Of a DNA stretch of 64,000 nt, positions 1 to 64,000 are shown one piece after another (position 1 is the first letter of the stretch; every line of letters begins with the position of its first letter). The notes under the pieces are model-generated. The model worked only from the letters and a program-made list of their open reading frames with translations, had not been told where the DNA came from and made no database searches. The DNA lies in the NCBI GenBank assembly GCA_944391715.1, contig CALXUP010000005.1, positions 4,277-68,276 of the forward strand, read 5' to 3'. This stretch comes from an uncultured Alphaproteobacteria bacterium (lineage in GTDB: Bacteria; Pseudomonadota; Alphaproteobacteria; RF32; CAG-239). The translations under genes were made by a program, and so were the position numbers.

Positions 1-253
1 TGAGAGCGCGGAAGATGTGTTGACCGTGCCGGTTACTGCGTTGAAAAAAGAAGGAGACGAGACTTATGTGGAGGTTCTTACCCCGCACGGCATTATGAAA
101 TGTTCCGTAACAACCGGTGTTTCCGACGGGATGAATGTGGAAGTTACAAACGGCGTGGCCGAAGGGGACGAGGTGATTATTGCCGCCATGACATCGGATG
201 AAATTTCGGATATGGCATCTAATGCCCGGGGAGCAAGACGGAGAGGTTTCTAA
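1..253 (+). CDS. Partial C-terminal end of a periplasmic adaptor (membrane fusion) protein, MacA-like; truncated at the window start
   Basis: ORF runs off the window start and stops 1 nt before the macB ATG; position and beta-rich C-terminus fit an MFP upstream of MacB. Confidence 0.4.
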   Translation, partial: ESAEDVLTVPVTALKKEGDETYVEVLTPHGIMKCSVTTGVSDGMNVEVTNGVAEGDEVIIAAMTSDEISDMASNARGARRRGF

Positions 254-254
254 G

Positions 255-2195
255 ATGAATATTCTCGAGCTGCAGAACATCAACAAATTTTTCGGACAGG
301 GAGCGAATCGCGTTCATGTGTTAAAGGGCATAAACCTGACAGTTGAAAAAGGCGATTTTGTGGCCATTATCGGGCAATCCGGCTCCGGAAAATCGACCTT
401 AATGAATATTATCGGCTGCCTTGATACTCCGACATCCGGCTCTTACCGTATTAACGGCATTGAGGCCGGGAAAATGGATCGCGACCAACTGGCCGAACTG
501 CGCAGCCGAACTTTTGGCTTTATTTTTCAGCGTTACAATCTGCTCACCAGTCTAAACGCTCGTGAAAACGCCGCCCTGCCTGCTATCTATTTGGGGATGG
601 GCGCGGAAGAACGGACGCAAAGGGCAGTTGAACTCTTAAAACGTCTTGAACTCGGCAACAAACTCCGTAACAAGCCAAACGAACTTTCCGGCGGTCAACA
701 ACAACGCGTGAGTATTGCCCGTGCTTTGATGAACGGCGGGGAGATTATTCTGGCGGACGAACCGACCGGTGCCCTGGACTCAAAAAGCGGCGAAATGGTG
801 ATGGAGATTATTAAGGGACTGCACAAGCAGGGACATACCATTATTCTGGTTACGCATGACAGCAAAATTGCCGCCCAGGCCAGCCGGATTATTGAGATTA
901 AAGACGGCGAAATTGTTTCGGACGAGAGAAAAACTTCTGATTTTTATAAGATTGAAGAAGAAGTCAGAAAATTTAAGCGGAGTAAACTGGAAACTTTTAA
1001 ATACCGCTTTGCCGAATCGTTCAGTATGTCTATCCACGCCATTTTGGCAAACAAAATGCGCTCGTTGCTGACGATGCTCGGCATTATTATCGGTATTGCC
1101 TCGGTGGTTTCGGTCGTGGCGCTCGGTAATGCCTCACAGGCCAAGATTATGGAACAGATCAACTCCATGGGAACAAACACCATCGACATTATGCCCGGAA
1201 GCGGTTTTGGTGATATGCGATCCGGTAAAGTTAAAACACTGAAGGTCAGCGACTCGGACTATTTGAGTAAGCAGGGTTTTATTGATAATTCCACGCCCAG
1301 CGTTTCCGGCAGCGGCACGCTTGTTTACGGCAATACGTCTTCAACGGCACAGCTGAAAGGCGTCGGCGCGTCTTTCTTTGATGTCAAAGGACACAAAATT
1401 GCCCTCGGCCGGATTTTTACACAAGACGAGGTAAACAATATTGCCTCTGTCGTCGTGATTGACCATAACACAAAAAAAGAGGTGTTTGCCGACAATCCCA
1501 ATCCTATTGGCGAAATTGTCATTTTTAACAAAAAACCTTTGAAAATCATCGGTGTAACGGAAGAGGAAAATAACCCCGGCCCCCGGGCTGACGCGATGAA
1601 CCTCTGGGTGCCTTATACAACAGCAATGTATAAAATCAACGGCAGTACAGATATTAATACCATTACGGTCAAAATTTCGGATAAGGTTAATTCTCAGGTG
1701 GCGGAAACGAGTATTGAAAATATCCTAACGTCGCTGCACGGCAAAAAAGACTTTTTTATGATTAACAGCGACAGCATTAAGCAAACTGTTGAAAGCGCCA
1801 CCAATACCATGAAATTTCTGATTGCCAGCATTGCGGTTATTTCCCTGATTGTCGGCGGTATCGGCGTGATGAACATTATGCTGGTTTCGGTTACCGAACG
1901 GACGAGGGAGATCGGCATCCGAATGGCCATCGGCGCCAAGCAGGCTGACATTTTGCAACAGTTTCTGATTGAGGCGATTTTAATCTGCCTGGTCGGCGGC
2001 TTTATGGGAGTGGCGTTATCTTTGCTTATCGGCTTTGGCTTTAACACTTTTTCCGAAGAGTTCGGAATGATTTTTTCAACCGCCTCAATCGTGCTGGCTT
2101 TGGTCTGCTCGACGGGTATCGGAATCGTTTTTGGATATATGCCGGCGAAAAACGCTTCCAACCTTAATCCGATTGACGCTTTAGCGAGTGAATAA
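255..2195 (+). CDS. macB: MacB-type ABC transporter with fused ATPase and permease (macrolide/peptide export family)
   Basis: Walker A GQSGSGKST, ABC signature LSGGQQQRV, Walker B ILADEPTGALD, then a large periplasmic domain and C-terminal FtsX-like TM helices; start taken at MNILELQNINKFF. Confidence 0.85.
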   Translation: MNILELQNINKFFGQGANRVHVLKGINLTVEKGDFVAIIGQSGSGKSTLMNIIGCLDTPTSGSYRINGIEAGKMDRDQLAELRSRTFGFIFQRYNLLTSLNARENAALPAIYLGMGAEERTQRAVELLKRLELGNKLRNKPNELSGGQQQRVSIARALMNGGEIILADEPTGALDSKSGEMVMEIIKGLHKQGHTIILVTHDSKIAAQASRIIEIKDGEIVSDERKTSDFYKIEEEVRKFKRSKLETFKYRFAESFSMSIHAILANKMRSLLTMLGIIIGIASVVSVVALGNASQAKIMEQINSMGTNTIDIMPGSGFGDMRSGKVKTLKVSDSDYLSKQGFIDNSTPSVSGSGTLVYGNTSSTAQLKGVGASFFDVKGHKIALGRIFTQDEVNNIASVVVIDHNTKKEVFADNPNPIGEIVIFNKKPLKIIGVTEEENNPGPRADAMNLWVPYTTAMYKINGSTDINTITVKISDKVNSQVAETSIENILTSLHGKKDFFMINSDSIKQTVESATNTMKFLIASIAVISLIVGGIGVMNIMLVSVTERTREIGIRMAIGAKQADILQQFLIEAILICLVGGFMGVALSLLIGFGFNTFSEEFGMIFSTASIVLALVCSTGIGIVFGYMPAKNASNLNPIDALASE

Positions 2196-3558
2196 GATGA
2201 AGAAAAATATGTTTAACATACTGCTTTTTACAACTACGTTGCTGGTTTCGGGCTGCGCGACGGTTTCGCCTTACCCCTCCGACACGGCGGATGAGCTTAA
2301 TTATACCCGGGAAGTGCGGGAAAAATACAAGGCCAACGCTGACTGGTGGAAAGAATATGGCAGCAGCGAGCTCAACCGACTGGTCGATTTGGCTTTGGCG
2401 AACAATCCGGATTATCTGAAGGCCGCCATTAACATCAATAAAGAACTTTATAACTTAAACATTACAACGGCAGACCTGTTTCCGACGCTTTCCGGAAATT
2501 TAAACACTTCTTCCCAACGGCGGATTGATACCGGAGACAATTTTTCAAACAGCTTTTCCGGAGAGGCCGGGCTGAGTTATGAACTCGACCTTTACGGCAA
2601 AATCAGAAAACTGCAATCCGCGCAGGAATTTGAATATCAGGCCACAATCATGGACAAGGAAACGGCGCGGCTGAGCCTGATTAACAGCGTTGTCGACCTG
2701 TATTTTAATCTGGAATATCTGCAAAATACCATTGATGTTACCAAGAAGAACATCAAGGCTTATGAAGACATTCGCAATATTACCGAGGCAAAATACAAAA
2801 ACGGCAAGGCTGATGATTTGGAATTTCTGGAATCCAAGCAGAGTCTTTTATCCGAGCAAAACCGCCTGCTGGAGCTGGAAACCCAGTTCAAAGAGATGGA
2901 AACGAGCCTGAAAAATATTTTGAATATCCGGCAGGAAGAGCCGCTTGAGATCAAATTCAGCGATATTCTTGACCAGAAAACGCTCGGCGTCAACCTTGAT
3001 GTTCCGCTTTCGGTTCTGGCAAACCGTCCTGACCTGCTGGCCAGCCAGTATCGTTTGGAAAAGGCTTTTAAAAATCTGGAAGCCGAAAATACAAACTGGT
3101 ATCCGGGTATCTCTTTGCGTGGGGCTTTAGGTTCTTCTTCCGACAAAGCGCGCACGACGTTTGAATTTCCGTATATTTTGGGAAGCGTAGCGATTGACCT
3201 GCCGTTTTTGGACTGGACGCGCGTGAAAAACAACATTAAAATTTCGGAAGCGGATTATCAGATTGCGGCCATTGATTTTAAAGACACGCTCAATCAGGCC
3301 GTTAACGAGGTGGCTTATTATTACTTTGCTTACGGCAAAGCCACGGAAAGTTTTGATAATATTCAGGAAAATTATCAGAATTCTGTTAAAATTACCCAAT
3401 ATTACAAAGACCGCTATAATAACGGCAAGACGGAGTTTCGCGACTATCTGCAGGCCATTTACAGCGAAAATTCCCTCCGGAAAAACCTGATTCAGCAAAA
3501 GTATCAGATTATCAATTACGAGAACTACGTTTACAAAGCCATGGCCGGGAAGTATTAA
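2188..3558 (+). CDS. Outer membrane efflux protein (TolC/NodT family) partner of MacAB
   Basis: Lipoprotein-like N-terminus (LLVSGCA); two OEP-type repeats; 8-nt overlap with the macB 3' end. Confidence 0.8.
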   Translation: MNKMKKNMFNILLFTTTLLVSGCATVSPYPSDTADELNYTREVREKYKANADWWKEYGSSELNRLVDLALANNPDYLKAAININKELYNLNITTADLFPTLSGNLNTSSQRRIDTGDNFSNSFSGEAGLSYELDLYGKIRKLQSAQEFEYQATIMDKETARLSLINSVVDLYFNLEYLQNTIDVTKKNIKAYEDIRNITEAKYKNGKADDLEFLESKQSLLSEQNRLLELETQFKEMETSLKNILNIRQEEPLEIKFSDILDQKTLGVNLDVPLSVLANRPDLLASQYRLEKAFKNLEAENTNWYPGISLRGALGSSSDKARTTFEFPYILGSVAIDLPFLDWTRVKNNIKISEADYQIAAIDFKDTLNQAVNEVAYYYFAYGKATESFDNIQENYQNSVKITQYYKDRYNNGKTEFRDYLQAIYSENSLRKNLIQQKYQIINYENYVYKAMAGKY

Positions 3559-3584
3559 GTTTTTTGGTTAGCGGCAGTAAAACA

Positions 3585-3620
3585 AAACCCCGCGGGATAA
3601 AAGCCACGGGGTTTGGACTT
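3585..3620. terminator. Bidirectional hairpin terminator between the OMF gene and rplS
   Basis: aaccccg...cggggtt stem with flanking T/A runs, between convergent genes. Confidence 0.4.
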
Positions 3621-3636
3621 GTAAGATAACAAAAAA

Positions 3637-4038
3637 TTATTTGCTTTCTTCTTTTGCAGCTTCGCGAGCTTTGGCTGCAGCAACCAGATCGTCCGCAATA
3701 CGGGCAGAACGGCCGCGCAGAGCACGCAGGAAGTACAGTTTTGCACGGCGAACTTTACCAATGCGTTCAACTTCAATCTTGGCAACGTTCGGAGAATACA
3801 GCGGGAATACACGTTCTACGCCTTCACCGAAAGAAATTTTTCTAACCGTGAAAGAAGAATTCAACCCGTCATTCTTACGAGCAATGCAGACGCCTTCGTA
3901 AATCTGAATACGTTCACGGTCACCTTCTTTTACTTTGGTGTGAACTTTCAGCGTGTCGCCAGGCTTAAAACTCGGAACGTTTTTTCCTTCCATGAGCTTG
4001 CTGATCTGCTCTTTTTCAATATTTTCAATTATGTTCAT
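3637..4038 (-). CDS. rplS: 50S ribosomal protein L19 with an Ala/Lys-rich C-terminal extension
   Basis: Start [12 protein letters not shown]; L19 core motifs; conserved rpsP-rimM-trmD-rplS order. Confidence 0.9.
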
Positions 4039-4077
4039 AAGTTTTACCCTTTTTATAAAATTTTCTTATGTATATAC

Positions 4078-4767
4078 CTAAGGCCGCTTAAAATCAAGAT
4101 ATTTTTTCATTAAGTCCGGCCGTCTCCGTTCGGTTATTTCCAAAGACTGCGCTTTTCGCCATTTGGCAATGTTTTCATGATGGCCGCTCAGCAGAATTTC
4201 CGGAACTTCCCTGCCCTCCCAGACAACCGGGCGGGTATATTGGTCGTGCTCCAACAAAAAATTCTCAAAGCTTTCATCTTCCAGGGAACTGCTGTTGCCC
4301 AACACGCCGGGCAGCAGACGGACAACCGCATCAAGCATTATCTGTGCGGCCTGTTCGCCGCCGGTCAGGATATAATCCCCGATGCTGATTTCCTCAATTT
4401 CATAAGCATCAAGCACTCTTTGGTCAACCCCTTCAAAACGGCCGCAGACAACCGTTATCTCGTCCTCTTTGCTCAGCTCTTTTACCAGCTGTTGGGTCAG
4501 AGGCCGGCCGCGCGGGCTCATATAAATAATCCGGCCTTTTGTATGGTTGGCCTTTATGGCCGCACCCAAAACATCGGGACGCATTATCATTCCGGCACCG
4601 CCGCCGCAGGGCGTATCGTCAACCGAGCCATGCTTGTCAAAAGCATAATCCCTGATGTTGACCGTTTCCAAAGACCAGATGCCTTCTTTTAAGGCCCGGC
4701 CGGTTAACGAATAACCAAGAAATCCGGGGAAAATTTCCGGAAAAATGGTTAAAACCTTAACCTTCAT
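4078..4767 (-). CDS. trmD: tRNA (guanine37-N1)-methyltransferase
   Basis: Start MKVKVLTIFPEIF; SPOUT/TrmD motifs; operon context. Confidence 0.9.
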   Translation of the reverse strand: MKVKVLTIFPEIFPGFLGYSLTGRALKEGIWSLETVNIRDYAFDKHGSVDDTPCGGGAGMIMRPDVLGAAIKANHTKGRIIYMSPRGRPLTQQLVKELSKEDEITVVCGRFEGVDQRVLDAYEIEEISIGDYILTGGEQAAQIMLDAVVRLLPGVLGNSSSLEDESFENFLLEHDQYTRPVVWEGREVPEILLSGHHENIAKWRKAQSLEITERRRPDLMKKYLDFKRP

Positions 4768-5308
4768 CGCTCTCTCCGCTTTCGGGAGCAAAGCTCATTT
4801 CCCTGATAATAATAAACCCATCTTTGATATTGATTTGCGGAACATACTGCTTGTTAAACGGCAGCATTTCCAGCTTTGCGGTTTTATTCACTTTGATTTC
4901 AATAATGTCATTGGCGCCAAAGTTATATAAAGCCGCCACTTTGCCGATAACCTCGGAAGAACCTTCTTCTTTAACATCCAGACCAATCAGATCCGTGTGA
5001 TAGAACTCGTCTTCTTCCAGCTCCGGCAAGGCGCTGCGTTCTATGTAAAGCTCCGTCCCCTTTAAGGCTTCGGCCGCATTACGATCATCGCAGCCCTGAA
5101 TTTTAACGCGCAAATCGTCTTTGGCTTTGCCGGTGATTTTCAAAACAAATTTACGGGAAGCGTTTTTGTCTTCCAGCGGGCCATAAGCCGTGAGGCTGCG
5201 GCAGTCTTCGGCAAAGCATCTGACTTTGACTTCGCCGCGGATGCCGTGCGCTCCGCTGATTATTCCCAGACAAACCCGTTCCGACATTTTGAAAACCTTA
5301 TCCTGCAA
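4757..5308 (-). CDS. rimM: Ribosome maturation factor RimM
   Basis: RimM N-terminal beta-barrel motif GxHGIRGEVKV; the start may be the internal Met MSERVCLGII. Confidence 0.8.
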   Translation of the reverse strand: MQDKVFKMSERVCLGIISGAHGIRGEVKVRCFAEDCRSLTAYGPLEDKNASRKFVLKITGKAKDDLRVKIQGCDDRNAAEALKGTELYIERSALPELEEDEFYHTDLIGLDVKEEGSSEVIGKVAALYNFGANDIIEIKVNKTAKLEMLPFNKQYVPQINIKDGFIIIREMSFAPESGESDEG

Positions 5309-5322
5309 AATCCAAACGGTAC

Positions 5323-5724
5323 TTATTCGGCAGATGCCTCAGAAGAAGATTCAGCGGCAGCGGCTGCAGCAGCTTCGGCTGCGGCTTTGGCTTTTTCTTC
5401 TTTTTCTTTAATTCTCTCAAGAGCCTTGGCTTTCGGAGCAGATTTCTTCGGCTGATTGTTGATTTTCGGAGCTGCGCAAAGGCCAAGCTTCGAGAACATT
5501 TTAGCCAGTCTTTCGGTCGGAGTTGCACCTTTGGCAATCCAAGCCTTTACTTTTTCGCTGTCAACAACGAGTCTTTCAGCGTGATCCTGCGGCAACATCG
5601 GATTGTATGTGCCGAGTTTTTCAATAAATCTACCGTCGCGGGGAGCTCTCTGGTCAGCTGCTACAATACGGTAGAACGGACGTTTTTTAGAACCACCACG
5701 AGATAGTCTGATACGTACTGCCAT
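5323..5724 (-). CDS. rpsP: 30S ribosomal protein S16 with a long Ala/Lys/Glu-rich C-terminal tail
   Basis: Start [21 protein letters not shown]; 133 aa against about 82 aa typical. Confidence 0.85.
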
Positions 5725-5782
5725 TTTTATTTTTTCCTTTCTTTGCGTTTCTTCAAACGCGGTTAGTTAAATAAAACTTCCG

Positions 5783-7168
5783 TTAAAACGGAAATTTCGG
5801 GTTTTGTCCGCCCGGCAAGCCGCCGAACGGTCCTTTTTTCATAAACCGGGAAGCCAGAGCGCCCATACCGCCCATTTTTCCCATTCTCTTCATCATCGTC
5901 GACATCTGCTCATATGATTTGAGCAACTTGTTGACTTCATGAACTTCTACGCCGGAACCCGCCGCGATCCTTTTTTTGCGGGAGGCTTTGATAATGTCGG
6001 GATTTCTTCTTTCCGCTTTGGTCATGGAAAGAATAATCGCCTCTTGTTTTTTAATCAGATTATCGCCGCCGGCGTTCTCAATCTGATTTTTAAACCCGGA
6101 AAGCCCCGGCATCATGCCGATAAGGCCGCCCAAACTTCCCAGCTTTTGAATCTGCCGAAGCTGAGAGAGCATATCTTCCAGGTCAAACTTGCCTTTGAGC
6201 ATTTTCTGCGCCATTTTTTCGGCTTCGGTACGGTCAACGTTTTCAATAGCTTTTTCTACCAAAGAAACAACGTCGCCCTGCCCCAAAATCCGCCCGGCCA
6301 GACGCTCGGGATGAAATTCTTCAATCTCGTCAATTTTTTCGCCGGTTCCCAAAAATTTAATCGGTACCCCGGAAACCATCCGCATGGACAATGCCGCACC
6401 GGCCCGGGCCGAACCGTCTATTCTGGTCAGGACAATGCCGGTAAGGCCGACTTTGTCATTAAACTCTTTGGCCACGTTGCAGGCATCTTGTCCGATCATG
6501 GCATCAGCCACCAAAAGGACTTCTGCCGGATTGGAAATTTTTTTAACCTCTACGACCTCGTCCATCAGAGCTTCGTCAATATGCAGACGGCCGGCCGTAT
6601 CAAGAATAATCACGTCATAGCCGCCTTTTTTGCCCTCGTTCAACGCCCTTTTGGCAATCTCCGCCGTTTTTTCGCCTTTGACTATCGGCAGAGATACGAC
6701 GCCGATTTGCGTTGCCAGCTGTGCCAGCTGTTCCTGCGCTGCCGGACGATATATATCCAGCGATGCCAACAAAACTTTTTTACGGCTCTTGTCTTTCAAC
6801 CGTTTGGCAATCTTGCCCGAGGTGGTGGTTTTGCCGGAGCCCTGCAGACCGACCATTAAAATGCAAACCGGCGGAACGGCTTTGAAATTTAAGCCGCAAT
6901 CTTCCGCTCCCAGCAATTTTACCAGTTCGTCATGAACAATCTTGACGACCATCTGCCCCGGCTTGACGGACTTGACAACCTTTTCACCCAAAGCCTCGGC
7001 TTTAACCCGGGCAATAAAATCTTTAACAACCGGCAGCGAGACATCTGCTTCCAGCAAAGCGACGCGAATGTCGCGCATGGCTTCGTCAATGTCTTTTTCA
7101 TTCAAGACGCCCCGTGAGGTTATCTTGGAAAAAGCAGCGTTTAATTTATCCGTTAAAGCGTCAAACAC
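5783..7168 (-). CDS. ffh: Signal recognition particle protein Ffh
   Basis: N, G (GLQGSGKTT, DTAGR) and Met-rich M domains. Confidence 0.9.
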   Translation of the reverse strand: MFDALTDKLNAAFSKITSRGVLNEKDIDEAMRDIRVALLEADVSLPVVKDFIARVKAEALGEKVVKSVKPGQMVVKIVHDELVKLLGAEDCGLNFKAVPPVCILMVGLQGSGKTTTSGKIAKRLKDKSRKKVLLASLDIYRPAAQEQLAQLATQIGVVSLPIVKGEKTAEIAKRALNEGKKGGYDVIILDTAGRLHIDEALMDEVVEVKKISNPAEVLLVADAMIGQDACNVAKEFNDKVGLTGIVLTRIDGSARAGAALSMRMVSGVPIKFLGTGEKIDEIEEFHPERLAGRILGQGDVVSLVEKAIENVDRTEAEKMAQKMLKGKFDLEDMLSQLRQIQKLGSLGGLIGMMPGLSGFKNQIENAGGDNLIKKQEAIILSMTKAERRNPDIIKASRKKRIAAGSGVEVHEVNKLLKSYEQMSTMMKRMGKMGGMGALASRFMKKGPFGGLPGGQNPKFPF

Positions 7169-7516
7169 TTTTGTTCCTTTGCCTACATACTATTGCACAC
7201 CCGGCGGGTGAGGCATCAATGCCAACTTTCTGCCCCGAGGACCGCAATGCTCCGGCACATTCTTTGAAAAATCATGTGCCTACATACTATTGCACGCCAG
7301 TGTGCGAACCCTCGCTGACTGGCGGCACTCCTCGGAGTGTTATCAAAAATTCCATACCTTTAAAAGGAGAAATCTGTTTATATTTATGCGCTTTATAGCC
7401 GGTTAATCTGCAACTGTCAAGCAGAAAATGCCTTTGAAATCAAGATATGCCACCTTGATACTTTGCAGGCAAGACATATTTATAAGCAAAAGAACACCGG
7501 ATGGAAAGGAAGCAAG

Positions 7517-9151
7517 ATGAAAGTCGTAATTATCGGGGGCGGAACGGCCGGACTTGCCACAGCCACAAAACTGCGCCGGCTGGATGAAAATGCCGAAATC
7601 GTCATTTTGGAAAAATCTGCCGAGTTTGCCGTGTCAAACTGTGCGCTGCCTTATTATCTTTCCGGCCAGATTGCCCGGCGCGAGAACCTTATCGGGATTT
7701 CGGCCGAGGGGGTGAAAAGCCGCTATAATATTACCGTGCGGACAAATTGCGAGGTTATTGACATTGACCGACAGGAAAAAACGCTCAAACTTGCCGGTAA
7801 AGACGATGAACCTTATGATAAACTGGTCATTGCCACCGGAGCGGTGCAGCTGCGTCCGGATATTGCCGGTATTCTTTCGGAAAAAGTCTTTACCATAAAA
7901 TCTTTAGGCTCCATTGATAAAATCAAAGACTTTATAGAATATAACAAGCCGGGGCGCGCCGTTATTCTCGGCGGCGGGTTTATCGGGATTGAAACCGCCG
8001 AAGCCCTTGCCCGTCTCGGGATTAAAATTTTAATTATCGAGGCAGAAAATCATATTCTGCCGTTTCTGGATGCCGATACGGCTGCTCCGGTTCAGCAAGA
8101 GGCGGAACGACACAGCATCAAAGTTTTTACCGGAGACAGCATTGTTTCGTTCGGCGACGAGGACATCCGGCTCAGCAACGGCAGCCGCCTGAAATATGAT
8201 ATGGCTGTTGTTGCAACCGGCGTTCGTCCGGATGTTAAGCTTCCGGTTCTGGCTGGCATTGAGCTTGGCGATAACGGCGGGATTGCCGTTAACGAGCAAA
8301 TGCAGACAAGCGACGGCAATATTTATGCCGTGGGCGACACCGTCGAAATCGGCAATTTAACGACCGGGCAAAAAGAATTGCGCTATAATGCCAGTCTCAG
8401 CATTAAAGAAGCAGCCTGTGCCGCGGCAGCCCTGGCCGGAAAAAAATGTCGTTTTTCGCCGATTGCCGGAACATCCGTTACGCCGGTATTTGACTTGACG
8501 GCGGCCTCTGCCGGCTGTAACGAGGCTCTTTTGCAAAAATCCGGCATTGCCTATAAAAAATTGCACCTTTGGAGCAGAACATCTTCCCCGCAGATGGACG
8601 ACGCGTCAGAAATCCTGCTCAAGCTTTTGTTTGCCGAAAACGGCAAGATCCTCGGACTGCAAGGGGTTGGAAAATACGGCGTGGACAAACGGATTGACGT
8701 GGCGGCACAAATCATCAGAAAGCAAGGGGATTTTGCCGATTTGGAAAACGTCGAGATTGCTTATGCCCCGGCTTATGCCTCTGCTTTTGACGCCATTAAT
8801 CAACTCGGCTCCCTGGCCGGCAGCGTACTGAACGGTTCGCTCAAGCTGATTATGCCGGAAGAGCTTGATTTTATCAGAGAAAAGGCCATGTTAATTGATA
8901 TCCGCGAGCCGGAAGCCTTTGCCCAAAAACATCTGGACGGCGCCATTAATTTGCCTTTATATGCCATCCGCCAAAATCTGGACAGCATTCCGCATGACAA
9001 GATGGTGATTGTCTACTGTACGCACGGCCGCGGTTCTTATCATGCGGCAATTCTGCTCAAAAACCGCGGATTTGACAATGTATATATGCTTTCCGGCGGG
9101 ATGAAACTTTATGATTTGGTACATGACACATATTTTAACAAGAAAGGATAA
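7517..9151 (+). CDS. CoA-disulfide reductase/NADH oxidase family flavoprotein fused to a C-terminal rhodanese domain
   Basis: Start MKVVIIGGGTAGLA (FAD fold); redox Cys in SNCALPYY; C-terminal rhodanese-like IVYCTHGRGS. Confidence 0.75.
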   Translation: MKVVIIGGGTAGLATATKLRRLDENAEIVILEKSAEFAVSNCALPYYLSGQIARRENLIGISAEGVKSRYNITVRTNCEVIDIDRQEKTLKLAGKDDEPYDKLVIATGAVQLRPDIAGILSEKVFTIKSLGSIDKIKDFIEYNKPGRAVILGGGFIGIETAEALARLGIKILIIEAENHILPFLDADTAAPVQQEAERHSIKVFTGDSIVSFGDEDIRLSNGSRLKYDMAVVATGVRPDVKLPVLAGIELGDNGGIAVNEQMQTSDGNIYAVGDTVEIGNLTTGQKELRYNASLSIKEAACAAAALAGKKCRFSPIAGTSVTPVFDLTAASAGCNEALLQKSGIAYKKLHLWSRTSSPQMDDASEILLKLLFAENGKILGLQGVGKYGVDKRIDVAAQIIRKQGDFADLENVEIAYAPAYASAFDAINQLGSLAGSVLNGSLKLIMPEELDFIREKAMLIDIREPEAFAQKHLDGAINLPLYAIRQNLDSIPHDKMVIVYCTHGRGSYHAAILLKNRGFDNVYMLSGGMKLYDLVHDTYFNKKG

Positions 9152-9155
9152 AAAA

Positions 9156-9455
9156 ATGAAACATCTGTTTTTAATTCTTCCCTTTCTGGCGGCTGCCTGC
9201 GCCAATAATGTGGAAGTTACGCGCGAAACCGAATATAAATGCGGAGAAAAGATTGTTCAAGCCGATTTTCTGGATGACGATTCAATGATTCTGCGGGTTG
9301 ACGGTATAAATAACGTGTTGGTAAAAGTTGCCGCGACCTCGGGAAAACGTTTTGAAAATTCGGCCTCAAAAGTTACTTTTATGCAGCAGAACGGCGACTA
9401 TTATCTTTCCATTTCCGGGCATAATTATCCGGTTTGTCAGGAAATCAGCCGTTAG
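9156..9455 (+). CDS. MliC-like lipoprotein (membrane-bound lysozyme inhibitor family), tentative
   Basis: Signal peptide with lipobox LAAAC; two Cys and SGKRF...NGDYY resembling MliC SGARY...KGDEA motifs; RBS aaggat. Confidence 0.45.
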   Translation: MKHLFLILPFLAAACANNVEVTRETEYKCGEKIVQADFLDDDSMILRVDGINNVLVKVAATSGKRFENSASKVTFMQQNGDYYLSISGHNYPVCQEISR

Positions 9456-9483
9456 CGGGATACAGGAAATTTTATTTTATCCG

Positions 9484-9520
9484 GCGCGCTTGTTACAGGC
9501 GCGCTGTTTTTGCTTATTTG
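9484..9520 (+). terminator. Rho-independent terminator after the MliC-like gene
   Basis: gcgcgc ttgttacag gcgcgc stem followed by tgttttt. Confidence 0.5.
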
Positions 9521-9605
9521 AACAATTTTATAAGAAGAAAAAATGGTTGATTGTGATGAATAATCATCTAAACTAAATTCTGGATAATAAAAAGGAGTTC
9601 AAACA

Positions 9606-10001
9606 ATGAAATTATGGTCAAAAGAAGCTCGTGTATTGGGCGGTATGTATGGTGTTTTAGAAACTCCTTTTTCTTTCTCAGGAGTTGAGCTTATTTCCGA
9701 TGTTGTATTTTTAGCGTTCATCGTTTGCGCAATAATGCTCCTTTTTAATAAAACGCCGGGATTTATTTCTTTTGTTATGAGCAAACATCCGCAAACTGCA
9801 TATTATCTGGCTGCGATTGGCTGGATCCCTTATCTTATGATTATTATCGGTTTTGCGATGATAAGCAGTTATCAGATTTTCGGTTATACTGATGTTGTAT
9901 TGGAACATTTGTTGTTCGGGTTAGCTATTTCAGCGCTTCTTGCCGCCGTTGTTTCTTTGATCGTCGCTTACATCACGGCCAGGAAAAGAATTAAAAAATA
10001 A
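9606..10001 (+). CDS. Small 4-TM membrane protein, unknown function; GC about 37%, lower than its neighbours
   Basis: Strong RBS aaaggag; four hydrophobic helices; AT-rich codon choice (tta, gtt, att) unlike flanking genes. Confidence 0.5.
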   Translation: MKLWSKEARVLGGMYGVLETPFSFSGVELISDVVFLAFIVCAIMLLFNKTPGFISFVMSKHPQTAYYLAAIGWIPYLMIIIGFAMISSYQIFGYTDVVLEHLLFGLAISALLAAVVSLIVAYITARKRIKK

Positions 10002-10056
10002 ATTTGAACTGAGGTTATCTCCGAGTATTTTCCGGAACTTGTATAATCGGATAGTA

Positions 10057-10431
10057 AAAAAACCCTCCATTGGAGGGTAATATATTGGCGCGACCCCAAC
10101 GGATTAGGGACTCCCGCGGGCGGGGCCTCCTTGCGCCGTAAGCCTCGCGCTTCTTAAAATCGCGCTCGTCAACTATCCGCTTCGAACTCTACGAGTTCAA
10201 ATCTCGGAGCTCGCATACTAAAACACCAAAACCCTCCATTGGAGGGTAATATATTGGCGCAACCCCAACGGATTAGGGACTCCCGCGGGCGGGGCCTCCT
10301 TGCGCCGTAAGCCTCGCGCTTCTTAAAATCGCGCTCGTCAACTATCCGCTTCGAACTCTACGAGTTCAAATCTCGGAGCTCGCATACTAAAACACCAAAA
10401 CCCTCCATTGGAGGGTTTTGGTGTTTTAGTG
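10057..10431. repeat. Tandem 169-bp repeats (2.2 copies), each ending in a ccctcc-att-ggaggg hairpin and carrying a segment resembling the tRNA-Glu 3' end
   Basis: Units at 10063, 10232 and 10401 (period 169) are near-identical; tggcgcgaccccaacggatt resembles tRNA-Glu tggcgaccccaacgagatt; the last partial copy forms the perfect hairpin ctaaaacaccaaaaccctcc att ggagggttttggtgttttag. Confidence 0.8.
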
Positions 10432-10505
10432 GCGACCCCAACGAGATTCGAACTCGTGTTCCCACCGTGAAAGGGTGGTGTCCTAGGCCTCTAGACGATG
10501 GGGTC
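10430..10505 (-). tRNA. tRNA-Glu (anticodon UUC), CCA encoded
   Basis: Minus-strand reading GACCCCATCGTCTAGAGGCCTAGGACACCACCCTTTCACGGTGGGAACACGAGTTCGAATCTCGTTGGGGTCGCCA folds as a canonical cloverleaf with anticodon loop CTTTCAC. Confidence 0.9.
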
Positions 10506-10586
10506 ATTAGAAACTAGCTGCATATATAAAGGTTATTTTTATTCCGGTCAAGATATTTTTTCAGATTTTTGTATTTTTTTTGTTTT

Positions 10587-11825
10587 TTATTGCGGAATGC
10601 CCGTTACCTCAACGATTTTGCTCATCGGCACCAGTTTTATTCCCTTTTTTTCAAGTTCCGGCAGCCAGGCCGCTAAAGCCTGGAACGTGCCGCTTTTCGG
10701 ATGGCCGATTGCCACGGCATAGCCGTTCTTTCTGGCAATCCGTTCCGTCAGGCGCAATTGACCGTTAATATAATCGACATTATTTTCGTTATCCAAAAAA
10801 ACATGCCGGTGGGCATAAACTACGCCGTGTTTTCCGGCTTCCACCCTGCCCACAGAACGCGGCGATGTTTTGGAATCCAAAAAGAACAGCCCATGCTCTT
10901 TTAAAACTTCCATAACTGCCCCCAGCCGTTCCGAATCTTCAGTAAACAGGCTTCCCATATGATTGTTAATGCCTTTGACGCCGTCAAATTTTGACAACAT
11001 TGTTTCAAGCCTCTGCCTGATTTCTTCCGGCGGCATTTTTGTGGTCAAAACATCCGGTGCCGCGTCTTTGTTGCTTTTGGCCTGCATCGGAACGTGAATC
11101 ATAATTTCGTGTCCTGCTGACCGGGCTGCCGCCACCTGCTCGGGAAGTTTGCGCGCATAGGTCAGAAAAGACGAAGTCAGCGGCGCTTTCAAAGATATGA
11201 TGTCTGCCGTACGTTTCGGGCTTATTCCCATGTCGTCAATCACAACGGCAACCACCGGCTGCGGCCCGAAATACAGGGGGCGTTTGGACGGCAACACTCC
11301 CATTTCCCGAATGCTGCGATGGCCATGGTAAATATGATAATCTTTGCCATATTGGCGTATGGCTTCGGCATCTGACATTTCCTCTTCATCAAGATAAGCT
11401 TCCGAAGGAAGTTCTTCTTCATAGGTTTCCTCAATCTTATCCATTTCGGCAATGTCATTAATCGTGGCGGCATCTTCTTCCGGATTGAGCATCCTAACTG
11501 CCAAATCAGAGTTAAAATCCTCGGAATTGATTATAAAAACTTCTTCATTTTCGGGCTGAGAGAGAAAAGGTGTGCTGGTGTCAATACAGCTCAATCCTTC
11601 AGGGCATGACCGGATTTCTGTTTTTTCGGCATCTTCCATCCGGCTTATTTCTATTTTTGTACCAACACTTTCGGGAGTGCTTTCAGGATGTACATTCTCA
11701 ATGGTTTCAAAGAAAAACCAGGTAAAAGAAAAGGCCAGAAAGATTCCCAACAACGTTCGGCACAGCATCCGAATCCGGTTGAAAAATATTGAACGTTCCC
11801 GCCAGTCTTTTTTCTGAAAAAACAA
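10587..11825 (-). CDS. Divergent polysaccharide deacetylase family protein (YibQ-like) with an N-terminal TM helix and acidic linker
   Basis: N-terminal TM, Asp/Glu-rich region, then C-terminal motifs of the divergent polysaccharide deacetylase family (AVVIDDMG...HVPM...NHMGS). Confidence 0.65.
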   Translation of the reverse strand: MFFQKKDWRERSIFFNRIRMLCRTLLGIFLAFSFTWFFFETIENVHPESTPESVGTKIEISRMEDAEKTEIRSCPEGLSCIDTSTPFLSQPENEEVFIINSEDFNSDLAVRMLNPEEDAATINDIAEMDKIEETYEEELPSEAYLDEEEMSDAEAIRQYGKDYHIYHGHRSIREMGVLPSKRPLYFGPQPVVAVVIDDMGISPKRTADIISLKAPLTSSFLTYARKLPEQVAAARSAGHEIMIHVPMQAKSNKDAAPDVLTTKMPPEEIRQRLETMLSKFDGVKGINNHMGSLFTEDSERLGAVMEVLKEHGLFFLDSKTSPRSVGRVEAGKHGVVYAHRHVFLDNENNVDYINGQLRLTERIARKNGYAVAIGHPKSGTFQALAAWLPELEKKGIKLVPMSKIVEVTGIPQ

Positions 11826-11883
11826 AAGTACAATCCTTTTTTTGACACAGAAATTGCGTTTCTGCGCGGATTGTAAACGCTGT

Positions 11884-11899
11884 CTTGAAAATTTTCAAG
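11884..11899. promoter_or_regulatory. Perfect 16-bp palindrome cttgaaaattttcaag in the divergent promoter region
   Basis: Exact inverted repeat between the deacetylase gene and the 11984 gene. Confidence 0.3.
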
Positions 11900-11983
11900 A
11901 AATATATCTTTTTTTTGCAAAAAATGACTGGATTTAAATGGTTTTTAAGACTATATTGTCATTGAAAATTAGAGGGATAAGAG

Positions 11984-13039
11984 ATGAAAAAAGATGTAAA
12001 AGGATTTTTGAAAGCTGTCAGAAACAAAATGCTGACATTGGGACTGACCGTATCCGGGCTCGGAACGGCAGCAACGACTGTCGCAAATCCGGGCGGAAAT
12101 GCTCCGACAACCGATGATTCCCGCGTGGAAAATGCATCAATCGATTATAAAAAGATTTCATTGCACCCGGTTGAATATAAGACCAGCGGCATTTATAAAG
12201 GCGGAATTGAGGTTAATTTTGCCGAATGTACGCCGCATCATCTGGGGTGGGTTTTTGAATCCGGCATGAAACCCGGAATTGTTGATCCGTCAAATTCTTA
12301 CATCGGCCTGTTCCAGATGGATTTGGGAGCAACGATGGCAACCTTTTTGAAAGAAAACAAAAACAAATATCCGAAACTGGCTGCCCTGGGAAAAACAAAA
12401 GAAATGCGCACGATTAAAAACGGGCCGTTTCAAAAATTGTGGAAAGAGTTGGACAGCCCGGAATTTCGCAAAGCTCAATCCGATTTTATGGATAAGCATA
12501 AGTATGCTCCGATTTTTGAAGAATTGCGCGACATTGACGGGCTTGATATAGACAAACGGGGAGATGCTTTACGCGGTGCCGTCATGTCGGCGGCCAATCA
12601 ATATCGTAAGGATGTGGTCATAAAAATGATAAAGGCCGCATATCTTGAGGCTGCTAAGGACAAAAGCCCCAAAGACGTTAAAACAGAAGATATTATCAGC
12701 AATTTTTACGATCAGAGGGTTAAACGCTCACCCAGCTTAAAGACCCGCCTGCTCGGTACAACCAATAAAAAAGGCAAAAAAGTTATCTTCGGCGAGAAAG
12801 ATATGGCTTTGGATTATCAGCATTATCTTGAAAATACGCAGATGGTTCTGCTGGCCGAAAAAGAGAAGGAAAAAACACTTGCCATTCCGCTCAAAGAGTG
12901 GTCCAGAAGCGTGGCGGACATTATCCCCAAAGATACAACCAAAGAAGTTATATCTCCGTTGGCGCTCGGTCCGGGTTTGCCCGAAAATAATATTTATAAA
13001 AAGCGTGCCCTCATCAACCGCTTGAAAAGATCACGCTGA
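11984..13039 (+). CDS. Secreted hypothetical protein, 351 aa, unknown function
   Basis: Signal peptide; RBS agagggat; own terminator at 13050-13080; no recognisable family motifs. Confidence 0.5.
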   Translation: MKKDVKGFLKAVRNKMLTLGLTVSGLGTAATTVANPGGNAPTTDDSRVENASIDYKKISLHPVEYKTSGIYKGGIEVNFAECTPHHLGWVFESGMKPGIVDPSNSYIGLFQMDLGATMATFLKENKNKYPKLAALGKTKEMRTIKNGPFQKLWKELDSPEFRKAQSDFMDKHKYAPIFEELRDIDGLDIDKRGDALRGAVMSAANQYRKDVVIKMIKAAYLEAAKDKSPKDVKTEDIISNFYDQRVKRSPSLKTRLLGTTNKKGKKVIFGEKDMALDYQHYLENTQMVLLAEKEKEKTLAIPLKEWSRSVADIIPKDTTKEVISPLALGPGLPENNIYKKRALINRLKRSR

Positions 13040-13049
13040 TTTTTGATTA

Positions 13050-13080
13050 AGCTCCTTTTTGCGAGGAGCTTTTTTCTTGA
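13050..13080 (+). terminator. Rho-independent terminator
   Basis: aagctcct ttttgcg aggagctt followed by ttttttctt. Confidence 0.55.
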
Positions 13081-13090
13081 CTTTTTTACA

Positions 13091-13105
13091 GAACTAAAAT
13101 AGAAC
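13091..13105. promoter_or_regulatory. Alphaproteobacterial-type LexA box (GAAC-N7-GAAC) upstream of lexA
   Basis: gaactaaaatagaac lies 40 nt upstream of the lexA ATG. Confidence 0.6.
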
Positions 13106-13145
13106 ATTTACATATGTTTCAAAATTGAGGATAAGGATTGATTTT

Positions 13146-13802
13146 ATGCTGACCCAGAAACAATACAAACTGTTGATGTTTATTAATAAAGTCATTAAAG
13201 AAACCGGCTGTCCGCCTTCGTTTGACGAGATGAAAGACGCCATCGGGCTTAAATCGAAATCCGGAATCCATAATATGATTGAAGCATTGTGCGAACGTAA
13301 TTTTATCAAACGCCTGCCTCATAAAGCGCGCGCCCTTGAGATTGTGCGGATGCCAAAGCTCAAGCCAAGTTCCGTTATTGAAGAAGAAAGAAAACGCGAA
13401 CAGGCCATCCAAAACGGTATGATTGAAATTCCGTTTTACGGACAAGTCGCCGCCGGACTGCCGATTGACGCCATTGCCGATGAAAACGAAAAGATTTTTG
13501 TTCCGTTTGATATGGTTTCGCGCGGATCGCATTATGCCCTTCATGTTTCGGGCGATTCAATGAAAGAGGCCGGTATCTTAAACGGCGACGTTGTCATTAT
13601 CAAAAAAACGGAAACTGCCGAAAACGGCGATATCGTCGTCGCCCTGGTTGATGATGACGTAGCGACGCTGAAAAAATTTAAACGAGAGAAAGATACGGTT
13701 ATGCTTATTCCGTTTAATGAAAATTATGATGTGCAAAAATATCTGGCTTCCCGGGTAAAAATCCAAGGGAAATTGGCCGGGCTTATTCGTAAATACGCCT
13801 AG
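13146..13802 (+). CDS. lexA: LexA repressor
   Basis: Start MLTQKQYKLL; winged HTH, Ala-Gly cleavage site (VAAGLP), S24 peptidase Ser (GDSM) and Lys; alpha-type linker insertion. Confidence 0.85.
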   Translation: MLTQKQYKLLMFINKVIKETGCPPSFDEMKDAIGLKSKSGIHNMIEALCERNFIKRLPHKARALEIVRMPKLKPSSVIEEERKREQAIQNGMIEIPFYGQVAAGLPIDAIADENEKIFVPFDMVSRGSHYALHVSGDSMKEAGILNGDVVIIKKTETAENGDIVVALVDDDVATLKKFKREKDTVMLIPFNENYDVQKYLASRVKIQGKLAGLIRKYA

Positions 13803-13833
13803 CTTTCCGGATCTGTTTCACGAGGTTTTGCGT

Positions 13834-15015
13834 TTATTCGGCAATAGGTCGCGGGCCGGTATAAATTTTGCTGTCTGCCGGAATTTCTTTGCTGATACCC
13901 TTGCTCAGATTATTCAGACGGACAAATCCCATCTCTCCGTTATCCAGCATAATCCGGGCCCAGACATCGTCGGGCGTTTTGCCGGTCAGCCTTACGGTTG
14001 TTTGTCCGCGCAGTTCAGTTATCACATCAAAATCGTCTGACGGGCCATACATTATCCTGGCGGCATTTTTCAGATGATACAGATTATTCAGGCTTGAAGT
14101 ATCGGCAGGAATGTTCAAAATCTTGCTGACCATCATATCATCAAAAGTTTCCCGCCCGTCGTTAAAGCGAACTTCCTGATTGTAAATAATTTCTTTATTG
14201 GCGGAAAAATAGCTCAACAACTCGCTTTCCGATACAAATTTTGCAGTTGTCGGCACCAAAGCGCCCAACAAAATTATGCCCGGTACAATCAACTGAATAT
14301 ATTTCAGCATTGCAAAATTAAATTTCGGCAGACTGATATCGGGATTTTCGCCCAGAAAATAAATCAGTTTTCGAATCAGCCCCTGTTGATACGGATTGGC
14401 GTAATTCAAGGCCTGAACCGCCGAGGCCAAGGCTTTGTCCTTTTTATTCTCCTGAGCATATGCCAAGGCATTATGCACCAAAAGAGTCAGATTCTTTTGA
14501 CGATTTTGGTTTATGCCGGAAAAGTTGGCCTTTATTGCCTGAATATTGCGAACAAACGCCGGCCAGCCCCACCAGCCGAGAAGCCAGTTTTTTAACGAGG
14601 TTTGAAAGACTATGCCCGTTGCTTCTTTGGCATTGCAGATTTCATCATGTTCTTCGTCCGAGGTTTTGACGATTTTTCCGACCACGCGGCGCAGCGAAAA
14701 AACACGCAAATACGGATTTTCCTGTCCGGCGCGATCCGAATAGGCTTTTAGCGCAAACATATCTGGAAAATCTTTCGCGGTATAAATTTGGGTCAACAAA
14801 TCATAGAACAGACGGCTGTCCGCTTCTTTTAAAATATCATAGGCCACAGAGAGCTTTTGGAATTTCTCCGTAGCTTCCGGCCCGGCATTGTGATCCGGGT
14901 GCCACATTTTTGCCCGTTCGCGATAATTTTGCTTTATCAGGTTTTCATCCGCGTCAAAAGGAACGCCTAAAATCTGATAATAACCCAAAGCATCTGCCGT
15001 GTATTGCGCTGTCAT
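13834..15015 (-). CDS. J-domain (DnaJ-like) protein with TM segments and a C-terminal SH3-like region, immediately downstream of fliK
   Basis: N-terminal DYYQILGVPFDADENLIKQNYRERAKMWHPD...HPD J-domain; no Zn-finger or DnaJ C-domain. Confidence 0.6.
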   Translation of the reverse strand: MTAQYTADALGYYQILGVPFDADENLIKQNYRERAKMWHPDHNAGPEATEKFQKLSVAYDILKEADSRLFYDLLTQIYTAKDFPDMFALKAYSDRAGQENPYLRVFSLRRVVGKIVKTSDEEHDEICNAKEATGIVFQTSLKNWLLGWWGWPAFVRNIQAIKANFSGINQNRQKNLTLLVHNALAYAQENKKDKALASAVQALNYANPYQQGLIRKLIYFLGENPDISLPKFNFAMLKYIQLIVPGIILLGALVPTTAKFVSESELLSYFSANKEIIYNQEVRFNDGRETFDDMMVSKILNIPADTSSLNNLYHLKNAARIMYGPSDDFDVITELRGQTTVRLTGKTPDDVWARIMLDNGEMGFVRLNNLSKGISKEIPADSKIYTGPRPIAE

Positions 15016-16700
15016 ATAAAAATACCGTCTTCCAAAGTTGCATTTCTGTTATCAGTTTCGCATATCTTTATAAAATTTTCTTTAACGTTAATCTTCATAT
15101 TGCCGCTGTATCCGACCTCTTCCAATGATTTTTGAAACAGGCGCATCATCTCGCTGCAAAAATCGCGCTCCATATCTTTTTCCGTGCGGACAATCAGGTC
15201 AAAGCGCTTGTCTTTTGTGAAAGAAAAGCCGTCAAGCTGAAAAGCGCCCAGAACAGAAAAAGAGGTATCGACCACGAAACGGACGGCAGACTTCTCTTTG
15301 CGGCGTTTTTCCTGCCGTTGCTGTTCTTCATCCTCCATTTTTTTTATGGCAATCCGAATCCGGTTAAAGATATTGTCGCCGTAAAACGGAATGTTGATGA
15401 TTTTCCAGCCGGCGTTTTCCTGAACCTGTGCATTCAAAACCGTATTCAGCTTTTCCAAAACTTCTTTACCGTCCGTTCCGGCGGCATTCAACCTGTTTAC
15501 ATTGTCCGTTCCCAGCCAATGTTCTGCATTGCCGCTGCGGGCTGCCCTGACAAAAGACATTATATTGGCAAGCATCTTGCCGTTATTTTGCGGAATTTTT
15601 TCCAACAGCCGCCCTTCCATCTCAGGCATTTCTTTGTTTTGAAGAAGTTCAAAAACATCTTTCAAACCCGGCGGCGTCAGTTTGGAAATATCGGTTCCGC
15701 TATTTTGAAGCAATCCGACGATTTGAAGCAGAATTTTTGCGTCCTCAGGAATTTTTAAAGACGTTTCAGGCACAAGCTGCCCGAGAGGGCTTTGCAATAC
15801 CGGCCATAACTTTCCGTCCGCTTTTAACATTTCTGCCGGCAGAGTTAATTTGTCCGACGATGAAAGAACTTCGATAATTTCGGTTGCCATTTTTTGTATG
15901 GCATTTTCAGGCAAAGTAGTGCCATCCGCCGGGAGGTTATTTTTAACCAAAGAGACAATCTGCCGTAACGTTTCCGGCAGGGCGGCATTTGACGGAGCCG
16001 GCACATTTTGTCCGCCTGAAGATTGCAGCGGAGCCATGGCAATTTGCAGGCTGAAACGGTTCAGGTTTTCAGCCAAAGCCGATGCGGTATTTAGAGGAAT
16101 TTGATTTTGAACAAAAATATTTTCCAACGCCGTTCCTAATTTTACCGGCAGCATTTTAACCGCGGCAGATGCCGGATTGTTACTGCCGCCAATCATAATT
16201 CCGTCAGAAACGGCCGGATTTTTTGCATTTTCAGCAGACTGAATGACCGTCCCGGAGGAGAGGTTGTTTCCGACCGGGCCGGCGGAAACTTTTCCCATGG
16301 TGTCTGCCGGCGTTCCGTCCGGCTGCGTCGGACGAAGCACAAAGTTTTCCGGCCTTTCATTATTTATTGTCAGTATTTTCAGCTCAAAAGCCTGCGGATT
16401 TTTAGAAACCAGACGGGCGGAAATTTCCTGAATCTGATTATCGGACAAACCGGCATTTTTTAATCCGGACAATGAGACCGGAATATCCAGCAAAACCTGT
16501 GATGTTACCCCTTTGATAACGGCCTGGAGTTTTGAAAGGTCTGTCTGCCCGCCGGACGGCAGCAGCTCCAGCCGGATATTTTCTCCCAGACCCAGTTTTT
16601 GCAATTCCGGCGGCGGATTTTCTATTTGTATCGTCAGGCTGCCGTCAGAGGCATAATTCCCGAGTCCCGGAATATTTATTGAAGGAATCAGGCTATCCAT
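15012..16700 (-). CDS. fliK: Flagellar hook-length control protein FliK-like
   Basis: Pro/Gln-rich low-complexity N-terminal part; C-terminal FliK (Flg_hook)-like segment SFSVLGAFQLDGF...RFDLIVRTE; position in the flagellar operon. Confidence 0.5.
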   Translation of the reverse strand: MDSLIPSINIPGLGNYASDGSLTIQIENPPPELQKLGLGENIRLELLPSGGQTDLSKLQAVIKGVTSQVLLDIPVSLSGLKNAGLSDNQIQEISARLVSKNPQAFELKILTINNERPENFVLRPTQPDGTPADTMGKVSAGPVGNNLSSGTVIQSAENAKNPAVSDGIMIGGSNNPASAAVKMLPVKLGTALENIFVQNQIPLNTASALAENLNRFSLQIAMAPLQSSGGQNVPAPSNAALPETLRQIVSLVKNNLPADGTTLPENAIQKMATEIIEVLSSSDKLTLPAEMLKADGKLWPVLQSPLGQLVPETSLKIPEDAKILLQIVGLLQNSGTDISKLTPPGLKDVFELLQNKEMPEMEGRLLEKIPQNNGKMLANIMSFVRAARSGNAEHWLGTDNVNRLNAAGTDGKEVLEKLNTVLNAQVQENAGWKIINIPFYGDNIFNRIRIAIKKMEDEEQQRQEKRRKEKSAVRFVVDTSFSVLGAFQLDGFSFTKDKRFDLIVRTEKDMERDFCSEMMRLFQKSLEEVGYSGNMKINVKENFIKICETDNRNATLEDGIFI

Positions 16701-17595
16701 TAATCAGTTTCCCGGCAATGGCTATCACATCTTCCGCGGCCTCAGATGTCGGATAGCGTGTTAAAATAGAGGCCTGGTTGCGAATAGAATCGCGGACTCT
16801 GGTATCGCGGCGGACAATTCCCAACAACGGCGGATTAATCTTTAGAAAATTGCGGCAGGCTTTTAACAGCGTATCATATGTCCGCTGCCCTTCCCGCAGC
16901 GAGTTTGCCTGATTGACCACAATGTTAATGTCGCTGCGGCTGTACTGCATACTCATAATCTTGATAAAAGCATAAGCATCGGTCAGCGATGTCGGCTCAT
17001 CGGTACAAACAACGATGATTTTTTCCGCCAGCCCGGATAAAATACGCACCGGTTTTTCTACTCCGGCTCCCATATCCAAGATTACCTTATCGTAATTTCC
17101 GGACAAGGCGCTCAAATCTTCTCCCAATATCTGCAGCCGTCCGATCGGCAAAGAAGCCAGTCCGGCAGAGCCCGAACGTCCGGCGATAATGTCAAAGTGT
17201 CCTTTATCATAATGATAAACGGCCTGATTCAGCGTTAAGGCGCCGGTCACAACACTGCCCAGATCATATTTGGCCATTAATCCGAGCTGAATATCTATAT
17301 TTGCCAGCCCCAAATCGCCGTCAAACAACAATGTGCGTTGACGGAATCCGCTTAAAGCATGAGCCAGGGTTATTGAGAACCAGGTTTTGCCGACGCCGCC
17401 TTTGCCGGAAGCTACCGCAATCATATTGCGCCCTTTCCGGGCGGTGCGGGCTCCGGTGCCGCGCGGCATAATTTGCAAGGTTTCACTTATATTTTCCATA
17501 TCCACCTCTCTCATTCCAAAATTAAGCGGGCTAAAGACTGCGGCGTGATTTCCGCCAGGCCTTTGGCAATACTGGCACTGACGCCGGCCGAACAA
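16693..17595 (-). CDS. flhG: Flagellar number regulator FlhG/FleN (MinD/ParA family ATPase)
   Basis: Deviant Walker A SGKGGVGKT; likely start at MENISETLQ (about 17499); follows flhF. Confidence 0.75.
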   Translation of the reverse strand: MFGRRQCQYCQRPGGNHAAVFSPLNFGMREVDMENISETLQIMPRGTGARTARKGRNMIAVASGKGGVGKTWFSITLAHALSGFRQRTLLFDGDLGLANIDIQLGLMAKYDLGSVVTGALTLNQAVYHYDKGHFDIIAGRSGSAGLASLPIGRLQILGEDLSALSGNYDKVILDMGAGVEKPVRILSGLAEKIIVVCTDEPTSLTDAYAFIKIMSMQYSRSDINIVVNQANSLREGQRTYDTLLKACRNFLKINPPLLGIVRRDTRVRDSIRNQASILTRYPTSEAAEDVIAIAGKLING

Positions 17596-18467
17596 AATCC
17601 GAGTTCACAACAACTGGCCACCGACAGCAGAGAACCGATGCGGCGGGTCAAATCCATACGGGTCGGCATCAGGTAACGCGCTCCCAATTCCGTGAAAACT
17701 TCGGCAATTTCTATTGCTTCATAAGTATTCAACCCCGATGCCATGGTCAAAATCATATCAGCGTTAACCGCCTCAACAAAAGCATTAACCTTTTCAACAT
17801 CTTCCGGAACAAACGGATTAATCCCCGGCGTATCAATTAAGAATACGTCATATTTATTTTCAATTTCCTTGATTGTTTCAAACAAAGTGCGGCCATTTTT
17901 GCAAAACAGAAAATCAACTTCCAGAATTTCGGCAAAAGCTTCCAGCTGGCGGTTGGCACCGGCACGGACATTGTCCGTTGAAATGATGCAGGAAGAAATG
18001 CCTTTTAATTTGGCCTGGGTGGCCGTCTTGGCTATTGCCGTTGACTTGCCGCTGCCGGACGTGCCCATAAACAGCTTGATTTTTGACGGGGTTTGCAAAG
18101 GCGCGGAAAATTTGAACATTTCCTTAAAACAGGCGGTCAGAAGTTTTTGATCATCAAAAATTTTTTGGGCTTTGCTGATACTTCTGATCCGGGACAAGAT
18201 CCGTTCTTTTACCAAATCCAATACGGAATGGTAGTCTAAACATTCACGGATGATGCTGTCGTCAAAAACCGTACGGCTGTCCAACAGTTCGAGTTCATCG
18301 TCTTCGTTAAAGCTAATCTCTTCTTTTTCTTCCAGCGCGGCGGTAATCCGAACCTGACCGTCTTCCAACGTTTCCGTAGAAATAATGACGGCATCGCGTC
18401 CCAAAGCTTCTGAGGCCAGGCGCATGGCTTCCATTGAGGTGGCGGCGACGAAACTTTTTATTTTCAT
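17511..18467 (-). CDS. flhF: Flagellar biosynthesis GTPase FlhF (SRP-type)
   Basis: G-domain motifs GTSGSGKST, DTPG; follows flhA. Confidence 0.8.
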   Translation of the reverse strand: MKIKSFVAATSMEAMRLASEALGRDAVIISTETLEDGQVRITAALEEKEEISFNEDDELELLDSRTVFDDSIIRECLDYHSVLDLVKERILSRIRSISKAQKIFDDQKLLTACFKEMFKFSAPLQTPSKIKLFMGTSGSGKSTAIAKTATQAKLKGISSCIISTDNVRAGANRQLEAFAEILEVDFLFCKNGRTLFETIKEIENKYDVFLIDTPGINPFVPEDVEKVNAFVEAVNADMILTMASGLNTYEAIEIAEVFTELGARYLMPTRMDLTRRIGSLLSVASCCELGFCSAGVSASIAKGLAEITPQSLARLILE

Positions 18468-18482
18468 TCTGCTGCCCCCTGA

Positions 18483-20609
18483 CTAAATCTGGCCGACGGT
18501 TTTTATTTTGGCTTTAGGATAAATTTCATTTTGAGACATTACAACCGTCAACGGGCGGAAACGCTCGATAATCGAACGGACAAAAGGCCGGATATTCGGA
18601 CTGGTCAGCAAAACGGCCGTTTCGCCTTTTATGGCCAAATCTTCCAATGTGTTACGGACTTTGGCAATAAAGGCCTGCAAAGCCGACGGCGCCATGGCCA
18701 ACTGGCGGTCATCGCCTTCACCGACAATTGATTCGGCAAAAGCCTGCTCCCATTCCGCCGATAAAGTTACCAGCGGGATAATGCCAAACTCATTGGTATT
18801 GGCATTTGACAACTGGCGGGACAAACGGGTGCGGACGTGCTCGGTAATCAGCATCAGGCTGCGGGTTGAGGATACGGCCTCGGAAATGCCTTCCAAAATG
18901 GTCGGCAAATCGCGGATGGAAACGCGCTCCTGCAACAGGTTTTGCAAAATTCTTTGAACGGCGCCGAGGCTGATTTTGCTCGGGATAAGCTCTTTGACGA
19001 GTTTTTGCTGTTCCTTGTCCATTTCATCAAGCAGTTTCTGGGTTTCGGCATAGGAAAGCAGTTCAGGCATATTGTCTTTGACCAGTTCGGTAATGTGCGT
19101 GGTTACAACCGTTGCCGGATCAACCACGGTATAGCCGCGGAACATGGCTTCTTCGCGATAAGACTGGTCAATCCACATGGCTTTCAATCCAAATGTCGGT
19201 TCGGTTGTTGCCTCGCCGGGCAGCGTTATCGGCTCGCCGCGCGGATCCATAACCAGCAGCTGGGTCGGACGCAGTTCGCCTTTGCCGGATTTGACTTCTT
19301 TGATGTAAATATTATATTCGTTGGCCTCAAGCTGCATATTATCCTGAATGCGGATAGACGGCATAATAAAGCCAAGCTCGGAAGCCAGCGAACGGCGCAG
19401 CGCTTTAATCTGGTCGGTTAATTTTTTATTAGTCTGCTCGTTAATCAGCGGCAACAAACCATACCCGATTTCCAAGCGAATCAGATCCATCCGCAAAGCC
19501 GTTGCAATCGGTTCGTCGGCAGCTTTGGCGACTTTTCCCTGCTTTTGTTCTTCTTCAAACACTTCCTGCGCTCTGGCCTGAGCGGCTTTTTGCTGCTTGT
19601 CCAGATAATAAGCACTGGCACCGGTTAATATGGACAACAAGACAAACGGGATAGCCGGCGTTCCGGGCAGCATTCCCAAAGCAAGAGCCAGAAAGGCGCT
19701 CATTCCCAGGGCTTTCGGATAGTTACTGACCTGTTCAAACAAGACCTTATCCGTCGAATCGGTCATACCGGCTTTGGAAACAAGAATACCGGCCGCAACG
19801 GAAATAATTAATGCCGGAACCTGGCTGACCAGACCATCACCGACCGTCAGGCGGGTATAAGTTTCGCCGGCAGCCTTAAAGGTCATATCATTTTGAACCA
19901 TTCCGATAATGATACCGGCGACAATATTAATGAACGTAATAATCAAGCCGGCAATGGCGTCTCCGCGGACAAACTTGGAAGCACCATCCATAGCTCCGTA
20001 GAAAGAGCTTTCTTTTGACAAATCTTCCCGGCGGGCACGCGCTTCGTCTTCCGTTATCAGACCGGAAGACAAATCTGCGTCAATTGCCATTTGTTTTCCG
20101 GGCATGGCATCCAAAGCAAAACGGGCGGCAACCTCGGCAATACGGCCGGAACCTTTGGTAATGACCACAAAGTTGACCAATACCAAAATGGCAAAGACGA
20201 TTACGCCGATAACAAAATTGTTACCCATAATAAAGCCGCCGAAAGCTTTAATCACCTGACCGGCAGCATCCGGCCCCATATAGCCGTCCGACAAAATCAG
20301 GCGCGTCGAGGCCAGGTTCAGCGACAGACGGTATAAGGTCGTAATCAGCAAGACCAGAGGGAAAGCGCTGAACTGGTTTGGTTTCTCAATAAAAATCGCC
20401 GTCATCAGCACCAGGCAGGAAACCGTGATGGAAAAAGCCAAAGCGATATCCAACAGCCAGGCCGGCATCGGCATAATCAAAATTACCAGCATTAAAATGA
20501 TGGACAACGCAAAGAAAATGTCACCGCGTTTGGTGGACGAAACCAAAAGGTCTTTAAAAGATTTGCCTCCAAATACCGAGGCGCCGATATGTTGCGGATT
20601 CTTGGCCAT
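18483..20609 (-). CDS. flhA: Flagellar export apparatus protein FlhA
   Basis: 708 aa; eight N-terminal TM segments; conserved FHIPEP motif region and cytoplasmic domain. Confidence 0.9.
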   Translation of the reverse strand: MAKNPQHIGASVFGGKSFKDLLVSSTKRGDIFFALSIILMLVILIMPMPAWLLDIALAFSITVSCLVLMTAIFIEKPNQFSAFPLVLLITTLYRLSLNLASTRLILSDGYMGPDAAGQVIKAFGGFIMGNNFVIGVIVFAILVLVNFVVITKGSGRIAEVAARFALDAMPGKQMAIDADLSSGLITEDEARARREDLSKESSFYGAMDGASKFVRGDAIAGLIITFINIVAGIIIGMVQNDMTFKAAGETYTRLTVGDGLVSQVPALIISVAAGILVSKAGMTDSTDKVLFEQVSNYPKALGMSAFLALALGMLPGTPAIPFVLLSILTGASAYYLDKQQKAAQARAQEVFEEEQKQGKVAKAADEPIATALRMDLIRLEIGYGLLPLINEQTNKKLTDQIKALRRSLASELGFIMPSIRIQDNMQLEANEYNIYIKEVKSGKGELRPTQLLVMDPRGEPITLPGEATTEPTFGLKAMWIDQSYREEAMFRGYTVVDPATVVTTHITELVKDNMPELLSYAETQKLLDEMDKEQQKLVKELIPSKISLGAVQRILQNLLQERVSIRDLPTILEGISEAVSSTRSLMLITEHVRTRLSRQLSNANTNEFGIIPLVTLSAEWEQAFAESIVGEGDDRQLAMAPSALQAFIAKVRNTLEDLAIKGETAVLLTSPNIRPFVRSIIERFRPLTVVMSQNEIYPKAKIKTVGQI

Positions 20610-20622
20610 TTTCAGTTACACA

Positions 20623-21972
20623 TTATCCCATTGAGGCCGGCGGTACCTGATAGCCGGCTTCTTCATATTGCTTTAGTTTGTTGCGCAGCGTCCGGATGGA
20701 GATGCCCAGAATATTGGCTGCCTGCGTCCGGTTGCCGAAAGTGTGTTTCAGCGTATCGATAATCAGCTCCCGTTCCGCTCCGGCAACCGTCTTGCCGTAC
20801 AGGGGAGTCTCTTCCGGTTTTGCTCCTCCCGACATTGCCGGAAGATTGACATCAAAGTTGATGACGGCGTTCGGATCGGTCAAAACTATCGCCTCTTCCC
20901 CAATCTCATCGCCGGCTGCAAGCAAAACGGCGCGGTGCATGGTATTTTCAAGCTCGCGGACATTGCCCGGCCAGAGATAGTTCAACAGTTTTTCTTCGGC
21001 CTCTCTGGAAATATCCCGCATCGGAACGTCGTTTAACTCGGAATATTTTTTTACAAAGTGTTTGGCCAGAACGGGAATATCGCCGGGGCGGTCTTTCAAA
21101 GCCGGGATGTTAATGTTTACAACGTTCAGGCGAAAATAAAGATCCTGCCGGAATGTTCCGTTTTTGACGGCCTCATCCAGATTGCGGTTTGAGGTTGCAA
21201 TAATGCGGGTATTGATTTTTATCGGAGATTTGCCGCCGATACGGTCAATCTCTTTTTCCTGAATGGCACGCAGCAGTTTGGCCTGAATCCGGATATCCAT
21301 TTCCGAGATTTCATCCAGCAGCAGCGTGCCGTCGGTGGCTTCTTCAAACTTGCCGATACGACGGGAAACCGCGCCGGTAAAAGCTCCCTTTTCATAACCG
21401 AAAAGCTCGGATTCCAGCAGGGTTTCCGGGATAGCCGCGCAGTTGACGGCCACAAATTTTTTATTGGCACGTTTGGAATTGTCATGAATAAAGCGGGAGA
21501 AAACCTCTTTACCGGTTCCGGACTCTCCTGTTAACAAAACACTGGCTTCCGACGGAGCAATCTGTTTGGCCATTTTCAAAACGGCCTCGGTTTTTTTGTC
21601 GCCGTAAATCAGGGCATGATTTTCCCGCGTGGCAGCGGCCAAAACCGCCCCAATCAGTTCAGGATCAGGCGGCAGCGGAATATATTCTTTGGCGCCGGCT
21701 TTGATTGCCTTGACGGCAAGCGAGGTATCGTTGGCAACACCGCAGGCAACCACCAAGACGTTTATCCTTTCGCTTTCCAGCGAGCGGATAAATTTGTGGA
21801 TGTCCAGTTTGACATCTATCATTACCAGTTCAATATTCTTGGTGCCCGAACGCAGAATCTCCAGCGCCGTCTCAATCTTATCGGCCAGCGACACTTTTCC
21901 GCCCTGGCTGATGGCAATTTTACTGGCAGCCCCAATCTGTCCGTCTAATGTGCCGACAATTAAAAGTTCCAT
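20623..21972 (-). CDS. flbD: Sigma-54-dependent flagellar transcriptional activator (FlbD/FleQ-like)
   Basis: Degenerate receiver domain; AAA+ sigma-54 interaction domain (GESGTGKE, GAFTGA); C-terminal Fis-type HTH. Confidence 0.75.
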   Translation of the reverse strand: MELLIVGTLDGQIGAASKIAISQGGKVSLADKIETALEILRSGTKNIELVMIDVKLDIHKFIRSLESERINVLVVACGVANDTSLAVKAIKAGAKEYIPLPPDPELIGAVLAAATRENHALIYGDKKTEAVLKMAKQIAPSEASVLLTGESGTGKEVFSRFIHDNSKRANKKFVAVNCAAIPETLLESELFGYEKGAFTGAVSRRIGKFEEATDGTLLLDEISEMDIRIQAKLLRAIQEKEIDRIGGKSPIKINTRIIATSNRNLDEAVKNGTFRQDLYFRLNVVNINIPALKDRPGDIPVLAKHFVKKYSELNDVPMRDISREAEEKLLNYLWPGNVRELENTMHRAVLLAAGDEIGEEAIVLTDPNAVINFDVNLPAMSGGAKPEETPLYGKTVAGAERELIIDTLKHTFGNRTQAANILGISIRTLRNKLKQYEEAGYQVPPASMG

Positions 21973-21989
21973 TTCCCCTCTTTTGACTT

Positions 21990-22343
21990 TTATTTATTTA
22001 CCGTCTTGACAATTTCCGTCATCGTAATCCCCAATTTGTCATCCACCACGACCACTTCTCCGCGGGCAACCAGATTGTTGTTGACATAAATGTCTATCGC
22101 CTCGCCGACTTTGCGATCCAGCTCGATAATCGTTCCTTTGCTCAGTTTCATCAGCTGACTGACTTTCATCTGGGCTTTTCCCAAAATGGCAGAAACTTTT
22201 ACCGGAATCTCATAAACTGCTTCCAAATCGCTGGTGGAGCCCGGAATATCAAAATCCGTCTCATTGCTGCCGGCTTTCAAAATCGGGTCGTCGCCGATGA
22301 TTGAACTCTCGTTTATCTCGTCTAATTTCAAATCTTCGCTCAT
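21990..22343 (-). CDS. fliN: Flagellar motor switch protein FliN
   Basis: C-terminal SpoA/FliN domain GEAIDIYVNNNLVARGEVVVVDDKLGITMTEIV. Confidence 0.8.
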   Translation of the reverse strand: MSEDLKLDEINESSIIGDDPILKAGSNETDFDIPGSTSDLEAVYEIPVKVSAILGKAQMKVSQLMKLSKGTIIELDRKVGEAIDIYVNNNLVARGEVVVVDDKLGITMTEIVKTVNK

Positions 22344-22388
22344 TTAAGCCCTTTCTTTTATATAAGCCGCTTTTTCCTAAATTTAAGC

Positions 22389-23117
22389 TTAGTTTTTAGC
22401 GGCGTTTTCTTCAAGCAAATTGTCAACTTTTTCCAATAGTTTGTTGCTCAAATGCTCAACACCGCCGTTTTCCCATTCTATGCGGCAATCTGCCTTGGAC
22501 AAACTCTCGTCTTTATGCAATGCGATTTTTCCTTCAAAATCGTGGAGATGCGCCAATTTGGCAATCTGCTCCTGCACCTGTCCGATAACTTCGGGGTTCA
22601 GATAAAAAGACAATTTGGCCTCTCCGCTGAAATTGGCAAAATTGTCGGCAATAAACTTGTTGACAATCTCTACGCACTGTTCTTCCAGCAAATTGGGCAG
22701 AAGTTTTTTGAACACGGCCCGGTTCAACGCCAGATATTGCGCTTCAACCTGTTTTTGAACCTCTGCGGCATTGACGACAAGGTTCATCAATTTGGCATCT
22801 ATATTGCCCAACAAATCGGCAATCTGCCGTTCCGAACTTTCCTGCGCCTCAGCCTGCCCTTTTGCATAGCCTTTCTGTTCTGCCGAGGAAACCGCGGCAT
22901 CCAACTCGTCCTGCGTATAGGTTTGCACAGGAGGTTCAACCGGTTCGGGGGCGGTAACGGATTCTTCTGCCGACGGCTCCAAAACTTCTTCTCCGGAATC
23001 GTCTTCCGCCGTTTTTTCTTCTTCCTCCGGCTCCGGTTCCGTTTTTTTGATAATTTCGTTCTCGTCAACGATTATGAAATTATCAAACATAAATTTCTTA
23101 AAATCCCCCATCAGCAA
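22389..23117 (-). CDS. flbE: FlbE/FliH-like acidic flagellar assembly protein
   Basis: Glu/Pro-rich N-terminus and FliH-like C-terminus; sits between fliG and fliN as in the Caulobacter fliF operon. Confidence 0.5.
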   Translation of the reverse strand: MLMGDFKKFMFDNFIIVDENEIIKKTEPEPEEEEKTAEDDSGEEVLEPSAEESVTAPEPVEPPVQTYTQDELDAAVSSAEQKGYAKGQAEAQESSERQIADLLGNIDAKLMNLVVNAAEVQKQVEAQYLALNRAVFKKLLPNLLEEQCVEIVNKFIADNFANFSGEAKLSFYLNPEVIGQVQEQIAKLAHLHDFEGKIALHKDESLSKADCRIEWENGGVEHLSNKLLEKVDNLLEENAAKN

Positions 23118-23126
23118 AACCTAAAA

Positions 23127-24149
23127 CTAATAAATAAGTTCATCGTTGTCTTTGCCTTCGCTGATGACAATTTCGCCATTGTTAGACAGCTCTTTGGTCG
23201 TGGCCACAACATACTGCTGGGCTTCTTCCACATCACGCAGACGGACAGGCCCCATAGCCTCCATATCTTCTTTGATGATTTTGCCGGCACGCGAAGACAT
23301 ATTGTTGAAGAACAGCTCCTTGATTTGCTCGGACGCGCCTTTCAAAGCAATTGCCAGCTTGTCTTTGTCAATATTGCGCAGCAAAATCTGAATTCCTTGC
23401 GCATCGACGCGGATAAGGTCTTCAAACGTAAACATCAAAGACTTGACGCGTTCCGCACTCTCGCGGTTGCGCTCTTCCAAAGCCTCCATAAAGCGGCTTT
23501 CGGTATTGCGGTCCAAAGAGTTGAAAATATCGGCAATAAGCTCATGCGAATCGCGACGGGTAGATTTGGAAAGATTGCTCATAAACTCTTTGCGCAGGGT
23601 TTTTTCCAAACCGTCCAAAACTTCTTTTTGTACCGAATCCATCCGCAGCATACGCATAACGATTTCCATCGCAAAATTTTCCGGCAGCAGTGCAATTACT
23701 TTTGCCGCGTGTTCCGCCTTGATTTTTGACAAGATGACGGCAATCGTCTGCGGATATTCGTTCTTTAAATAATTGGCCAAAACATGCTCATTGACATTGC
23801 CGAGCTTGTCCCACATCGTGCGTCCGGCCGGGCCGCGGATTTCTTCCATAATCACAGATACGCGGTCTTTATCCAGAGCCTTGGACAACAGTCTTTCCGT
23901 ACTTTCATAAGTTCCGATTAAGGTGCCGGTGTTCGACAGCTTATCGGCAAACTCCTGAAAAAGCTGCTCTACCACCGTGGAATTGACTTTGCCAAGCGAG
24001 GCCATAATGACGGAAAGTTCTTTGATTTCTTCATCGTCCATCATAGAAAACAACGAAGCCGAGCGTTCTTCATCCAAAGAAAGCATCAATATCGCCGCTT
24101 TCTGCTGGCCGGAAATCAGATTATAATCGTCTATTACATTTTGTTTCAT
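23127..24149 (-). CDS. fliG: Flagellar motor switch protein FliG
   Basis: 340 aa; conserved FliG middle and C-terminal domains; follows fliF. Confidence 0.85.
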   Translation of the reverse strand: MKQNVIDDYNLISGQQKAAILMLSLDEERSASLFSMMDDEEIKELSVIMASLGKVNSTVVEQLFQEFADKLSNTGTLIGTYESTERLLSKALDKDRVSVIMEEIRGPAGRTMWDKLGNVNEHVLANYLKNEYPQTIAVILSKIKAEHAAKVIALLPENFAMEIVMRMLRMDSVQKEVLDGLEKTLRKEFMSNLSKSTRRDSHELIADIFNSLDRNTESRFMEALEERNRESAERVKSLMFTFEDLIRVDAQGIQILLRNIDKDKLAIALKGASEQIKELFFNNMSSRAGKIIKEDMEAMGPVRLRDVEEAQQYVVATTKELSNNGEIVISEGKDNDELIY

Positions 24150-24166
24150 TGCATTCTTCCCGTCGT

Positions 24167-25786
24167 TTAGTTCTCATTCTGATACAGCCAGCCTCTGACA
24201 ACATTGACGGCAGCATCCGGATTTTTATCGACAAGTTCGTTAATCCGCTTGATTGAGGCGGCCTTAACCCGTCCGTCAACCTTGTTCATTGTTACCAGTT
24301 CGTCAAGATCAGAATCTTCATTATTCAGGAAATTAGACAACAGCAGGTTTTCCTCCTCGTTTTCGCCCAAGAGCCGCTGCGTCGTATTGTTGGTATCGAA
24401 AGCGTTGTTTATCAGCGGTCTGATAACCAGTAAGATAACCAGTACTGCCACGATTGCAACCCCCAGACCTTCGGCGATACGCATCAGTTCTTCTTTGGTA
24501 AAGCCCATAATCAGGATTTCTTCTTCGCTGACAACTTCCGGCGCTATTTCAACAAATTTCAGGTTTTCGACCTCGACGATATCGCCGCGGTTAGCATCAT
24601 AACCGACTGCCGATTTGACCAAAGCGCTCAACTGTTCCATTTCTTCTGCCGTACGGTCGCGATAGACTGTTTTGCCGTCAGCGCCTTTCTCATAAACGCC
24701 GTCGACCATAACCGCAACACTTAAGCGTTTGACCACGCCGGCATTTCTGACCTTGTTGCGGACGACTTTGGATATTTCATAGTTGATTGTTTCTTCCACC
24801 CGGGAATTCTGGCTGAGATTGTTGGCATTATCAACCACATTGTCGCCGTTCGGGATATTTTGTGCAACGGTTACCGGCGCCTCTCCCTCTCGCGACAAGC
24901 CTTCTTCCGTTACCGAACTTTGCGAACGGACAACCTGGCTGTCAGGGTCATAAACCTCCTCATTGGTAACGACCTTGTCCATATCCATTTCGATATTGAC
25001 TTGTGCGCGTACTTTGCCGGGGCCGACGGTTTTTTCCAGCAAATTCTGTACGGACATTGCCAGTTTACGTTCCTGCTCCATACGCATCATTTCAATATTG
25101 GCATGCTGCAGCGTTTCTTCATCATCATAATTATTGGTCAGCAAATTGCCGGCACTATCCACAATCGCCACATTTTTAACATCCAGTTTCGGCACGGCGG
25201 CGGCAACCAGTTTTTGAATCGACTGAATATTTTTCAAATCCAAAGAGCCGTGCACTGTTTTGATAACAACAGAGGCAGACGGCGCCTGTTCTTCACGAGA
25301 GAACATTTCTCTTTTAGGCAAAACAAGATGCACCCTGGCGCTTTTGATGTTGTCAACCGAACGAATCGTTCTGGCAAGTTCGCCTTCCAAAGCACGAATC
25401 AGATTAACGTTCTGCACAAAATTGGTGGAACCGAGTGCGTCGGTATTGTCAAATATCTCATAGCCGACGTTTGAACCTTTTGACGCCATTGCCAGTTCTG
25501 CCGTATCAACGCGCATTTTGTTTACCAAATCTTTCGGCACCTGAACTTCCGTGCCGTTTTTGGTCAGTTTATATTTGACATTGGCGGCCTCCAGCCGGGT
25601 AACAATCTGTTTGGCATCTTCCAATTCCAAATCCGTATATAAAACGGCATATTCCGTTGCGCTTACCTGTGTGGCAATGTAGGCAAAAAAACTAATCAAA
25701 AAGATAATAATCGCAGAAATTGACACCAAACGTCCCGGCGACAAATTCTTTATGCTTTGCAAAAAATTATTCACTAGATTCCCCAA
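24167..25786 (-). CDS. fliF: Flagellar MS-ring protein FliF
   Basis: 539 aa; N- and C-proximal TM helices flanking a periplasmic ring domain. Confidence 0.85.
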   Translation of the reverse strand: MGNLVNNFLQSIKNLSPGRLVSISAIIIFLISFFAYIATQVSATEYAVLYTDLELEDAKQIVTRLEAANVKYKLTKNGTEVQVPKDLVNKMRVDTAELAMASKGSNVGYEIFDNTDALGSTNFVQNVNLIRALEGELARTIRSVDNIKSARVHLVLPKREMFSREEQAPSASVVIKTVHGSLDLKNIQSIQKLVAAAVPKLDVKNVAIVDSAGNLLTNNYDDEETLQHANIEMMRMEQERKLAMSVQNLLEKTVGPGKVRAQVNIEMDMDKVVTNEEVYDPDSQVVRSQSSVTEEGLSREGEAPVTVAQNIPNGDNVVDNANNLSQNSRVEETINYEISKVVRNKVRNAGVVKRLSVAVMVDGVYEKGADGKTVYRDRTAEEMEQLSALVKSAVGYDANRGDIVEVENLKFVEIAPEVVSEEEILIMGFTKEELMRIAEGLGVAIVAVLVILLVIRPLINNAFDTNNTTQRLLGENEEENLLLSNFLNNEDSDLDELVTMNKVDGRVKAASIKRINELVDKNPDAAVNVVRGWLYQNEN

Positions 25787-26074
25787 TCTACTAAATTATG
25801 AATAAATATATTCCCCTGCGTTTATAATTAATCCAATTTTATCTTTTTGAAATTATTATTTTAAGCTATCCACAGGCGGTGGCTTGTGCAGTCGGTTGTC
25901 AACACCACATTACAGAGGCCGTTGCCCAATATCCATGGAGATTATTTTATGCACGCCTTGGATTCCTGCGGCGTTCCGGCTGGATTTGTGAATGACGTAA
26001 AAATATCACCTTTTTCGAACCGGGTTTAAGAATCTGCCTTGATAATTCTGCTACTGTAACAACTCCGGAAATTT

Positions 26075-26776
26075 TCAGGCTTCATCATTGTCCAAAGATT
26101 TGTCAATCGAATAACCGGTAGCGCGGACTGTTCGGATATAGTCCGGGCCGAAATCGTTTAAGGATTTGCGCAGGCGGCGGATATGCACGTCTACCGTCCG
26201 GGATTCCACATAAACGTTATCGCCCCAGACGGTTTTGAGCAGGTACTCTCTGGAAAAGACTTTTCCCGGCACTTCCATCAGCGTTTTTAACAAACGAAAT
26301 TCGGTCGGCCCGAGGTGAATGTAATTCTCTCCGCGGAAAACTTTTTTCTCGGTCAAATCCATCCGGATATCTTCATACACCAGTTCTTTTTCCTGATGCG
26401 GTTCCGGTGCCCGGCGCAGGTTGGTTTTGACGCGCGCCATCAGTTCCGGAATGGAAAACGGTTTGGTAACATAGTCATCCGCACCGGCTGAAAGGCCTTT
26501 GATTTTGTCTTCTTCTTCGCCTTTGGCTGTGAGCATAATTATCGGAATGTTTTTGATTTCAGGGTTGCTGCGAATCAGTTTGCAGATTTCAACACCGGAA
26601 ATTTCCGGCAGCATCCAATCCAGCAGTATCAGAGACGGACGGACTTTTTCTACCGCCGCCAGAGCTTTGTTGCCGCGGGCTTCATGCACAACATCATAGC
26701 CTTCTTTCTGCAAGTTATATTTCAGCATCAAGGCCAAAGATTCTTCATCTTCTATCAGCATTACGGTATATTTCAT
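26075..26776 (-). CDS. phoB: Phosphate regulon response regulator PhoB (OmpR family)
   Basis: Receiver domain (LILLDWMLPEISG, MLTAKGEEEDKIKGLSAGADDYVTKPFS) closely resembling PhoB; winged-helix C-terminus. Confidence 0.8.
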   Translation of the reverse strand: MKYTVMLIEDEESLALMLKYNLQKEGYDVVHEARGNKALAAVEKVRPSLILLDWMLPEISGVEICKLIRSNPEIKNIPIIMLTAKGEEEDKIKGLSAGADDYVTKPFSIPELMARVKTNLRRAPEPHQEKELVYEDIRMDLTEKKVFRGENYIHLGPTEFRLLKTLMEVPGKVFSREYLLKTVWGDNVYVESRTVDVHIRRLRKSLNDFGPDYIRTVRATGYSIDKSLDNDEA

Positions 26777-26827
26777 TACATTTCTCCTTCCCGTCCTGCC
26801 GAAAAGTTTAAGGCAATCGGGTTAAAA

Positions 26828-27463
26828 TTACCTTAAAGCCTCAATATTACGGGCATATTCCCCGCCGGCAAAGACAGATGTTCCTGCCACCAGGATATCG
26901 GCTCCGGCACTGATGCAGCGGGCTGCCGTCAGCGGGTTTATGCCGCCGTCAACTTCGATTTCTATTTCGCGGCTGCCGCGCATTTCCTTTATCCGGGAGA
27001 TTTTTTGCAGGCTGTTTTCAATAAATTTCTGCCCGCCGAAACCGGGATTGACCGACATTACCAACACCAAGTCAAGTTTATCGAGCACATATTCCAACAC
27101 ATCTTCCGGTGTGGCCGGGTTGAGCGAAACGCCGGCTTTTACCCCGTAGGAGCGGATTGTGGCCAATGTCTTGTCCAGATGGCGGCAGGCCTCGGCATGA
27201 ACCGTAATGATATCAGCTCCGGCAGCGATAAACCATGGTATCATCTCGTCCGGGGTATTTACCATTAAATGAACATCAAAGCAAAGTTTGCTTTTGGGGC
27301 GCAAAGCTTTGACAATTCCGGGACCAAAAGTGAGGTTCGGCACAAAACTGCCGTCCATAACGTCAAGGTGGATTATATCGGCACCGGCTTTTTCCAATGC
27401 GGCAACCTCTTCACCCAGGCGGCTGAAATCGGCAGACAAGATACTGGGGGCTATCTTAACCAT
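26828..27463 (-). CDS. rpe: Ribulose-phosphate 3-epimerase
   Basis: Start [13 protein letters not shown]; catalytic H/D motifs HLDVMDG, HLMV. Confidence 0.85.
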
Positions 27464-27614
27464 CTTTCTTCTCCTTGAAATGTTTATCTGATGATATCTT
27501 ATCGACGGCAAAAAATCCAGAAAAAAGATTTTTGAACAGGCCTTGTATTTCGTTTTTCAGGAGTTATATCAAAGGCCGAAAACAGATTTTAACATTATTT
27601 TTGGAGAAGTGAAA

Positions 27615-28121
27615 ATGGGTGAAATGGCTCAACAAATCAGCAACGTTGACCGCAAAGAGCTGATTAATATGTTAAACGTGGCCTTTGCCGAAGAATGGCT
27701 GGCTTATTATCAGTACTGGATGGGCGCACAGGTGGCCGTCGGCCCAATGCGCAAAGATATTGCCGCCGAATTTATGGAACATGCCAACGAAGAGCTTGAT
27801 CATGCCCAGAAACTGGCAACCCGTATCATTGAACTGGGCGGTACGCCTCTTCTTGATCCGGATGACTGGAAGAAAACGGCGCAATGCAAATATGACGCTC
27901 CGTCCGACGATTATGTGGAAAAACTATTGCAACAGAACCTGGTAGCAGAGCGCTGCGCCATTGCCCGGTATCAGAAAATTTGTGAAATGACCGTCGGCAA
28001 AGATTTTGCCACTTTTCATATGTCCCGTCATATTCTGGACGAGGAAATCGAACATGAACAGGAAATCGGCGATTATATTGCCGATATTGCCGCCGGCAGA
28101 GAGCATATGACGCAAAAATAA
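27615..28121 (+). CDS. Ferritin-like (Dps/bacterioferritin superfamily) protein
   Basis: Four-helix ferritin-like pattern with di-iron ligands (E...EEL.H ... E.EH); start may be 27615 or 27624. Confidence 0.55.
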   Translation: MGEMAQQISNVDRKELINMLNVAFAEEWLAYYQYWMGAQVAVGPMRKDIAAEFMEHANEELDHAQKLATRIIELGGTPLLDPDDWKKTAQCKYDAPSDDYVEKLLQQNLVAERCAIARYQKICEMTVGKDFATFHMSRHILDEEIEHEQEIGDYIADIAAGREHMTQK

Positions 28122-28149
28122 TTCTTCAGACATCTCCTGAACGTAGAAA

Positions 28150-28190
28150 ACCCGTTTGAACCGTTACGGCTCAAGCGGGTTTTGTTTTTA
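28150..28190. terminator. Bidirectional hairpin terminator
   Basis: aaacccg ...loop... cgggttt followed by gttttt. Confidence 0.45.
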
Positions 28191-28206
28191 GTTTCTGACA
28201 GGTTTA

Positions 28207-28548
28207 TTAATAGTAACCGAAACAAACCAGCAAAAGCCGGTCATTCGGAAACTGCAGCAGAGCCCAGTCAGAATCCATTCCCACAACCCGGGCGCCGGAC
28301 GGAAGCTGCATATAATATTGCCGGGAACTCTTTTGGCTTGTCCAGACAATATTGAGCTTATTTCTGCGGGTAAGCGTATCCATTTGGCAAATTTTATCAC
28401 CGATGGCAAAAGGATAGTAAATGACAAAATCCTTTTTTGGCGTTCGGCCGATAACATAGCTGTAATCGTTTTGCTTTTGGCAAACGGAACATGATCCCAG
28501 TAACAGCGCAATCCCAAAGATATGAGAAAAAAATTTAAAATGTATCAT
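28207..28548 (-). CDS. Small lipoprotein, paralogue family member 1
   Basis: Lipobox LLLGSC; C-terminal motif Y..G..VV..D.DW....F.N..LL shared with the 29233 ORF. Confidence 0.45.
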   Translation of the reverse strand: MIHFKFFSHIFGIALLLGSCSVCQKQNDYSYVIGRTPKKDFVIYYPFAIGDKICQMDTLTRRNKLNIVWTSQKSSRQYYMQLPSGARVVGMDSDWALLQFPNDRLLLVCFGYY

Positions 28549-28694
28549 AGTAGTAAATTTAATAATTAATATCATAATAAAAGTAAGGATGTTTGGTTTA
28601 GCAGTATTCGGACAAAAAATCCAGAGTTAATTTTAAACATAAAAAAATCCCCGTTTAAACAAGCGTTTAAAACAGGGATCATTGATAAGCTTAT

Positions 28695-29120
28695 TCAAAA
28701 AAACGGCGAACAGCTGCCTTGATGTGTATCATCCGGCTCCGGATACCCCATATGACCGGGATATATCCGTTTGGCCGTTTCGGCATCTTCCGGAAGCAGA
28801 AAGGCAAAACCTATCGTATGCCCGGTTTCGGCGCTGATAACTACACAATTTTCTTTTTCGAACTGTTCAAGAACACAGCTTTCATTAACCGCAAAAATAA
28901 AATCCCGCTGCAAATTGCTGCGCCAGAAAATTGTTGTCTGGTTTCGGTGAAGATTGATGCTTACGGTTACTATACGTTCATTTTCCAGAAGTTCAAAAAA
29001 ACGAAAATCAAACTCCTCAAACAATCGGTCTAACCGGACGACCTGCCGTGTCTCATTATTCGTACAACCGGACAATCCGATGCTTGCCGCCGCCAATAAA
29101 CACAAAATAATTTTTTTCAT
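28695..29120 (-). CDS. Small lipoprotein, paralogue family member 2
   Basis: Lipobox GLSGC; weaker match to the same motif (IFW, VV...G...F..LL). Confidence 0.5.
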   Translation of the reverse strand: MKKIILCLLAAASIGLSGCTNNETRQVVRLDRLFEEFDFRFFELLENERIVTVSINLHRNQTTIFWRSNLQRDFIFAVNESCVLEQFEKENCVVISAETGHTIGFAFLLPEDAETAKRIYPGHMGYPEPDDTHQGSCSPFF

Positions 29121-29189
29121 ACTATAAAAATTTTAAATCAGTGTTTACCATACTTTATTTTTGACTATTTGTCCAGGATAAAAAAAAGA

Positions 29190-29226
29190 TTTGAGGCGTC
29201 CGCCTCAAATCTTTTTTGTTTTTTTT
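29190..29226. terminator. Perfect hairpin, bidirectional terminator
   Basis: aagatttgaggcg tcc gcctcaaatctt flanked by A8 and T runs. Confidence 0.55.
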
Positions 29227-29232
29227 GGGATG

Positions 29233-29799
29233 CTAGCGATTGTACCAATCATGTACAGCCAGTGTCAGTTCTGAAATATAACCGTAACCGGCATTCTCCA
29301 TCAGATTGGCATAGCTTTTACTCAACATCTCCTGACGGAATTCGGCATCCGTAATTTTTTCCGGAAATTCAGCTTTAAGACTTTTATATTTTTCCAATAA
29401 AGCTTTAACGCTGCTTTCAACAGCCGCCAGTTCTCGGGCATTATAAACTTTACGGTCTATAACGACTGCCGTCAAAAGATCACCATTTTCAAAAATTCCC
29501 CAGTCGCAGTCTAAGGCGACAACATTTGTTCCTTTCTGATAAGAAACAATATAAGGATTATTGGGTTCATTAGTTTCCCATACGGTCATGGTTTCCAGAG
29601 GAACTATCCTGCAGATGAACTCTTCGGAATTTTGGAAAGAAAAATGAACGACAGTGTCTTGTCTGGTCTCTGCGAGATCATAAAACATCTGTCTAACCAA
29701 CAAATCTTCCTGATGCCGCTGATTAATGACCACCATAATGGCTACAAAGATTACAACTATGACAGCTAACACTCCGAAATAAAATTTTTTATTTTTCAT
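29233..29799 (-). CDS. Membrane-anchored small protein, paralogue family member 3
   Basis: N-terminal TM; core region aligns to the 28207 ORF (ICR/ICQ, TVWET/IVWTS, NVVALDCDWGIFENGDLLTAVV vs RVVGMDSDWALLQFPNDRLLLV). Confidence 0.5.
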   Translation of the reverse strand: MKNKKFYFGVLAVIVVIFVAIMVVINQRHQEDLLVRQMFYDLAETRQDTVVHFSFQNSEEFICRIVPLETMTVWETNEPNNPYIVSYQKGTNVVALDCDWGIFENGDLLTAVVIDRKVYNARELAAVESSVKALLEKYKSLKAEFPEKITDAEFRQEMLSKSYANLMENAGYGYISELTLAVHDWYNR

Positions 29800-29987
29800 A
29801 ATTTTAATATTTGTGTCCGGCCTTACGGCAAGACGGATTAATAATATCTTTTTAATAAAATAACATTATTACCTTACCATATTTTCAGACTCTTGTCTAG
29901 ACAAATTTTTCAAAAAAGAATTATCGGGAAACTTTATATGAAAAAACGGAGCCCGAAAGCTCCGTTCTTATTAATCGCAAAAAAGGC

Positions 29988-31037
29988 TTAAATTTCACCG
30001 TCCGCATAACGTTTTGCCATAACAGACAACGGAATTGCCTTGATTTTGTCGGCATGACCGGCGGCACCAAAAGCAATATAGCGGGCTTCGCAGACTTTTT
30101 GCATTTCTTCGATTGCCGGTTTCAGGTATTTGCGCGGATCAAATTCTTTCGGATTTTCAATAAAGAATTTGCGAATTGCGCCGGTAATGGCCATGCGGCA
30201 GTCTGTATCAACGTTAACCTTGCGGACACCGGACTTGATGCCGCGGACGATTTCTTCAACAGGAACGCCGAAGGTTTGCGGGATAGCACCACCATAAGCA
30301 TTAATAAGATCCTGCAGTTCTTGCGGAACGGAAGAAGAACCGTGCATAACCATATGCGTATTTGGCAAAACTTTATGGATTTTTTCAATCACGTCAATTG
30401 CCAGAATATCGCCGGTCGGTTTGCGGGTGAATTTATATGCACCATGAGACGTTCCGACAGCAACGGCCAAGGCATCGACATGAGTTTCTTCAACAAACTT
30501 CTTGGCTTCATCGGGGTCAGTTACCAGGCGTTTTTTATCAATTACGCCCTCTGCACCATGACCGTCTTCTTTATCCCCTTTGCCGGTTTCGAGAGAACCG
30601 ATAACACCAAGTTCGCCTTCAACGGAAGCTCCGACGGCATGCGCGCGGGCAACAACTTCTTTGGTAACGCGGACATTGTATTCAAAGGAAGAAGGAGTTT
30701 TGCCATCTGCTTCCAAAGAACCATCCATCATTACGGAAGAATAGCCGTTAACAATAGCAGACTGGCAGACATTGACCGAAGAACCGTGATCCTGATGGAT
30801 ACAAATCGGAAGTTCCGGGAACATTTCAATCCCGGCGGCGACCATATGACGAATCATCGGATCGCCGGCGAATTTGCGCGCACCGGTAGAGGTTTGCAAA
30901 ATAACCGGAGCGTTTACTTTTTTAGCAGCTTGCAAAACGGCAATAATTTGTTCCATATCGTTAATATTAAAAGCCGGAACACCGTAATTGTTTTCAGCGG
31001 CATGGTCAAGAATCTGACGCATTGATACTAAAGGCAT
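29988..31037 (-). CDS. fba: Fructose-bisphosphate aldolase, class II
   Basis: 349 aa; class II Zn-ligand His residues and the conserved QDHGSS region (CbbA-like). Confidence 0.85.
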   Translation of the reverse strand: MPLVSMRQILDHAAENNYGVPAFNINDMEQIIAVLQAAKKVNAPVILQTSTGARKFAGDPMIRHMVAAGIEMFPELPICIHQDHGSSVNVCQSAIVNGYSSVMMDGSLEADGKTPSSFEYNVRVTKEVVARAHAVGASVEGELGVIGSLETGKGDKEDGHGAEGVIDKKRLVTDPDEAKKFVEETHVDALAVAVGTSHGAYKFTRKPTGDILAIDVIEKIHKVLPNTHMVMHGSSSVPQELQDLINAYGGAIPQTFGVPVEEIVRGIKSGVRKVNVDTDCRMAITGAIRKFFIENPKEFDPRKYLKPAIEEMQKVCEARYIAFGAAGHADKIKAIPLSVMAKRYADGEI

Positions 31038-31188
31038 ATATTATCTCCTTATTGTTGGTTTATTATTGTTACTGCAAATATAGCCAATCAATGTAATAAT
31101 GCAAGTTTTTTATTGTGGTCAGTCACATAAATCAGACAATAAAAAAACGTTTCGGAGTCTAGAAATCCGAAACGTTTTAATTTGTGCT

Positions 31189-31581
31189 TCATGCAGGCTG
31201 CTTTGCCATTTCTCTCTTTTTATTCAGGCGGTATAGACTGTCCTCGACCAATTCAATGTCCTCATCATGTTTTACCACATGCCAGACAGTGATTCCGTAA
31301 GCTGAACTAAAAGCATGGTAAGGTGGATATTCCGCCGTTACCTCGACATTGCGTGCATCTGCAACCTTTACCTTACGTACGGTTTTGCCTTTAAAAGCCT
31401 TTATATACAAAACCTTTCCATTCTCAAAAGCGTAAAAGCAAACGTAACCGTTGTCTTTTTGAACTTCACCGGACGCAAACTCTAATCTGCCGATATGAAC
31501 ATCGTTCAAATCTACGCTAAAACCGCACTCCTTCTTTGCAGCATCAATAAACTGGGATGCTTTTACAATTGCACATTCCAT
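31189..31581 (-). CDS. Hypothetical cytoplasmic protein, 130 aa
   Basis: ORF with its own hairpin terminator at about 31140-31180; no recognisable motifs. Confidence 0.4.
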   Translation of the reverse strand: MECAIVKASQFIDAAKKECGFSVDLNDVHIGRLEFASGEVQKDNGYVCFYAFENGKVLYIKAFKGKTVRKVKVADARNVEVTAEYPPYHAFSSAYGITVWHVVKHDEDIELVEDSLYRLNKKREMAKQPA

Positions 31582-31775
31582 AATAATTTATATTTAAAAA
31601 AATTTCTTAATAAGTTAATATGGTGAGGAAGATAATCGCTCTTTTGCTCTTTGTCAAATAAATTTATAAACTTTTGACAATTTTTTACGATTTTACCGTC
31701 TAAACAGGCGCATATTTAACATCTACATTCAAAAAAAACTCCCGGAAAATCGGGAGTTTTTTTGAATACCGGATT

Positions 31776-33722
31776 TTATTTCAAACTGTTTTTTACCGCT
31801 TCAACAACTTCTTCCTCGGTGATGCCGAAGAATTTATACAGCTCATCCGCCGGGCCAGAAGCTCCGAAACCGTCCATTCCGATAATGTCTCCGTTCAAAC
31901 CGACATATTTTTCCCAGCCGAATTTGGAACCGGCCTCCACGGCAATCCGCGGACAATCTCCGAGAACTTCTTCCTGATATTTGACATCCTGACGGTCAAA
32001 CAACTCGCAGCAGGGCATGGAAACTACCGCTGCGGCAATTCCTTCGTCCGCAAGTTTTTTCTGAGCCGCAACCGCCAGGGAAACTTCCGAACCGGTAGCG
32101 ATAATCGTTGCCTGGCGTTTTTGCCCTTTGGCAACATCCGAAATCACATAACCGCCGCGCGCCGTCAGATTTTCGGCTGCAGAAGTACGCAACAGAGGCA
32201 AACCTTGCCGGGTCAATGCCAAAATGCTCGGAGCATCTTCGTTTTCCAAAGCCAGCTGCCAGGCTTCTGCCGTCTCTACAACATCACAAGGCCGGAAAGT
32301 AAAGAGGTTCGGCATTGCACGATAAGAAGCCAGGTGCTCTACCGGCTGATGAGTCGGCCCGTCTTCGCCGACACCGATGGAATCGTGCGTTAAAACATAA
32401 ATTGCCCGAATTCCCATTAAGGCAGCCAAACGCATGGCCGGACGCATATAATCGGAAAAGACAAAGAACGTGCCGCCATAGGGAATAACACCGCCGTGCA
32501 GAGACATACCGTTCATCAGCGCCGCCATGGCGTGTTCACGAATTCCGTAAGCCATATTGTTGCCGCTGAAATCGCCTTTGACAATATCTTTCATCCCGGC
32601 AACCTTTGTCAGGTTAGAGGCAGCCAAATCGGCCGAACCGCCGAGAATCTCCGGAATATGAGGCACAATCTTTTCCAGACACATTTGCGAGGCTTTGCGT
32701 GTGGCAACTTTTGTTTTTTCGGCGATGGCCTGTTTTTTCAGCTCATTCAACTCCTTATCCCAATCTTTGGGCAGAATGTTATTGATAAAATCATTAAAGC
32801 TTTTGCCGGCTTCTTTTGCCCGGGCAGCCCAGTTTTTATAAGTTTCGGCATGGCGGCGGCCGGCGGTGCGCCAAGCTTGTAAAATTCCGGACGGGATTTC
32901 AAAAGCCGGATAATCCCAGCCCAGATTTTGGCGCATTTTGGCCAGTTCATCCGCACCGAGCGGCGAACCGTGGCATTTGCTCGTTCCCTGTTTGGTCGGG
33001 GCGCCGAAACCGATTTTGGTTTTGCAGGCAATCAGCGTCGGTTTATTTGATTTTTGTGCTTTTTCAATGGCCTTTGCAATCTGATGATGATTGTGGCCGT
33101 CAATTTCAATCGTATTCCAGTTATGAGCCTTAAAACGGGCAATCTGATCTGTTGAACTGGCGGAATCTACGCTGCCGTCTATGGTGATGTTGTTATTATC
33201 CCAAAAGACAATCAGCTTGTTCAGCCCCAGATGTCCGGCCAAGGAGACGGCTTCTTCCGAAATGCCTTCCATCAGGCAGCCGTCGCCGTTGATGACATAG
33301 GTATAATGGTTGCACAAATCATCTCCGAATCGGGCGGCAACAAACCTTTCGGCAATAGCCATACCGACTGCGGAAGAAATTCCCTGCCCCAAAGGCCCGG
33401 TTGTCATATCAATCCCGTCCAGGTGCCCGTATTCCGGATGCCCGGCTGTTTTGGCGCCCAATTGGCGAAAATTCTTAATATCTTCAAGAGAAATATCTTT
33501 ATACCCCAGCAGATACAGCAGAGAGTACAAAAGCATGGAACCGTGCCCTGCAGACAAAACAAAACGATCCCGGTCAAACCAATGCGGTGCTGCGGGATTG
33601 AGCTTGATGTAGCGGCTGAACAAAACCGTTGCAACGTCCGCCATTCCCAAAGGCATTCCCGGATGTCCGGATTTTGACTTTTCTATGGCGTCGGCGCTCA
33701 AAAAGCGAATGGCATTGGCCAT
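31776..33722 (-). CDS. tkt: Transketolase
   Basis: TPP-binding GHPGMPLGMAD, GDGCLMEG and C-terminal domains; start likely MANAIRFLSADA. Confidence 0.9.
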   Translation of the reverse strand: MANAIRFLSADAIEKSKSGHPGMPLGMADVATVLFSRYIKLNPAAPHWFDRDRFVLSAGHGSMLLYSLLYLLGYKDISLEDIKNFRQLGAKTAGHPEYGHLDGIDMTTGPLGQGISSAVGMAIAERFVAARFGDDLCNHYTYVINGDGCLMEGISEEAVSLAGHLGLNKLIVFWDNNNITIDGSVDSASSTDQIARFKAHNWNTIEIDGHNHHQIAKAIEKAQKSNKPTLIACKTKIGFGAPTKQGTSKCHGSPLGADELAKMRQNLGWDYPAFEIPSGILQAWRTAGRRHAETYKNWAARAKEAGKSFNDFINNILPKDWDKELNELKKQAIAEKTKVATRKASQMCLEKIVPHIPEILGGSADLAASNLTKVAGMKDIVKGDFSGNNMAYGIREHAMAALMNGMSLHGGVIPYGGTFFVFSDYMRPAMRLAALMGIRAIYVLTHDSIGVGEDGPTHQPVEHLASYRAMPNLFTFRPCDVVETAEAWQLALENEDAPSILALTRQGLPLLRTSAAENLTARGGYVISDVAKGQKRQATIIATGSEVSLAVAAQKKLADEGIAAAVVSMPCCELFDRQDVKYQEEVLGDCPRIAVEAGSKFGWEKYVGLNGDIIGMDGFGASGPADELYKFFGITEEEVVEAVKNSLK

Positions 33723-33776
33723 TTGCTCCGTTTGTTTGTCATTTTTAAAAAAGCACATATCTTTCTCCTTTGTTTT

Positions 33777-34307
33777 TTAATTCAGGTCAAAAGCGGACTC
33801 GTTATATTGTTTTTCCTGATTGGTCATCCGCAAGCCGAGATTGATTTGAAAAATACTATCCTCCAAGGTCGGAACCCGGATATCGGTTGTCTGGCCGCGA
33901 AACTTGAAAACCGGGGTTGAGGCCGGTACGTCAACTTGTTCGACAAATGTTTTTTCGCCTAAAAAAGCCGTCGGGCCTTCGCTGGTGCGATAAAACCAGT
34001 CCAGCATCACAAAAGCCTCGTTTCGGCCTCCGTCCAGGCGAATCAACTTAAACAATGGCGTAATGCTGGCTTTCGGCGATTTGACTTTGTAGTCAAACCA
34101 ACAGTATCCTTCATAACCGTACAGTTCTATCTTGAAATGGTCTTTATACCCCTCTATCTGGCTCAGATAAGCTTCCGAACGGTTTATAACAACGTTCGGA
34201 CAAGGCATTTTTTTTGCACCGCCGGCAGTATCTTCGTCAGTTTCATATTCCAGCATCATACAGGAAGTGCACAGGAAAAAAGCCAGCAAAAAAATCTTTT
34301 TTAACAT
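33777..34307 (-). CDS. Lipoprotein, unknown function
   Basis: Signal peptide with lipobox FLCTSC. Confidence 0.45.
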   Translation of the reverse strand: MLKKIFLLAFFLCTSCMMLEYETDEDTAGGAKKMPCPNVVINRSEAYLSQIEGYKDHFKIELYGYEGYCWFDYKVKSPKASITPLFKLIRLDGGRNEAFVMLDWFYRTSEGPTAFLGEKTFVEQVDVPASTPVFKFRGQTTDIRVPTLEDSIFQINLGLRMTNQEKQYNESAFDLN

Positions 34308-34470
34308 TGATGATCCTTTCTTGTGAGAAAGTATAAAAAATTATATTTTTAAAGTAAATAAACATTCTTTATTTATTATTCTCGGAAAAATTTTCTCTTT
34401 CTGATTTTTATTTGAAGAAATTTGTTTGATTTGTCTGATAAAAATTTCTGCCTATAAACGAGACGATAGA

Positions 34471-35607
34471 TTACAATTCAAAACAAGCAACCAATTCACT
34501 GTGTTCTGAAAAAGCAAACTGGTCAACCAACGTAACTTCCCGCAGATGATATCCGGCGGCAATTAACGTATTGGCATCATTAACAAAGCTGTGCGGATTG
34601 CAGGAAACGGCAATCAGTTTTTCCGGCTTATTTGCAAAAGCGGCAATCTGCGCCGTTTGAGCCGCGGCACCGGCACGCGGCGGGTCAAAAATAACGGCGC
34701 GGCAGCCGGCAAGTTCTTTTTCATCCAAAGGATATTTGAACAGATTTTTGCTGACGACTTCAACATTGCTTATCTGATTTTTGTTTAAAGACCGGCGAAA
34801 ACCATCCAACAAAGCCGCCGAAGAATCTGCCGCCAAAATCTTATTGTTTTTATTTTCCGCCAAAGGATAAGAAAAGGTTCCCACGCCGCAAAACAAATCG
34901 GCAATTTTTCCTTCCGTTCCGTTTAAGTATTTCATTACCAGAGAGACCAGCGCCTGTTCTCCGGCCTTGGACGGCTGCAAAAACGTGCCGGCCGGAATAT
35001 AAACATCATATTTGCCCATTTTTACCAAAGGTCTGGTCTTTTCAATCAGCGGTTCGGCGGCATAATCTGTTTTTTCACGGTGAGAAATGCGAATAATATC
35101 CGGATATTGCTGCGCTTTTTCGGAAACAATCATCCGGTGATCAAGAGACGGTGTGCCGGCAAATTCCAGTACGATGTCAATACCGTTGTCGGCTTCGCAA
35201 AGCCAGACATCGCCGCCGGAAATATACTGAGGATTGTTTTTGCGCACTTTTTTGGCATTTGACGATGCCAGCGGGGAGGCGCATAGTTCTTCCAGCAAAG
35301 AACGGATATTGGCAAGATTGGCGTTCAGACGCGGCGTCAGCAAACAACAGGCCGCAACATCCACGAGCTCACTGCTGCGGCTTTGGTTAAAGCCCAGCAC
35401 CAGTTTTCCCTTGCGGCAGGAAAAAGCCATGGAAGCCCGGCGGCGGACATTATCTCCGATAAAGACCGGTTTTCCGCAGGCAATATCTTTTTGCCGCAGA
35501 CCAGCCATAATTTTTTTGAAATTCTGCTCCTTCCGGCTGCGGTACTCGTCTTCCGGCATATTGCGGTAACGGCAGCCGCCGCAAATTTCCTGATACGGAC
35601 AAGACAT
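34471..35607 (-). CDS. Class I SAM-dependent RNA (uracil-5)-methyltransferase, RlmD/TrmA family, with an N-terminal Fe-S Cys cluster
   Basis: N-terminal Cys motif CPYQEICGGCRY; SAM-binding DLFCGVGTF; C-terminal catalytic Cys. Confidence 0.7.
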   Translation of the reverse strand: MSCPYQEICGGCRYRNMPEDEYRSRKEQNFKKIMAGLRQKDIACGKPVFIGDNVRRRASMAFSCRKGKLVLGFNQSRSSELVDVAACCLLTPRLNANLANIRSLLEELCASPLASSNAKKVRKNNPQYISGGDVWLCEADNGIDIVLEFAGTPSLDHRMIVSEKAQQYPDIIRISHREKTDYAAEPLIEKTRPLVKMGKYDVYIPAGTFLQPSKAGEQALVSLVMKYLNGTEGKIADLFCGVGTFSYPLAENKNNKILAADSSAALLDGFRRSLNKNQISNVEVVSKNLFKYPLDEKELAGCRAVIFDPPRAGAAAQTAQIAAFANKPEKLIAVSCNPHSFVNDANTLIAAGYHLREVTLVDQFAFSEHSELVACFEL

Positions 35608-35613
35608 TGCTTT

Positions 35614-37374
35614 TTATAAATCCTCGTCATCCACGCCGAGAATATTCATTTTTCCCGGCTTTTTCTTTTTTTCTTCAATTTCAACATTGTCTTCTTGAAT
35701 ACGGGACGAATCTATGCCGTCCAGCAACGAGATTTCACGGGCGTCTTCTTTGTCAAAAATCGGATGGTGATTTTGGTTTTCTTTCCGGACGGCCTCGTCT
35801 TCGGCTCCCATATTTTCAAAATCCTCCGGACGGAAGACGCAATAGCGGTTGCGACCGGTTTGTTTTGCCCGATACAAAGCCTCGTCTGAAGTTTTTATCA
35901 GCATACCGACATTATCGGAAATCTCGGATGAAGATATACCGATACTGACCGTAAAGCGGACTTCCTCGCCTTCATCGCTGTAAACAACGGCGGACGCAAT
36001 GCTTTCACGCAGCCGTTCGGCCACGACTTCGGCCTGTTTCGGGGTGGTATGCGGCAAAAAGACGACAAATTCTTCACCGCCGTAACGTGCGACAATATCA
36101 TCTTCCCGCAGATTTTTCTCGCAGGTATAGGCCAGCTCTATCAGGACCTTATCACCTATTTTATGTCCGTATGTATCGTTTACCCGTTTGAAATGGTCGG
36201 CATCGAGCATTAATACACAGTATTTTTCATTATTGGCTTTGGCGTCCACAATACGGTTAAAGACCTCTTCTTCAAAATAACGGCGGTTATACAGCGAAGT
36301 CAGCGGATCGCGAATCGCCTGATTTTTAAGCAGCATTTCGCGGTTTTTGCGTGATGTGATATCCTGAAAGGCAGAATACAGCACAACATCGTAATTATAA
36401 TCGATGATGTTGACCGACGCCAGCAGCCAGAAAGGCGTATCGCCGCTCGGTGTTTTGACCAGGATTTCAAAGTCCTGCACTTCTTTTTCCTTTTCCAGCC
36501 TCTCGTTCAAAAGCCGACGGTTGTCAACATCCACAAAAAAGTCTTTCAAACGGTAACGGTCGACTTCCTGCGGCAAAATACCGAACAATTTGACGGCGTT
36601 GGTGTTGGCCATTATGATTTTGTCATCGTTTAACTTGGACAAGATAATCGGGAACGGGGACGACTTGATAATGTCGGCCAGACGCTGGTTGCTTTTTCTG
36701 ACTTCTTCTTCCTGATTTTCATATTTAGTGCTCAGGGCATTGATTTTAATAATCAAAATGGCAATGGCCAGCAAGACATAAAACAGAGCGGAAGAATACC
36801 AAAGTTCCGCACCGTCTACCGCCCAGCCGATATGAGACAGTTTCAGAATCATCAACAAGCTGATGGCTGCCGTGACGACAGAGGCCAGAACATAGCCGCT
36901 TTTATAGCGTTGGGTTACCTGAGACAAAAAGCCGACACTCAGATAGGCAAAACCGGCTATCGGAAAGACATAGCGCAGGCTGGATACCATATTGCCGTCA
37001 GGAAAGATAAAGACATAGGAGACAACAGAAATCAGTCCCAGTCCGGCAACGCCCAGGATTACCGGCAAATCGGGAATATTCTTCAGCAGAATCTGCGAGG
37101 CGGCAACCGCCAAAAGCACCATTGAGCCCAAAAGCAACAAAAGCTCGAAGAAAACATATATCTCTACTTCGCTGCCGGCTTTATACGCGTTAAACGACTG
37201 GTATTCAATCGCAACCACGACCAGATCCAACAGCAGACCGAAAAACAAAAACCATATGCCGCGGCGTACCGGCGTGCCTTTTTCGGTATAAAAACAAGAT
37301 AAAAACAACAAAAAGAATGCCGTTAACGTTACAATAATATGTGTTGTGTTTGCAAATATGCCGATATTTCCCAT
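35614..37374 (-). CDS. Membrane-bound diguanylate cyclase (multi-TM N-terminus, PAS, GGDEF)
   Basis: About 7 TM helices, a PAS-like segment, GGDEF active site RYGGEEF. Confidence 0.75.
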   Translation of the reverse strand: MGNIGIFANTTHIIVTLTAFFLLFLSCFYTEKGTPVRRGIWFLFFGLLLDLVVVAIEYQSFNAYKAGSEVEIYVFFELLLLLGSMVLLAVAASQILLKNIPDLPVILGVAGLGLISVVSYVFIFPDGNMVSSLRYVFPIAGFAYLSVGFLSQVTQRYKSGYVLASVVTAAISLLMILKLSHIGWAVDGAELWYSSALFYVLLAIAILIIKINALSTKYENQEEEVRKSNQRLADIIKSSPFPIILSKLNDDKIIMANTNAVKLFGILPQEVDRYRLKDFFVDVDNRRLLNERLEKEKEVQDFEILVKTPSGDTPFWLLASVNIIDYNYDVVLYSAFQDITSRKNREMLLKNQAIRDPLTSLYNRRYFEEEVFNRIVDAKANNEKYCVLMLDADHFKRVNDTYGHKIGDKVLIELAYTCEKNLREDDIVARYGGEEFVVFLPHTTPKQAEVVAERLRESIASAVVYSDEGEEVRFTVSIGISSSEISDNVGMLIKTSDEALYRAKQTGRNRYCVFRPEDFENMGAEDEAVRKENQNHHPIFDKEDAREISLLDGIDSSRIQEDNVEIEEKKKKPGKMNILGVDDEDL

Positions 37375-37553
37375 TACTTCTCCCCGTCGGATTTTATCGA
37401 AATGCGTTTCTTGCATTAAAGCGGTTTTAGTTTATATTGAGATTATTATAATTTAAAGCTTTAATTAAAATTAAAAAATATGGTGAATATTAAAATAAAT
37501 ATAGTATTATTGTGATATTCGGAATTTGCTTTTGTTAAAAAGAGAGAAAAAAG

Positions 37554-38720
37554 ATGAACAAACATATGCCCAGGCATTACAGCAACCATTTTGAGCTCCG
37601 GCTTGACAAGATACCCGCCCGCAAAACCGACCGGATGTCGGCATGGATTTTTTATCTCGGTCTGCTGGCCGGCGCGGCCCTAATTTTGCTCGGCGCATAT
37701 GAGCTTTTTTCCGGCATTACGGCTACCCGCAGCGATTTTACCGGCAACTTTCCGACGACCGATTTTCAGCCGCTGATGAATCCGACCTTTTTTGACATGA
37801 TCATTATGCTCATCGGCGCCGGAATTATTATCGCCTTGTTTTGCAACTATTTTCAATATCGCAAAATTTATTTTGACGGCAAAAACGTAGAAATCATCAC
37901 CCGGCTGCTTAACGGCAAAAAGCTCCGGATGAAAGAAAAAATTGCCAAATATGAAGGTGTGCGTTTCAGAATCGAATTTGCCCAGCTCGGTTTTATCAGC
38001 CGTAATAAATATATCATTGAACTTTCCCATAAGAATCCGGAAAAATGCGTGCCGCTTTACATTTCTTACCGCGGTAAAAACGTGCGCCGCAAATGGGAAA
38101 ATTATGCCCGGACGTTCGGCCTGCCGGCTTTGGTTCTGACGGCTGACGGGCTGGTCTCCCGAAAGACCGAGAATTTGAACAAATCTATCAAAGAATTGAA
38201 AAAAGCCGGAGAACTGCAAATTGACTATGATATTCAAAAAGCTCCCCTGCCCAAGAGCCTGGCCGTCGTCTGGCGCTCGGACAAAACGGTTTTGAAAATC
38301 CGCAAAACCATTTGGGATGCTTATAATATTCTGGCGATTGCCGTTATTGCCGGCGCATCCGTCTTAATCAAATGCATTGAACATCTGGCGCCGAATCTGA
38401 ACCGCGGCGGCTTTTGGATCTTTTACGGCGTAATGGCGCTTTTTATTGCTCTGGCCGTGATTATATTATTCAGAAAAGACAAGATTGTGATTAAAAAATA
38501 TAAAATCGTCAATGTTCACAAGTTCTTCGGTTTTTCTAAAAAACACGGAGAAATGAGCAAAGCTGACATTGAAGCCATCGACATTACGCCGAATCCGGCG
38601 ACCGGGAGATGTTTTGTCTCCATCATCTCGGACAAAAAGACCATTATCTTCGGCAAAAAACTTCCGCTCGAGGATTTACGCTGGATTAAGAACTTTCTGC
38701 TATATGAACTTACAAAGTGA
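37554..38720 (+). CDS. Hypothetical multi-pass membrane protein, 388 aa
   Basis: Two N-terminal and two later TM helices; no family motifs recognised. Confidence 0.45.
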   Translation: MNKHMPRHYSNHFELRLDKIPARKTDRMSAWIFYLGLLAGAALILLGAYELFSGITATRSDFTGNFPTTDFQPLMNPTFFDMIIMLIGAGIIIALFCNYFQYRKIYFDGKNVEIITRLLNGKKLRMKEKIAKYEGVRFRIEFAQLGFISRNKYIIELSHKNPEKCVPLYISYRGKNVRRKWENYARTFGLPALVLTADGLVSRKTENLNKSIKELKKAGELQIDYDIQKAPLPKSLAVVWRSDKTVLKIRKTIWDAYNILAIAVIAGASVLIKCIEHLAPNLNRGGFWIFYGVMALFIALAVIILFRKDKIVIKKYKIVNVHKFFGFSKKHGEMSKADIEAIDITPNPATGRCFVSIISDKKTIIFGKKLPLEDLRWIKNFLLYELTK

Positions 38721-38804
38721 AATTTGAGAAAAAAGTCTTTGCTAAAATGAGTTGTTTCAGATATAAACAAAGTTAACGAAACTTTTTAACCGGAGATGGA
38801 TTAA

Positions 38805-39485
38805 ATGAAAAAGGAAAAAGCCCCCAAAACCTTGCAAGACGCTTTTATTGAAGAGGTTAACGAGGATTTGAAAAATGACCAGTTGAAACAAATCTGGGAC
38901 AAGTACGGCCTGCACATCATTATCGTTATCGTGGCCGTTCTGGTTGCCGCGGTCAGCTTTGAAAGCATCAAAGCCTGGAGAATCCGGCATCATCAGGAAA
39001 ACTCCAATGTTTATGCCTATGCGGCCAGCCTTTCGGAACAGGGGAAAATTGAGGAAAGCAACAATGTGCTGAAGACGATTGCCGAAAACAACAACGGCAT
39101 TTATGCCGACGCCGCCCGGATGCAGCTGGCAAAAAATTATGCCGAAAGCGGAAAAACGGAGGAGGCTCAAAAAGTTTTGCAGGAGATAGCAGACGACGGC
39201 AGTTCCAATCCGCAGGTTAAAAACGTGGCAATCATCAAACTGGCAGCCATGCAGGTTGAAACCGCCTCTTATGACGATTTGGCAAAGATGCTGGAACCGG
39301 TTCTGCAAAACAAAAACTGGAGCGGCATGGGAAAAAGCCTGCTCGCCCTTTCGGCTCTTCATAAAAAAGACTATGCCAAGGCTCGCCAACTTTACGATGA
39401 AATTTCCGCAGATGCCGGTGCTCCGGACAGTCTGAAAGCCGAGGCGCAGGATATGATTGCAATTCTGGACGAGACCGTTAAGTAG
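38805..39485 (+). CDS. YfgM-like TPR membrane protein (ancillary SecYEG/BAM-associated)
   Basis: N-terminal TM anchor followed by TPR-like helices; conserved position upstream of bamB-der. Confidence 0.55.
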   Translation: MKKEKAPKTLQDAFIEEVNEDLKNDQLKQIWDKYGLHIIIVIVAVLVAAVSFESIKAWRIRHHQENSNVYAYAASLSEQGKIEESNNVLKTIAENNNGIYADAARMQLAKNYAESGKTEEAQKVLQEIADDGSSNPQVKNVAIIKLAAMQVETASYDDLAKMLEPVLQNKNWSGMGKSLLALSALHKKDYAKARQLYDEISADAGAPDSLKAEAQDMIAILDETVK

Positions 39486-39513
39486 TTTTTTAGAACAATA
39501 AGGATGATTTCTG

Positions 39514-40836
39514 ATGTATGGTAATTTGGTGAAAAATACGATATGCGCCGGTTTGATTCTGGCTTTGGGCGCCTGCGGGCTTTTTTCTGACGAAAAAATC
39601 AAGCTGGAAGGAGAACGGCTTTCCGTTTTGAGCGGATCGGCAAAACTGCAGCCGGATTATCCGGAAGGCAAAGTCAAAATCAAACTGCCCGAACCCGTCA
39701 GAAATCCCCGCTGGTCGCAAGACGGCGGAAATTCCGAGCATATTATGGGACATCTGGCCGCCAGTTCCCGTCTGAAAAAATTCTGGGATGCCGGTTTCGG
39801 CGAAGGGAGTTCCAAGCGCGATATGCTGATTGCCAAACCGATTATTGCGCATCGCGTTGTCTTTGCCATTGATGCGGATGCCATTGTTACCGCCCGGCGG
39901 CTCGACAGCGGCGACCAAATTTGGAAAAAACGCCTGAAACCGCGTAATAAAGATGATAAGTCCAGTTCAATGAAAGGCGCAGGGCTGGCATATTTTGGCA
40001 AAAAGATTTATGCCACGACCGGGTTTGGCGGCGTTTTTGCCCTGGATATGCTGACCGGACGCGAACTCTGGCGTTATGACGCGGGAATGCCTATCCGTAT
40101 TGCGCCGACAGCCAATGCCGACAAATTGTTTGTTCAGACGATTGACAATACGCTCATTGCGCTCAATTCTATTTCCGGGGAAGAAGTCTGGAGATACAAA
40201 ACAAAAACGGAAGACACGACTCTGGTCGGCGGCGCGGCTCCGGCCTACAGTCCTTATCTGGATGTTGTGATTGCCGCATTCTCCAACGGTGAGCTCCGCG
40301 CTTTCAAGTCCAGTACGGGAACGCCGCTGTGGGCAGACAACCTTATCAGCCGCAAGCGCAATAACTCTTTGGCAAATATTGCCGCCATCAAAGCGGATCC
40401 GGTCATTGACAATGACAAGATTTTTGCTATCGGAAACAGTGATATTTTGGCGGCTATTGACCTGAAAACCGGTATGAGAATTTGGGAACGCGAAGTTTCC
40501 GGAACAAATCAGCCGTGGGTCGCCGGCCAATATTTATATGTCTTGAGCGATAACAATGAATTGCTGGCATTGAACAAAAATGACGGCAAAATCATTTGGA
40601 ATACGGAAATTCCCAATGTTAACGACAAACCGGGCGAATTTGCCGTCGGGCCGATTTTGGTTAACAACCGTCTGCTGGTTCCGACCTCGGACGGACACGT
40701 CTTTTCCATTTCGCCTTACAACGGCAAGCTGATTGGCTTTATTAACATTGACGAAGATATTGATATGGCTCCGATTGTTGCCGACGGTGTTGTTATCTTT
40801 ACGACAAACGAAGCCGAAATGCTGGCTTATAAATAA
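39514..40836 (+). CDS. bamB: Outer membrane protein assembly factor BamB (PQQ beta-propeller lipoprotein)
   Basis: Lipobox LALGAC; repeated PQQ/WD-like propeller blades; yfgM-bamB-der synteny. Confidence 0.8.
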   Translation: MYGNLVKNTICAGLILALGACGLFSDEKIKLEGERLSVLSGSAKLQPDYPEGKVKIKLPEPVRNPRWSQDGGNSEHIMGHLAASSRLKKFWDAGFGEGSSKRDMLIAKPIIAHRVVFAIDADAIVTARRLDSGDQIWKKRLKPRNKDDKSSSMKGAGLAYFGKKIYATTGFGGVFALDMLTGRELWRYDAGMPIRIAPTANADKLFVQTIDNTLIALNSISGEEVWRYKTKTEDTTLVGGAAPAYSPYLDVVIAAFSNGELRAFKSSTGTPLWADNLISRKRNNSLANIAAIKADPVIDNDKIFAIGNSDILAAIDLKTGMRIWEREVSGTNQPWVAGQYLYVLSDNNELLALNKNDGKIIWNTEIPNVNDKPGEFAVGPILVNNRLLVPTSDGHVFSISPYNGKLIGFINIDEDIDMAPIVADGVVIFTTNEAEMLAYK

Positions 40837-40851
40837 ATTAAGGAAGAAATA

Positions 40852-42231
40852 ATGGCATTGAAAGTCGCAATTATCGGTCGTCCGAATGTCGGAAAGTCAA
40901 CATTGTTTAATCGTCTTGTCGGCAGAAAGGTCGCTATTGTTCATGATCAGCCCGGCGTGACCCGTGACCGGAGAGAGGCTTCGGCAAAGCTTCGGGATTT
41001 GACACTGACCATCGTTGATACGGCCGGATATGAATATTCTACCGAAGATAATCTGGAAAAACGAATGTGGGAACAGACCAAACGGGCAATTGACGAATCT
41101 GACGTGACGTTGTTTTTATTTGATGCCCGCGCCGGACTGCAGCCTTATGACGAGCATTTTGCAGATATTCTGCGCCAGTCCGGAAAGCCGGTTATTCTTT
41201 TGGCCAACAAATGTGAAAGCAAAACTCAGGAAGACGGCATTTATGAAGCTTATAAACTCGGACTTGGCCAGCCTATCCCGTTTTCGGCAGAACACGGGCT
41301 GGGCATTAATGAGCTTTATGATGCTTTGAAAGAATTTGATAAAAAAAACGCCTCCGAACATTCGGAAACCGATGAGGAAGAACAAAACAGCGCAACCGAT
41401 GACGACGAGGGCAACCGTCCAATTCAGCTAGCGATTGTCGGCCGGCCGAATGTCGGAAAATCGACATTGGTTAATGCCCTGCTGAAGGATGAAAGAATGC
41501 TGACCGGGCCGGAAGCCGGCGTAACGCGCGATGCCATTACCAGCGAATGGTCCTGGGAAGGTCATAAAATTAATCTGGTCGATACGGCCGGGCTGCGCAA
41601 ACGGGCCAGAATCTCCGACTCATTGGAGAAAATGTCCGCCGCCAGCACAAAACATGCAGCCTTTATGGCGCAGGTTGTGGTTTTAGTTCTGGATGCGGAT
41701 GCCGTTTTGGAAAAGCAGGATCTGACAATTGCACGGCAAGTTATTGACGAGGGACGAGCCTTGGTCATTGCGGTCAACAAGTGGGATATTGCCAACCGTA
41801 AGGAGGCTTTGGAGCAATTAAATTATAAACTTGAAACTTCGCTGACTCAGGTTGAAGGCGTGCCGACAGTTACGATTTCGGCGTTAAAAAGAGAAAATCT
41901 TGACAAGCTGATGCGGGCGGTTATCAAAGTTTATAACCGGTGGTGCAGCCGTATTCCGACGGCGCCGTTAAACCAGTGGTTTGCCGATATGATAGACAAT
42001 TATCCGCCGCCTCTGGGCAAAAATAAGCGTCGGATTAAGCTGCGTTACATTACGCAGGCTAAAACGCGTCCGCCGTCATTTTATATTTTTTCCAGCAATC
42101 CGGAAGGACTGCCTGAGTCTTATTTGCGTTATCTGACCAACAGTCTGCGCGAGAATTTTGATTTGCGTGGCATTCCGCTCAGAATTACGGTACGAAAAAC
42201 CGGCAACCCTTATGCAGACAAAAAAAATTAA
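40852..42231 (+). CDS. der: Ribosome biogenesis GTPase Der (EngA), double G-domain
   Basis: Two GTPase domains (GRPNVGKST twice, DTAG twice) plus a KH-like C-terminus. Confidence 0.9.
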   Translation: MALKVAIIGRPNVGKSTLFNRLVGRKVAIVHDQPGVTRDRREASAKLRDLTLTIVDTAGYEYSTEDNLEKRMWEQTKRAIDESDVTLFLFDARAGLQPYDEHFADILRQSGKPVILLANKCESKTQEDGIYEAYKLGLGQPIPFSAEHGLGINELYDALKEFDKKNASEHSETDEEEQNSATDDDEGNRPIQLAIVGRPNVGKSTLVNALLKDERMLTGPEAGVTRDAITSEWSWEGHKINLVDTAGLRKRARISDSLEKMSAASTKHAAFMAQVVVLVLDADAVLEKQDLTIARQVIDEGRALVIAVNKWDIANRKEALEQLNYKLETSLTQVEGVPTVTISALKRENLDKLMRAVIKVYNRWCSRIPTAPLNQWFADMIDNYPPPLGKNKRRIKLRYITQAKTRPPSFYIFSSNPEGLPESYLRYLTNSLRENFDLRGIPLRITVRKTGNPYADKKN

Positions 42232-42368
42232 GGTTAAAGCCATATTTTCCCGCTTTTGAAAAGAGCGGGATTTTTTTGGGCACAAACATCTGGACAAAAA
42301 TTGAAAAATATATTATAAGAGCGGTTGAGAATTTATTATTGTTTTTATAATTAAAACCCCAAAAATTT

Positions 42369-42698
42369 ATGAACTGGATAATTATTTTAGGATGTTTGCT
42401 TTTTTGTTTGTGGCAAAGAAACCATTATCGCCAGAAGATTGACAAGCTGTCCCAACGTCTTAAGTATTACAATGACAAGCTTGATTTTGAAGAAGTTGAA
42501 AAAAACAAGCTCATAACACACCTGTTAGATTTGACGGACGGGCTTAATCCCCAACGGGATTGGTGGTTGGATGACGTTCCATCATCTTTTATCCGGAGAT
42601 GGATACGGGATCTGAAGGCTTCTTCGACACCGCCACTCCATGTTATTGCTTATCTGGAACGGGAGCTCCAAAAAAGGAAACTGAACATAACCATCTGA
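42369..42698 (+). CDS. Small hypothetical protein with an N-terminal TM helix and a coiled-coil
   Basis: Flanked by the der terminator and the shared terminator at 42745-42780. Confidence 0.35.
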   Translation: MNWIIILGCLLFCLWQRNHYRQKIDKLSQRLKYYNDKLDFEEVEKNKLITHLLDLTDGLNPQRDWWLDDVPSSFIRRWIRDLKASSTPPLHVIAYLERELQKRKLNITI

Positions 42699-42780
42699 CG
42701 AGCAGAATTTTCCGGACAATCGGAGAAATTCTGTGAAGAATCTGAATAAAAAAATTCCCGGAGAAACCCGGGAATTTTTT

Positions 42781-43575
42781 TTATTTATTTTGATTTTTAT
42801 TATATTCTCTTTTTTCTTTCAAAAAGATTATTATTCCCAGCGGGATTGTCAGGGCATAAACCAGCGTTGCCACACCCAGCGTAAACCACGGCTGCGTAAT
42901 CACGGAACTGGCAAACCAGACAACAACCAGCATCAGAGGAATAAACATCCATACCGGCACTTTCATATGTTTGGTCGAAACCGTCGGTATCCGACTGACC
43001 ATCAGCAGCGTTACGATACAAAGCAGCGTTGCGCAAAAAGCATGAGACCGGACGATGTAGCTGTATTCCGGAAAGTCAAAAGAAACCAATACCGGCATAA
43101 TTGCCAAAGCTGCAGCTGCCGGAGCAGGAACGCCGACAAAGAAATGCAGCCAATATTCCGGCTGGGGCTGGTCTTCCAGCATTGTGTTAAAACGAGCCAG
43201 ACGCATGGCCATACCGATTGACATCAGCAGGCAAAAAAACCAACCGAATTTCGGCAGATCAAACAACGACCATTGATAAAGCAAAATTGCCGGTGCTACG
43301 CCGAAACTTACAAAATCGGAAAGAGAATCGAGTTCGGCACCAAATTTGGTCGAGCCTTTTAACATACGGGCAACCCGGCCGTCAAACCAATCGAACAACG
43401 CCGCAATGAAGATGCACATAACAGCCTTCGTCCAATCGGCCTGGATAGAATAGCGGATAGAGGTTACCCCGGCACAAAGAGCCAGCATTGTTACGATATT
43501 CGGCGCAATTTTACGAAACGGCAATGCTCTCAATTTGTGCGGCGCCATTTTAAGTTTGCGGTTTATCTTTTCCAT
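42781..43575 (-). CDS. pssA: CDP-diacylglycerol--serine O-phosphatidyltransferase (CDP-alcohol phosphatidyltransferase family)
   Basis: CDP-OH-P motif D.SD..DG..AR....S..G...DSL.D; multi-TM. Confidence 0.8.
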   Translation of the reverse strand: MEKINRKLKMAPHKLRALPFRKIAPNIVTMLALCAGVTSIRYSIQADWTKAVMCIFIAALFDWFDGRVARMLKGSTKFGAELDSLSDFVSFGVAPAILLYQWSLFDLPKFGWFFCLLMSIGMAMRLARFNTMLEDQPQPEYWLHFFVGVPAPAAAALAIMPVLVSFDFPEYSYIVRSHAFCATLLCIVTLLMVSRIPTVSTKHMKVPVWMFIPLMLVVVWFASSVITQPWFTLGVATLVYALTIPLGIIIFLKEKREYNKNQNK

Positions 43576-44282
43576 CAGCGGGTTACTCCTTTCATTTCGG
43601 GAGCATCGCTCTTCAGATTAGCCAAAACGGTTTCTCCGGCAATCATTGTCTGGCCGAGACAAACCTGAGGCTCAACGCCTTCCGGCAGGTAAACATCAAG
43701 ACGGGAGCCAAAACGGATGAGGCCGAATCTTTCTCCGGCGCGGTATTCCTGTCCTTCTTTGGCTTCGCATAAAATCCGGCGGGCAACAAGTCCGGCAATT
43801 TGCACAAAAGCAATTTCTTTGCCGGAAGACGTTTTCATTGACAACAGCTGGCGTTCATTGTCCTTGCTGGCTTTATCCAAGGTAGCATTCAAAAATTTGC
43901 CGGGGACATATACTGATTTTAAAATTTTGCCGGTTGCCGGCGCGCGATTGACATGAACATTAAATACGCTCATAAAAATGCTGATCCGGGTAAAGGACTT
44001 ATCCCCCATTTCCAACTCTTTCGGCGCTTTAACTTTGGCTATCATCTGAACCGTTCCATCCGCAGGAGAAACGACGACGTCAGGCATATCCGGCGTAATC
44101 CGCTCAGGATCGCGGAAAAAATAGTAGCACCAAACAGTAAGTATAAGACCAAGCCAGCCCAACGGCTGCCACAAAACCGCCAGCATTGCGGTAACCGCCG
44201 CAAAGATACCGACGAAACGCCATCCCTCGTTATTGATATTCGGAAAGATATAACGGCGCCATGAAATATCAATTGTTTTCAT
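43575..44282 (-). CDS. psd: Phosphatidylserine decarboxylase proenzyme (small type)
   Basis: 235 aa; pyruvoyl-forming FGSR motif near the C-terminus; overlaps pssA start (psd-pssA operon). Confidence 0.8.
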
Positions 44283-44492
44283 CCGTAAAATTCCTTATAA
44301 ATCCCTTTTTCTGCCGGGACGCTGTCTCCTGCCGCAGAAAAAGGGTGATGATTTGTTAACGCTTTTCAGTTTAAGCATATTTGGTGCAATGCACAAGCAA
44401 AAGATTGGAGTTAATCAGCACCTTTTTGCTTTGTTTTTGATTTTTGGACTTGCATTTGTCTGAATTTGTATGTATAAATTTTTTCAGATTAT

Positions 44493-44579
44493 GCGCTTGT
44501 GGCGGAATTGGTAGACGCTGCAGACTTAAAATCTGTTGGCCGCAAGGCCGTGCCGGTTCAAGTCCGGCCTAGCGCACCA
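44493..44579 (+). tRNA. tRNA-Leu (anticodon UAA), CCA encoded
   Basis: GCGCTTGTGGCGGAATTGGTAGACGC...anticodon loop CTTAAAA...long variable arm...GGTTCAAGTCCGGCCTAGCGCACCA. Confidence 0.9.
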
Positions 44580-44585
44580 TTTATA

Positions 44586-44620
44586 AGAGCTCTCTTGTTT
44601 TTTAAGAGAGTTTTTGTGTT
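44586..44620 (+). terminator. Terminator after tRNA-Leu
   Basis: ctctctt gtttttt aagagag followed by tttttgtgtttt. Confidence 0.55.
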
Positions 44621-44701
44621 TTAAAAAGCCCCGGTGAAAACCGAGGCTTGTTGTATTTGGTATTTTACTTGCCGTTACCCGGACAGGCTTTCTGCCGCCG
44701 G

Positions 44702-44947
44702 TTATCTGGCATACATCCGCATTAAGGTCTGCATGGTTTCCGCACTTAAAGCACTGCGAAAAGTCGGAAAATGTCTCGGTTCTTTTGAGGTTTCCCGGCT
44801 CGAAGCGGCTGCCGCTCCGGCGTTTTCCGTATGGTTTTCGTTAGCGGCGGTCTCTTCCGAAAAATTTTCAGGAGTCCGTTTCAGACCGGCTGATTGTATC
44901 TGAACCGAATTATTTTTTGAAGAAACCGACGCTATATCCAAACTCAT
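44702..44947 (-). CDS. Small hypothetical protein, 81 aa
   Basis: RBS aaagggga 6 nt upstream of the ATG; hairpin with T-run downstream on the minus strand. Confidence 0.35.
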   Translation of the reverse strand: MSLDIASVSSKNNSVQIQSAGLKRTPENFSEETAANENHTENAGAAAASSRETSKEPRHFPTFRSALSAETMQTLMRMYAR

Positions 44948-45214
44948 TTTTTCCCCTTTTGTTTTAAGCTTATTTTGAGCGCAAAAAAGTTTAGCAGTTT
45001 TATCTGCTTTTTGTCTCGCAATTCCCCTGGATTATTCTCCGCCCGGTGAGCGCCATTCTGGCGATGCCCCAGAGATTCTGAGGTCTGGGCTGTTTTAATG
45101 CGGTTTGCATAAACTAAAAAGAATTGGTTAAAAATGCCTTAACATTTTGATAAAAAAATGCTGCTGCCGGCAAAGGCTTTGATATTATATCAAATTATTT
45201 TTATCTATATATAT

Positions 45215-45325
45215 TTATGTCGTACCATCATACCGCAAACCGGCAGTTTTCTGCTGTTTTCAGAACTTTGGCGACAGGGGTGGAAAAGAATCCCGACGGG
45301 GATTCGGAAAAATTTTATTTTTTGT
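45215..45325 (+). ncRNA. Candidate small RNA ending in an intrinsic terminator
   Basis: gaatccc gacg gggattc hairpin followed by ggaaaaattttatttttt; possible -35/-10 near 45178-45212; no long ORF. Confidence 0.2.
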
Positions 45326-45389
45326 TTGCATGGGCGGAAAATTTAGAATAAACCTATAGCATTATTAACTGTTATCAGAGGATTTTCCT

Positions 45390-46163
45390 ATGACAAAAAT
45401 TACTTGGAAACCCGGAACAATTCTGGCTCCGGTGCCACCGGCGCTGATTTCGTCCGGAACAACAGACAAACCGAACGTTATGACGGCTGCCTGGACCGGT
45501 ATTATCGCGTCAGAACCGGCCATGACTTATGTTTCTATCCGGCCGTCCCGTTATTCGCACGAGATTATCAGCCGGACAAAAGAATTTGTCATCAATCTGC
45601 CGACACTTGCCCTGGCGGCTGCTACTGATTTTTGCGGCGTTAAATCCGGGCGCAGCGTAGACAAGTTTAAAGAGATGAAACTTACGCCCCTGCCATGCTC
45701 GCAGATTCAGGCTCCGCAAATTGCAGAATCGCCGGTTTCTTTGGAATGTAAGGTAAAAGACATTCAACATTACGGAACGCATGATATGTTTGTGGCAGAG
45801 ATTGTCGCCGTTAACATTGACGACCAATATCTTGATGAAGACGGCAGGTTGGCTTTGGAAAAGGCCGGACTTCTGGCTTATGCCCACGGTCATTATTATA
45901 CCTTGGGACGGCAGCTCGGAAAGTTTGGCTTTTCGGTTGAAAAAAGCCGCCTGAAAATGATGCAGAAAATGGCCGAGATAAAAGTTGAGGTTAAAGAAAG
46001 CAAAAAAGGCGCTTTGAAGAAAGACGAAAAAGTTATGCAGAAAGCAGCCCGCAAATTTAGCGGAAAGTCGAAATTCGAGCGCAGCCGTCCGCATACGCCA
46101 GAACTGAAACCAAAGAAAAAATACGGCAATGGCCGAGGTTTCAAAAAGAAAAGCCGTGATTAA
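45390..46163 (+). CDS. Flavin reductase-like (FMN-binding split-barrel) protein with an 85-aa Lys-rich C-terminal tail
   Basis: N-terminal 170 aa match the flavin reductase-like domain; C-terminal KSRLKMMQKMAEIKVEVKESKKGALKKDEK...KKKSRD. Confidence 0.6.
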   Translation: MTKITWKPGTILAPVPPALISSGTTDKPNVMTAAWTGIIASEPAMTYVSIRPSRYSHEIISRTKEFVINLPTLALAAATDFCGVKSGRSVDKFKEMKLTPLPCSQIQAPQIAESPVSLECKVKDIQHYGTHDMFVAEIVAVNIDDQYLDEDGRLALEKAGLLAYAHGHYYTLGRQLGKFGFSVEKSRLKMMQKMAEIKVEVKESKKGALKKDEKVMQKAARKFSGKSKFERSRPHTPELKPKKKYGNGRGFKKKSRD

Positions 46164-46212
46164 ACAAAAAGCTTCGTCCTTAACGGGCGAAGCTTTTATT
46201 TTTTTTCAGAAA

Positions 46213-46755
46213 CTACTCAAGATTTTTTAACTTTTGGCGAATTTCCATCAGAATATTTCCAATGTTGTTTTCGCCGACATAAGAGCCGTCTACTTTGCAG
46301 ACGCCCCAATAAATGTCGCCTGAGGTATTAAGCTTTACAATCTCCCGGTCGCCGGTCGCCAGAAGTTTTTGCCCCAAGTCTTTGTTGCCGTAAAACTTTT
46401 GCCAAAGCAGATCATACATAATCTTGTATTTCACGTTCTTCCAATCCGGCGTTGTAGCGTGTGTTACATACTTTTTGGCTTCTTCCGGTCTCATTCTTGA
46501 AATTTTTCGTTGAATGGCGGGGTCTGCGATTTTTGCGGCCTGATAAGCAGTTTCGACATTGTCAAAAGGAATACCGTTCAATTGAATCACAATTTTTTCA
46601 GGATATGCATTGCTTAAGAAATGATATTCTTCAACATAAAAGTTTACAATCGCTTCCTGTTCACTGGTCTTAAATTGAAATCTTTGTGTTTTCATTTTGA
46701 TAAAATTTAAAATTATACGAATAAAAATTTTGTTTATTCTCGTTATAAACACCAC
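46213..46755 (-). CDS. NADAR (YbiA-like) domain protein
   Basis: GIPFDNVETAYQAAK...W...K...M..LL..KF pattern typical of YbiA/NADAR. Confidence 0.6.
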   Translation of the reverse strand: MVFITRINKIFIRIILNFIKMKTQRFQFKTSEQEAIVNFYVEEYHFLSNAYPEKIVIQLNGIPFDNVETAYQAAKIADPAIQRKISRMRPEEAKKYVTHATTPDWKNVKYKIMYDLLWQKFYGNKDLGQKLLATGDREIVKLNTSGDIYWGVCKVDGSYVGENNIGNILMEIRQKLKNLE

Positions 46756-46830
46756 GGCGGCTTAATTGTCAAGCAAAATTCAATCTCATCTTAAAAAAGG
46801 AACCCCTCGAAAAAACGAGGGGTTACCTGA

Positions 46831-48039
46831 TTATTGGGACCGGTTTTGCCAATATTGCAGCTCTTTTTGCATATTATGCCGGGCTGTTTCTTCCAACATT
46901 TCCTTAAAGAACGGAAGGTGAAAGATTTCCGCCTCCAAACAATTTTGCAAAAAAGATTTCCGGCCGGAAGCAAAAGCTTTTTCATTAAGTGCGGGATATT
47001 CATTCCGAATACCGAGGCAATATCTGCCGTAATTGAGTTCATCGCCCAAGATTGCCATATCAATATCGTTTATCAGTTTTTCGGGTACTGTCTCTCTTGA
47101 CATTTTCGGAGGGTGCACCGTAGCACGAATCAGTTTGGCTACGAGGTCTTTCTTCTGGTTGATATACAGTCTGCCGATGATTTTTGCGATTGATTTCTCC
47201 TCCGCATTATCCTCTCCCCAAACATAATCATGATAAAACCAGGCAAAAAGGAACGGCTCTTTCGGAATATTTTTATGCTCGCCGGATAAGCGGCAGAAAA
47301 TATTAAAAAGATTTATTCCATAGGCCAGGTGGCTCAGATTATGCCAGGGACGGTTTTCATAGGCTGCGCACAAGTCATTCCAGGCATTTTCCGGTTGACC
47401 GTCAAAGTAGCCGGGAACAGTTTCGTGATAAGCCTCGATAAACGTTTTTTTCAGGCATTTCTTCATCATGGCATTATGCACCCTCGGGGCAACATATGGC
47501 ATGGCGGCAATATATTCTTCCAACTTACAGAGGTTTCTGAAAGCAGAGGAAGAAATATAGGTCAGATTTTCCTGCGGAACAGGAATCAAATCCATCACCA
47601 ATGAACGACGGCGGACGGCCAGAAGTTGTTTGTTGATGATTGACTGATACATTTCATCGGCATCGTCTCCGACGATCCGTTTTCCCCGAATCAGCGCTGT
47701 TGCCCCATAATATAATGCGGCATCAACGGTCAGGCAATCATAAGAAACAATATCAAGGCATCCGGGATCTGCTTCCAGGCGGGCCAGAGCTTTTTCTTCC
47801 GATACAGAAAAAGCGTATCCGCAAAAACGGCGGTGCTGCCAAAGATTCAAAAAATCCTGCAGGCTCTGTCGTACCAGTTCTTTTCGGTCTTTTATCCCAA
47901 ACAGATGTTTTTTCTTGTCAGGATTTTCGCCGATACCGACAATCACTTTGTCATAAGAACACAAGGCTTCGCAAACAATTCGGAAATGTCCGACGGTAAA
48001 AGGATCAAAAGATCCGGCATAAAAAGCTATCTTTTCCAT
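46831..48039 (-). CDS. coaD: Phosphopantetheine adenylyltransferase (CoaD) domain fused to a C-terminal HD-type phosphohydrolase-like domain
   Basis: N-terminus AFYAGSFDPFTVGHFRIV...DKVIVGIGENPDKK...ALIRG...YISSS aligns to PPAT; C-terminal half carries WHNLSH...FYHDYVW...DIDMAIL (H..H, HD, D). Confidence 0.65.
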   Translation of the reverse strand: MEKIAFYAGSFDPFTVGHFRIVCEALCSYDKVIVGIGENPDKKKHLFGIKDRKELVRQSLQDFLNLWQHRRFCGYAFSVSEEKALARLEADPGCLDIVSYDCLTVDAALYYGATALIRGKRIVGDDADEMYQSIINKQLLAVRRRSLVMDLIPVPQENLTYISSSAFRNLCKLEEYIAAMPYVAPRVHNAMMKKCLKKTFIEAYHETVPGYFDGQPENAWNDLCAAYENRPWHNLSHLAYGINLFNIFCRLSGEHKNIPKEPFLFAWFYHDYVWGEDNAEEKSIAKIIGRLYINQKKDLVAKLIRATVHPPKMSRETVPEKLINDIDMAILGDELNYGRYCLGIRNEYPALNEKAFASGRKSFLQNCLEAEIFHLPFFKEMLEETARHNMQKELQYWQNRSQ

Positions 48040-48109
48040 ACAAAAAATAATTTAATTAATAATTCTTTTAAGAAACTCGTATTTTATGCCGGGATTTTAT
48101 TATGTCAAG

Positions 48110-48811
48110 CTATTTACGCAAATCAAAATCAGAAAAACTTTGCTGCAAATATGCCGTCAGTTCGGGATTATTGAAAAACTGCTCGCATTGCCAGTCCTGC
48201 GTTACGGTATCCGACGGCACCGGGCGGTATTTTTGCAAATGGTAGCTTTTGACACCGCGCTTTTTGAGTTCTTCGGCAATGGCATAGATATCTTCTATGT
48301 TCAAAATGCGGGGATCGCAGGTGGTGCGGCATTCAAAGGCGATTCCGCTGTCCAAAAGCAGCTGCAGGCTTTCCTGCGCTTTGGCGAGATGGTTGGCTCC
48401 GCCGACGGCTTTTTGATATTTTTCTTCAACAAAAGGCGCTTTGATATCAAAGCCGACCCAATCCAGCAGAGGCAGAATTTTTTTCAGATGTTCCGGACGG
48501 TAACCGCCGGTATGCAAACCGATTTTATATCCCAGAGCTTTAACTTCTTTAATTTTTTCTTCCAGCGAATCCTGCACCAGCGGTTCTCCGCCGCTAAAAA
48601 CGACGGCATCCAGAGCCTTTGTCCGTTTTTGCAAAAACTCAAAAATCACTTTCCAGTCATGATTCCCGTTCTGCCCGATTTTTTGCAGTTCGGTATTATA
48701 GCAAAACGGACAGCGCCAAGGACACCCCTGCAGAAAAATAACCGCAGCGACCTGTCCGGGATAATCAACCAGGCTGAAACGTTCAATGCCGCCGATATTT
48801 ATATTTTCCAT
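48110..48811 (-). CDS. nrdG: Anaerobic ribonucleotide reductase activating protein (radical SAM)
   Basis: CPWRCPFCYN radical-SAM motif; immediately downstream of nrdD. Confidence 0.8.
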   Translation of the reverse strand: MENINIGGIERFSLVDYPGQVAAVIFLQGCPWRCPFCYNTELQKIGQNGNHDWKVIFEFLQKRTKALDAVVFSGGEPLVQDSLEEKIKEVKALGYKIGLHTGGYRPEHLKKILPLLDWVGFDIKAPFVEEKYQKAVGGANHLAKAQESLQLLLDSGIAFECRTTCDPRILNIEDIYAIAEELKKRGVKSYHLQKYRPVPSDTVTQDWQCEQFFNNPELTAYLQQSFSDFDLRK

Positions 48812-48891
48812 GTCTTACCTCTTATAAAAATCCCCGGTATGATGAAAGATTATCCTACCGGGGATTGTTTTTTTGACAAAGCTTTTAAGAA

Positions 48892-49089
48892 TTACTCAGC
48901 TGCAACATCCATTGCATCAAATTTTACGGCTTTGCTTTCGCAGAAGCATACACGGGAGTAAAACTCAGATTTTTTGCCCTTATTGAACTCGGAAACCGGA
49001 CGGTGATAACCCATTACTCTGGTCCAGATTTCGCAGGGTTGTCTTTCTTCATCGCTTAATTTTACATCTTCAAAATTAACAGTATTCAT
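48892..49089 (-). CDS. Stand-alone glycyl-radical domain protein, corresponding to the NrdD C-terminus
   Basis: MNTVNFEDVKLSDEERQPCEIWTRVMGYHRPVSEFNKGKKSEFYSRV... carries the RVxGY glycyl-radical fingerprint; GGAG RBS 7 nt upstream of the ATG at 49089; nrdD stops 32 nt upstream. Confidence 0.6.
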   Translation of the reverse strand: MNTVNFEDVKLSDEERQPCEIWTRVMGYHRPVSEFNKGKKSEFYSRVCFCESKAVKFDAMDVAAE

Positions 49090-49120
49090 TTCTTTCTCCA
49101 TTTGTTGATTGAATTTTACT

Positions 49121-51196
49121 CTATGCAACTTCTTTTCTGGAAGCTGCGGCTCTTCTTTTTTCTGCCTTTTTCTCTTCATCACAGATCGGGCAATATTTAT
49201 GTTCACCGGAAATGTAGCCGTGTTTCGGACAAATCGAGAACGTCGGCGTAATGGTGACATAAGGCAGTCGGTAGTTGGTCAGAACGCGGCGAACAATGTC
49301 GCGGCAGACCTTGGCTGATGAAACTCTTTGACCCATGTACAGGTGAAGTACCGTACCGCCGGTGTATTTGGTTTGCAGTTTTTCCTGCAACTCCAAAGCC
49401 TCGAACGGGTCATCAGTGTAGTTAACCGGCAGCTGGGACGAGTTGGTATAATACGGATTTTCTTCTGTCCCGGCTTGCAGGATTCCTTTAAATCTCTTCT
49501 TGTCTTCGCGGGCAAAACGGTAAGTCGCACTTTCGGCAGGCGTGGCTTCCAGATTATACATATGCCCGGTTTCTTCCTGAATTTTTACCATTCTGTCGCG
49601 GATATGATTCAGGAATCTTTCGGCGAAATCTTGGCCCCATTCATCTGCAACATTGTGCTCGTCATTGGTAAAGTTGCGAATCATCTCGTTAATGCCGTTA
49701 ACACCGAAAGTCGAGAAGTGGTTGCGCAAGGTGCCGAGATAACGTTTGGTATACGGGAACAAGCCGTTGTCAATGAGTCTTTGAATAACTTTGCGTTTGA
49801 TTTCCAGAGAAGTTTTGGCCAGTTCCAGCAACTCGTCAACGCGGTTCAACAAGCCATGCTCGTCGCCTTTGTAAAGGTATCCCAAACGGGCGCAGTTAAT
49901 GGTAACAACGCCGATTGACCCCGTTTGCTCGGCAGAACCGAACAAGCCGTTGCCTTTGGCCAGAAGCTCGCGCAGGTCAAGCTGCAGGCGGCAGCACATT
50001 GAGCGAATCTGCCCCGGTTTTAAGACGGAATTGATAAAGTTCTGGAAATAAGGCAGGCCGTATTTGGCTGTCATTTCAAACAAGAGCTCAGTATTTTCAT
50101 CTTCCCAAGGAAAATCAGGAGTCATATTGTAAGTCGGAATCGGGAAGGTGAACGGACGGCCTTTGATATCGCCTTTCATCATAACCGAAATATATGCTTT
50201 GTTAATCATATGCATTTCTTCGGTCAGATCTCCATAAGTGAAGTCTTGCTCAACACCGGCAATCATCGGATGTTTGTCGCGCAGGTCTTCCGGGCATACC
50301 CAGTCAAACGTAAAGTTGGTAAACGGTGTTTGAGAACCCCAGCGGGACGGAACATTCAGGTTATAAATCAGTTCCTGGAAAGACTGCTCAACCTGCTCAT
50401 AAGTCAAATGGTCTACGCGGACATACGGTGCAAGATATGTGTCTACGGAAGAAAATGCCTGAGCGCCGGCCCATTCGTTTTGCAGAGTGCCCATAAAGTT
50501 GACCATCTGGCCGACAGCGGCAGACAGGTGTTTGGCCGGACCGGCTTCCGCTTTACCCGGAACACCGTTAAAGCCTTCATGCAACAGGTTTTTCAACGAC
50601 CAACCGGCACAATAAGCGGCCAACATATCCAAATCGTGAATATGAAAATCGCCGTTGCGGTGTGCTTCACCGACAGCCGCCGGATAAACATGGCTCAGCC
50701 AGTAGTTGGCCGTAACCTTGCCGGAAACGTTCAAAATCAATCCACCGTTAGAGTATCCCTGGTTGGCATTGGCGTTAACGCGCCAGTCCAGTTTTTCCAG
50801 ATATTCATTGATGGAGCTTTCAACATCAACCATGACCTTTTTATCAGAACGCATACGGTTGCGCTGGTCACGGTATAAAATATAAGCTTTGGCTGTTGCA
50901 AAATAGTTGGCAGAGATCAGAACCTGCTCGACAATATCCTGAATTTGTTCAATGGAAGGAAGAGACTCCGTAAACTTATGCTTCATAACCTTTAAGACCT
51001 GAGCAGTCAAAAGCCAGCTTTCCTCTTCGCCGAACTCGCCCGTCGTCGTACCGGCTTTGTTTATAGCGTTAAAAATTCTGGTGTTGTCAAACGGGGCTAA
51101 GGTACCATCTCTTTTAGTAACACTGTCAAAAGGGATGTTCTCGGCAATTTTGCTCTGAGAAATTTCGTTATCGTTCACGGACATATCTTCGCTCAT
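49121..51196 (-). CDS. nrdD: Anaerobic ribonucleoside-triphosphate reductase (class III) large polypeptide, lacking the glycyl-radical C-terminus
   Basis: ATP-cone N-terminus (VTKRDGTLAPFDNTRI), class III core, C-terminal Cys-rich Zn-ribbon (CPKHGYISGEHKYCPIC) then stop; start taken at MSEDMSVNDNE (51196) because the track ORF's N-terminus runs through non-coding-looking NrdR boxes. Confidence 0.85.
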   Translation of the reverse strand: MSEDMSVNDNEISQSKIAENIPFDSVTKRDGTLAPFDNTRIFNAINKAGTTTGEFGEEESWLLTAQVLKVMKHKFTESLPSIEQIQDIVEQVLISANYFATAKAYILYRDQRNRMRSDKKVMVDVESSINEYLEKLDWRVNANANQGYSNGGLILNVSGKVTANYWLSHVYPAAVGEAHRNGDFHIHDLDMLAAYCAGWSLKNLLHEGFNGVPGKAEAGPAKHLSAAVGQMVNFMGTLQNEWAGAQAFSSVDTYLAPYVRVDHLTYEQVEQSFQELIYNLNVPSRWGSQTPFTNFTFDWVCPEDLRDKHPMIAGVEQDFTYGDLTEEMHMINKAYISVMMKGDIKGRPFTFPIPTYNMTPDFPWEDENTELLFEMTAKYGLPYFQNFINSVLKPGQIRSMCCRLQLDLRELLAKGNGLFGSAEQTGSIGVVTINCARLGYLYKGDEHGLLNRVDELLELAKTSLEIKRKVIQRLIDNGLFPYTKRYLGTLRNHFSTFGVNGINEMIRNFTNDEHNVADEWGQDFAERFLNHIRDRMVKIQEETGHMYNLEATPAESATYRFAREDKKRFKGILQAGTEENPYYTNSSQLPVNYTDDPFEALELQEKLQTKYTGGTVLHLYMGQRVSSAKVCRDIVRRVLTNYRLPYVTITPTFSICPKHGYISGEHKYCPICDEEKKAEKRRAAASRKEVA

Positions 51197-51256
51197 TCCT
51201 TCGTTATTATTAGTTATAAAAAACAAAATTGTTTGTGTTATCACCTGATAACAAGC

Positions 51257-51306
51257 ATACAATATATAGTATTAACAAAATGTAAATAAGACTAGATATA
51301 GTATGC
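51257..51306. promoter_or_regulatory. Two NrdR-box-like 16-mers spaced 32 bp, upstream of nrdD
   Basis: atacaatatatagtat (51257-51272) and agactagatatagtat (51289-51304) each match the NrdR consensus acacwatatatwgtgt at 13/16; 32-bp centre-to-centre spacing is typical. Confidence 0.45.
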
Positions 51307-52117
51307 ACAGAAAAATTTTTTATTTCAAAATTCTTAACGCGTATCATCTTGAATATGCTGATATTCTGAGCGAAATATATGATGCAAACAAGGGCAAAAA
51401 AATTCTTTTTCCGGCTTGACATTGCTATCTTGCTATAATTCCACCAAAAAAAAATTTTTTTAATAGTGGATAAAAAGATTAACCTTTCTTAACAAAAAAA
51501 ATATCATTATTTTTCAACGTTATAGATTCTTGACGTAATCAACATATTTGTACACAAGGGGCACAAAAAAAGCTTAAATTTACAAAAAACATTTTCGGTT
51601 TCAGAAGCATCCTCACAAGATATTGTGTTTTATATGGATTCGAAATACAGAATCAGGAAAAGGACTCGGTCTTTTGGTAAAAAGAAGCAAAATTTTTGAG
51701 AATCGATTGGTGTTTTTTCCTTATCTCTAAAATTCACTTTTTATTTATTATTCTTTTTCTTATTTCTTGTTTTTTATAATTTATTTTTATTGTTACTTTT
51801 TGGGTGCAAAGAAGCTTTTTCTTACTTTTGCTTGACCAAAAGTAAGCAAAAGTCAATCCCAACCTCATTTTCTAAGCTTTCAGCCCAAAGTTAAAGTCGC
51901 TACGCTCCAATGCTCTGTACTTCACTATTACCCCTTTGGGCCAAAAGCTAAGAAATCATTCGGTAATCGGGCTGGTCAACTCCCCCGCCCCTCAGGCTTG
52001 AGGGGAGAGGGGCTTCACTTTCGGTTTTTGCTCCAAAACCTAAGCTATTCGCAAAGGGCACCCAATCGTGCCGGATGAGGGATTGTGCATTAAAGTTTTG
52101 TCATTCTCGGGCTTTCT

Positions 52118-52527
52118 TTTCTTATGTCATTGCCGGACTTGACCTGCACGGCAGGCGCGCGGCAAGTTGACAGCACTGTGCCACAGAGGCCGCGTTGCTA
52201 TGGCGGGGTCTGTGAATGGCGTTGTACTTTGAAGGGTGGATTCCTGGTATCTTTTTCTTACGTCATTGCCGGGCTTGACCCGGCAATCCACGTTAATAAA
52301 TTAGCCTTATTGTTGATCTGGATCCCCGGGGCGGTGCCCGGGGATGACATAATAAAAAACACAGCTCGGGGATGACGAGAAAAAAACACGACCTGGGGAT
52401 GACTATAAAAAAGAGAGTCCGGCAATGACCGGTGCGACCGGTGGCGCTCAATCGGTAACATTGTGCCCTGAGGATCGCGTTGCTCCTGCGGGATTTGTGA
52501 CGAGCATTGTGCTTTGAAGTTACTGCC
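52118..52527. repeat. Duplicated MITE-like unit (A at 52118-52247, B at 52257-52527) with shared ends and short inverted termini
   Basis: Both units start ttcttaYgtcattgccggRcttgacc and end in related about 60-nt segments (gaggNNcgcgttgct...ctttgaag); unit B carries an extra about 155 bp bounded by gtcattgccgg / ccggcaatgac inverted repeats. Confidence 0.5.
52340..52420. repeat. Three tandem 26-28-nt direct repeats (ggggatgac-N-A-rich)
   Basis: ggggatgacataataaaaaacacagctc / ggggatgacgagaaaaaaacacgacct / ggggatgactataaaaaagagagtcc, preceded by palindrome tccccggg gcggtg cccgggga. Confidence 0.55.
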
Positions 52528-52595
52528 AAGAATAGTCTTTAGCATCGATGAGTTTTCTTTCTACCACCTAGACTATTCTCCTTAAAAATCAACAT

Positions 52596-52625
52596 GAAAA
52601 AAAGCACTCCGGAGAGTGCTTTTTT
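52596..52625. terminator. Hairpin terminator of the TolC-like lipoprotein gene (bidirectional)
   Basis: aaaaaaagcactc cgga gagtgcttttttt. Confidence 0.55.
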
Positions 52626-52628
52626 TGT

Positions 52629-54530
52629 TTAGTACCGCGGACGGGTTTCTATTTCTTTGCCGATTTCACCATTGGCAATGTAATCATCCGCACAATTTGT
52701 TCCGCGGCAGCGTTTCAGCACCGTAGCATTCCGGCCTTTGGTCAAACCTCTGACCTGCATTGACGGTACATAGACTTCATCGACAATAATCTTAAACGTA
52801 ATATAATTAACATTGCCGTACTCATCTATAATATAGACCTTCACATGATAGGTTCCGCCGTCTTTCGGCATCGGCGTTCCGTAGAACGTCATTGTTTTTT
52901 CATCAAAGGTCAGCCAATCCGGCAGCGGGCTGTCATCTATCAAGCCGGCTTTGAACGTCAGATTACCGCGGGCATTGAGATCTTTCAGAGCATCTTCCGG
53001 AATGCTATAGAGATAATCTTGTCCGGTTTCCAGTTTTTGGTCAGGAACATCTTCCGTCGACAAATTAACCGGCGGGCGTTTAGACGGCACGTTCAACAGA
53101 TACGGGCGGTTGTCCGGCAGGAAATCGCCATCGCGCCATTTTTCCAGCGTTGTATGCAGATAGACGGCGATTTTAGACGGTTTTTCTCCCAGCATATAAT
53201 AAGGCAGCGCATCAAGCCCCAGCGCAGCATAAAGGTTTCCGAGCGAGGCCTGAAGTTCGATATAAGCCTTGGAAGCTTTGACCTCGTCGGCAATGGCGCG
53301 GGCAGCCTCGAGCAAAGATTTCGAATCGTGACTACCCAGTTTTACCGTAATATCTTCGGCAATGTCTTCCGATACATTGGCGATTTCAATATTAATCTGA
53401 TAATCTTCCATCGCCGACATATAAGCAGCCCAACCGACATACAGTTGGCTTAAAACCAGGTTGGTCATCCGCTGGCGGCGCAAGGCTTCCAGCTCGCCGG
53501 TCCGGGGGTTTTTGACATCTTCAAAAACATGATAGCCGATTTCCTGAGCTTTGCGGCTCCAGACTTTATTATAATAAGCCGGATTGCTTTGATAATCGTT
53601 TTGCGTGGTTGACTTGAACTCCTGAATGGTAAACTCCAGGTTCTCGTCAATATTCACCATATCACGCATTTTGAGTTCCGGGCGGTTGGTCAGAGCCAGC
53701 CATTCCATATCGGCCAGCGGCGTGCGGATATCCGGCAGGGCAAAATTGCCGTACAACTTGCCGACCAGTTTGTATTCCGTTGCCGGATGAAAACCCATTA
53801 AGGCGGCCAGTTTGGTTTCGGCCGTTTCCATTCCGCGTTTTAACTCGGACAAGTTTTTAACGGCTTCCATATATTCGCGCTTTAACACCAATTTATCTGT
53901 CGGCAGATACTGATTTAATTTTGCAAGGTCTTTGGCCTGAGCATTCAGCTCGTCAACCTCCAGCGTCAAGACCTCTATCATATCATCAATCACCGGCAGC
54001 AGACGCTGTGCCGTCAGAGCCTGCCAATAAAGCACGCGGGTTTCCTGCAGCAGATTGTGAATAACCTTGCGGCTCTGCTCAAAAGCCAGATTTTTGCGGT
54101 ATTCCTGGTCGACGGTCTGATAATAAACCGTGCTCATATCCAAAAGGTTCCAGGCCAGTCGGAGCTCGGAATTGGCATCGGACAGGGAATCGGTGCTCAG
54201 GTAGCCGGCCTGCCCCATAATCTCGGGAATCTGGTTGACCGGAGATTTTCCGGCCTTTATCAAACTTTCTTCATAACTGACAACGCGGCGGGTGAAGTTA
54301 TATTTCAAGGCCAGCGCCATTGTCATATACATATCTATCGGCTTTGAAATTTTGCGCGGCTGGTTCAAATACATATTCTGCATATCCACATCGGCGCGGA
54401 TTGCGCTGTCCCAATCGGAATAAGTCGCCGATGATACGGTTGTTTCGCTGACGGAATATTCTTCTTCGCGCGGGCCGCAGGAAACAACAAAAAACATGCC
54501 CAAAACCAAACATGCCAATATTTTTTTCAT
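52629..54530 (-). CDS. Outer-membrane-factor (TolC/NodT)-like lipoprotein with a C-terminal Ig-like (putative He_PIG/cadherin-like) domain
   Basis: Lipobox FVVSCG; two OEP-like repeats (LAWNLLD..., VLYWQALTAQ...); C-terminal DDSPLPDWLTFDEKTMTFYGTP motif; no adjacent ABC or MFP genes. Confidence 0.6.
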   Translation of the reverse strand: MKKILACLVLGMFFVVSCGPREEEYSVSETTVSSATYSDWDSAIRADVDMQNMYLNQPRKISKPIDMYMTMALALKYNFTRRVVSYEESLIKAGKSPVNQIPEIMGQAGYLSTDSLSDANSELRLAWNLLDMSTVYYQTVDQEYRKNLAFEQSRKVIHNLLQETRVLYWQALTAQRLLPVIDDMIEVLTLEVDELNAQAKDLAKLNQYLPTDKLVLKREYMEAVKNLSELKRGMETAETKLAALMGFHPATEYKLVGKLYGNFALPDIRTPLADMEWLALTNRPELKMRDMVNIDENLEFTIQEFKSTTQNDYQSNPAYYNKVWSRKAQEIGYHVFEDVKNPRTGELEALRRQRMTNLVLSQLYVGWAAYMSAMEDYQINIEIANVSEDIAEDITVKLGSHDSKSLLEAARAIADEVKASKAYIELQASLGNLYAALGLDALPYYMLGEKPSKIAVYLHTTLEKWRDGDFLPDNRPYLLNVPSKRPPVNLSTEDVPDQKLETGQDYLYSIPEDALKDLNARGNLTFKAGLIDDSPLPDWLTFDEKTMTFYGTPMPKDGGTYHVKVYIIDEYGNVNYITFKIIVDEVYVPSMQVRGLTKGRNATVLKRCRGTNCADDYIANGEIGKEIETRPRY

Positions 54531-54671
54531 AATTTAAACCCTTTATAAAGATATGTATGGGTATAAATTATATCAATATTTCGGAGATTAACAGTATTTA
54601 TTTGCTTTTATTCAACTCTGATGTATAAAATATTTGCATATTCTTGCGGCGCGAAAAGGTTTTGACAATTT

Positions 54672-55451
54672 ATGTTTGACATTTTTTATACCGTTTTTAA
54701 GTTCAAAGAGAAGGAAAGCCCTGACAAACTCGGGCTTTATCCCGAACGCGCCCATACGCAGGCCATGCCGGAAAGACGCTATCTCTGGAGCTCCCGCATT
54801 TTGGTTATTCTGGCGGTTATGAGCATGAGCGTCACGATGATGCTGGCCCTTACGATTTATCTGATGCTGCCGCAAAAAACCGTTTATCCCCGTCTGCTGC
54901 AAATCAACCGGTATTTTTCCCAGCTGGAACTGGTGCAGCCGGCCGAACGCAGGATTTTGGTTACGGATCTGATTGCCGAACAGCATATTTCCGAATATAT
55001 TGCGCTGCGCAATTCCATTACGTCTGATTATGATCAGCTGCTCTCCCGCTGGGGTGAAAGGCAGACGATTTACTGGTATTCGGAGGCCAATGTATACAGC
55101 CGTTTTTATAATACCGACGTAAAATATAACCTGATACAATTTAAGAAAAATGCCCTGCAGCGCTATGTTAAAGTCGAATGGGTGCGGCCGTTGACGCTCG
55201 GCTTGTGGCAGGTGCAGTTTTTGACAATGGATATGACGCCGGATTCTGACAAGATTGATACCAAAATCTGGCGGGCAACGCTGCGTATTACTTATATGAA
55301 TCTGCCATTTAAGACCAAAGATGATGCAATGAAAAACCCGTTTGGATTTGTGGTAACCAATTATTCGCTCGGTTATGTCGGAACCCCGGAAACATCGCAA
55401 CACTATCTGCAACGGGCAAGAGAACTGGCCGAAAGCGGACAAGGGGCATAA
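54672..55451 (+). CDS. VirB8-family protein (type IV secretion inner-membrane component homologue), orphan
   Basis: N-terminal cytoplasmic segment, one TM (ILVILAVMSMSVTMMLAL), periplasmic domain ending ATLRITYMNLPFKTKDDAMKNPFGFVVTNY, which aligns to the VirB8 C-terminal NPxG region; own hairpin terminator at about 55438-55470. Confidence 0.65.
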   Translation: MFDIFYTVFKFKEKESPDKLGLYPERAHTQAMPERRYLWSSRILVILAVMSMSVTMMLALTIYLMLPQKTVYPRLLQINRYFSQLELVQPAERRILVTDLIAEQHISEYIALRNSITSDYDQLLSRWGERQTIYWYSEANVYSRFYNTDVKYNLIQFKKNALQRYVKVEWVRPLTLGLWQVQFLTMDMTPDSDKIDTKIWRATLRITYMNLPFKTKDDAMKNPFGFVVTNYSLGYVGTPETSQHYLQRARELAESGQGA

Positions 55452-55531
55452 AACAGCCCCTTTTGTTTTGGCGATTTCGCATAAAATTACAACACCTGAT
55501 GAAATTTACCCGGCAAGAAAGCAACGAAAGT

Positions 55532-55966
55532 ATGTCTGAGGCATTTAAGCGGGGATATATAACCCACAGAGATGAGGAAAGGCAAAAACTCGAACAAGCA
55601 CGCCAAAATGCACCGACATTAACCACGGTTTTTGAAGCGGTCGGCGCAATGGCTTCCCCTTTCGGGGCATCAAAACTTGCCAATGCACCATATCGAAATG
55701 TTGTAAAAAAAATTCCGTTGAAAAAAGCTGCAGCTTATGGTAGTTTTTATGGTGCAGGAACAACAGAACACGGAAATACTCTCGGAGAAACATTAGGAAA
55801 CTATGCCGAGAATATGAGTGTCGGGGCTGTATCCAGTAGTTTAGGTAATTCGATTGGGGGAAAATTTTTCGGCCGCAGTTATTTTCCCACATTAAGAAAA
55901 GGTTATGAACAATTTTCTGATACTAGTTTGAACCAATGTTACAATTATCTTAAAGATAAAAAATAG
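55532..55966 (+). CDS. Gly/Ser/Ala-rich small protein with an abrupt GC drop in its 3' half; bacteriocin/microcin-like or polymorphic-toxin C-terminal module (tentative)
   Basis: N-terminal about 50 aa at about 47% GC; from about 55687 onward about 35% GC with foreign codon choice (ggt, gga, tta); Gly-rich GAGTTEHGNTLGETLGNYAENMSVGAVSSSLGNSIGGKFFG; possible leader ...VFEAVGA; start uncertain (55463, 55499 or 55532). Confidence 0.45.
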   Translation: MSEAFKRGYITHRDEERQKLEQARQNAPTLTTVFEAVGAMASPFGASKLANAPYRNVVKKIPLKKAAAYGSFYGAGTTEHGNTLGETLGNYAENMSVGAVSSSLGNSIGGKFFGRSYFPTLRKGYEQFSDTSLNQCYNYLKDKK

Positions 55967-55983
55967 ATACCCCAGGACAAACA

Positions 55984-56295
55984 ATGCAAAATAAAAAAGA
56001 ATATTTATCCAGCTTATTGAAAGATATCATAATACTTATTTTTAAATGGTTTTTTGGTCTTTCATTAATCATTACAATTATTATTCAATTTCATGTCATT
56101 CCAAGTTTTGTAATGATAATATTTGATCTTCTTTTGGTAATTAACTTTATTATCAGAGAACATTTTTTTAATTTTCATAAAAAACTCAGAAATGATACTT
56201 ATCTTTTTTATATAAATATAATTTTGTCTTTCCTTATGATTATCATTTTTTATCAATATTGGGATATTGTAAAGCACTTCTTTATGGTAGAATAA
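55984..56295 (+). CDS. Very AT-rich (about 22% GC) 3-TM small membrane protein; candidate immunity protein
   Basis: 17 nt downstream of the Gly-rich gene; three hydrophobic helices; composition far from the genome average. Confidence 0.5.
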   Translation: MQNKKEYLSSLLKDIIILIFKWFFGLSLIITIIIQFHVIPSFVMIIFDLLLVINFIIREHFFNFHKKLRNDTYLFYINIILSFLMIIIFYQYWDIVKHFFMVE

Positions 56296-56425
56296 TCCGG
56301 ATTGCCGGGGAGTGATTAAAAAATATCCTAAAAAATATTGGTAAGATAAGGCAACTAAAAGGCAAGATTTCTCTTGTCTTTTAGCTTATAGCAATGTACC
56401 CTTTCTAAGGAAGAAAGGCAAAGCA

Positions 56426-56629
56426 ATGGCAGAGGAACGGTTTAAAGAAACATTTGAAAAGGTTATGCCTTATATCCGGGTTGGTTTTAAGCTGGCAGGA
56501 TGGCTTTTATGTGCCATTATTCTTATCTATATGCTCATTGCCCCTTTTGCCGAGATGTTCGGCTATGAAATGCCGATTGATTTCAGCAGGTTCGGCTTTA
56601 TCCGTTGGCTTTATGACATTCCGAAATAA
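56426..56629 (+). CDS. Small single-TM protein, 67 aa
   Basis: RBS gaaagg; hairpin terminator shared with the convergent pepF. Confidence 0.35.
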   Translation: MAEERFKETFEKVMPYIRVGFKLAGWLLCAIILIYMLIAPFAEMFGYEMPIDFSRFGFIRWLYDIPK

Positions 56630-56660
56630 AAAGGGAGAACTCTCGCCCTCCCCTTTTGTT

Positions 56661-58454
56661 TTATAGCTTTAATTTTTTATCAAGCCGTTCCAGCTCATCT
56701 ATATAACCAGAAATCAGGCTCAGCCCTTTATTCCAAAATTCCGGACTCTTGGCATCCAGGCCGAAAGGTTTGAGCAGCTGGTCATATTTTTTGCTGCCGG
56801 TATGAGCCAGCATATCAAGATATTTGTCTTCAAAATTCTTAACCGAACCCTCCTGATAGACCTGATACAGAGAATTGACCAGGCAATCGGCAAAAGAATA
56901 GGCGTAGACATAAAACGGCAAAAAGAAGAAATGTCCGACCTGCGACCAGATATGGGCAGAGTTCTCATCAACCACCACAGACGGGCCGAGACAGGCTCTC
57001 ATCTCCTCAACCCAGATTTGGCACAAGCGTTCATCGGAAAGTTCGCCGTTTTTGCGCTCATTATGGGCACGGGTTTCAAAAAAGTGAAAACTAATCTGGC
57101 GCAACGCGGTATTAATCATATCGTTTACCTTGCCGGCAATCAGACAGAGTTTGTCTTTGTCATCTGTGGTCCGGCGCAGCAGCGACTGGAACGTAACCAT
57201 CTCGCCGAAAACGGAAGCGACTTCTGCCAAAGTCATCGGCATATCATCGTTTAATGCCCCCTGAGCCTTGCTCAGACGCATATGGCAGCCGTGTCCGAGC
57301 TCGTGCGCCAGGGTCAGTACGTCATTTTGCTTGCCGACAAAGTTCAAAAACAGATACGGGTGCATTTCATTGGAGCAGGAATGCGCAAAGGCGCCGCTTC
57401 TTTTGCCGTCGCGCGGCGGAACGTCGATCCAGTCGTTTTTGAAAAAGTCCACCGCCTGCGCATGGAGCTTGGGTGAAAATTCGTGATAGGCGTTCAGCAC
57501 GGTATCAACCGCCTCTTTCCAGCTGTAATGCGTGTCATGGCAGAAAGGCAGCGGGGCGTTTCTGTCCCAGTACTGAATCTTTTTAACGCCGAGCCATTTG
57601 GCCTTGAGTTTGTAAAAGCGGTGCGAAATTTCGGCATATTTTTTGCGCACGGATTCAGCCAGTGCTTCAACCGCCGCGTCTTCCACATTCTCGGCCAGAT
57701 TGCGTTCGGCTATCGGCGTTTTGAAACCGCGTTTGGCATCTTCCGTTGCCTTATCTTTAATGACCATATTGTAGATAAAGGAATACAGCGCAGAATTTTC
57801 TTTGCTGACGCGATTGAGCTCTTTTCCGGCTTTTTCCCTGACTTTCGGATCTTTATCCAGCAAAAGTTTGCTGATTTCGGCATCGTTGTAATTTTTGCCG
57901 TCGACGGTATAAACCAGGCGCGACGAGCTTTCTTCATACAGCCGCACCCAGGCGCTGCCGGAGGTCAGCGATTTTTCCAGCAAAAGCTCTTCCAGTTCCT
58001 CAGAAAGCTCATATTTTTTAAAACGGCGGACACGTTCCAGCCACGGTTTGTAAAAAGCAACGGCTTTATCTTTCAACAGCTCTTTGACCTGAGCATCGGA
58101 AAGTTTGTTGATTTCCAGCGTAAAGAAAACAACCGGCTTGCCATAATCGGTGAGTTTTTCGCTGATGGTCTGATAAAAGGCCACGGCTTTGGCGTTTTTC
58201 ATCTGGGTATTCATATTCAGGCTGGCAAAGCTGGCCAGATTTTCCGCTTTGATTACCATTCTTTCATAAGTTTGCAGCATTTTGGCAAATTCCGCTGCGC
58301 TTAATCCGGCGATTTTACCTTTGTATTTTTTGGCAAAAGACAGATTGTCCTTTTGGTATTTTTCCAAATCTTTTTCTATGGCCGGATCGTCCATGCCTTT
58401 ATATAAATCGCTCAAATCCCAGCCGGGAAGTTTTTCTTTTTTTTCGGCCATCAA
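56661..58454 (-). CDS. pepF: Oligoendopeptidase F (M3 family)
   Basis: HELGHGCH zinc-binding motif; 597 aa M3B architecture. Confidence 0.85.
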   Translation of the reverse strand: MMAEKKEKLPGWDLSDLYKGMDDPAIEKDLEKYQKDNLSFAKKYKGKIAGLSAAEFAKMLQTYERMVIKAENLASFASLNMNTQMKNAKAVAFYQTISEKLTDYGKPVVFFTLEINKLSDAQVKELLKDKAVAFYKPWLERVRRFKKYELSEELEELLLEKSLTSGSAWVRLYEESSSRLVYTVDGKNYNDAEISKLLLDKDPKVREKAGKELNRVSKENSALYSFIYNMVIKDKATEDAKRGFKTPIAERNLAENVEDAAVEALAESVRKKYAEISHRFYKLKAKWLGVKKIQYWDRNAPLPFCHDTHYSWKEAVDTVLNAYHEFSPKLHAQAVDFFKNDWIDVPPRDGKRSGAFAHSCSNEMHPYLFLNFVGKQNDVLTLAHELGHGCHMRLSKAQGALNDDMPMTLAEVASVFGEMVTFQSLLRRTTDDKDKLCLIAGKVNDMINTALRQISFHFFETRAHNERKNGELSDERLCQIWVEEMRACLGPSVVVDENSAHIWSQVGHFFFLPFYVYAYSFADCLVNSLYQVYQEGSVKNFEDKYLDMLAHTGSKKYDQLLKPFGLDAKSPEFWNKGLSLISGYIDELERLDKKLKL

Positions 58455-58865
58455 ATATCCCCTTTCATTGCTTTCAACTGGCGCATTGTTTCCCGCATAT
58501 CGGGGTGCGCCTGATAGTATTCTTCCTGCCCGTCAAGATATTCGTCTTCCTCCGGAGTGGACAAATCGGGCGTAAAATAATAGTTGCTCCACGGGCGGGG
58601 CTGTTCTCCCCGCAGCCACATACCCAAGCCGTCGGCAATTACGTTCACGTCGCATCCGGCGCCGGAAAGGACAGCTCCCAACGTGCAGAAAAAACGATTT
58701 TGCTCACAGTCCTGAATTTCATCGGCCAATTCTCCGGTACAGCGGCTGAATCCCCGGTTTTGATTGTCATGGTGCGGTGCAAAAGCCACAATCATAAAGA
58801 AGACCAAAAACCAAAAGATTATCAGGCCGATAAATATTCCAAACCAGTATTGTTTCAAAAAATGC
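58451..58865 (-). CDS. Small membrane-anchored protein with a Cys-rich acidic C-terminal region
   Basis: Start taken at MHFLKQYWFGIFIGLIIF (TM); upstream part of the track ORF overlaps the glmU-like gene. Confidence 0.4.
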
Positions 58866-58866
58866 A

Positions 58867-59604
58867 TTATTTTCCTTCTCGGGCATCCAAGTATTTTTCC
58901 AACAAAGCCAGCTCCTCGCGGGTATTGGCTCCGGCAACTTCTTCCGCACTGCATTCCACCACACCGCACTTCATCCCGCGGCGGTTGGCAATGCTGACGA
59001 CATCTGTTAAATAATACTCGCCGGCGGCATTTTCATTACTGACGGCGCCCAAAAGTTCAAACATTTCCGAGCTGTCAAAACACATACAGCCCGAGTTACA
59101 CAGGTTAATCTTTCTTTGTTCTTCCGTTGCGTCTTTGTATTCGATGATTTCTTTCAGTTCGCCATTTTCAACAATCAGCCTGCCGTAACGTGCCGGATCT
59201 TCGGGACGAAAGCCCAAAACAACAACGGCATAGCCTTCTCTGCGCTTTTTGACCGCTTTTAAAAACGTTTCTTTGGTGATAATCGGATTATCGCCGAAGA
59301 TTACCAGCACATCGCCTTCAAAGCCGCAAAGGTTTTTGCGGGCAGACAATACGGCGTGCCCGGTACCGAGTTGTTTTTCCTGAACGGCGGTTTCATACGG
59401 TGCAACCTCTTTAGCCACCATTTTTCCGTCCGGAGAAACAACAGTGATTATTTTATCTACCCCCATACTTTCCAAAGTTTCCAGAATATGCCGAATCATC
59501 GGTTTGCCTTTCAGCGGCATCATCACTTTCGGCAAATCAGACTTCATTCTGGTTCCCTTACCGGCGCCCAGGATTACTGCGGCGATTTTTTTGCTGTTAT
59601 TCAT
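58867..59604 (-). CDS. GlmU N-terminal-type sugar-1-phosphate nucleotidyltransferase (uridylyltransferase domain only, no LbH acetyltransferase domain)
   Basis: AAVILGAGKGTRMKSDLPKV, EYKDATEEQRKI, GEYYLTDVV closely match the GlmU pyrophosphorylase domain; ORF ends at 245 aa. Confidence 0.65.
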   Translation of the reverse strand: MNNSKKIAAVILGAGKGTRMKSDLPKVMMPLKGKPMIRHILETLESMGVDKIITVVSPDGKMVAKEVAPYETAVQEKQLGTGHAVLSARKNLCGFEGDVLVIFGDNPIITKETFLKAVKKRREGYAVVVLGFRPEDPARYGRLIVENGELKEIIEYKDATEEQRKINLCNSGCMCFDSSEMFELLGAVSNENAAGEYYLTDVVSIANRRGMKCGVVECSAEEVAGANTREELALLEKYLDAREGK

Positions 59605-59704
59605 TATCTTTTTATCTCCAGTTCAAAAATTATGATAATTTTAATAATTCGTATCTTACAATAACAGATATATCTATTTGGTTAACATAAGGCATTATTT
59701 TATG

Positions 59705-61783
59705 AGAAAACTTTTTTTTGCAATATATTTCATTGCAGCATTCCTGACGACGGTGCATAACTCTTATGCCGGAACGCAGGAGGTTATTTCGCTGGAAGAA
59801 GCCAACCGCGTCCGCCAGAGCAGCATTTTGCCTGATAACAGCGCCGCATCTTCCGAGGTTAGTTTTTCTTCACCCAAGCAGATGTTCAATTATATGAAAG
59901 GCCGGCTGAAAAATGCCATTATAACCAAATATGACCCCGACAGCGCCTCTAACGGAAGTACGGCAACCAGTGTGGAAGAAGATCCTCTGCCTCAGGATAT
60001 GGAAGCGCAAAAATCTACTTTTCAGAAAATTTACGAAGATGCCATCAAACGCATAGAAAATGAAGACAAAATGGCGGCGCCGGCTCCTGCTCCTACCATG
60101 CCGTCGCTTCCCAGCCAGCCTCAGACGACGGCCGGTTCTTCCTTTAAGACTATAGACATTTTGCTGCCGCCGTTTAACCAGCGGACAAGAGTTCCGGCTT
60201 TTGAACATATTCCGTATTTGTTTTCGCGGATAGAAGTTTTGCCGGACGGGCTGCTTAAAATTGAAGAAACAATCATTGTCATTGCAAACGGGCAGAAACT
60301 TAAATCGCCACTTATCCTGTCTGTTCCGGGGAATGTGGTTTCCCGCTACGGCGAAATCCGCAAAACGGATACAAGCATTATCGGCGTTACCATCAACGAT
60401 ATGCCGGTGGAATATAAGGTTGACAAGAAAGGCGGCTCGACGCTTTTGATGCCGGTTAAAAACTTTCCTTTGGAAAACGGCGTTTACCGTTATGTCTTTA
60501 CCTATGTCGTCGACCGGCAAATCTGGCATTATTCCGATTTTGACGAGGTATTCTGGAATGTAACGGGCAGCGCATGGAATTTGGTGGTTGCCCGCGCGGG
60601 AGCCAGCATTGTCCTGCCCAAAGGCAGCGAACCGATTGCCCAAAGTATGGCCACCGGTTATCCGGGGCATTTGAACATTAACGACGTTACCATTACCCGT
60701 GATGCGCCCAACGTTGTCGGCTTTGTTACAAAAGTTCCGCTCTTTTTGGCCGAGGGGATGTATATTACGGTAGAAATTCCCAAAGGCGTTGTTGACAAGC
60801 CGACGCTGTCCAACAAAATTGCCTGGGCCATTGCCGATTACGGCGACATTATCTTTGCCCTTATCGACTTATTGGTCATCCTCGGCGCTTACATCGCCTC
60901 GTGGAAATATATTCAGAAGAATCCGAAAAAAGTAACTTTTTCACTCAGAAAAACCCCGATGATGCTGCGCTATCTGGTGAAGGGTACTTATGACAAAGTC
61001 AGTTTCGGCGCCTTTTTGCTTGATTTGTTCAAGAAAAACATCATTGATATTCAGAATAGCGACGGAAATATTCTGTTGATTAAGAAAACAGATAATCTGA
61101 AAGTCCTGAACAGAAACGAGCAACGTGCCGTCAAAGAGCTGTTTGGCAAAAAAGACGCCGTTCTGCAAGTTAAGGACAATATTCTGAAACTCAAGCGCGC
61201 GTCCCGCCACATCGGGCAAGACATAAAAGGCAAGTTTAACCTGTTTGCCCTCAAGCTGAATGCCGGATATTTACTGTTCAGTATCGGGATGCTGGTTTTG
61301 ACGGAATGGTTTATCGCCCTGCTGTCGCTTGATACATTGCCGATTTTTATCTCGCTGCTGATGAGTTCGCTGGCATTCGGCTTTTATCTGGTATTTTTCA
61401 GCATCCGATGGAAAAACAAAGTCATCAACCTTTTGTGCAAAACGCTGGCGCTTTTGTTCTTGGGGCTGACTTTCGTTATCTTCTGCGCAAGAGTCAGTTT
61501 CTGGGCGGCGCTGCTGCTGTGTGCGGCCATGATCGTCATTCTGGTCTTCAGCAAAAAATACACCCGCAGGAGCGGACTGCTGCAGGGGAATATTCAGGAT
61601 GCCCGCAACTATGCCGATTATCTGGTTCAAAACTGTGAAAATATTACTCTCGGAAAGGACTTTTTGACCCAGCAGGCTAATATTCTGGCTTTGGAAGTTG
61701 ACGGGCATTACTCCAAAAATACCGCCAATATCAAAGACTATTACAAGATTGACGCAATAAAAGAAATTATCAGCAAGATGTAA
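59705..61783 (+). CDS. DUF2207-like large membrane protein (secreted N-terminal domain plus C-terminal multi-TM region)
   Basis: Signal peptide; FWNVTGSAW motif region; several C-terminal TM helices. Confidence 0.5.
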   Translation, partial: RKLFFAIYFIAAFLTTVHNSYAGTQEVISLEEANRVRQSSILPDNSAASSEVSFSSPKQMFNYMKGRLKNAIITKYDPDSASNGSTATSVEEDPLPQDMEAQKSTFQKIYEDAIKRIENEDKMAAPAPAPTMPSLPSQPQTTAGSSFKTIDILLPPFNQRTRVPAFEHIPYLFSRIEVLPDGLLKIEETIIVIANGQKLKSPLILSVPGNVVSRYGEIRKTDTSIIGVTINDMPVEYKVDKKGGSTLLMPVKNFPLENGVYRYVFTYVVDRQIWHYSDFDEVFWNVTGSAWNLVVARAGASIVLPKGSEPIAQSMATGYPGHLNINDVTITRDAPNVVGFVTKVPLFLAEGMYITVEIPKGVVDKPTLSNKIAWAIADYGDIIFALIDLLVILGAYIASWKYIQKNPKKVTFSLRKTPMMLRYLVKGTYDKVSFGAFLLDLFKKNIIDIQNSDGNILLIKKTDNLKVLNRNEQRAVKELFGKKDAVLQVKDNILKLKRASRHIGQDIKGKFNLFALKLNAGYLLFSIGMLVLTEWFIALLSLDTLPIFISLLMSSLAFGFYLVFFSIRWKNKVINLLCKTLALLFLGLTFVIFCARVSFWAALLLCAAMIVILVFSKKYTRRSGLLQGNIQDARNYADYLVQNCENITLGKDFLTQQANILALEVDGHYSKNTANIKDYYKIDAIKEIISKM

Positions 61784-61873
61784 AAAAGGGGGATGCACAT
61801 CCCCCTTTTTTGATTTCTAACGGCAACACAAACAGGAAAATATCCGTTGCATTTAATACCGACCCGGGTATTT

Positions 61874-62242
61874 TTAATCCGAAGCTTTGTGATTTAGCCC
61901 TTTGGCCAAATTCATATTAATATCAATCAGGACTCTCAGGCTTTCCGGTTTCGGATCGCTTAAAATATCCATTGTCCGTTTGAAAATAAAAATTGAAAGA
62001 TTTAAAATGTTCTGACGAACTTCTTCCGGCTGGGGGCAATCGTCTTCTTTCATAGCCGAGGCGATAATTGTCCACAGTTTGCGGTTTTTATCCAGTGCCT
62101 CGTCGAGGCCTGCTTTCCCTTCTTCCCAATGTTCCCTGATATAATTAAGTTTGGAAGCCGTATTGATAAGCGCACGACTCTCCAATTCCGATTGCGACAA
62201 TGACTGCATCTCATTGCTGGAATACTGATCGGATTCGTTCAT
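61874..62242 (-). CDS. flaF: Flagellin synthesis regulator FlaF-like
   Basis: About 120 aa; NRKLW...LSIFIFK...LIDINMNLAKGL resembles alphaproteobacterial FlaF as recalled (NRRLW...LSIWVSK...LIEVNRAIMEGL). Confidence 0.5.
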   Translation of the reverse strand: MNESDQYSSNEMQSLSQSELESRALINTASKLNYIREHWEEGKAGLDEALDKNRKLWTIIASAMKEDDCPQPEEVRQNILNLSIFIFKRTMDILSDPKPESLRVLIDINMNLAKGLNHKASD

Positions 62243-62342
62243 TTTTCACCTGACCTATTAAAATAAAATCTTTTTTAACATTAAGCGTATAAAATATGAT
62301 TTATGATATATACGTTTTTCTTCATTTTTTAAAGGAATAAAT

Positions 62343-63203
62343 ATGAACAATCCCAAAAAAATCCTGCTGGCTGCTTTTTTGATGTTATTTTCCGCTCAAA
62401 ATGCCACAGCTTTGGTCAACTTCAGCGAAACAAAAAAAGAACGGGAAATTACGGCTGCCGGTTTTCCCGACTATCCGCCGTTTGGCTACGGAATCACCCA
62501 GATCGACCAAGACAATAAAAAACAAGCCGTCCGACGGCAATATCTTTTTCAGGAGCTTTTGGATGATTTTGCCAAAGAAAATAATGCTAATGTGATTTAT
62601 CTTGACCATCTGACCGATTATAACGGCATTATCCGCGATGTACGCAGCGGTAATATTGACGTTTTGCTCGGTATGTATCATGATACCAAGCTTTATTCCG
62701 GTCTCGACTATGTTTTGCCCGCGCCGATATCCAATCCGATTACACTGATGACCCTGCCCGGCCTGCGCAATGAAATTAAATCTCTGGAGGATGTGAAAAA
62801 ACTTAAAGGAGCCATTTGGGAAAAAGAAATTTTGAGCGATTTCGTTACCGAACAAATGAAAGACTATGACGTTATCAAAATCAAAGATCCGAATGAATTG
62901 TTCAAAAAGCTTTTTACCAAAGAAATCGACTATGTCTTTACCGGTTATTACACCGGACTGATTGAGGCCTCCAAACTCGGACTGCGCAATTATGTGGTCT
63001 TTTCAAAACAAATCATCTGGGACATTCCCGTTTTTATCGGCGTCTCAAAAGTTTCGGAAGACCGCAAGTTTCTTATCGGACGGCTGGGAAAATATCTGGA
63101 AAGACAGGACGTGCAGGAGAAGTTTAAAAAACGTCTGCTGAATGTTATCCACCAGTTTGAAATTATGAACAACAGCGTTACGCCGCCGATGTACACAAAA
63201 TAA
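62343..63203 (+). CDS. Periplasmic solute-binding protein (family 3-like), orphan
   Basis: Signal peptide; bilobed SBP-like pattern; no adjacent permease or ATPase. Confidence 0.5.
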   Translation: MNNPKKILLAAFLMLFSAQNATALVNFSETKKEREITAAGFPDYPPFGYGITQIDQDNKKQAVRRQYLFQELLDDFAKENNANVIYLDHLTDYNGIIRDVRSGNIDVLLGMYHDTKLYSGLDYVLPAPISNPITLMTLPGLRNEIKSLEDVKKLKGAIWEKEILSDFVTEQMKDYDVIKIKDPNELFKKLFTKEIDYVFTGYYTGLIEASKLGLRNYVVFSKQIIWDIPVFIGVSKVSEDRKFLIGRLGKYLERQDVQEKFKKRLLNVIHQFEIMNNSVTPPMYTK

Positions 63204-63290
63204 TCAAAAACCGGTTTCCGGACTTGACCTTTTTATTCTAATGACTAAAATTTATAATCAGGTTAAATTGGGAAATTCAGAGGTTGTAAA

Positions 63291-63956
63291 ATGGTTCTTT
63301 TAATACATCATCCGTTTTCTCCGGCTTCACGCAAAATCCGGATTGCCATGAGCGAGAAAAAAATGCTCTTTGTATTGAAAGAAGAAGAACCGTGGAATAT
63401 GTCTCCCGACGTTTTTAAGCTGAATCCGGCGGGAGAACTTCCGATATTTATCAATGACGGAAAAGTTATTTCCGGCAATTATGCCATATCCGAATTTCTG
63501 GAAGATGCCGACAAAGAAGTGCGGCTGCTGCCGGATAATGCCGAACAACGCGCAGAGGTGCGCCGACTATGCGAATGGTTCGACCTCAAATTTTATAACG
63601 ACGTTTATAAAAATGTGGTGGTTGAAAAAGCGCATAAACGTTTCGGACAGGGACTGGCTCCGGATTCCCGTCGTCTGAAAACCGGTATCAACAACCTTAA
63701 CTTTCATATGGAATATCTGGACTGGTTGTGCGAAAGACGCAATTACATCGGCGGGGAGATGTTTTCTTATGCCGACATCAGTGCCAGCGCGCAATTGTCT
63801 ATTCTGGATTATCTCGGCGATGTTCCGTGGGAAAACTACCGCAATGCAAAACTTTGGTATTCCAAAATCAAATCCCGCCCTTCTTTCAAAGATATTCTGA
63901 AGGACAGCGTTAAAGGGATTCTGGCGGCAAAACATTATGCAAACCTGGACTTTTAG
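63291..63956 (+). CDS. Glutathione S-transferase family protein
   Basis: Thioredoxin-like N-terminal domain with GELP and ISGNYAI(S)E motifs; GST C-terminal helical domain. Confidence 0.7.
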   Translation: MVLLIHHPFSPASRKIRIAMSEKKMLFVLKEEEPWNMSPDVFKLNPAGELPIFINDGKVISGNYAISEFLEDADKEVRLLPDNAEQRAEVRRLCEWFDLKFYNDVYKNVVVEKAHKRFGQGLAPDSRRLKTGINNLNFHMEYLDWLCERRNYIGGEMFSYADISASAQLSILDYLGDVPWENYRNAKLWYSKIKSRPSFKDILKDSVKGILAAKHYANLDF

Positions 63957-64000
63957 GAAAATGCCGATGACAATCAGAAAAATTGCTTTTCCTTTGTGCC

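Follow-up and report, generated by a model that had tools for sequence, protein, structure and literature searches.

The RtT repeats of the Escherichia coli tyrT operon were first described in the 1970s. They appear in every E. coli annotation and in Rfam, where RF00391 describes a 178-bp unit "repeated 3.14 times" after tRNA-Tyr. According to Bosl and Kersten (1991), as cited in PMC3318445, a stable RNA of ~170 nt is processed from the tRNA operon transcript, and the mode of action of this RNA, RttR, was still called unknown in a 2024 preprint. Phenotypes in stress and in the stringent response have been reported for RttR. The tyrT-tyrV-rttR region of E. coli K-12 holds four RtT units (133-137 bits), and the annotated 3' end of RttR coincides with the CCA that closes the first unit downstream of tyrV. 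An E. coli unit is made up of an inverted copy (GGGGAAGGATGAGAAGCTTCG), the loop ACC, a left half (AAGGTTCGA), a core of ~69 nt, and a right half (AATCCTTCCCCCACCACCA). Here we describe an array in a 64-kb window (64,000 nucleotides, the whole stretch of DNA analysed) from an uncultured alphaproteobacterium that is probably the gut-alphaproteobacterial counterpart of these repeats, that is, an RtT-like, tRNA-linked noncoding repeat.

The first-pass annotation of this DNA had reported tandem 169-bp repeats 3' of tRNA-Glu, and our analysis agreed: Tandem Repeats Finder gave a period of 169 and 2.1 copies at 10059-10416, with 99% matches and 0 indels, and both ARAGORN and Rfam recovered the tRNA. 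The units (10086-10386, minus strand) lie directly downstream of tRNA-Glu on the same strand, and the two copies differ by a single base (G at 10092 versus A at 10261). Each of the two long subsegments that had been quoted occurs exactly twice, against an expectation of 0, and the hairpin CCCTCCATTGGAGGG occurs three times (at 10063, 10232, and 10401), against 0.06 by chance. Elsewhere in the window, neither sequence counts nor the M1 covariance model (see below) found further copies of the unit, and the tRNA-Leu gene at 44493-44579 is followed by a terminator only. The features of the locus, in the order of the tRNA strand, are as follows.

10430-10505, minus strand: tRNA-Glu (anticodon UUC) with encoded CCA (ARAGORN; Rfam tRNA, 58.8 bits)
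10387-10429, minus strand: terminator-type hairpin T1, abutting the CCA of the tRNA (sequence)
10361-10386, minus strand: unit A, inverted copy (I), TATGCGAGCTCCGAGATTTGAACTCG (best-scoring partner of the reverse complement: the unit's own tRNA)
10352-10358, minus strand: unit A, direct left half-site GAGTTCG, corresponding to the T-stem 5' strand and the start of the T-loop (sequence)
10275-10351, minus strand: unit A, M1 core, 77 nt, AAGCGGATAGTTGACGAGCGCG...CTTACGGCGCAAGGAGGCCCCGCCCGCGGGAGTCCCT (covariance model R1, alignment, covariation)
10255-10274, minus strand: unit A, direct right half AATC-CGTTGGGGTTGCGCCA (best-scoring partner: the unit's own tRNA)
10218-10254, minus strand: hairpin T2 (terminator scan, 10231-10247)
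10183-10217, minus strand: unit B, inverted copy (10192-10217), TA (10190-10191), and left half-site (10183-10189), equal to unit A shifted by 169 bp
10106-10182, minus strand: unit B, M1 core (R1 match at 10089-10212, 127 bits)
10086-10105, minus strand: unit B, direct right half AATCCGTTGGGGTCGCGCCA (sequence count)
10056-10085, minus strand: terminal intrinsic terminator T3, ATATATTA-CCCTCC-AAT-GGAGGG-TTTTTTT (terminator scan, 10062-10078)
9606-10001, plus strand: gene for a 131-amino-acid membrane protein, convergent with the array and part of its context rather than of the element (open reading frame)

Read in the tRNA sense, each unit opens with the tRNA 3' end in inverted, diverged form, followed by 2 nt, the T-stem 5' strand plus TTCG, a GC-rich core of 77 nt, AATC plus the remainder of the tRNA 3' end, and a terminator. 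By reading, the inverted copy TATGCGAGCTCCGAGATTTGAACTCG is the T-arm and acceptor 3' strand of tRNA-Glu in reverse complement, at a divergence of 30 to 40% from the tRNA. In unit A it is separated by TA (10359-10360) from the left half-site GAGTTCG, with which it is predicted to fold into a 9-bp hairpin. Covariance model R1 matches unit A at 10258-10381 with 127 bits, and the core occupies exactly the position at which the T-loop would continue, between TTCG and AATC. The right half, AATC-CGTTGGGGTTGCGCCA, corresponds in turn to the last part of the T-loop, the 3' strands of the T-stem and the acceptor, and CCA, and the unit ends in AATCCGTTGGGGTYGCGCCA, compared with AATCTCGTTGGGGTCGCCA in tRNA-Glu. 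In two sister species, L013 and L016, the CCA end is not retained (..GCTCTG and ..GCTCCG, respectively). Sequence counts and the terminator scan upheld the earlier description of tRNA-3'-end-like segments and a terminator hairpin in each unit. The units derive from the tRNA-Glu 3' end. Among nine units compared, the right flank scores best against its own tRNA in all nine and the reverse-complemented left flank in eight. A coding role was also considered and rejected: each unit contains a 15-codon open reading frame, MRAPRFELVEFEADS, whose conservation does not extend to units behind other tRNAs.

The core, which we call M1, is found behind tRNA-Gln, tRNA-Asn, and tRNA-Thr in other metagenomic contigs, where the flanks match the adjacent tRNA; the window core is 70 to 82% identical to these cores, versus 8 to 43% for the flanks. 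A metagenome scan together with the covariance model yielded 23 strong M1 matches of 56 to 138 bits. Those with a tRNA in the locus all lie downstream of that tRNA on the same strand, and the covariance model has no match within a functional tRNA or at any site other than a tRNA 3' flank. In the proposed M1 structure, 97% of cells are paired, and changes on both sides are seen in four pairs (18 cells), a level reached by none of 500 shuffles, and slid controls collapse, although some three haplotypes of a single hairpin supply all of this covariation. Judged from the alignment, this hairpin of the M1 core keeps its pairing through compensatory changes. The units are 87 to 90% identical to those of sister species, compared with 79 to 80% for the flanking protein genes; in sister species L014, the element is wholly absent, and L015 carries a truncated unit. 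At least three further core types (M2, M2alt, and M3-related) occupy the same T-loop position. Rfam returned only the tRNA and noise (long-hairpin matches of the microRNA type) on window positions 9400-10700, and only tRNAs at the gathering score in seven related loci. A strict screen for downstream copies of the 3' 16 nt of each tRNA was positive for 10 of 68 tRNAs; it undercounts such arrays, because a 1-nt deletion makes the window units themselves escape it.

Downstream of every unit stands a terminator-type hairpin, oriented to the tRNA (minus) strand only, as set by the strand of the T-run. Of the three hairpins of the array, the terminator scan lists two, at 10062-10078 and 10231-10247, and the third, at 10387-10429 (T1), was read by eye, with an extended stem of 20 bp (CTAAAACACCAAAACCCTCC/GGAGGGTTTTGGTGTTTTAG), the loop AAT, and a U-rich 3' side. 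By reading, the T1 stem is prolonged by base complementarity that links the tRNA 3' end with the segment that follows. T2 is chimeric: it shares its left context, ATATATTA, with the terminal hairpin and its right context, TTTTGGTGTTTTAG, with T1, as would be expected from unequal crossing-over within the 15 nt that they share (CCCTCCAATGGAGGG). Growth of a palindrome from a terminator hairpin was rejected as a general origin of the units, since no hairpin separates the tRNA end from the inverted copy in E. coli units. The promoter scan found no sigma-70-like promoter on the tRNA strand across the array. A plus-strand TTGCGC-18 nt-TAAAAT sequence within the core was seen by eye and is absent from the promoter scan list. 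Single-sequence folds of one unit were no more stable than shuffles on either strand (z = -0.5 for one of the folds), so that folding alone is uninformative. Expression of the array may be low, because a terminator-type hairpin stands between tRNA-Glu and unit A and no promoter-like site was found.

The locus varies among strains, in line with what the first-pass annotation had anticipated. Conspecific contigs carry between one and at least four copies of the unit, and some of them have 1.7 to 3 kb of gene cargo exactly at the array site. The interval between tRNA-Glu and ffh as a whole differs from one sister species to another. In L011, a 1.2-kb insert abuts the CCA of the tRNA exactly and carries a short TCGCCA repeat at its distal end, and in many relatives islands begin right after CCA; in L094, M1 units flank a 9.5-kb defence-like island. 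The low GC content of the neighbouring 131-amino-acid gene had been read as consistent with leftover cargo. The GC content around it is indeed low (35 to 39%), but it is not distinctive within the window, since 11700-12150 and 12900-13350 are equally low. Its product has no Pfam family. The gene is not obviously cargo: homologues stand at the same position in L011, L013, and L016 (86%, 46%, and 43% identity, respectively), and it is absent from L014 and L015.

We propose that each unit is a noncoding module for which a copied 3' portion of the neighbouring tRNA provides the framework, with the core set in the T-loop. By analogy with E. coli RttR, the units would be transcribed in the tRNA sense by read-through from tRNA-Glu; the unit RNA would fold with a closing helix resembling an acceptor/T-stem and a 3' GCCA tail, and tRNA-processing enzymes could then trim it to a stable RNA of ~130 to 165 nt. 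Both the transcription and the function of the array are inferred. A secondary suggestion of the first-pass annotation, a tRNA-like structured RNA coterminated by the hairpins, comes close to the explanation that we favour, given that the same anatomy yields the RttR small RNA in E. coli and that the core hairpin shows compensatory changes.

The main reading in that annotation had been a different one, namely that the repeats are attL/attR scars of serial integrase-mediated insertion and excision at the tRNA-Glu 3' end. The site is a real insertion hotspot, as the cargo in conspecific contigs, the L011 insert with its far-end repeat, the islands that start at CCA in many relatives, and the variable interval up to ffh attest. 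Scars of this kind, however, predict direct repeats alone, whereas the units add an inverted copy as well as a structured core that is conserved and always set at one position in the T-loop; they are 99 to 100% identical in tandem and conserved across species and tRNAs, and the same design recurs in the E. coli tyrT operon. Pfam searches detected no integrase among the ORFs flanking the site in the window or among all genes of ten 20-kb conspecific loci. BLAST searches of the locus against phages and plasmids gave matches confined to the tRNA-Glu part, and scans of IMG/VR for the T-arm segment and for the core pattern gave 0 matches, so that no viral attP source was found. The reading as att scars did not hold up, and we give it very little chance of being correct. 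A neutral origin, in which a partial tRNA 3' duplication has decayed into a variable-number tandem repeat that changes by slippage or unequal crossing-over and has no present function, would account for the free variation in copy number, the lack of the element in L014 and its truncation in L015, the nonsignificant fold z-score, and the negative promoter scan. It fits poorly with a core that is conserved behind four tRNAs in different contigs amid unrelated flanks, with a hairpin preserved by compensatory changes, and with conservation of the unit above that of neighbouring coding DNA, and we consider it very unlikely.

Another possibility is that the M1 core is a small nonautonomous mobile DNA element that inserts site specifically between TTCG and AATC of tRNA 3'-end copies by means of an enzyme encoded elsewhere, the array and its RNA-like structure being by-products or single-stranded DNA structures used for mobility. 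The occurrence of one core behind tRNA-Glu, -Gln, -Asn, and -Thr with identical T-loop junctions and host-matched flanks speaks for such an element, as do the other core types and the kilobase gene cargo at the same position and the flanking of the L094 island by M1 units. Larger islands in related genomes also carry T-arm-like boxes and, by eye only, a serine-recombinase-like ORF (L021, 19823-20419; L059, 16903-17499), which would point in the same direction. Yet no target-site duplication could be read, the flanks rejoining to an uninterrupted T-loop sequence, and no transposase or integrase lies beside any M1 unit examined. A mobile element would also have to account for the confinement of M1 to tRNA 3' flanks outside functional tRNAs. 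Compensatory changes in a variable-length hairpin are not predicted for a DNA site, although they could be for a single-stranded DNA intermediate, and the E. coli counterpart is a processed RNA at a stable locus. On balance, we regard mobility as an unlikely explanation of the core and continue to favour an RtT-like noncoding repeat.

With this locus, the RtT design extends beyond Enterobacteria to no fewer than four other tRNA species, with a different, well-conserved core. The locus suggests a testable rule, according to which the host tRNA 3' end is copied with a core placed between its TTCG and AATC and with an inverted copy in front, and the M1 units supply comparative material for covariation analysis. 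It also ties an RtT-like design to strain-variable cargo at tRNA 3' flanks, and the purpose and origin of RtT repeats could become approachable by comparative genomics and experiments in E. coli. More speculatively, and in our view quite improbably, RtT-type elements, instead of being peculiar to enterobacteria, might form a modular class of wide distribution, in which a scaffold of the local tRNA 3' half (inverted plus direct copy) accepts interchangeable structured cores (M1, M2, M3-related, and RtT) at one T-loop position, as well as kilobase cargo including defence-type genes; the units would then be RNA or single-stranded DNA modules for recombination and processing in a new cassette-exchange system without a local integrase.

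Several known systems share features with the array. Williams reportedly distinguished, in 2002, a class of tyrosine integrases that cross over in the T-loop of tRNA genes. Like islands targeted to tRNA genes, the array shows downstream copies of a tRNA 3' end, T-loop junctions, and a hotspot with strain-specific cargo; unlike them, it has no integrase, and its 169-bp units are noncoding, tandem, and endowed with an inverted copy of the tRNA end and a conserved, covarying core. MITEs and REPINs are likewise small and noncoding, with imperfect inverted ends and the same core at several loci, whereas the inverted ends of the array copy the local tRNA rather than the element, and its units are not dispersed, all copies lying behind tRNAs and none elsewhere in the window. 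Integron attC arrays (CALIN) were rejected, since GTTGGGG and CCCCAAC miss the R''/R' consensus (RYYYAAC/GTTRRRY) and an integrase is absent, as were Xer/dif-type sites, whose consensus does not fit and whose central spacer is too short here, and a retroviral-type primer-binding site, given the divergence of the inverted copy from the tRNA and the absence of a reverse transcriptase. The DUF3800-type RNA motifs are presented in a 2017 paper (PMC5737381) as a structured core plus a Rho-independent terminator with no assigned function; the array too has a conserved structured core followed by such a terminator. A DUF3800 gene lies within the array in only two M1-carrying loci, L008 and L061, where it is cargo, and neither the window nor the DUF3800 loci match an Rfam DUF3800 family at the gathering score, so a DUF3800-linked motif was also rejected. 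The closing helix, predicted by reading to resemble an acceptor/T-stem minihelix, and the 3' GCCA tail recall tmRNA and the Y RNA YrlA, but the foreign part of the units stands at the T-loop position, not at that of the anticodon arm; ARAGORN found no tRNA or tmRNA in the units, and Rfam found no tRNA, tmRNA, or YrlA.

The comparison with RtT remains the closest. The differences lie in the core sequence, for which the models detect no relationship; in the host tRNA, which is Glu (elsewhere Gln, Asn, or Thr) for M1 and Tyr in E. coli; in the organisms, uncultured gut Alphaproteobacteria as opposed to Enterobacteria; in the intrinsic-terminator hairpin before and after each window unit, in place of which E. 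coli has a 59-nt unstructured spacer; and in the overlap of E. coli units with the tpr ORF (29 codons by translation), M1 having no conserved ORF. The window units gave no match to RF00391 on 9400-10700 even at an E value of ≤10, short of the gathering threshold of 45 bits, and the M1 model did not match the E. coli RtT units. Because neither covariance model matches the units of the other, the cores need not be homologous, and the common design could be convergent. However, the Rfam RtT model aligns end to end, with the same segment order, to a sister unit type behind tRNA-Gln (L098, 999-1134; 28.3 bits, E = 0.0013). Compared segment by segment, the design is the same. In both systems, tandem units of ~170 to 180 bp (169 bp in the window and 178 bp in E. 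coli) lie directly downstream of a tRNA gene on the tRNA strand, vary in number from strain to strain (one to at least four in the window species and one to six annotated at E. coli tyrT), and require no conserved ORF as an explanation. The layout of TATGCGAGCTCCGAGATTTGAACTCG-TA-GAGTTCG recurs both in the E. coli sequence and in the RtT consensus, where it gives the closing helix, and the order of segments is shared throughout, from the inverted T-arm/acceptor copy and short loop through the T-stem 5' strand with TTCG(A) and the GC-rich core of ~70 to 77 nt to AATC and a tRNA 3' end with CCA.

Behind the tRNA-Glu gene of the window lies a tandem array with the following features.

10430-10505, minus strand: tRNA-Glu(UUC), found by ARAGORN and Rfam
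10387-10429, tRNA strand: third hairpin, read by eye
10231-10247 and 10062-10078, tRNA strand: intrinsic-terminator-like hairpins, from a terminator scan
10059-10416: tandem array of period 169, with 2.1 copies, 99% matches and 0 indels, from Tandem Repeats Finder

The CCCTCCATTGGAGGG hairpin core occurs three times (0.06 expected by chance), and two long sub-segments singled out in the first-pass annotation occur exactly twice each (0 expected). That annotation had described tRNA-Glu followed by 169-bp tandem repeats with hairpins, and the gene finders, the repeat finder, the motif counts and the terminator scan all bear it out. A search of the locus against Rfam (E <= 10) returned tRNA and no other family, single-sequence folds of the unit on both strands were no more stable than shuffles, phage and plasmid collections matched the tRNA part alone, and two scans of IMG/VR gave 0 matches. 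Around the array lie ordinary chromosomal genes (ffh, rpsP, rimM, and genes for a DnaJ-domain protein, a pyridine-nucleotide-disulphide oxidoreductase that carries a rhodanese domain and, divergently, a polysaccharide deacetylase), and no integrase was found among them. Between the deacetylase gene and lexA, a 351-aa ORF (11984-13039), conserved at just 72-89% in close relatives, matches T6SS VgrG3-like spike proteins in their C-terminal domain.

In the tRNA sense, each unit has six segments.

Segment 1: TATGCGAGCTCCGAGATTTGAACTCG, the T-arm and acceptor 3' strand of tRNA-Glu in diverged, reverse-complemented form
Segment 2: TA
Segment 3: GAGTTCG, the T-stem 5' strand and start of the T-loop
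Segment 4: a GC-rich core of 77 nt, termed M1
Segment 5: AATC-CGTTGGGGTYGCGCCA, the remaining T-loop, T-stem 3' strand, acceptor and CCA
Segment 6: terminator hairpin

Joined, the direct pieces give the tRNA T-arm sequence, so that the core sits exactly between TTCG and AATC. The sequences of the two unit copies have a single base difference. The inter-unit hairpin is chimeric, with the left context (ATATATTA) of the terminal hairpin and the right context (TTTTGGTGTTTTAG) of the post-tRNA hairpin, which fits the expected product of unequal crossing-over in their common 15-nt core. Past the last terminator, 10002-10055 (tRNA sense; ..TCCGGAAAATACTCGGAGATAACCTCAG..) resembles a decayed unit start (TCCGAGATTTGAACTCGTAGA..), and in locus L011 a partial unit (..CTCGTAGACGACCTCAG..) is joined at exactly the equivalent point.

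The M1 core was also found, by nhmmer and a metagenome scan with the core pattern, behind tRNA-Gln(CUG), tRNA-Gln(UUG), tRNA-Asn(GUU) and tRNA-Thr(GGU). A 14-sequence covariance model gave 23 strong matches (56-138 bits), and every one whose locus includes a tRNA lies on that tRNA's strand, downstream of the tRNA. Between hosts, cores are 70-82% identical, compared with 8-43% for flanks; the right flank scored highest against its own tRNA in 9 of 9 units, as did the reverse-complemented left flank in 8 of 9. These comparisons show that the core is conserved behind different tRNAs while the flanks track the host tRNA. M1 includes one hairpin of variable length, closed by conserved G-A/A-G mismatches, that covaries in the alignment: in the proposed structure 97% of cells are paired, both-sided changes occur at four pairs (18 cells), 0 of 500 shuffles reach the observed level, and slid controls collapse.

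The 131-aa product of 9606-10001, looked up as an exact match, was found in ten gut-type metagenome contigs and in one MAG. Among these conspecific loci, the interval from the 131-aa gene to tRNA-Glu is polymorphic.

L005, L006: one unit
Window, L002, L009: two units
L001, L007: array interrupted by assembly gaps
L003: one full unit, and 1.7 kb of cargo (10397-12170) in place of the core and right end of another
L004, L010: two full units and L003-type cargo, likewise within the array
L008: four full units, L003-type cargo and a DUF3800 gene (10397-13150)

Cargo is also present within the array of L061 (820-1700). The L003 type starts directly after GAGTTCG, where the core would begin, and holds a 175/181-aa ORF and a 159-aa ORF, both without a Pfam match; L008 and L061 also have a 212-aa DUF3800 gene, bordered on one side by a break within an M1 core (..GAGGCTTA) and on the other by an end reading ..TTCGCCAGTATATA. 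Strain-specific insertions also occur outside the array, in L006 upstream of the 131-aa gene (8496-9946; an AAA_14/DUF4143 ATPase and a 65-aa ORF) and in L008 between ffh and the oxidoreductase gene (6204-7784; a 526-aa ORF without a Pfam match).

A genome-collection scan with the deacetylase as query placed the organism among uncultured gut alphaproteobacteria and showed that the deacetylase-tRNA-Glu arrangement is kept across the clade. Among sister species (deacetylase ~80% identical; L013-L016), the unit is kept in L013, which also has another unit type, is present three times in L016, is truncated in L015 and is missing from L014; its identity to that of the window is 87-90%, compared with 79-80% for flanking protein genes. 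From tRNA-Glu to ffh the interval spans ~2.3 kb (L014) up to ~9 kb (L016), and its contents differ between species. The L014 interval lacks the oxidoreductase, an MliC-like gene and the 131-aa gene; the last is also absent from L015 and is present in L011, L013 and L016. This differing content and the patchy 131-aa gene indicate that the site is a variable region, as the first-pass annotation had suspected. Unit number varies between strains, and the chimeric hairpin at the junction fits hairpin-to-hairpin unequal exchange.

The position of M1 is also taken by other core types, M2 in L024, L025 and L026 and M2alt in L013 and L098. A related element of ~117 nt, M3, is found behind tRNA terminators.

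L024 11240-11356: M3
L019 11926-12041: M3
L020 12230-12349: M3
L057 10882-10995 and 11707-11820: M3
L033 1497-1607, minus strand: M3

M3 matches the M1 model weakly and Rfam not at all. It opens with the tRNA end in complementary form (TGGTGAT..), finishes with ..GACACCA, shows apparent compensatory changes in its hairpins by eye, and has in common with M1 the sub-motif GAAGCG.AGTTGG-hairpin-CCTTACGG.GCAAG. A family of islands starts directly after the tRNA CCA, behind tRNA-Glu in L011 (11409-12610), L020-L022, L029-L031, L043, L044, L048, L059 and L064 and behind tRNA-Gln in L098 (from 1297). Their conserved left end is a ATTCAAACGGCAG..CTGCCGTTTTTC terminator followed by T-arm-like boxes (e.g., CGAGTTCGAATGTT, TTCCGAACTCG); those in L021 and L059 end near a 198-aa ORF beginning MAVIGYIRVSTDKQ, which by eye resembles a serine recombinase. 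In L094 (2350-12200), a 9.5-kb block adjoining tRNA-Asn lies between M1 units and encodes a WYL/WCX protein, PD-(D/E)XK nucleases, a DUF2779/Cas4-like protein, an AAA ATPase and an ankyrin-repeat protein, with no integrase; the block resembles a defence-type island with M1 units at its borders.

By analogy with RttR, the sRNA of the RtT repeats (Rfam RF00391) that follow tRNA-Tyr in the E. coli tyrT operon, the units would be transcribed in the tRNA sense through read-through, a closing helix would form between the inverted copy and the 3' end that resembles the tRNA, leaving a G-CCA tail, and tRNA-processing enzymes would trim the RNA. Counting against easy expression are the terminator-type hairpin before every unit, a promoter scan of the array that found none, and the loss of CCA in L013 and L016. 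By eye, a sigma-70-like site, TTGCGC-18 nt-TAAAAT, is present in each core on the non-tRNA strand (plus strand, 10298-10327 and again 10129-10158); it is absent from the promoter-scan list. The main alternative, non-autonomous mobile DNA targeting T-loop sequence, would explain one core behind four different tRNAs and kilobase-sized cargo at the junction of the core, and it would fit the integrase-free island of L094; however, target duplication is absent and no enzyme was found. Such mobility and an RtT-like RNA are mutually compatible. The integrase scar at tRNA-Glu favoured by the first-pass annotation did not hold up, as it leaves both the inverted copy and the conserved core unexplained and the neighbouring genes include no integrase.

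The RtT repeats were reportedly first described by Egan and Landy in 1978 and by Rossi et al. in 1981. At a permissive threshold, RF00391 aligns end to end with the M2alt unit that follows tRNA-Gln in L098 (28.3 bits, E = 0.0013; gathering score 45), and the segment order of its consensus is that given above for the window units. The E. coli K-12 tyrT-tyrV-rttR locus holds four RtT units (133-137 bits), which run GGGGAAGGATGAGAAGCTTCG (inverted tRNA-Tyr T-arm and acceptor), ACC, AAGGTTCGA, a core of ~69 nt and AATCCTTCCCCCACCACCA, a layout that directly confirms the common segment order. The annotated end of RttR is the CCA of the first unit past tyrV. Across 5,426 complete genomes of E. coli, the matches at tyrT-tyrV carry annotations for 1 to 6 RtT copies, so RtT arrays are likewise copy-number variable; some strains have one tRNA-Tyr gene there. 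RttR is believed to have a modulating role in the stringent response, its mode of action being given as unknown (bioRxiv 10.1101/2024.07.17.603846). The array in the window is a real feature of a kind already known but functionally unexplained, of moderate interest in itself and of greater interest if the modular rule, by which the 3' half of a tRNA serves as scaffold for a grafted core, proves general. Every architectural feature of RtT is found in the window units, but RF00391 does not match them and the M1 model does not match E. coli RtT. Because the architecture is shared while the models fail both ways, the window units are classed here, by their sequence organization, as RtT-like with a new family of core, outside RF00391.

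Follow-up and report, generated by a model that had tools for sequence, protein, structure and literature searches.

A split class III ribonucleotide reductase locus, with the glycyl-radical domain on a small, conserved ORF of its own

Class III ribonucleotide reductases (RNR) are the textbook case of an enzyme that stores a glycyl radical on the catalytic chain itself, and to our knowledge the glycyl domain forms the C-terminus of that same chain in every NrdD which has been solved or described. What, then, is encoded at a locus where nrdD ends ahead of this domain and the domain follows on an ORF of its own? Such a locus was found within a stretch of 64,000 nt (here called the window) from an uncultured alphaproteobacterium. 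It contains nrdD, a 65-aa ORF with the glycyl-radical motif and nrdG, in that order and all on the minus strand (Table 1). The nrdD product ends in CPKHGYISGEHKYCPICDEEKKAEKRRAAASRKEVA, shortly after the zinc ribbon, and an RVxGY motif is absent from this core polypeptide. The motif is instead located on the small ORF, translated as MNTVNFEDVKLSDEERQPCEIWTRVMGYHRPVSEFNKGKKSEFYSRVCFCESKAVKFDAMDVAAE, with Gly27 in RVMGY as the radical glycine (codon 49011-49009); nrdG begins 80 nt further downstream. The split had been described in an earlier note on this DNA. It is real and both ORFs lie where they had been placed, although several details required correction. The spacer between nrdD and the small ORF measures 31 instead of 32 nt, the small product has 65 instead of 66 aa (66 codons include the stop), and 19 aa follow the CPIC of the ribbon and 23 aa precede RVMGY, where 16 and 24 had been counted. 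The GGAG proposed as a good ribosome binding site is present, but its spacing is GGAG-N6-ATG, not N7.

Table 1. Features of the split nrdD locus, in positions of the window.
Feature	Position	Strand	Remarks
nrdD core gene	51196..49121	-	ATG 51196, TAG 49123-49121, 691 aa; ATP-cone, class III RNR barrel, zinc ribbon
ATP-cone domain	50858..51124	-	core residues 25-113; Pfam PF03477, 82.7 bits
Finger-loop Cys pair C401-C402 in RSMCCRLQ	49991..49996	-	sequence reading
Zinc ribbon C656-x2-H659 ... C669-x2-C672 (CPKHGYISGEHKYCPIC)	49181..49231	-	sequence reading
Core C-terminal tail, 19 aa (DEEKKAEKRRAAASRKEVA)	49124..49180	-	extra compared with fused NrdD
Intergenic spacer, 31 nt	49090..49120	-	Shine-Dalgarno GGAG at 49099-49096, 6 nt 5' of ATG
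Small glycyl-radical subunit gene, 65 aa	48892..49089	-	ATG 49089-49087, TAA 48894-48892
Terminator-like hairpin, 11-bp stem AAUCCCCGGUA/UACCGGGGAUU, then U5	48823..48866	-	between small gene and nrdG
nrdG, radical-SAM activase, 233 aa	48110..48811	-	TIGR02495 and Pfam matches
Two NrdR-box-like palindromes, 32 bp apart	51257-51272 (ATACTATATATTGTAT) and 51289-51304		upstream of nrdD

The core is a class III RNR catalytic subunit, save for the missing RVxGY on the same polypeptide. It covers positions 2-533 of the 562 in the Pfam profile NRDD (PF13597; E 1.5e-178) and scores 1118.6 bits with the NCBIfam model NF006126, 'ribonucleoside triphosphate reductase' (cut-off 548). The small ORF covers positions 531-562 of the same NRDD profile, with 32.9 bits at a gathering threshold of 26.2. 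This is its sole Pfam match, and its sole NCBIfam matches are NrdD models; in the Pfam scan no match of the small ORF to the PFL-type Gly_radical domain (PF01228) was obtained. When both pieces are placed on the NrdD of T. maritima, they abut at residue 615: the core zinc-ribbon segment aligns to the CPVC ribbon and the small protein to residues 615-649, which are the glycyl-radical domain. A phmmer search with the small ORF against PDB sequences gave chance matches only, the query being too short. The nrdG product reaches the equivalog threshold of TIGR02495 NrdG2 (199.3 bits, cut-off 131) and is also matched by Pfam Radical_SAM and Fer4_12.

In an alignment of 71 cores, C401 and C402 of the finger loop as well as C656, H659, C669 and C672 of the ribbon are invariant. 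A double-Cys finger-loop motif with a preceding Met has been described (PMC9669993), and the C401-C402 pair is presumed to be the thiyl-radical site that needs to face the glycyl radical. The zinc ribbon, a class III NrdD feature present in the core, is predicted to bind metal. Modelling by AF2 of core and small ORF concatenated as a single sequence reached a mean pLDDT of 32.5. With an alignment of cores only, the core of the concatenated pair was folded (mean pLDDT 70.6); residues 693-756 stayed below 30, and the alignment had no rows for the small-protein part. The core model matches the class III RNR structures 9d3x, 8p2c, 4coi and 1hk8 in Foldseek with E values of 1e-28 to 1e-16. It shows the 19-aa core tail as a helix, with block pLDDT values (85, 74, 44) of moderate to low confidence.

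One explanation of such a locus would be a recent pseudogene or an error in sequencing or assembly: a normal, contiguous nrdD would have been interrupted by a 1-nt indel in the A-rich stretch that follows the zinc ribbon. The window alone would allow for this: reading in the +1 frame meets no stop from 49260 until the end of the small ORF, and one indel within 49124-49180 (GAAAAAG, AGAAAAAAGAAG) would join both ORFs. Therefore, the extra residues on both sides of the break, from which the earlier note had argued against a plain single-nucleotide frameshift, do not carry that argument, although its conclusion stands. A simple frameshift is excluded by the comparative data alone, since the window sequence is insufficient for this purpose. 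The identical 691-aa core (P0270) is present on 45 independent contigs and the identical 65-aa protein (P0510) on 32, with the same stop and start. The same break between core and small ORF was found in 73 out of 91 related loci, and a relative with 90% nucleotide identity has it too. A contiguous NrdD in relatives had been proposed as the sign of a recent frameshift or assembly error; instead, the break is kept by all relatives in the range between about 55% and 100% identity, and stop and start are shared also by relatives whose frames one indel could not join. Two of the 91 loci (L067 and L070) do run in one frame across the junction. They look like indel errors, because nrdD of L070 is broken elsewhere too.

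The sequences on both sides of the break point in the same direction. The linker of a hypothetical fused protein (…KKEEPQLPEKKLHRVKFNQQMEKEM…) is unconserved, whereas the tail in the nrdD frame, …SRKEVA before the stop in the window, is conserved among relatives as ...K[ED]VA or ...NVA. In the small protein, relatives share the N-terminus M-x-x-I-N and an invariant Cys19, and a C-terminal AAE is conserved inside the gut clade. For the small gene, 332 pairs gave a median dN/dS of 0.07, which indicates strong purifying selection; in comparisons with most relatives the synonymous sites are saturated. This selection, the conserved break and the recurring identical proteins contradict the decaying pseudogene which the earlier note had kept as its alternative, and we regard a pseudogene or an error as next to impossible.

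Could the split be apparent only, with a single polypeptide made by programmed +1 frameshifting, transcriptional slippage on an A-run or stop read-through? A-runs just 5' of the nrdD stop and the open +1 frame of the window would suit such a mechanism, and the +1 relation is common to 17 loci. However, among the 73 split loci the frame of the small ORF relative to nrdD is 0 in 24, +1 in these 17 and +2 in 32. As the frame varies in this way among relatives, a conserved frameshift is ruled out. The loci in frame 0 have at least one stop between nrdD and the small ORF (three in L006), in many loci the region from the nrdD stop to the ATG contains stops in the frame of the small ORF, and in many this frame is closed already upstream of the nrdD stop. 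Spacers between the two genes vary from -13 to +191 nt, ATGA overlaps included, with 143 nt in Cupriavidus necator. Furthermore, of 64 operon-type loci 62 have both a Shine-Dalgarno-like sequence and an ATG for the small gene, and the copies in phages and those orphaned in genomes have no upstream nrdD. A single polypeptide is thus very improbable, and the arrangement is very probably a genuine one of two polypeptides, as the earlier note had proposed, judged by the variable frames, the low dN/dS and the presence of the exact proteins on dozens of assemblies.

The radical domain is absent from the cores of relatives as well. It is lacking in all 240 nearest core homologues; these have about 656-707 aa, the exceptions in length being a protein with an intein and an assembly duplication. 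Two sequences were discarded: a 748-aa protein (P0466) is an assembly duplication and not a fusion, and a supposed relative of 1,287 aa with 14 matched stretches (P0132) is a junk tandem-repeat protein. A search with the small protein yielded 2,734 matches, of which the best 120 all have 55-111 aa. After clustering at 50% identity, 149 of the best 150 representatives were stand-alone proteins of 54-121 aa.

The split occurs in the bacterium from which the window was derived and in hundreds of others, with the denitrifiers Cupriavidus and Paracoccus, gut Alphaproteobacteria and Sutterella as members of the clade. In the GTDB scan, 63 of the 80 genome loci have the small gene flanked by nrdD and nrdG, and 15-16 have it far from both. 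All three plasmid loci have it between these two genes as well. The same split layout is seen on plasmids of Bradyrhizobium and Paracoccus and on pHG1 of C. necator H16, a plasmid whose nrdDG is reportedly required when the strain grows by denitrification (PMC2864759). In RefSeq the core and the small protein of this strain are separate CDSs, both named anaerobic RNR. Its three proteins are WP_011154155 (core), WP_011154154 (small protein) and WP_011154153 (NrdG), and the locus tag of the small gene is H16_RS32675. We found no papers describing the split; a remark in Wei et al. 2014 PNAS or Siedow et al. 1999 J Bacteriol is possible. Papers list 'NrdDG' without the middle gene, for instance as Rmet_5137/5139. 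A clade with a separate radical-bearing protein would correct this annotation practice of giving both pieces one name and skipping the middle gene.

The small gene is also found free-standing on phage-like contigs. In IMG/VR, 281 stretches encode a relative of the small protein, and in 77 of the best 80 of these the gene is an orphan with neither nrdD nor nrdG nearby. A tblastn search of GenBank phages (INPHARED) gave two weak matches only; so far, the copies in phages come from metagenomes alone. Radical-SAM genes adjoining one orphan copy (L131) were considered as glycyl-radical activases and rejected, being SPASM peptide maturases.

These orphan and phage copies indicate that the gene can be selected for away from nrdD. 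One might therefore see the small protein as an accessory that regulates, acts as a decoy or serves as an emergency spare for another, fused NrdD or another glycyl-radical enzyme, with a core that is inactive or uses another radical source. However, the glycine motif is missing in the core as in its 240 nearest homologues, the small gene is typically placed between nrdD and nrdG and sometimes even overlaps the latter, and its sole family match is the C-terminus of NrdD and not the PFL-type domain. The reported requirement for nrdDG in C. necator H16, where the layout is split, also speaks against it. We consider an accessory role unlikely, if somewhat less so than a single polypeptide.

With respect to expression, the hairpin with a T-run between small ORF and nrdG that the earlier note had reported was recovered (MFE -22.9 kcal/mol, z -3.25). 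It could be a partial terminator reducing the dosage of nrdG. It is not conserved, as the gap between small gene and nrdG is 7 to 84 nt in relatives and the genes overlap in C. necator and Bradyrhizobium, and therefore it was left out of the mechanism given below. The palindromes upstream of nrdD overlap a weak sigma-70-like -35/-10 pair (51286..51259); based on the NrdR box consensus, they are putative NrdR boxes. The motif ACACWATATWTWGTGT, with up to 3 mismatches, has 9 matches versus 2.35 expected, and four sites lie within 51223-51628. An Rfam scan of 47500-52700 gave no match.

From these data, the three-gene operon nrdD(core)-grd-nrdG very probably encodes a class III RNR in which a 65-aa subunit, translated on its own, is the glycyl-radical domain. 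In such an enzyme, ATP-cone, zinc ribbon and the barrel bearing the Cys401/Cys402 finger loop would belong to the core, while Gly27 would come from the small subunit. NrdG, together with S-adenosylmethionine, would abstract the H atom from Gly27, so that activation would take place on the small subunit. Its Gly loop would be accommodated inside the core barrel beside the finger-loop cysteine, like the attached domain in fused NrdD. Assembly would be non-covalent, with the 19-aa core tail and the leader of about 20 aa of the small subunit serving for docking in place of the covalent link. A Shine-Dalgarno sequence and an ATG of its own, frames that vary among relatives, and copies orphaned in genomes or found in phages mark the small protein as a stand-alone one; it would act in trans on its large partner. 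In this reading, the 7-kDa protein would be made, bind the core and carry the radical, and the split RNR is predicted to reduce NTPs by means of a glycyl radical; indirect support for this activity comes from the reported need for nrdDG of pHG1 in C. necator H16, which has the same split layout.

Oxygen cleaves glycyl-radical proteins at the radical glycine. Therefore, only the 7-kDa subunit would be lost and it might be replaced, which would follow the logic of GrcA/YfiD for pyruvate formate-lyase (PFL) but be built in from the start. By this analogy a replaceable subunit may offer an advantage, and a cheap repair route after oxygen exposure is suggested. The orphan copies in bacterial genomes and on phage-like contigs lend indirect backing to a detachable module. 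Going further, the 65-aa protein might be an exchangeable and horizontally mobile radical cofactor, which cells replace after oxygen damage and temperate phages carry to re-arm or boost the class III RNR of their host. We put this forward tentatively, as conceivable rather than probable. If true, the split clade would represent an adaptation to oxic-anoxic boundaries, and the phage-borne copies would add a new type to the auxiliary metabolic genes, one that codes for a protein cofactor and not for an enzyme. The split clade would also be a ready-made system for a long-standing mechanistic question about glycyl-radical enzymes, namely how the Gly domain leaves the barrel for the activase and then returns.

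How does this arrangement compare with known systems? With the canonical NrdD/NrdG of E. coli, phage T4, T. maritima, P. copri and S. thermophilus it shares the barrel fold, the ATP-cone, the finger-loop cysteines, the zinc ribbon, the RVxGY motif and the adjacent radical-SAM activase. In contrast to canonical NrdD, described as an alpha2 homodimer (PMC5704485), the split core stops after its zinc ribbon, and a second gene encodes the Gly domain. Compared with the canonical Gly domain, the small protein is longer by about 20 residues at its N-terminus and about 18 at its C-terminus.

A C-terminal RNR module located on a separate downstream gene and acting in trans is known from the class II enzyme NrdJa+NrdJb of Pseudomonas aeruginosa (PMC5704485; PMC9669993), and split domains have been considered as possibly distinct to class II (PMC9669993). 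That enzyme is B12-dependent, and what is detached there is not the radical site but a reductant shuttle, Cys-rich and zinc-finger/IscU-like. The locus described here does not belong to this type, its core being class III and its detached piece the Gly-radical domain. In Aeromonas phage Aeh1, the class I NrdA is split by a homing endonuclease into two reassembling polypeptides. There the break is due to a mobile endonuclease gene within the barrel and restricted to one phage lineage, whereas split nrdD has no mobile gene separating its two parts, breaks at a domain boundary and occurs widely.

A further parallel is GrcA/YfiD, likewise a small stand-alone copy of the C-terminal glycyl-radical domain of a large enzyme, with presumed docking into the barrel, and likewise known in a phage-encoded version, Y06I of phage T4. 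GrcA is homologous to the C-terminus of PFL (Pfam Gly_radical), whereas the small ORF matches NRDD only. Moreover GrcA, for which the term 'spare part protein' appears in a title (PMC8683613), serves as a backup to an enzyme with a Gly domain of its own. The core described here has none, and therefore its small protein would be obligatory and not a spare.

In the window, the two nrdD pieces and the activase gene nrdG are co-oriented on the minus strand, each with its own start. Pfam NRDD covers the long ORF at profile positions 2–533 of 562, an ATP-cone being also present, and the small ORF at positions 531–562. The long ORF matches NCBIfam NF006126 'ribonucleoside triphosphate reductase' with 1118.6 bits (cut-off 548), and the nrdG product was assigned by NCBIfam to TIGR02495 (NrdG2). 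The core is thus a bona fide class III barrel, the small protein an NrdD glycyl-radical segment and the activase of the NrdG2 type. Small differences in counts aside, this annotation agrees with an earlier note, according to which nrdD ends past the zinc ribbon and a separate small ORF carries the glycyl-radical motif. The same note considered a plain frameshift ruled out by the sequence. This part does not hold: the frame of the small ORF, +1 relative to nrdD, is open upstream to 49260, and judging from the window only, one nucleotide inserted or deleted in the A-rich stretch past CPIC would give a single ORF.

Features of the split nrdD locus and its surroundings in the window
Feature	Position	Strand	Remarks
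nrdD	ATG 51196 to TAG 49123–49121	minus	691 aa; C-terminus ...FSICPKHGYISGEHKYCPICDEEKKAEKRRAAASRKEVA, then stop
nrdD–small gene spacer	GGAG at 49099–49096	minus	31 nt
small ORF	ATG 49089 to TAA 48894–48892	minus	65 codons: MNTVNFEDVKLSDEERQPCEIWTRVMGYHRPVSEFNKGKKSEFYSRVCFCESKAVKFDAMDVAAE
nrdG	48811..48110	minus	downstream of small ORF
two genes downstream of nrdG	46213–48039	minus	402-aa cytidylyltransferase-like protein and 180-aa NADAR-domain protein
gene upstream of nrdD	52629–54530	minus	633-aa He_PIG (Ig-like) domain protein
NrdR-box-like palindromes, clustered upstream of nrdD	51223–51304 and 51613–51628		
palindrome pair	51257–51272 and 51289–51304		32 bp apart, overlapping a weak promoter-like site

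The palindrome cluster suggests a control of the operon by NrdR. The He_PIG gene is syntenic in six related loci (L001–L003, L007, L010, L011), and in L007 a NUDIX and NADAR pair is likewise located 3' of nrdG; these neighbours, which in the window adjoin nrdG directly, may tie the operon to the metabolism of nucleotides or ADP-ribose.

A search with the small protein gave 2,734 matches, the best 120 of which are all 55–111 aa long and 69–96% identical. In five match contexts the order was the same, nrdD (686–698 aa), small gene, nrdG, often with the upstream He_PIG-domain gene in common, too. Scanning one genome per GTDB species yielded 592 confirmed stretches; the best 80 of these and the context loci were classified, 91 loci altogether. 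The nrdD frame stops between zinc ribbon and Gly motif in 73 of them; in 16 the 600 nt upstream contain no nrdD ribbon. Only L067 (MFD03044 MAG contig) and L070 (Massilia sp. H-1, CP087969.1) read through from nrdD to the Gly motif without a stop. Their 'linker' still holds the Met-leader of the small gene, and nrdD of L070 is broken elsewhere; indel errors are the probable explanation for these two, secondary re-fusions a possible one.

The split is kept among the relatives across three frame relations: relative to nrdD, 24 of the 73 split loci have the small ORF in frame 0, 17 in +1 and 32 in +2. Its frame is often closed ahead of the nrdD stop, and in-frame loci contain one to three stops each. 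The spacers measure between -13 (an overlap) and +191 nt; L004/L005 and L006 have identical small proteins, and a difference of a single base between the genes changes their frame relation. At the same time the nrdD-frame tail is conserved among relatives (K[ED]VA or NVA before the stop), as is the N-terminus of the small protein, and an SD-like motif is found 6–10 nt ahead of the ATG in 62 of 64 operon-type loci. This is the pattern of two separately translated genes, and a conserved recoding signal is incompatible with it.

An assembly error or a decaying pseudogene, the latter the alternative of the earlier note, has to be weighed against the recurrence of these genes. The identical 691-aa core occurs on 45 contigs and the identical 65-aa small protein on 32 (NCBI, ENA and Logan assemblies). 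The nearest GTDB relative, an uncultured gut alphaproteobacterium (L012), has a DNA identity of only 90.3% over 6.7 kb; it shares the break, and its small protein is 100% identical. For the 40-codon core of the small ORF in 38 distinct gut-clade genes the median dN/dS is 0.07 (332 pairs with finite dS), synonymous sites being saturated towards most relatives. These comparisons argue for a small gene under selection and a split which is not an error. Recurrence on many contigs, the low dN/dS and the variable frames effectively exclude pseudogene, assembly error and recoding, and the two-polypeptide reading is supported by the conserved break, separate translation signals and selection.

Aligned to T. 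maritima NrdD (4COI), the core end ...CPICDEEKKAE corresponds to residues about 606–615 and the small protein, IWTRVMGYHRPVSEFNKGKK..., to 615–649; therefore, the pieces abut in the fused enzyme and the alignment places the break at the boundary of zinc ribbon and glycyl-radical loop. Compared to the fused enzyme, the core tail of the pair is longer by about 12 residues and the N-terminus of the small protein by about 20; the small protein also has an additional C-terminal extension, its terminal AAE conserved within the gut clade. Ribbon residues C656, H659, C669 and C672 and C401/C402 of the finger loop (RSMCCRLQ) are invariant in 71 cores. Cys19 (ERQPC) of the small protein is nearly universal, its C-terminal extension often carries extra cysteines in relatives (CFCE; CGCNC, SCNCE, CACAAE), and some core tails end Cys-rich (ACSC, AACCS, GPCCGG). 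A metal site or a redox-active pair bridging both chains is possible.

We propose Gly27 of the small protein as the residue on which NrdG generates the radical; its loop would occupy the core barrel beside Cys401/402, while the added core tail and the leader of the small protein would keep the two chains together. As oxygen cuts proteins of this kind at the glycine that bears the radical, O2 damage would sacrifice the small chain only. An AF2 run with an alignment of cores gave a folded core (mean pLDDT 70.6; matches to class III structures by Foldseek at E 1e-28 to 1e-16) and an unstructured small part. The finger loop 400–411 was of low confidence, which might be expected with its partner absent.

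Split-class genes are already in RefSeq under undifferentiated names. For plasmid pHG1 of C. necator H16 it lists three CDSs: a 676-aa 'ribonucleoside triphosphate reductase', after 143 nt a 66-aa CDS named nrdD, and an activase gene overlapping the latter; Bradyrhizobium barranii shows the same arrangement. In the C. metallidurans genome paper NrdDG consists of Rmet_5137 and Rmet_5139, with the middle gene left out, and pHG1 nrdDG is reported to be required for denitrifying growth of H16 (PMC2864759). Thus, an organism with a split locus depends on it anaerobically.

The family is broad. The best 120 matches to the window core are all 656–707 aa long, and those to a distant Omnitrophota core (L082) 671–701 aa with two exceptions, P0407 and P0466; a glycyl-radical domain is absent from both sets, these two proteins included. 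P0407 is a 1,012-aa split-type core with a LAGLIDADG_3 domain (PF14528), presumably an intein; P0466 (748 aa, C-terminus ...KAAREEAS) is an internal assembly duplication. Among 50%-identity representatives the small protein matched 1,670 clusters at E<=1e-3, and with the stricter limit of E<=1e-10 it matched 309. The best 150 include 149 proteins of 54–121 aa; the outlier, P0132, is a junk repeat. The split occurs, among others, in cultured Massilia, Castellaniella, Trinickia, Duganella, Undibacterium, Rugamonas and Afifella, and in MAGs of Sutterella, Actinobacteria, Omnitrophota, Parachlamydiales, Deinococcaceae, Elusimicrobia and Holosporales. Further instances of the small gene are on plasmid and chromid records of Ralstonia, Cupriavidus, Bradyrhizobium and Paracoccus, in the last three with an nrdD core just upstream. 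Clustering at 90% identity puts the 65-aa small protein (P0510) among 394 members that are mostly NrdG of 234 aa, as is the representative; gene calls bridging small gene and nrdG are the probable source of this artefact, which could mask the small protein in cluster-level surveys.

The small gene also occurs without nrdD or nrdG within 3.5 kb, in 15–16 of the best 80 of 592 GTDB loci (L030, L032–L035, L037, L043, L045, L047, L050, L052, L054, L057, L058, L061, L065), including several Sutterella and gut alphaproteobacteria. Its neighbours there are a gyrA/parC-type topoisomerase subunit, an M20 peptidase, a phosphoribosyltransferase and a phage integrase. In IMG/VR, 281 stretches encode a relative, and in 77 of the best 80 (L095–L174) neither nrdD nor nrdG lies within 3.5 kb. 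These mini-genes (e.g. L099:3501-3644, L103:3501-3641, L145:3501-3647) encode 48–87 aa, 54–88% identical to the window's protein. The sampled loci are clearly phage: the gene lies between endolysin plus reverse transcriptase and integrase (L098, L099), beside DNA polymerase and primase (L103) or beside a portal protein (L145). GenBank's cultured phages held no close copy. Phage-like orphans retain SD, ATG and the ERQxCE[IV]WTRVMGY core with a somewhat shorter leader (median 17 versus 22 residues). Two radical-SAM genes directly upstream of one orphan (L131:743-3042) are SPASM peptide-maturase-like and not of activase types. As orphans make sense only with a separately encoded core, their product should act in trans, and one idea is that they re-arm the host enzyme. 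The ideas of a replaceable subunit and of a supply by phages are interesting, testable extensions.

To RNR specialists NrdD is an alpha2 homodimer; they discuss split enzymes for class II only and suggest that split domains are possibly distinct to class II (PMC5704485, PMC9669993). A split class III enzyme is absent from a 2026 review of glycyl-radical enzymes, and our literature search found no description, although an older mention may exist. The closest functional analogue of the small protein is GrcA/YfiD of pyruvate formate-lyase; however, the small ORF is by family of the NrdD and not the PFL type, and because the core itself lacks a Gly domain, the small protein would be an obligatory component and not a spare part. 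Among RNRs, the closest architectural precedent is the split class II NrdJa+NrdJb. The split makes for a widespread new form of a known enzyme class and not a new kind of system.

Follow-up and report, generated by a model that had tools for sequence, protein, structure and literature searches.

Results

The gap upstream of nrdD consists of two unrelated parts

The window, here the whole 64,000-nt stretch of DNA that was analysed, contains a 1.4-kb gap between nrdD and a gene for a 633-aa protein (Table 1). The N-terminus of the 633-aa protein is a lipoprotein-type signal and its sole Pfam domain is a C-terminal He_PIG Ig domain; the label "TolC-like" given to this gene in the first-pass annotation was dropped, as OEP was matched only at E = 3.7 and 7.7 bits. 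The other boundary claim was correct, since the intrinsic terminator of this gene closes the gap on its outer side. Overall, the first-pass annotation of the region was largely confirmed, with the exceptions given below.

The 1.4-kb gap was confirmed to consist of two unrelated parts, the control DNA of nrdD at 51197–51747 and a repeat array at 51748–52569. The BLAST depth per base was zero over the former and 1–30 hits over the latter, each base of which has copies at further intergenic loci of the same uncultured alphaproteobacterial species. The GC profile (26–30% at 51200–51800 versus 45–54% at 51800–52500) matched the earlier description of an AT-rich proximal and a GC-rich distal part. 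The sequence of 51197–51747 is unique and non-coding, with a GC content of ~26%.

No credible ORF was found in the gap, as had been reported; the longest has 95 aa and lies within the repeats, and the unique part contains 8–17 stops per frame. A decayed, frameshifted gene running across the gap is hardly credible. ORFs of 70–95 aa do exist, but they are located in repeats or in DNA of 26% GC, the relatives have no gene at this place, and the extra 113-aa gene of lineage L145 has left no trace here. The pseudogene reading was thus refuted by the stop density together with the positions of the ORFs.

Table 1. Features of the nrdD upstream gap and its flanking genes. Positions are those of the window; L numbers designate loci with further copies.
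Feature	Position	Strand	Remarks
nrdD	49121–51196	minus	Pfam NRDD and ATP-cone
18-bp perfect palindrome TGTTATCA-cc-TGATAACA	51236–51253		between promoter-like site and nrdD start
NrdR box, proximal, ATACTATATATTGTAT (predicted)	51257–51272	minus	6/6 conserved positions; overlaps the −10-like TATTGT
Sigma-70-like −10, TATTGT	51259–51264	minus	inside proximal NrdR box
Sigma-70-like −35, TTTACA	51281–51286	minus	within the 16-bp inter-box linker
NrdR box, distal, ATACTATATCTAGTCT (predicted)	51289–51304	minus	6/6 conserved positions
AT-rich unique region upstream of nrdD	51305–51747	minus	no second copy in the DNA searched
Island kept in relatives	51413–51482	minus	includes DnaA-box-like TTATCCACT at 51465–51473
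Module G, ~350-bp composite repeat	51748–52099	minus	copies in L017 (89% identity), L009, L007, L019, L003, L145
Module G hairpin CTTACTTTTG-cttgac-CAAAAGTAAG	51821–51846
Module G covarying 21-bp long-range stem	51869–51890 and 51934–51955 (arms)
Module G hairpin CCCCTCA-ggct-TGAGGGG	51988–52005
Partial unit start in module G	52068–52094
Two truncated REPs	52100–52142	plus	type R 52100–52114, type Q 52126–52142; T-rich junction between
Unit b, module D version 2	52143–52174	minus	small hairpin CCTGC-cgt-GCAGG
Unit b, module C	52175–52234	minus	tail of unit 1 in the first-pass annotation; 70% identical to unit a
Full CGTC-type REP, stem type Q, GTCAT-TGCCGGG-CTTGA-CCCGGCA-ATCCA	52262–52290	plus
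30-nt short spacer AGATCAACAATAAGGCTAATTTATTAACGT	52290–52318	minus	between the REPs of the HH dimer; also L007, L008, L016, L017
Full CGTC-type REP, stem type P, GTCAT-CCCCGGG-CACCGC-CCCGGGG-ATCCA	52319–52348	minus
Three tandem "half-REP + T-run" copies, 26–28 nt	52349–52429	minus	at 52404–52429, 52377–52403, 52349–52376
Unit a, module D version 3	52430–52459	minus	small hairpin CCGGT-cgc-ACCGG
Unit a, module C, CTTCAAAGCACAA-N23-GCAACGCG-N8-GGCACAAT	52460–52519	minus	tail of unit 2 in the first-pass annotation
Leader module (AAAACTCATCGATGCTAAAGACTATTCTTGGCAGTAA at 52520–52556)	52520–52569	minus	also opens arrays in L007, L012, L017
Intrinsic terminator of 633-aa gene	52597–52626	minus	outer edge of gap; 13-bp stem then T-run
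633-aa neighbour gene, lipoprotein/He_PIG	52629–54530	minus	Pfam, signal type

The proximal part carries a predicted NrdR operator

NrdR operators consist of two partly palindromic 16-bp boxes with a linker of 15–16 (or 26–27) bp (PMC13584703, PMC9110341). Two NrdR-like 16-mers, 32 bp apart from start to start, had been noted upstream of nrdD and were found again at 51257–51272 and 51289–51304. By the six positions and the linker length taken from PMC13584703, both boxes contain C4, A6, A8, T9, T11 and G13 and are separated by 16 bp, and the pair is the only match in the 64 kb even with one mismatch allowed. Comparison of orthologous nrdD upstream regions showed that the pair is kept in four related lineages (97, 94, 92 and 90% NrdD identity) with a linker of 15–16 bp, whereas the rest of the intergenic DNA has diverged.

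As in the known operators, the boxes overlap the promoter of an nrd operon, which here comprises nrdD, a small ORF with an NRDD domain and nrdG, and on sequence grounds nothing notable appears to set this site apart from them. The conserved positions, the linker, the promoter overlap and the conservation in relatives support 51257–51304 as a textbook, high-confidence predicted NrdR operator, in line with the earlier suggestion of NrdR control of nrdD. From established NrdR biology, NrdR tetramers loaded with dATP/ATP would bind both boxes and occlude the embedded promoter, and the class III reductase operon would be repressed when dNTPs are plentiful. No nrdR gene was detected in the 64-kb window or the family loci by tblastn with an E. 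coli NrdR query.

The 18-bp palindrome at 51236–51253 is not kept in relatives with 90–94% NrdD identity. The A/T tracts of this part, described earlier as phased, number 29 in 604 bp and have no dominant 10–11-bp periodicity. An FNR site was considered and rejected, as TTGA-N6-TCAA is absent from the region and the TTGATTACGTCAA motif near 51531–51543 is wrongly spaced. Extra conservation of the AT-rich region was likewise rejected, its identity between the window and the representative genome being 96–100% versus 95–99% for nrdD.

The distal part is a mosaic of CGTC-type REPs and spacer modules

The repeats listed in the first-pass annotation were recovered. The two related units share a head of 28 nt (93% identity; 52117–52144 and 52253–52280) and a tail of 61 nt (70%; 52174–52234 and 52459–52519), TRF reported the 26–28-nt tandem repeat at 52339–52412 with 2.6–2.7 copies, the inverted repeats GTCATTGCCGG and CCGGCAATGAC are perfect across 14 nt, and the named hairpins are strong, with DNA fold z-scores of −2.3 to −4.4. 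Only the "155-bp insertion" in unit 2 was reinterpreted: it reads better as a standard module chain (half-REPs, full REP, 30-nt spacer, inverted REP) that recurs at other loci.

The window and 13 further loci contain 48 full REPs. Among the 45 family REPs that were scored, the tag is TGTC in 24, CGTC in 12, AGTC in 6 and GGTC in 3, and 43 end in a CCA tail. The stem of 9 bp is 97.5% paired, with four pairs altered on both sides, and occurs in three types. Its first pairs, A-T and T-A, are invariant (alignment columns 4–5 and 26–27). The REPs read ATTGCC, ATCCCC or ATTCTC, followed by N11–12 and the complement. Most loops have 5 nt (CTTGA-type) and about one third have 6 nt (CTTCGA, CACCGA, CATCGA and others), including that of 52319–52348. 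Adjacent REPs are arranged with the tags outside in 17 pairs versus inside in 4, around spacers of 30 nt or ~95 nt, the latter being the "unit" of the first-pass annotation. The REPs at 52262–52290 and 52319–52348 form one such tag-outside (HH) dimer spanning 52262–52348.

Incomplete REPs are also part of the mosaic. In each of the tandem half-REP copies, the GTCAT tag and the left arm are followed by the first loop base and then by 13–15 T-rich nt, and this module is present in 12 of the 13 family loci; the truncated REPs at 52100–52142 each retain the tag and a single arm with part of the loop.

According to Di Nocera et al. (2013, BMC Genomics 14:522, PMC3733652), CGTC REPs have a terminal unpaired CGTC (TGTC or CCTC in many copies), a stem of 8–9 bp with complementary A-T residues at the first two positions, a loop of 4–5 nt and an unpaired 3-nt tail with the consensus CCA. 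They are multi-copy, extragenic, located downstream of coding regions and without a dedicated transposase, and occur chiefly as HH dimers with conserved spacers of 20–100 bp. By this definition, the building blocks of the array are CGTC-tagged REPs, with a loop that is partly longer. The tag, the A-T/T-A-led 9-bp stem, in most copies a ~5-nt loop, the CCA tail, the HH dimers with conserved spacers, the sites downstream of genes (tandem or convergent ORFs) and the alphaproteobacterial host are all shared, as is the lack of a linked transposase gene, here over partial genome DNA (~1 Mb). The present family differs in that about one third of its loops have 6 nt instead of the published 4–5, TGTC is the commonest tag, the REPs nearly always stand in large clusters, and they come with spacer modules specific to the lineage.

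The search for further copies of the units, as proposed earlier, revealed a dispersed family. Among 185,579 species genomes, the strict unit pattern matched 12 sites, spread over at least 10 contigs, in one alphaproteobacterial MAG and a single site in a second MAG. The same REP hairpin was found on more than 120 contigs of JGI metagenomes, where 111 of 126 copies have the CGTC tag, 115 the CCA tail and 66 an inverted partner. The arrays are intergenic, 220–1250 bp long, and abut the 3' ends (stop codons) of genes; convergent genes flank four of them, tandem genes three and divergent genes none. The same modules adjoin unrelated genes at other loci. Literature matching of the raw repeat strings returned cloning primers only.

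The anatomy of REP hairpins and spacer modules and the dispersed copies indicate that the window array is an ordinary BIME/NIME-type mosaic. It is one of many in the genome, appended just downstream of the terminator of the neighbouring gene, with CGTC REPs of three stem types, mostly in tag-outside dimers around 30-nt or ~95-nt spacers, as its frame, which the truncated tandem half-REPs and the ~350-bp composite module complete.

The array varies between strains and is absent from sister species

In contigs with identical NrdD, the gap measures 1065, 1326, 1430–1432 or 1573 bp, and the array contains one, two or three units. An 8-nt variable block is swapped patchwise between the units of these strains, and the variable blocks recombine independently of one another. 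The representative genome of the species has yet another version of the array. In sister species (90–94% NrdD identity), synteny is kept and the gap is only ~440–460 bp (442–458 bp), with no array. The array thus grows, shrinks and exchanges patches between strains, which would proceed via recombination and gene conversion, both between tandem and between dispersed copies, with the breaks mainly in REP loops.

A cluster of iteron-like or other regulator sites that controls nrdD at a distance had been offered as an explanation of the repeats. The location upstream of nrdD and the recurring short motifs (GCACAAT three times, GCAACGCG and the 27-nt tandem repeats) agree with it, but the same motifs stand beside unrelated genes, usually at 3' ends, the array differs between strains in which NrdD is identical and the proximal promoter region does not vary, and it is absent from sister species that keep the NrdR operator. 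Such a cluster is therefore very unlikely.

RNA structure in the array

It was also weighed whether the GC-rich half encodes small structured RNAs, one or several, or an element at the 3' or 5' end of an mRNA. The strong hairpins (above), the covariation of the REP stems and of the module G stem, and the G-U pairs of module G, which are compatible with the minus strand only, the direction of both flanking genes, favour this reading. The Rfam scans, however, as proposed earlier, found no family match even at E ≤ 1: the gathering threshold yielded only two tRNAs in the whole window, and a permissive scan of 50500–53500 gave chance matches only (mir-3613 and Antizyme_FSE; E ~0.1). The unit body lacks a consensus structure (RNAalifold of 20 units, −1.03 kcal/mol with 3 pairs), and single units fold just marginally better than their shuffles (z −0.4 to −2.5). 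Furthermore, no module is framed by a promoter–terminator pair, and a strong terminator precedes the array, whose copy number differs between near-identical strains. The units as structured sRNAs thus found no support and RNA elements in this half are improbable in general, with the covarying 21-bp stem in the module at 51862–51962 leaving a small opening for an sRNA. The array may have a role at the RNA level, the candidates being stabilisation of mRNA 3' ends and the covarying stem of module G.

A 174-bp element in the REP loop and the mobility of the repeats

A 174-bp element with subterminal hairpins was found exactly in the loop of a REP in the related strains L005, L008 and L145. It is inserted directly 3' of the loop sequence CTTGA and its hairpins are IS200/IS605-like. 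The REP at this position is intact in L002 and L003 and is a truncated half-REP in the window, from which the insert is missing; the contig of L006 ends inside the insert. This is the only clean filled/empty site seen. The insert had no other copy in the loci and no exact match in the JGI metagenomes. It carries a partial ORF.

Searches for a mobilising enzyme were negative. No RayT homologue was detected in ~1 Mb of REP-bearing loci (tblastn, E. coli RayT), the 10 small ORFs beside arrays contain no Y1 transposase in Pfam and are ordinary genes, and clustering of 1704 ORFs near metagenomic REPs revealed no recurrent neighbour family. The DNA searched thus links neither a transposase nor a recombinase to the repeats, and the mechanism by which they spread is inferred.

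The first-pass annotation had proposed a MITE or mobile-element graveyard. Its dispersed repeat family was found, but as a REP/spacer mosaic and probably not as nested elements bounded by terminal inverted repeats and target-site duplications. A graveyard of true MITEs, moved by a transposase, possessing terminal inverted repeats and nested by successive insertion, is rather doubtful. It is favoured by the 21-bp inverted-repeat stem of module G, which encloses 43–61 nt and shows subfamily-specific compensatory changes, by the 174-bp element placed exactly in the REP loop of L005, L008 and L145 as compared with the intact L002 and L003, and by the break of the L006 contig within this insert. 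It is opposed by the absence of target-site duplications, none of which was found at the units, the 155-bp segment or the 174-bp insert, and of a transposase in the DNA searched, by the recurrence of the unit-2 "insertion" as a module chain at other loci, and by the independent recombination of the variable blocks, which speaks for recombinational mosaicism and not for nested insertion. The 174-bp insert itself, moreover, is missing from the window, and the DNA searched yielded no further copy of it.

All tandem half-REP copies are cut after the first loop bases. These cut sites, the loop-precise 174-bp insert and the REP left intact in L002 and L003 point to a CGTC-REP array that is live and polymorphic between strains and in which rearrangements break within REP loops. 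This extended reading is tentative and, on balance, unlikely.

Discussion

The gap upstream of nrdD is very probably a regulatory region with a predicted NrdR operator and a CGTC-REP mosaic array, side by side. The array is neither an nrdD regulator nor an iteron cluster, and neither an Rfam RNA nor a pseudogene; as bacterial repeat arrays go it is of an ordinary kind, though well preserved.

The closest parallels are the NIMEs, which consist of dRS3 and RS elements and in which palindromic inverted repeats flank spacer repeat families of ~30–150 bp in chains; no NIMEs had been observed in other genera than Neisseria (Bentley et al. 2007, PMC1797815). The NIME palindrome dRS3 (ATTCCC-N8-GGGAAT) is itself classed as CGTC-1. 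Both systems have palindromes around spacers in long intergenic chains, synteny between strains with variable unit number and length, spacer variants that arise from recombination, and the palindrome as an insertion target. They differ in the host (here an alphaproteobacterium, there a betaproteobacterium), the REP, which is longer here (9-bp stem, 28–29 nt), and the spacer families, and no phage or Piv-type recombinase was found here. The array was not assigned to the NIMEs, as it lacks the dRS3 sequence and lies outside Neisseria; it works alike only.

E. coli BIMEs and Pseudomonas REPINs resemble the array in their alternating REPs, conserved linkers, inverted doublets and location at gene 3' ends (PMC3116915, PMC3337134). 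In the REPIN/RAYT system, GTAG-tagged REPs form doublets and are cleaved by RAYT (TnpA-REP), whose single-copy gene has REPs on its flanks (PMC3116915, PMC3337134). Membership in this system was rejected, because the tag is CGTC and not GTAG and no RAYT was found in the DNA searched. By analogy with NIMEs and BIMEs, the array appears to behave as repeat DNA that is selfish or neutral and as a hot spot of recombination.

For annotation, the gap contains no overlooked gene and no exotic regulator; nrdD control DNA is confined to its proximal ~550 bp, and the ORFs of 95 and 83 aa within the repeats should not be called genes. Clusters of CGTC REPs are rare outside Neisseria and Wolbachia (PMC3733652). 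With this locus, a NIME/BIME-style mosaic based on CGTC-type REPs is documented in a gut alphaproteobacterium that is uncultured and has a genome of ~1.9–2.0 Mb, and the length polymorphism of the locus between strains could be used for typing. If the loop-breakage reading is true, NIME-type arrays would not be unique to Neisseria, and the spread of CGTC REPs could be traced in the many near-identical metagenomic strains, provided that the loop is the target of a site-specific or single-strand enzyme. No transposase is known for CGTC REP arrays, and the locus offers a natural experiment on their expansion and contraction.

Organization of the gap upstream of nrdD

The nrdD gene and its upstream neighbour on the same strand were separated by 1432 bp. 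The gap contained no credible ORF, as the first-pass annotation had held, and matched no Rfam family; the reading as a frameshifted gene or pseudogene is unsupported. The composition was two-part, with a GC content of 26–30% over ~51200–51800 versus 45–54% over ~51800–52500. The repeats, tandem 27-mers, inverted repeats and hairpins described earlier were all found in their places; the A/T tracts, described as phased, were many yet without 10–11-bp phasing. The upstream neighbour had been called TolC-like, but Pfam identified only a C-terminal He_PIG Ig domain (OEP, E = 3.7) in the 633-aa protein, whose N-terminus has the appearance of a lipoprotein signal. The true OEP gene of the window lies at 2188–3558.

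Features of the nrdD locus and of its repeat family. Positions without prefix refer to the window; L-numbers denote other contigs compared.
Feature	Position	Strand	Description
nrdD	51196–49121	minus	Pfam NRDD and ATP-cone
Tandem NrdR site	51304–51257	minus	ATACTATATCTAGTCT - 16 bp - ATACTATATATTGTAT
Second conserved island	51413–51482	minus	Kept in five lineages (NrdD 90–100% identical)
Module G, composite module	51748–52099		Copies in L017 (89% identity), L009, L007, L019, L003, L145
Conserved 30-nt spacer between dimer REPs	52290–52318		AGATCAACAATAAGGCTAATTTATTAACGT
Strong intrinsic terminator of the He_PIG gene	52597–52626		
He_PIG gene (633 aa), upstream of nrdD	54530–52629	minus	
REP stem type			CCCCGGG / CCCGGGG
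REP stem type			TGCCGGR / YCCGGCA
REP stem type			TCTCGGG / CCCGAGA
174-bp REP-loop element	L005:8888–9061; L008:5636–5809		Shorter deletion derivative at L145 ~2885–3010

The GC-rich part belongs to a dispersed repeat family

The conserved motifs of the repeated unit were scanned in one genome from each of 185,579 species. This yielded 13 sites, 12 of them in one MAG, "uncultured Alphaproteobacteria bacterium", where they were spread over at least 10 contigs, and one in a second MAG. One of the loci, L008, is the orthologous nrdD locus: in nrdD and its surroundings it is 95–100% identical to the window. When 51101–52700 was used as BLAST query against the 13 family loci, 51197–51747 matched nothing except this orthologue, whereas each base of 51748–52569 had 1 to 30 matches; the whole GC-rich 820 bp, hairpins included, therefore consists of recurring modules. 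Besides being dispersed, the modules are extragenic. At the other loci the arrays were intergenic, spanned 220–1250 bp and started 0–160 bp past stop codons, lying between convergent genes in four cases, tandem genes in three (including the nrdD locus) and divergent genes in none.

A decayed single unit of the family was also seen at ~25880–26010, upstream of a fliF-like gene, and the matching position of the representative genome (L013:7727–8000) carried a larger array with intact REPs, which makes it a second array locus that is polymorphic. Separately, two ~184-bp tandem direct repeats (10059–10457) adjoin a tRNA-Glu gene (10430–10505, minus), each starting like the tRNA 3′ end (TGGCGCGACCCCAACGG...) and carrying, on the plus strand, a segment similar to a T-arm. 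Duplication of tRNA fragments may have produced them, or they may be scars of att sites; the intact tRNA was the only one called here by ARAGORN and Rfam.

The array is assembled from REP hairpins and spacers

In the window and the 13 loci, 48 complete REP copies of three stem types were identified in both orientations. Each is a 28–29-nt hairpin composed of GTCAT, a 7-nt arm, a 5–6-nt loop, the complementary arm and ATCC(A). The 9-bp stem was paired in 97.5% with two-sided changes at four pairs, and the stems showed a palindrome-preserving constraint. Among 45 copies, the base preceding GTC was T 24 times, C 12 times, A 6 times and G 3 times; 43 of them ended in CCA. Neighbouring REPs mostly formed tag-outside dimers, the tag being the unpaired bases at the start of the hairpin.

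Besides the 30-nt spacer, a second kind of ~95 nt was recognized, corresponding to the previously noted unit. Its fixed motifs alternate with a few discrete variable blocks; since these occur in combinations shuffled between copies, the unit is a recombinational mosaic. The 3′ part exists in three versions and contains small hairpins (CAGGC-cgtc-GCCTG, CCTGC-cgt-GCAGG, CCGGT-cgc-ACCGG). No consensus RNA structure was obtained for the unit (−1.03 kcal/mol) which, with the negative Rfam result, leaves the proposal of structured sRNAs unsupported. The 27-nt tandem repeats (52349–52429) are truncated REPs comprising the tag, the left arm, the first loop base and 13–15 T-rich nt, and this tandem module was present in 12 of 13 family loci. 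What had been taken for a 155-bp insertion is a common module chain that runs from half-REPs through a full REP and the 30-nt spacer to an inverted REP. Module G, a composite repeat of ~350 bp, has a 21-bp long-range stem that was 95.9% paired over seven copies, with eight pairs altered on both sides.

Comparison with known repeat systems

CGTC REPs have an unpaired tag, CGTC or frequently TGTC or CCTC, 8–9-bp stems starting with A-T pairs, 4–5-nt loops and a CCA tail; they form predominantly tag-outside dimers downstream of genes and are prevalent in alpha-proteobacteria without an associated transposase, large clusters being rare save in Wolbachia and Neisseria (Di Nocera et al., PMC3733652). 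The REPs of the array agree with this description in everything but loop length, about one-third having 6-nt loops. One stem type is shared beyond the lineage: the exact hairpin GTCATCCCCGGG-N4-7-CCCGGGGATCC occurred in more than 120 high-GC environmental contigs from JGI metagenomes (L020–L139; GC 50–72%), with a CGTC tag in 111, a CCA tail in 115 and an inverted partner within 90 nt in 66 of 126 copies. The 28-mer is thus common to a gut bacterium (window coding GC ~45–55%) and soil or peat bacteria. Its usual partner in the JGI contigs was GGATGGCCGGG...CCCGGCCATGAC, 4–60 nt off.

Neisserial NIMEs consist of 20-bp palindromic repeats on either side of 50–150-bp repeat families; they form chained arrays, syntenic between strains and variable in length, are proposed recombination substrates and a known integration target, and were "not observed in non-neisserial genomes" (PMC1797815). 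The nrdD-locus array behaves as NIME arrays do but stands outside that family, because REP sequence, spacer families and host differ. Other close analogues are the BIMEs of E. coli and the REPINs of Pseudomonas, whose REPs are GTAG-tagged and use a RAYT transposase (PMC3116915, PMC3337134); no RAYT was found in the fraction of the genome searched. The earlier term "MITE graveyard" was right in spirit, since the DNA consists of dispersed repeats, but wrong in class: on its sequence features, the array is a CGTC-REP mosaic of the NIME/BIME kind.

The proximal region carries conserved, probable nrdD control elements

Alignment of five lineages revealed few conserved islands amid diverged DNA upstream of nrdD, the strongest being the tandem NrdR site; the earlier assignment of NrdR boxes was right. 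Both boxes contain all of C4, A6, A8, T9, T11 and G13, the highly conserved positions, and the linker, 16 bp in the window and 15–16 bp in relatives, agrees with the published 15–16 bp (PMC13584703). The pair is unique in the 64-kb window even with one mismatch allowed. The proximal box encloses a −10-like TATTGT, and the linker contains a −35-like TTTACA. From the published mechanism, NrdR is predicted to repress the nrdD promoter by occlusion; no nrdR gene was found in the window or the loci searched, which cover part of the genome.

The second island has a core, TTATCCACT (51465–51473), and includes a DnaA-box-like TTATCCAC with an A/T run and AAGATAG after it. The island could act on nrdD as another regulatory input. 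No FNR-type site was found in the gap. The promoter-like site is followed, before the start codon, by a perfect 18-bp palindrome, TGTTATCA-cc-TGATAACA (51236–51253); its central dinucleotide differs between strains, and it is not kept in the 90–94% relatives.

The array is a recent and strain-variable addition

Three sister lineages with NrdD identities of 94, 92 and 90% kept the order VirB8, He_PIG gene, nrdD and small NRDD-domain ORF, followed by nrdG in all contigs but L147. Their He_PIG–nrdD gap was 442–458 bp without the array, which leaves an iteron reading unsupported. In the lineage with 97% NrdD identity the gap was 2041 bp long and held an extra 113-aa gene as well as another version of the array. 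These comparisons mark the array as a recent addition, specific to the lineage and variable between strains, and not as part of nrdD control. The 113-aa ORF was located at L145:2267–2608 together with a long (GGACA)n microsatellite; the window has neither.

The exact NrdD protein was encoded on many metagenome contigs. Six of these had the same flanking genes. Their gaps measured 1065, 1326, 1430, 1431 or 1573 bp, except that one of the six contigs stopped within the gap and gave no length. The ~800 bp closest to nrdD were nearly invariant, and length differences were confined to the GC-rich distal part, which on the minus strand is a chain of ~140-nt units (TTCAAAGCACAA-N23-GCAACGCG-N8-GGCACAAT, ~32 nt, hairpin). 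Between near-identical strains the unit number changed (L003 has one, the window two, L002 three) and patches were swapped; the exchange of an 8-nt variable block between adjacent units in some strains looks like gene conversion. A second strain-variable hot spot was observed ~5 kb downstream of nrdD in NrdD-identical strains (L003:17022–22076, L004:16957–22076, L002:16811–20041), where a ResIII/RE_endonuc set, a type I R-M system (HsdS/HsdM) with RhuM, or a GtrA/glycosyltransferase set follows nrdDG.

Insertion into a REP loop and array turnover

In some strains a 174-bp element was found at the exact arm/loop boundary of one CGTC REP (GGATTCTCGGG|TGTAAATT...CTATCGACT|TCAAGCCCGAGAATGAC), with no target duplication seen. 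The REP at this site is intact in L002 and L003, representing the empty site; the window lacks the element and has a truncated half-REP at that position, and the L006 contig begins within the element. With subterminal hairpins close to both ends, it resembles miniature IS200/IS605-type (PATE-like) elements. Every truncated REP terminates inside the loop.

Array turnover would proceed via homologous recombination and gene conversion between copies, with REP loops as possibly favoured break or insertion points, and the array at the nrdD locus would be selfish or neutral DNA between a terminator and the control region of the next gene. Strain polymorphism and loop-targeted insertion offer a small handle on the evolution of CGTC REPs, which lack a known transposase.

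Follow-up and report, generated by a model that had tools for sequence, protein, structure and literature searches.

Genes and composition of the locus

The window, that is, the whole 64-kb stretch of DNA analysed here, carries a pair of small genes on its forward strand. The first one is an open reading frame ending at 55966, with TTG 55463, ATG 55499 or ATG 55532 as possible starts. Of these, ATG 55532 is the best start and yields a protein of 144 aa. The TTG at 55463 is not credible, as it sits inside a terminator-like hairpin and untranslated region (UTR), and the ATG at 55499 is replaced by ATA in two contigs that are otherwise identical. The coding region as a whole, at 55524..55966 (+ strand), is a 5'-truncated toxin gene fragment that matches residues ~175-322 of P0006, a full-length relative. 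After a spacer of 17 nt follows an immunity-type gene at 55984..56295 (+ strand), which encodes a protein of 103 aa with three predicted transmembrane (TM) helices.

Both genes differ in composition from the host genes in the window, which have a GC content of 0.46-0.48 and a GC content at third codon positions (GC3) of 0.51-0.56 (about 0.55). From the first to the last third of the 144-aa ORF, GC falls from 0.49 to 0.38 and 0.34, and GC3 goes from 0.42 to 0.19 and 0.27. The 103-aa gene has a GC of 0.20 and a GC3 of 0.21. With host codon usage on the same amino acids, a GC of 0.50 would be expected for the middle third of the ORF and of 0.30 for the 103-aa gene. Because these expectations exceed the observed values, the GC deficit reflects codon choice, and not amino-acid content alone. 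The originally predicted GC mosaic was thus recovered on proper computation, with a profile that is not uniform. The 103-aa gene had also been singled out as the part of the window with the lowest GC, and a scan of the 64 kb for the 312-nt stretch with the lowest GC agrees, its minimum lying at 55941-56252. A low GC3 (0.17-0.33) was found in all 15 of the 15 alleles examined, which makes it characteristic of these cassettes as a family and not the sign of a single recent import.

The description of the first protein as Gly-rich holds for residues 70-115, where Gly makes up ~24%, but not for the whole ORF, with only 10% Gly. The ORF product has small-xxx-small motifs and is basic, with a net charge of +7. 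For the 103-aa protein, the three TM segments expected from the earlier reading were found both as three hydrophobic segments and as predicted helices at residues 2-35, 41-64 and 71-100 (model pLDDT 63).

In the wider neighbourhood (~5-64 kb of the window), Pfam places a flagellar cluster, RND/OEP efflux genes and one lone VirB8-like gene, and no core components of T1SS, T4SS, T5SS, T6SS or T7SS were found there. Neither was a secretion system found near any family locus examined. The absence of an adjacent C39-peptidase ABC exporter had been remarked on before, and indeed no C39 peptidase or ABC exporter was found within 10 kb of the pair. Rfam searches of the window, together with a permissive search of 51.2-52.7 kb, returned only two tRNAs and chance-level matches.

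Full-length relatives and family architecture

Searches of both window proteins against Pfam, NCBIfam and PADLOC returned nothing. An exact look-up of the 103-aa protein, which is listed in 109 index blocks, revealed seven contig contexts. Six of them (L001-L006) repeat the arrangement of the window, and the seventh, L007, differs. The same look-up of the 144-aa product gave no record, owing to single-residue variants. In L007, the identical 103-aa gene is preceded by a gene for a 312-aa protein, the C-terminal part of which corresponds to the window ORF, and a second truncated paralogue with a paralogous 3-TM gene lies further downstream. Pfam gave no match to the window ORF at E <= 1 or to the full-length protein of L007 at E <= 5.

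A homologue search with the 312-aa protein retrieved nine full-length relatives of 313-347 aa (P0001-P0009), plus truncated forms, from related gut alphaproteobacterial metagenome contigs and metagenome-assembled genomes (MAGs). The window ORF matches only their C-terminal ~150 residues. When these nine proteins were compared with the window by tblastn, a single copy was found, with homology from 55514-55520, aligning to their residues ~165-196 onward. The full-length proteins share one layout: a lineage-specific N-terminal domain (N-domain) of ~150 aa, a low-complexity linker rich in Q, Y and G, and a C-terminal toxin module.

Further proteins share only the first ~140-155 residues with the family and then continue into alternative C-termini. 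The N-domain is combined with a Tlde1_dom in P0011 (Pfam, 31 bits against a cut-off of 30.1 bits), with an SAA-like C-terminus in P0013 (Pfam SAA, 51.7 bits), and with an unannotated third C-terminus in P0010, P0014 and P0018. Alongside P0011, P0017 and P0019 have PF10908 listed in their precomputed Pfam field. Joining one N-domain to Gly-rich, Tlde1-like, SAA-like and other C-termini is how polymorphic toxin families are built, and the window copy is a member of this one that has itself lost the N-domain. The original prediction had proposed a polymorphic toxin/immunity system, and the fusions of one N-domain to differing C-termini support this. It had also suggested that the first ~50 aa of the ORF could be a leader or delivery domain, and this part has to be abandoned: these residues are the middle of one conserved domain of ~200 aa. 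The true delivery domain, consisting of the ~150 aa and the Q/Y/G-rich linker, is absent from the window copy, where it was removed by a deletion.

Deletion origin of the truncated gene

Upstream of the pair lies the virB8-like gene (54672-55451), directly followed by a terminator-like hairpin with a T-run (55441..55470, + strand; a 7-bp stem with 5 GC pairs, then TTGTTTTGGC), which is also found in L021. Next comes a 5' UTR remnant (55452..55523, + strand) that matches L021 4503-4574 exactly and L058 nearly so. L021 (MAG BRZ_BN__bin26) and L058 have the same backbone as the window. Their gene order is a He_PIG lipoprotein gene, the virB8-like gene, a full-length SAA-type toxin gene, a 109-aa TM gene, an orphan with the Gly-rich domain (179-187 aa), a 3-TM gene, a 67-aa gene and pepF. 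The equivalent UTR in these sister loci stands between virB8 and the full-length toxin gene.

Through virB8, the hairpin and the 72 nt of UTR, the window sequence matches that of L021 exactly and that of L058 almost exactly, and then jumps into the toxin. At the junction (55523..55524, + strand), the UTR (...CGGCAAGAAAGCA) is joined to toxin codon ~193 (ACGAAAGTATG...), and this junction is common to the six independent metagenome contigs L001-L006. In L021, by comparison, the UTR is followed by a promoter-like TTGACT box and by the start of the toxin gene, neither of which is present in the window. Aligned in this way, the loci mark the window ORF as a deletion product, in which the UTR downstream of virB8 was fused to codon ~193 of a toxin gene. 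Lost in the deletion were the promoter-like box, the N-domain and, from the start of the toxin domain, ~45 residues. With the latter, the fragment lost the nearly invariant G145, G149, D152, E153 and G156 (alignment A2; motif GLSxGWSDExEG).

Because both the most conserved motif of the family and the promoter are missing, the fragment is most likely an inactive remnant and not a working toxin. Its reading frame is still open in 7 of 7 copies, and the 144-aa fragment may have some residual activity. Across L001-L006, the immunity gene has no substitutions and the fragment has 2-5, mostly non-synonymous. In L007, where this immunity allele is paired with the full-length 312-aa protein, a frameshift disrupts the latter close to its end. 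Together with the truncation of the window type, this means that all observed copies of the toxin paired with the allele are defective.

The downstream membrane protein gene

A homologous 3-TM protein follows every toxin allele examined, and every one of these immunity alleles is a small polytopic membrane protein. A word-indexed search with the immunity protein found only four close homologue clusters. Identity between toxin tails is correlated with identity between the downstream proteins (r = 0.75, Mantel p = 2e-4, 15 distinct pairs), a correlation to which linkage contributes and part of which is expected from the linkage of adjacent genes alone. The co-varying part of the toxin is its last 55 residues. 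The intact 103-aa protein of the window would accordingly be placed, as we infer from these comparisons, as a retained cognate immunity protein.

A promoter-like site (CTGATA-17-TACAAT, the -10 box being preceded by TG) is weakly indicated at 55917..55945 (+ strand), within the 3'-terminal part of the toxin fragment, and could drive the immunity gene independently. The promoter scan detected 10 sites in total, compared to 6.4 +/- 2.6 in shuffled sequences. The immunity gene might be kept as a protection against neighbours that still deliver this type of toxin.

Allele blocks and recombination

The fragment is composed of blocks that differ in their similarity to other alleles. A highly conserved block (SEAFKRGYITHRDEERQKLEQARQNAP; 55524..55615, + strand) is common to the full-length genes and to most orphans, and is a candidate homology arm for recombination. 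Between 55526 and 55615, the nucleotide identity to all alleles is 82-100%, and it falls after ~55615 relative to L021b and L007b. The middle block (55616..55820, + strand) is 91-100% identical to L007a and to L019a, the full-length allele at the dnaK locus. Past ~55820, just after the motif GETLGNYAENM, identity to L019a sinks to 38-67%. The remaining ~48 aa form a hypervariable C-terminal tail (55821..55966, + strand; A1 columns 297-350), which sets the allele type and has pairwise identities of 24-82% between types. Behind the immunity gene, a conserved 3' flank (56323..56396, + strand) includes a 13-bp hairpin at 56355-56384 (-17.8 kcal/mol, z = -3.3). This flank is 86-100% identical to the regions 3' of the immunity genes in L007b, L021b, L008, L010a and L017; the immunity genes themselves differ.

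In the original prediction, the drop in GC at ~55687 was taken as the junction of a C-terminal swap. Sliding identity places this step between the allele breakpoints at ~55615 and ~55820, and thus it is not the junction. The swapping of C-termini together with a linked immunity gene does occur, as evidenced by the alternative C-termini, the allele blocks and the paired 3-TM genes.

Full-length genes of the same species are located at the dnaK locus (L019, L057). Arrays in which a full-length gene is followed by its immunity gene and then by orphan-plus-immunity units were found in L010, L018, L019 and L020, and orphan cassettes with immunity genes also in L007, L021 and L058. Orphans and full-length genes have in common the blocks and breakpoints described above. 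Shorter fragments of 86-137 aa hold the same position in other arrays. Over ~300 nt, the fragment in the window is 91-100% identical to full-length genes of its species, and because of this, the cassette could recombine with them. We propose that the fragment and its immunity gene would act as a silent cassette, which recombines into full-length genes and changes the C-terminal tail and the immunity together.

The toxin domain and its phage relatives

An exhaustive profile search for the toxin domain yielded 123 representatives, in which the ~200-aa domain occurs in two settings. Another round of homologue searching, in which a diverse profile was compared with at most 8000 candidates, contributed few further members. 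In one, it forms the C-terminus of proteins of 250-390 aa with many different short N-termini. To this setting belong P0036 and P0073, where the domain lies C-terminal to Phage_Mu_F (1.3e-12 and 4.1e-13, respectively), and P0037, where a MuF fragment and a PG_binding_1 domain stand ahead of it. MuF is a recognised trafficking module of polymorphic toxins (PMC5576092, PMC3482391). In the other setting, the domain forms the N-terminus of proteins of 500-1200 aa that match phrog_5880. The profile of the window family (A1) finds P0096, P0097 and P0121, which match phrog_5880, and an hhalign comparison of A1 with the phage N-termini (A6) gave 98.2% and E = 6e-14. The toxin domain is therefore homologous to the N-terminal domain of the phrog_5880 internal-virion proteins. 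P0006 alone had no PHROG match at 0.01. The phrog_5880 gene of IMG/VR contigs is flanked by a gene for an SLT-type internal-virion/DNA-ejection protein on one side and by the portal gene on the other. The distant member P0145 has a low-GC, 132-aa multi-TM gene 3 nt downstream.

Comparisons by tblastn with GenBank phages gave no match for P0006 and P0097, and matched P0096 via its SLT domain only. A profile search of the PDB with the toxin domain returned nothing. The domain has no hydrophobic helix of TM grade (maximum KD19 0.91-1.14), and AlphaFold2 gave an all-helical model of low confidence for full-length P0006 (pLDDT 44, alignment of 37 sequences).

We speculate that the intact toxin acts on or at the cytoplasmic membrane or envelope of the target cell. 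Two observations, and these two only, lead to this idea: the immunity alleles are all polytopic membrane proteins, and the toxin domain is homologous to the phrog_5880 phage internal-virion (ejection) proteins, a type of protein that enters the host envelope. The occurrence of one domain as toxin module, MuF cargo and part of phage ejection proteins points to an origin and a way of acting that can be tested for the uncharacterised phrog_5880 domain, which is common in environmental phages.

Interpretation and alternative explanations

Taken together, the pair is probably an orphan cassette that has degenerated but kept its immunity gene, and that belongs to a polymorphic toxin system of uncultured gut Alphaproteobacteria. 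The family is unannotated and of a familiar kind, a polymorphic toxin system, and at such loci a feature like the present one is nothing unusual. Other explanations were weighed against the same genomic comparisons. The 144-aa ORF could be an active, stand-alone small toxin, similar to a bacteriocin or microcin and forming pores by Gly-zippers, with a leader or delivery segment of ~50 aa and the 103-aa protein as its immunity. Its frame, intact in seven independent copies, would fit this, as would the small-xxx-small motifs, the net charge and the close spacing to a membrane immunity-type gene. However, the would-be leader lies in the middle of a conserved domain, a deletion that took away the promoter has left its scar at the upstream junction, and the nearly invariant GLSxGWSDExEG motif is absent. 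Furthermore, no C39 ABC exporter lies within 10 kb, no Gly-zipper, bacteriocin or colicin Pfam match was obtained, and the 86-137-aa fragments stand at the same array position, as with silent cassettes. An active small toxin is thus quite improbable. A role as prophage debris, in which a fragment of an internal-virion/ejection protein would lie beside a membrane protein for superinfection exclusion and no interbacterial weapon would be involved, draws on the homology to the phrog_5880 N-terminus, on the Phage_Mu_F fusions of some proteins and on the low GC3 of the cassettes. We consider it highly improbable: no phage gene was found near any alphaproteobacterial locus examined, the N-domain also bears modules of the Tlde1-like and SAA-like kinds, each followed by a separate small gene, and arrays that pair truncated C-termini with matching 3-TM genes are a hallmark of polymorphic toxins and not of a decaying prophage.

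The VirB8-like gene and the He_PIG lipoprotein gene could mark a type IV secretion-like apparatus, with the toxin protein as its substrate or accessory. In the window, L021 and L058, virB8 is indeed directly upstream, and in L021 and L058 the full-length toxin gene comes after it. Nevertheless, virB8 was rejected as a dedicated partner, and the association noticed originally is not conserved, as full-length toxin genes of the same family also adjoin dnaK or further housekeeping genes at loci that lack virB8. No other virB or virD gene was seen where the 64-kb window was annotated, and the terminator-like hairpin divides virB8 from the cassette. Interbacterial effectors of type IV systems, such as those with the XVIPCD of Xanthomonas, carry C-terminal signals, whereas the conserved part of this family is N-terminal. 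A type IV substrate or accessory is therefore scarcely tenable. A bolder explanation, and an unlikely one, is a new fold that attacks the envelope or membrane, which would have been borrowed from phage ejection proteins, or the reverse, and be delivered outside the known polymorphic-toxin pathways. Candidate routes would then be a colicin-like release with uptake via a short disordered N-terminal region, the flagellar type III apparatus, or a device composed of the VirB8-like protein and the He_PIG lipoprotein. The host lineage in this case consists of flagellated gut Alphaproteobacteria.

As an orphan cassette of a polymorphic toxin system, the locus is relevant in several ways. Two "hypothetical" genes are given a concrete putative function. 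The unannotated family to which they belong has at least four types of toxin modules and many immunity alleles, and its hosts, gut Alphaproteobacteria from the metagenomes of humans, mice and ruminants, are uncultured and little studied. Moreover, an invariant immunity gene next to a dead toxin would illustrate the hoarding of immunity in gut communities.

Comparison with known systems

The likeness to class II microcins and double-glycine-leader bacteriocins is restricted to a small Gly-containing protein and an adjacent membrane protein. Unlike in these systems, the ORF is too large, the supposed leader with its "GA" site is internal to a conserved domain, and a C39-peptidase ABC exporter is missing within 10 kb, so that the microcin reading fails.

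Pore-forming colicins have membrane immunity proteins with 3-4 TM segments (Cei/Cai). Such membrane-depolarising toxins, to which the glycine-zipper toxins TelE (PMC10434224) and EsxX (PMC12744356) also belong, resemble the pair in the small polytopic membrane protein encoded directly downstream, and in Gly/Ala/Ser-rich segments with small-xxx-small spacing. The putative toxin differs from all of them, as it has neither a colicin nor a Gly-zipper Pfam match and no hydrophobic hairpin or helix. The Gly-zipper pore former of the original prediction was thus not confirmed.

With the phrog_5880 proteins, the family shares the motifs QGL(S/T)xG(W/F)(S/A)DE, Y..RD..R..L....P and G..YG.G..E. In the phages, however, the domain is at the N-terminus of virion-module proteins of 518-1119 aa, whereas here it forms the C-terminal module and is linked to an immunity gene. 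The MuF polymorphic toxins of temperate phages (Jamet et al. 2017, PMC5576092) are similar in that the same ~200-aa domain follows Phage_Mu_F in P0036, P0073 and P0037. The lineage of the window has a different N-terminal domain, and its loci are not in prophages. No MuF was detected in the window ORF, the 312-aa protein of L007, P0010, P0011 or P0013, but only in distant members such as P0036 and P0073.

The closest parallel is found in the orphan modules of CDI (cdiA-CT/cdiI) and Rhs systems (Poole et al. 2011, as cited in PMC5576092; Zhang et al. 2012, PMC3482391). These, too, are C-terminal toxin fragments that have lost their 5' part, have no promoter and are each accompanied by an immunity gene. 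They are located downstream of or apart from the full-length gene, and a shared stretch permits the joint swap of tail and immunity. Unlike CDI and Rhs, the present family has no VENN or PxxxxDPxGL junction motif, no CdiB, no FHA or Rhs/YD repeats and no VgrG/PAAR. Its full-length proteins have only ~320 aa, the toxin and N-domain are unannotated, and the immunity proteins are integral membrane proteins. Because the junction motifs, repeats and transporters of CDI and Rhs are absent, the pair stands outside those families, yet by analogy it is the functional equivalent of their orphan CT/immunity modules.

The toxin family and its upstream region

The full-length partner of the identical 103-aa immunity gene is found in L007 (74-1012), a contig in which a longer toxin precedes that gene. 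This toxin copy carries a deletion and a frameshift near its 3' end, so in all contigs seen the toxin that matches this immunity allele is defective.

Full-length toxin genes at separate loci share a conserved upstream region of about 150 nt, as revealed by sequence comparison between L021, a sister locus with the same backbone as the window (4575-4717), the dnaK locus L019 (5850-6000) and L007 (1-73). The region contains a TTGACT box and, immediately 5' of the start codon, the inverted repeat AAGGAATT...AATTCCTT, and may represent a common regulatory element. In the window, the region with both box and repeat is deleted.

Genomic surroundings of the locus

A VirB8-like protein gene (54672-55451; Pfam, 4.9e-22), with one N-terminal TM segment in its product, and a divergent 633-aa lipoprotein gene (52629-54530), with a He_PIG Ig domain at the C-terminus, make up a pair that is conserved at this locus across the window and both sister loci, L021 and L058. 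No further T4SS genes were seen near the pair in any of the three. Elsewhere, the Pfam context of the window, roughly 5-64 kb, showed no large secretion machine other than the flagellar export and basal-body cluster (~14000-27000; fliF, fliG, fliH, fliN, a sigma-54 activator, flhA, flhF and a ParA-like gene). Over the same range, no T6SS genes were seen besides that of a 351-aa protein with a T6SS_VgrG3-like_C domain (11984-13039, + strand), which adjoins lexA.

Upstream, a gene-poor stretch of 1.3 kb separates the lipoprotein gene from nrdD, encoding the anaerobic ribonucleotide reductase. Between 51900 and 52600, GTCATTGCCGGxCTTGACC occurs twice and GGGGATGAC three times as short repeats, and both strands carry ORF-like GC-rich segments; an Rfam search of the stretch matched no family. 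nrdD itself (48892-51262, - strand) seems to be broken into two ORFs: the larger one stops at 49121, and the glycyl-radical motif RVMGY is encoded by a second ORF in an overlapping frame (48892-49260). Among contigs with the window's arrangement, the same split (691 + 69 aa) is called in L001-L003, and L004 has 707 + 65 aa.

Modules and delivery domains

In both sister loci, the full-length toxin of this family (L021 4718-5953; L058 4170-5405) carries a serum-amyloid-A-like domain (PF00277, 51.7 bits) as its C-terminal module, and is followed by a 109-aa multi-TM gene. In other organisms, the toxin domain that the window keeps in part stands behind a short N-terminal region of a second class, G..P[IV]KR..P..G.S.YYY.D (P0041, P0051, P0056, P0059 and P0074 in the toxin-domain alignment A2), which suggests that additional classes of delivery domain exist.
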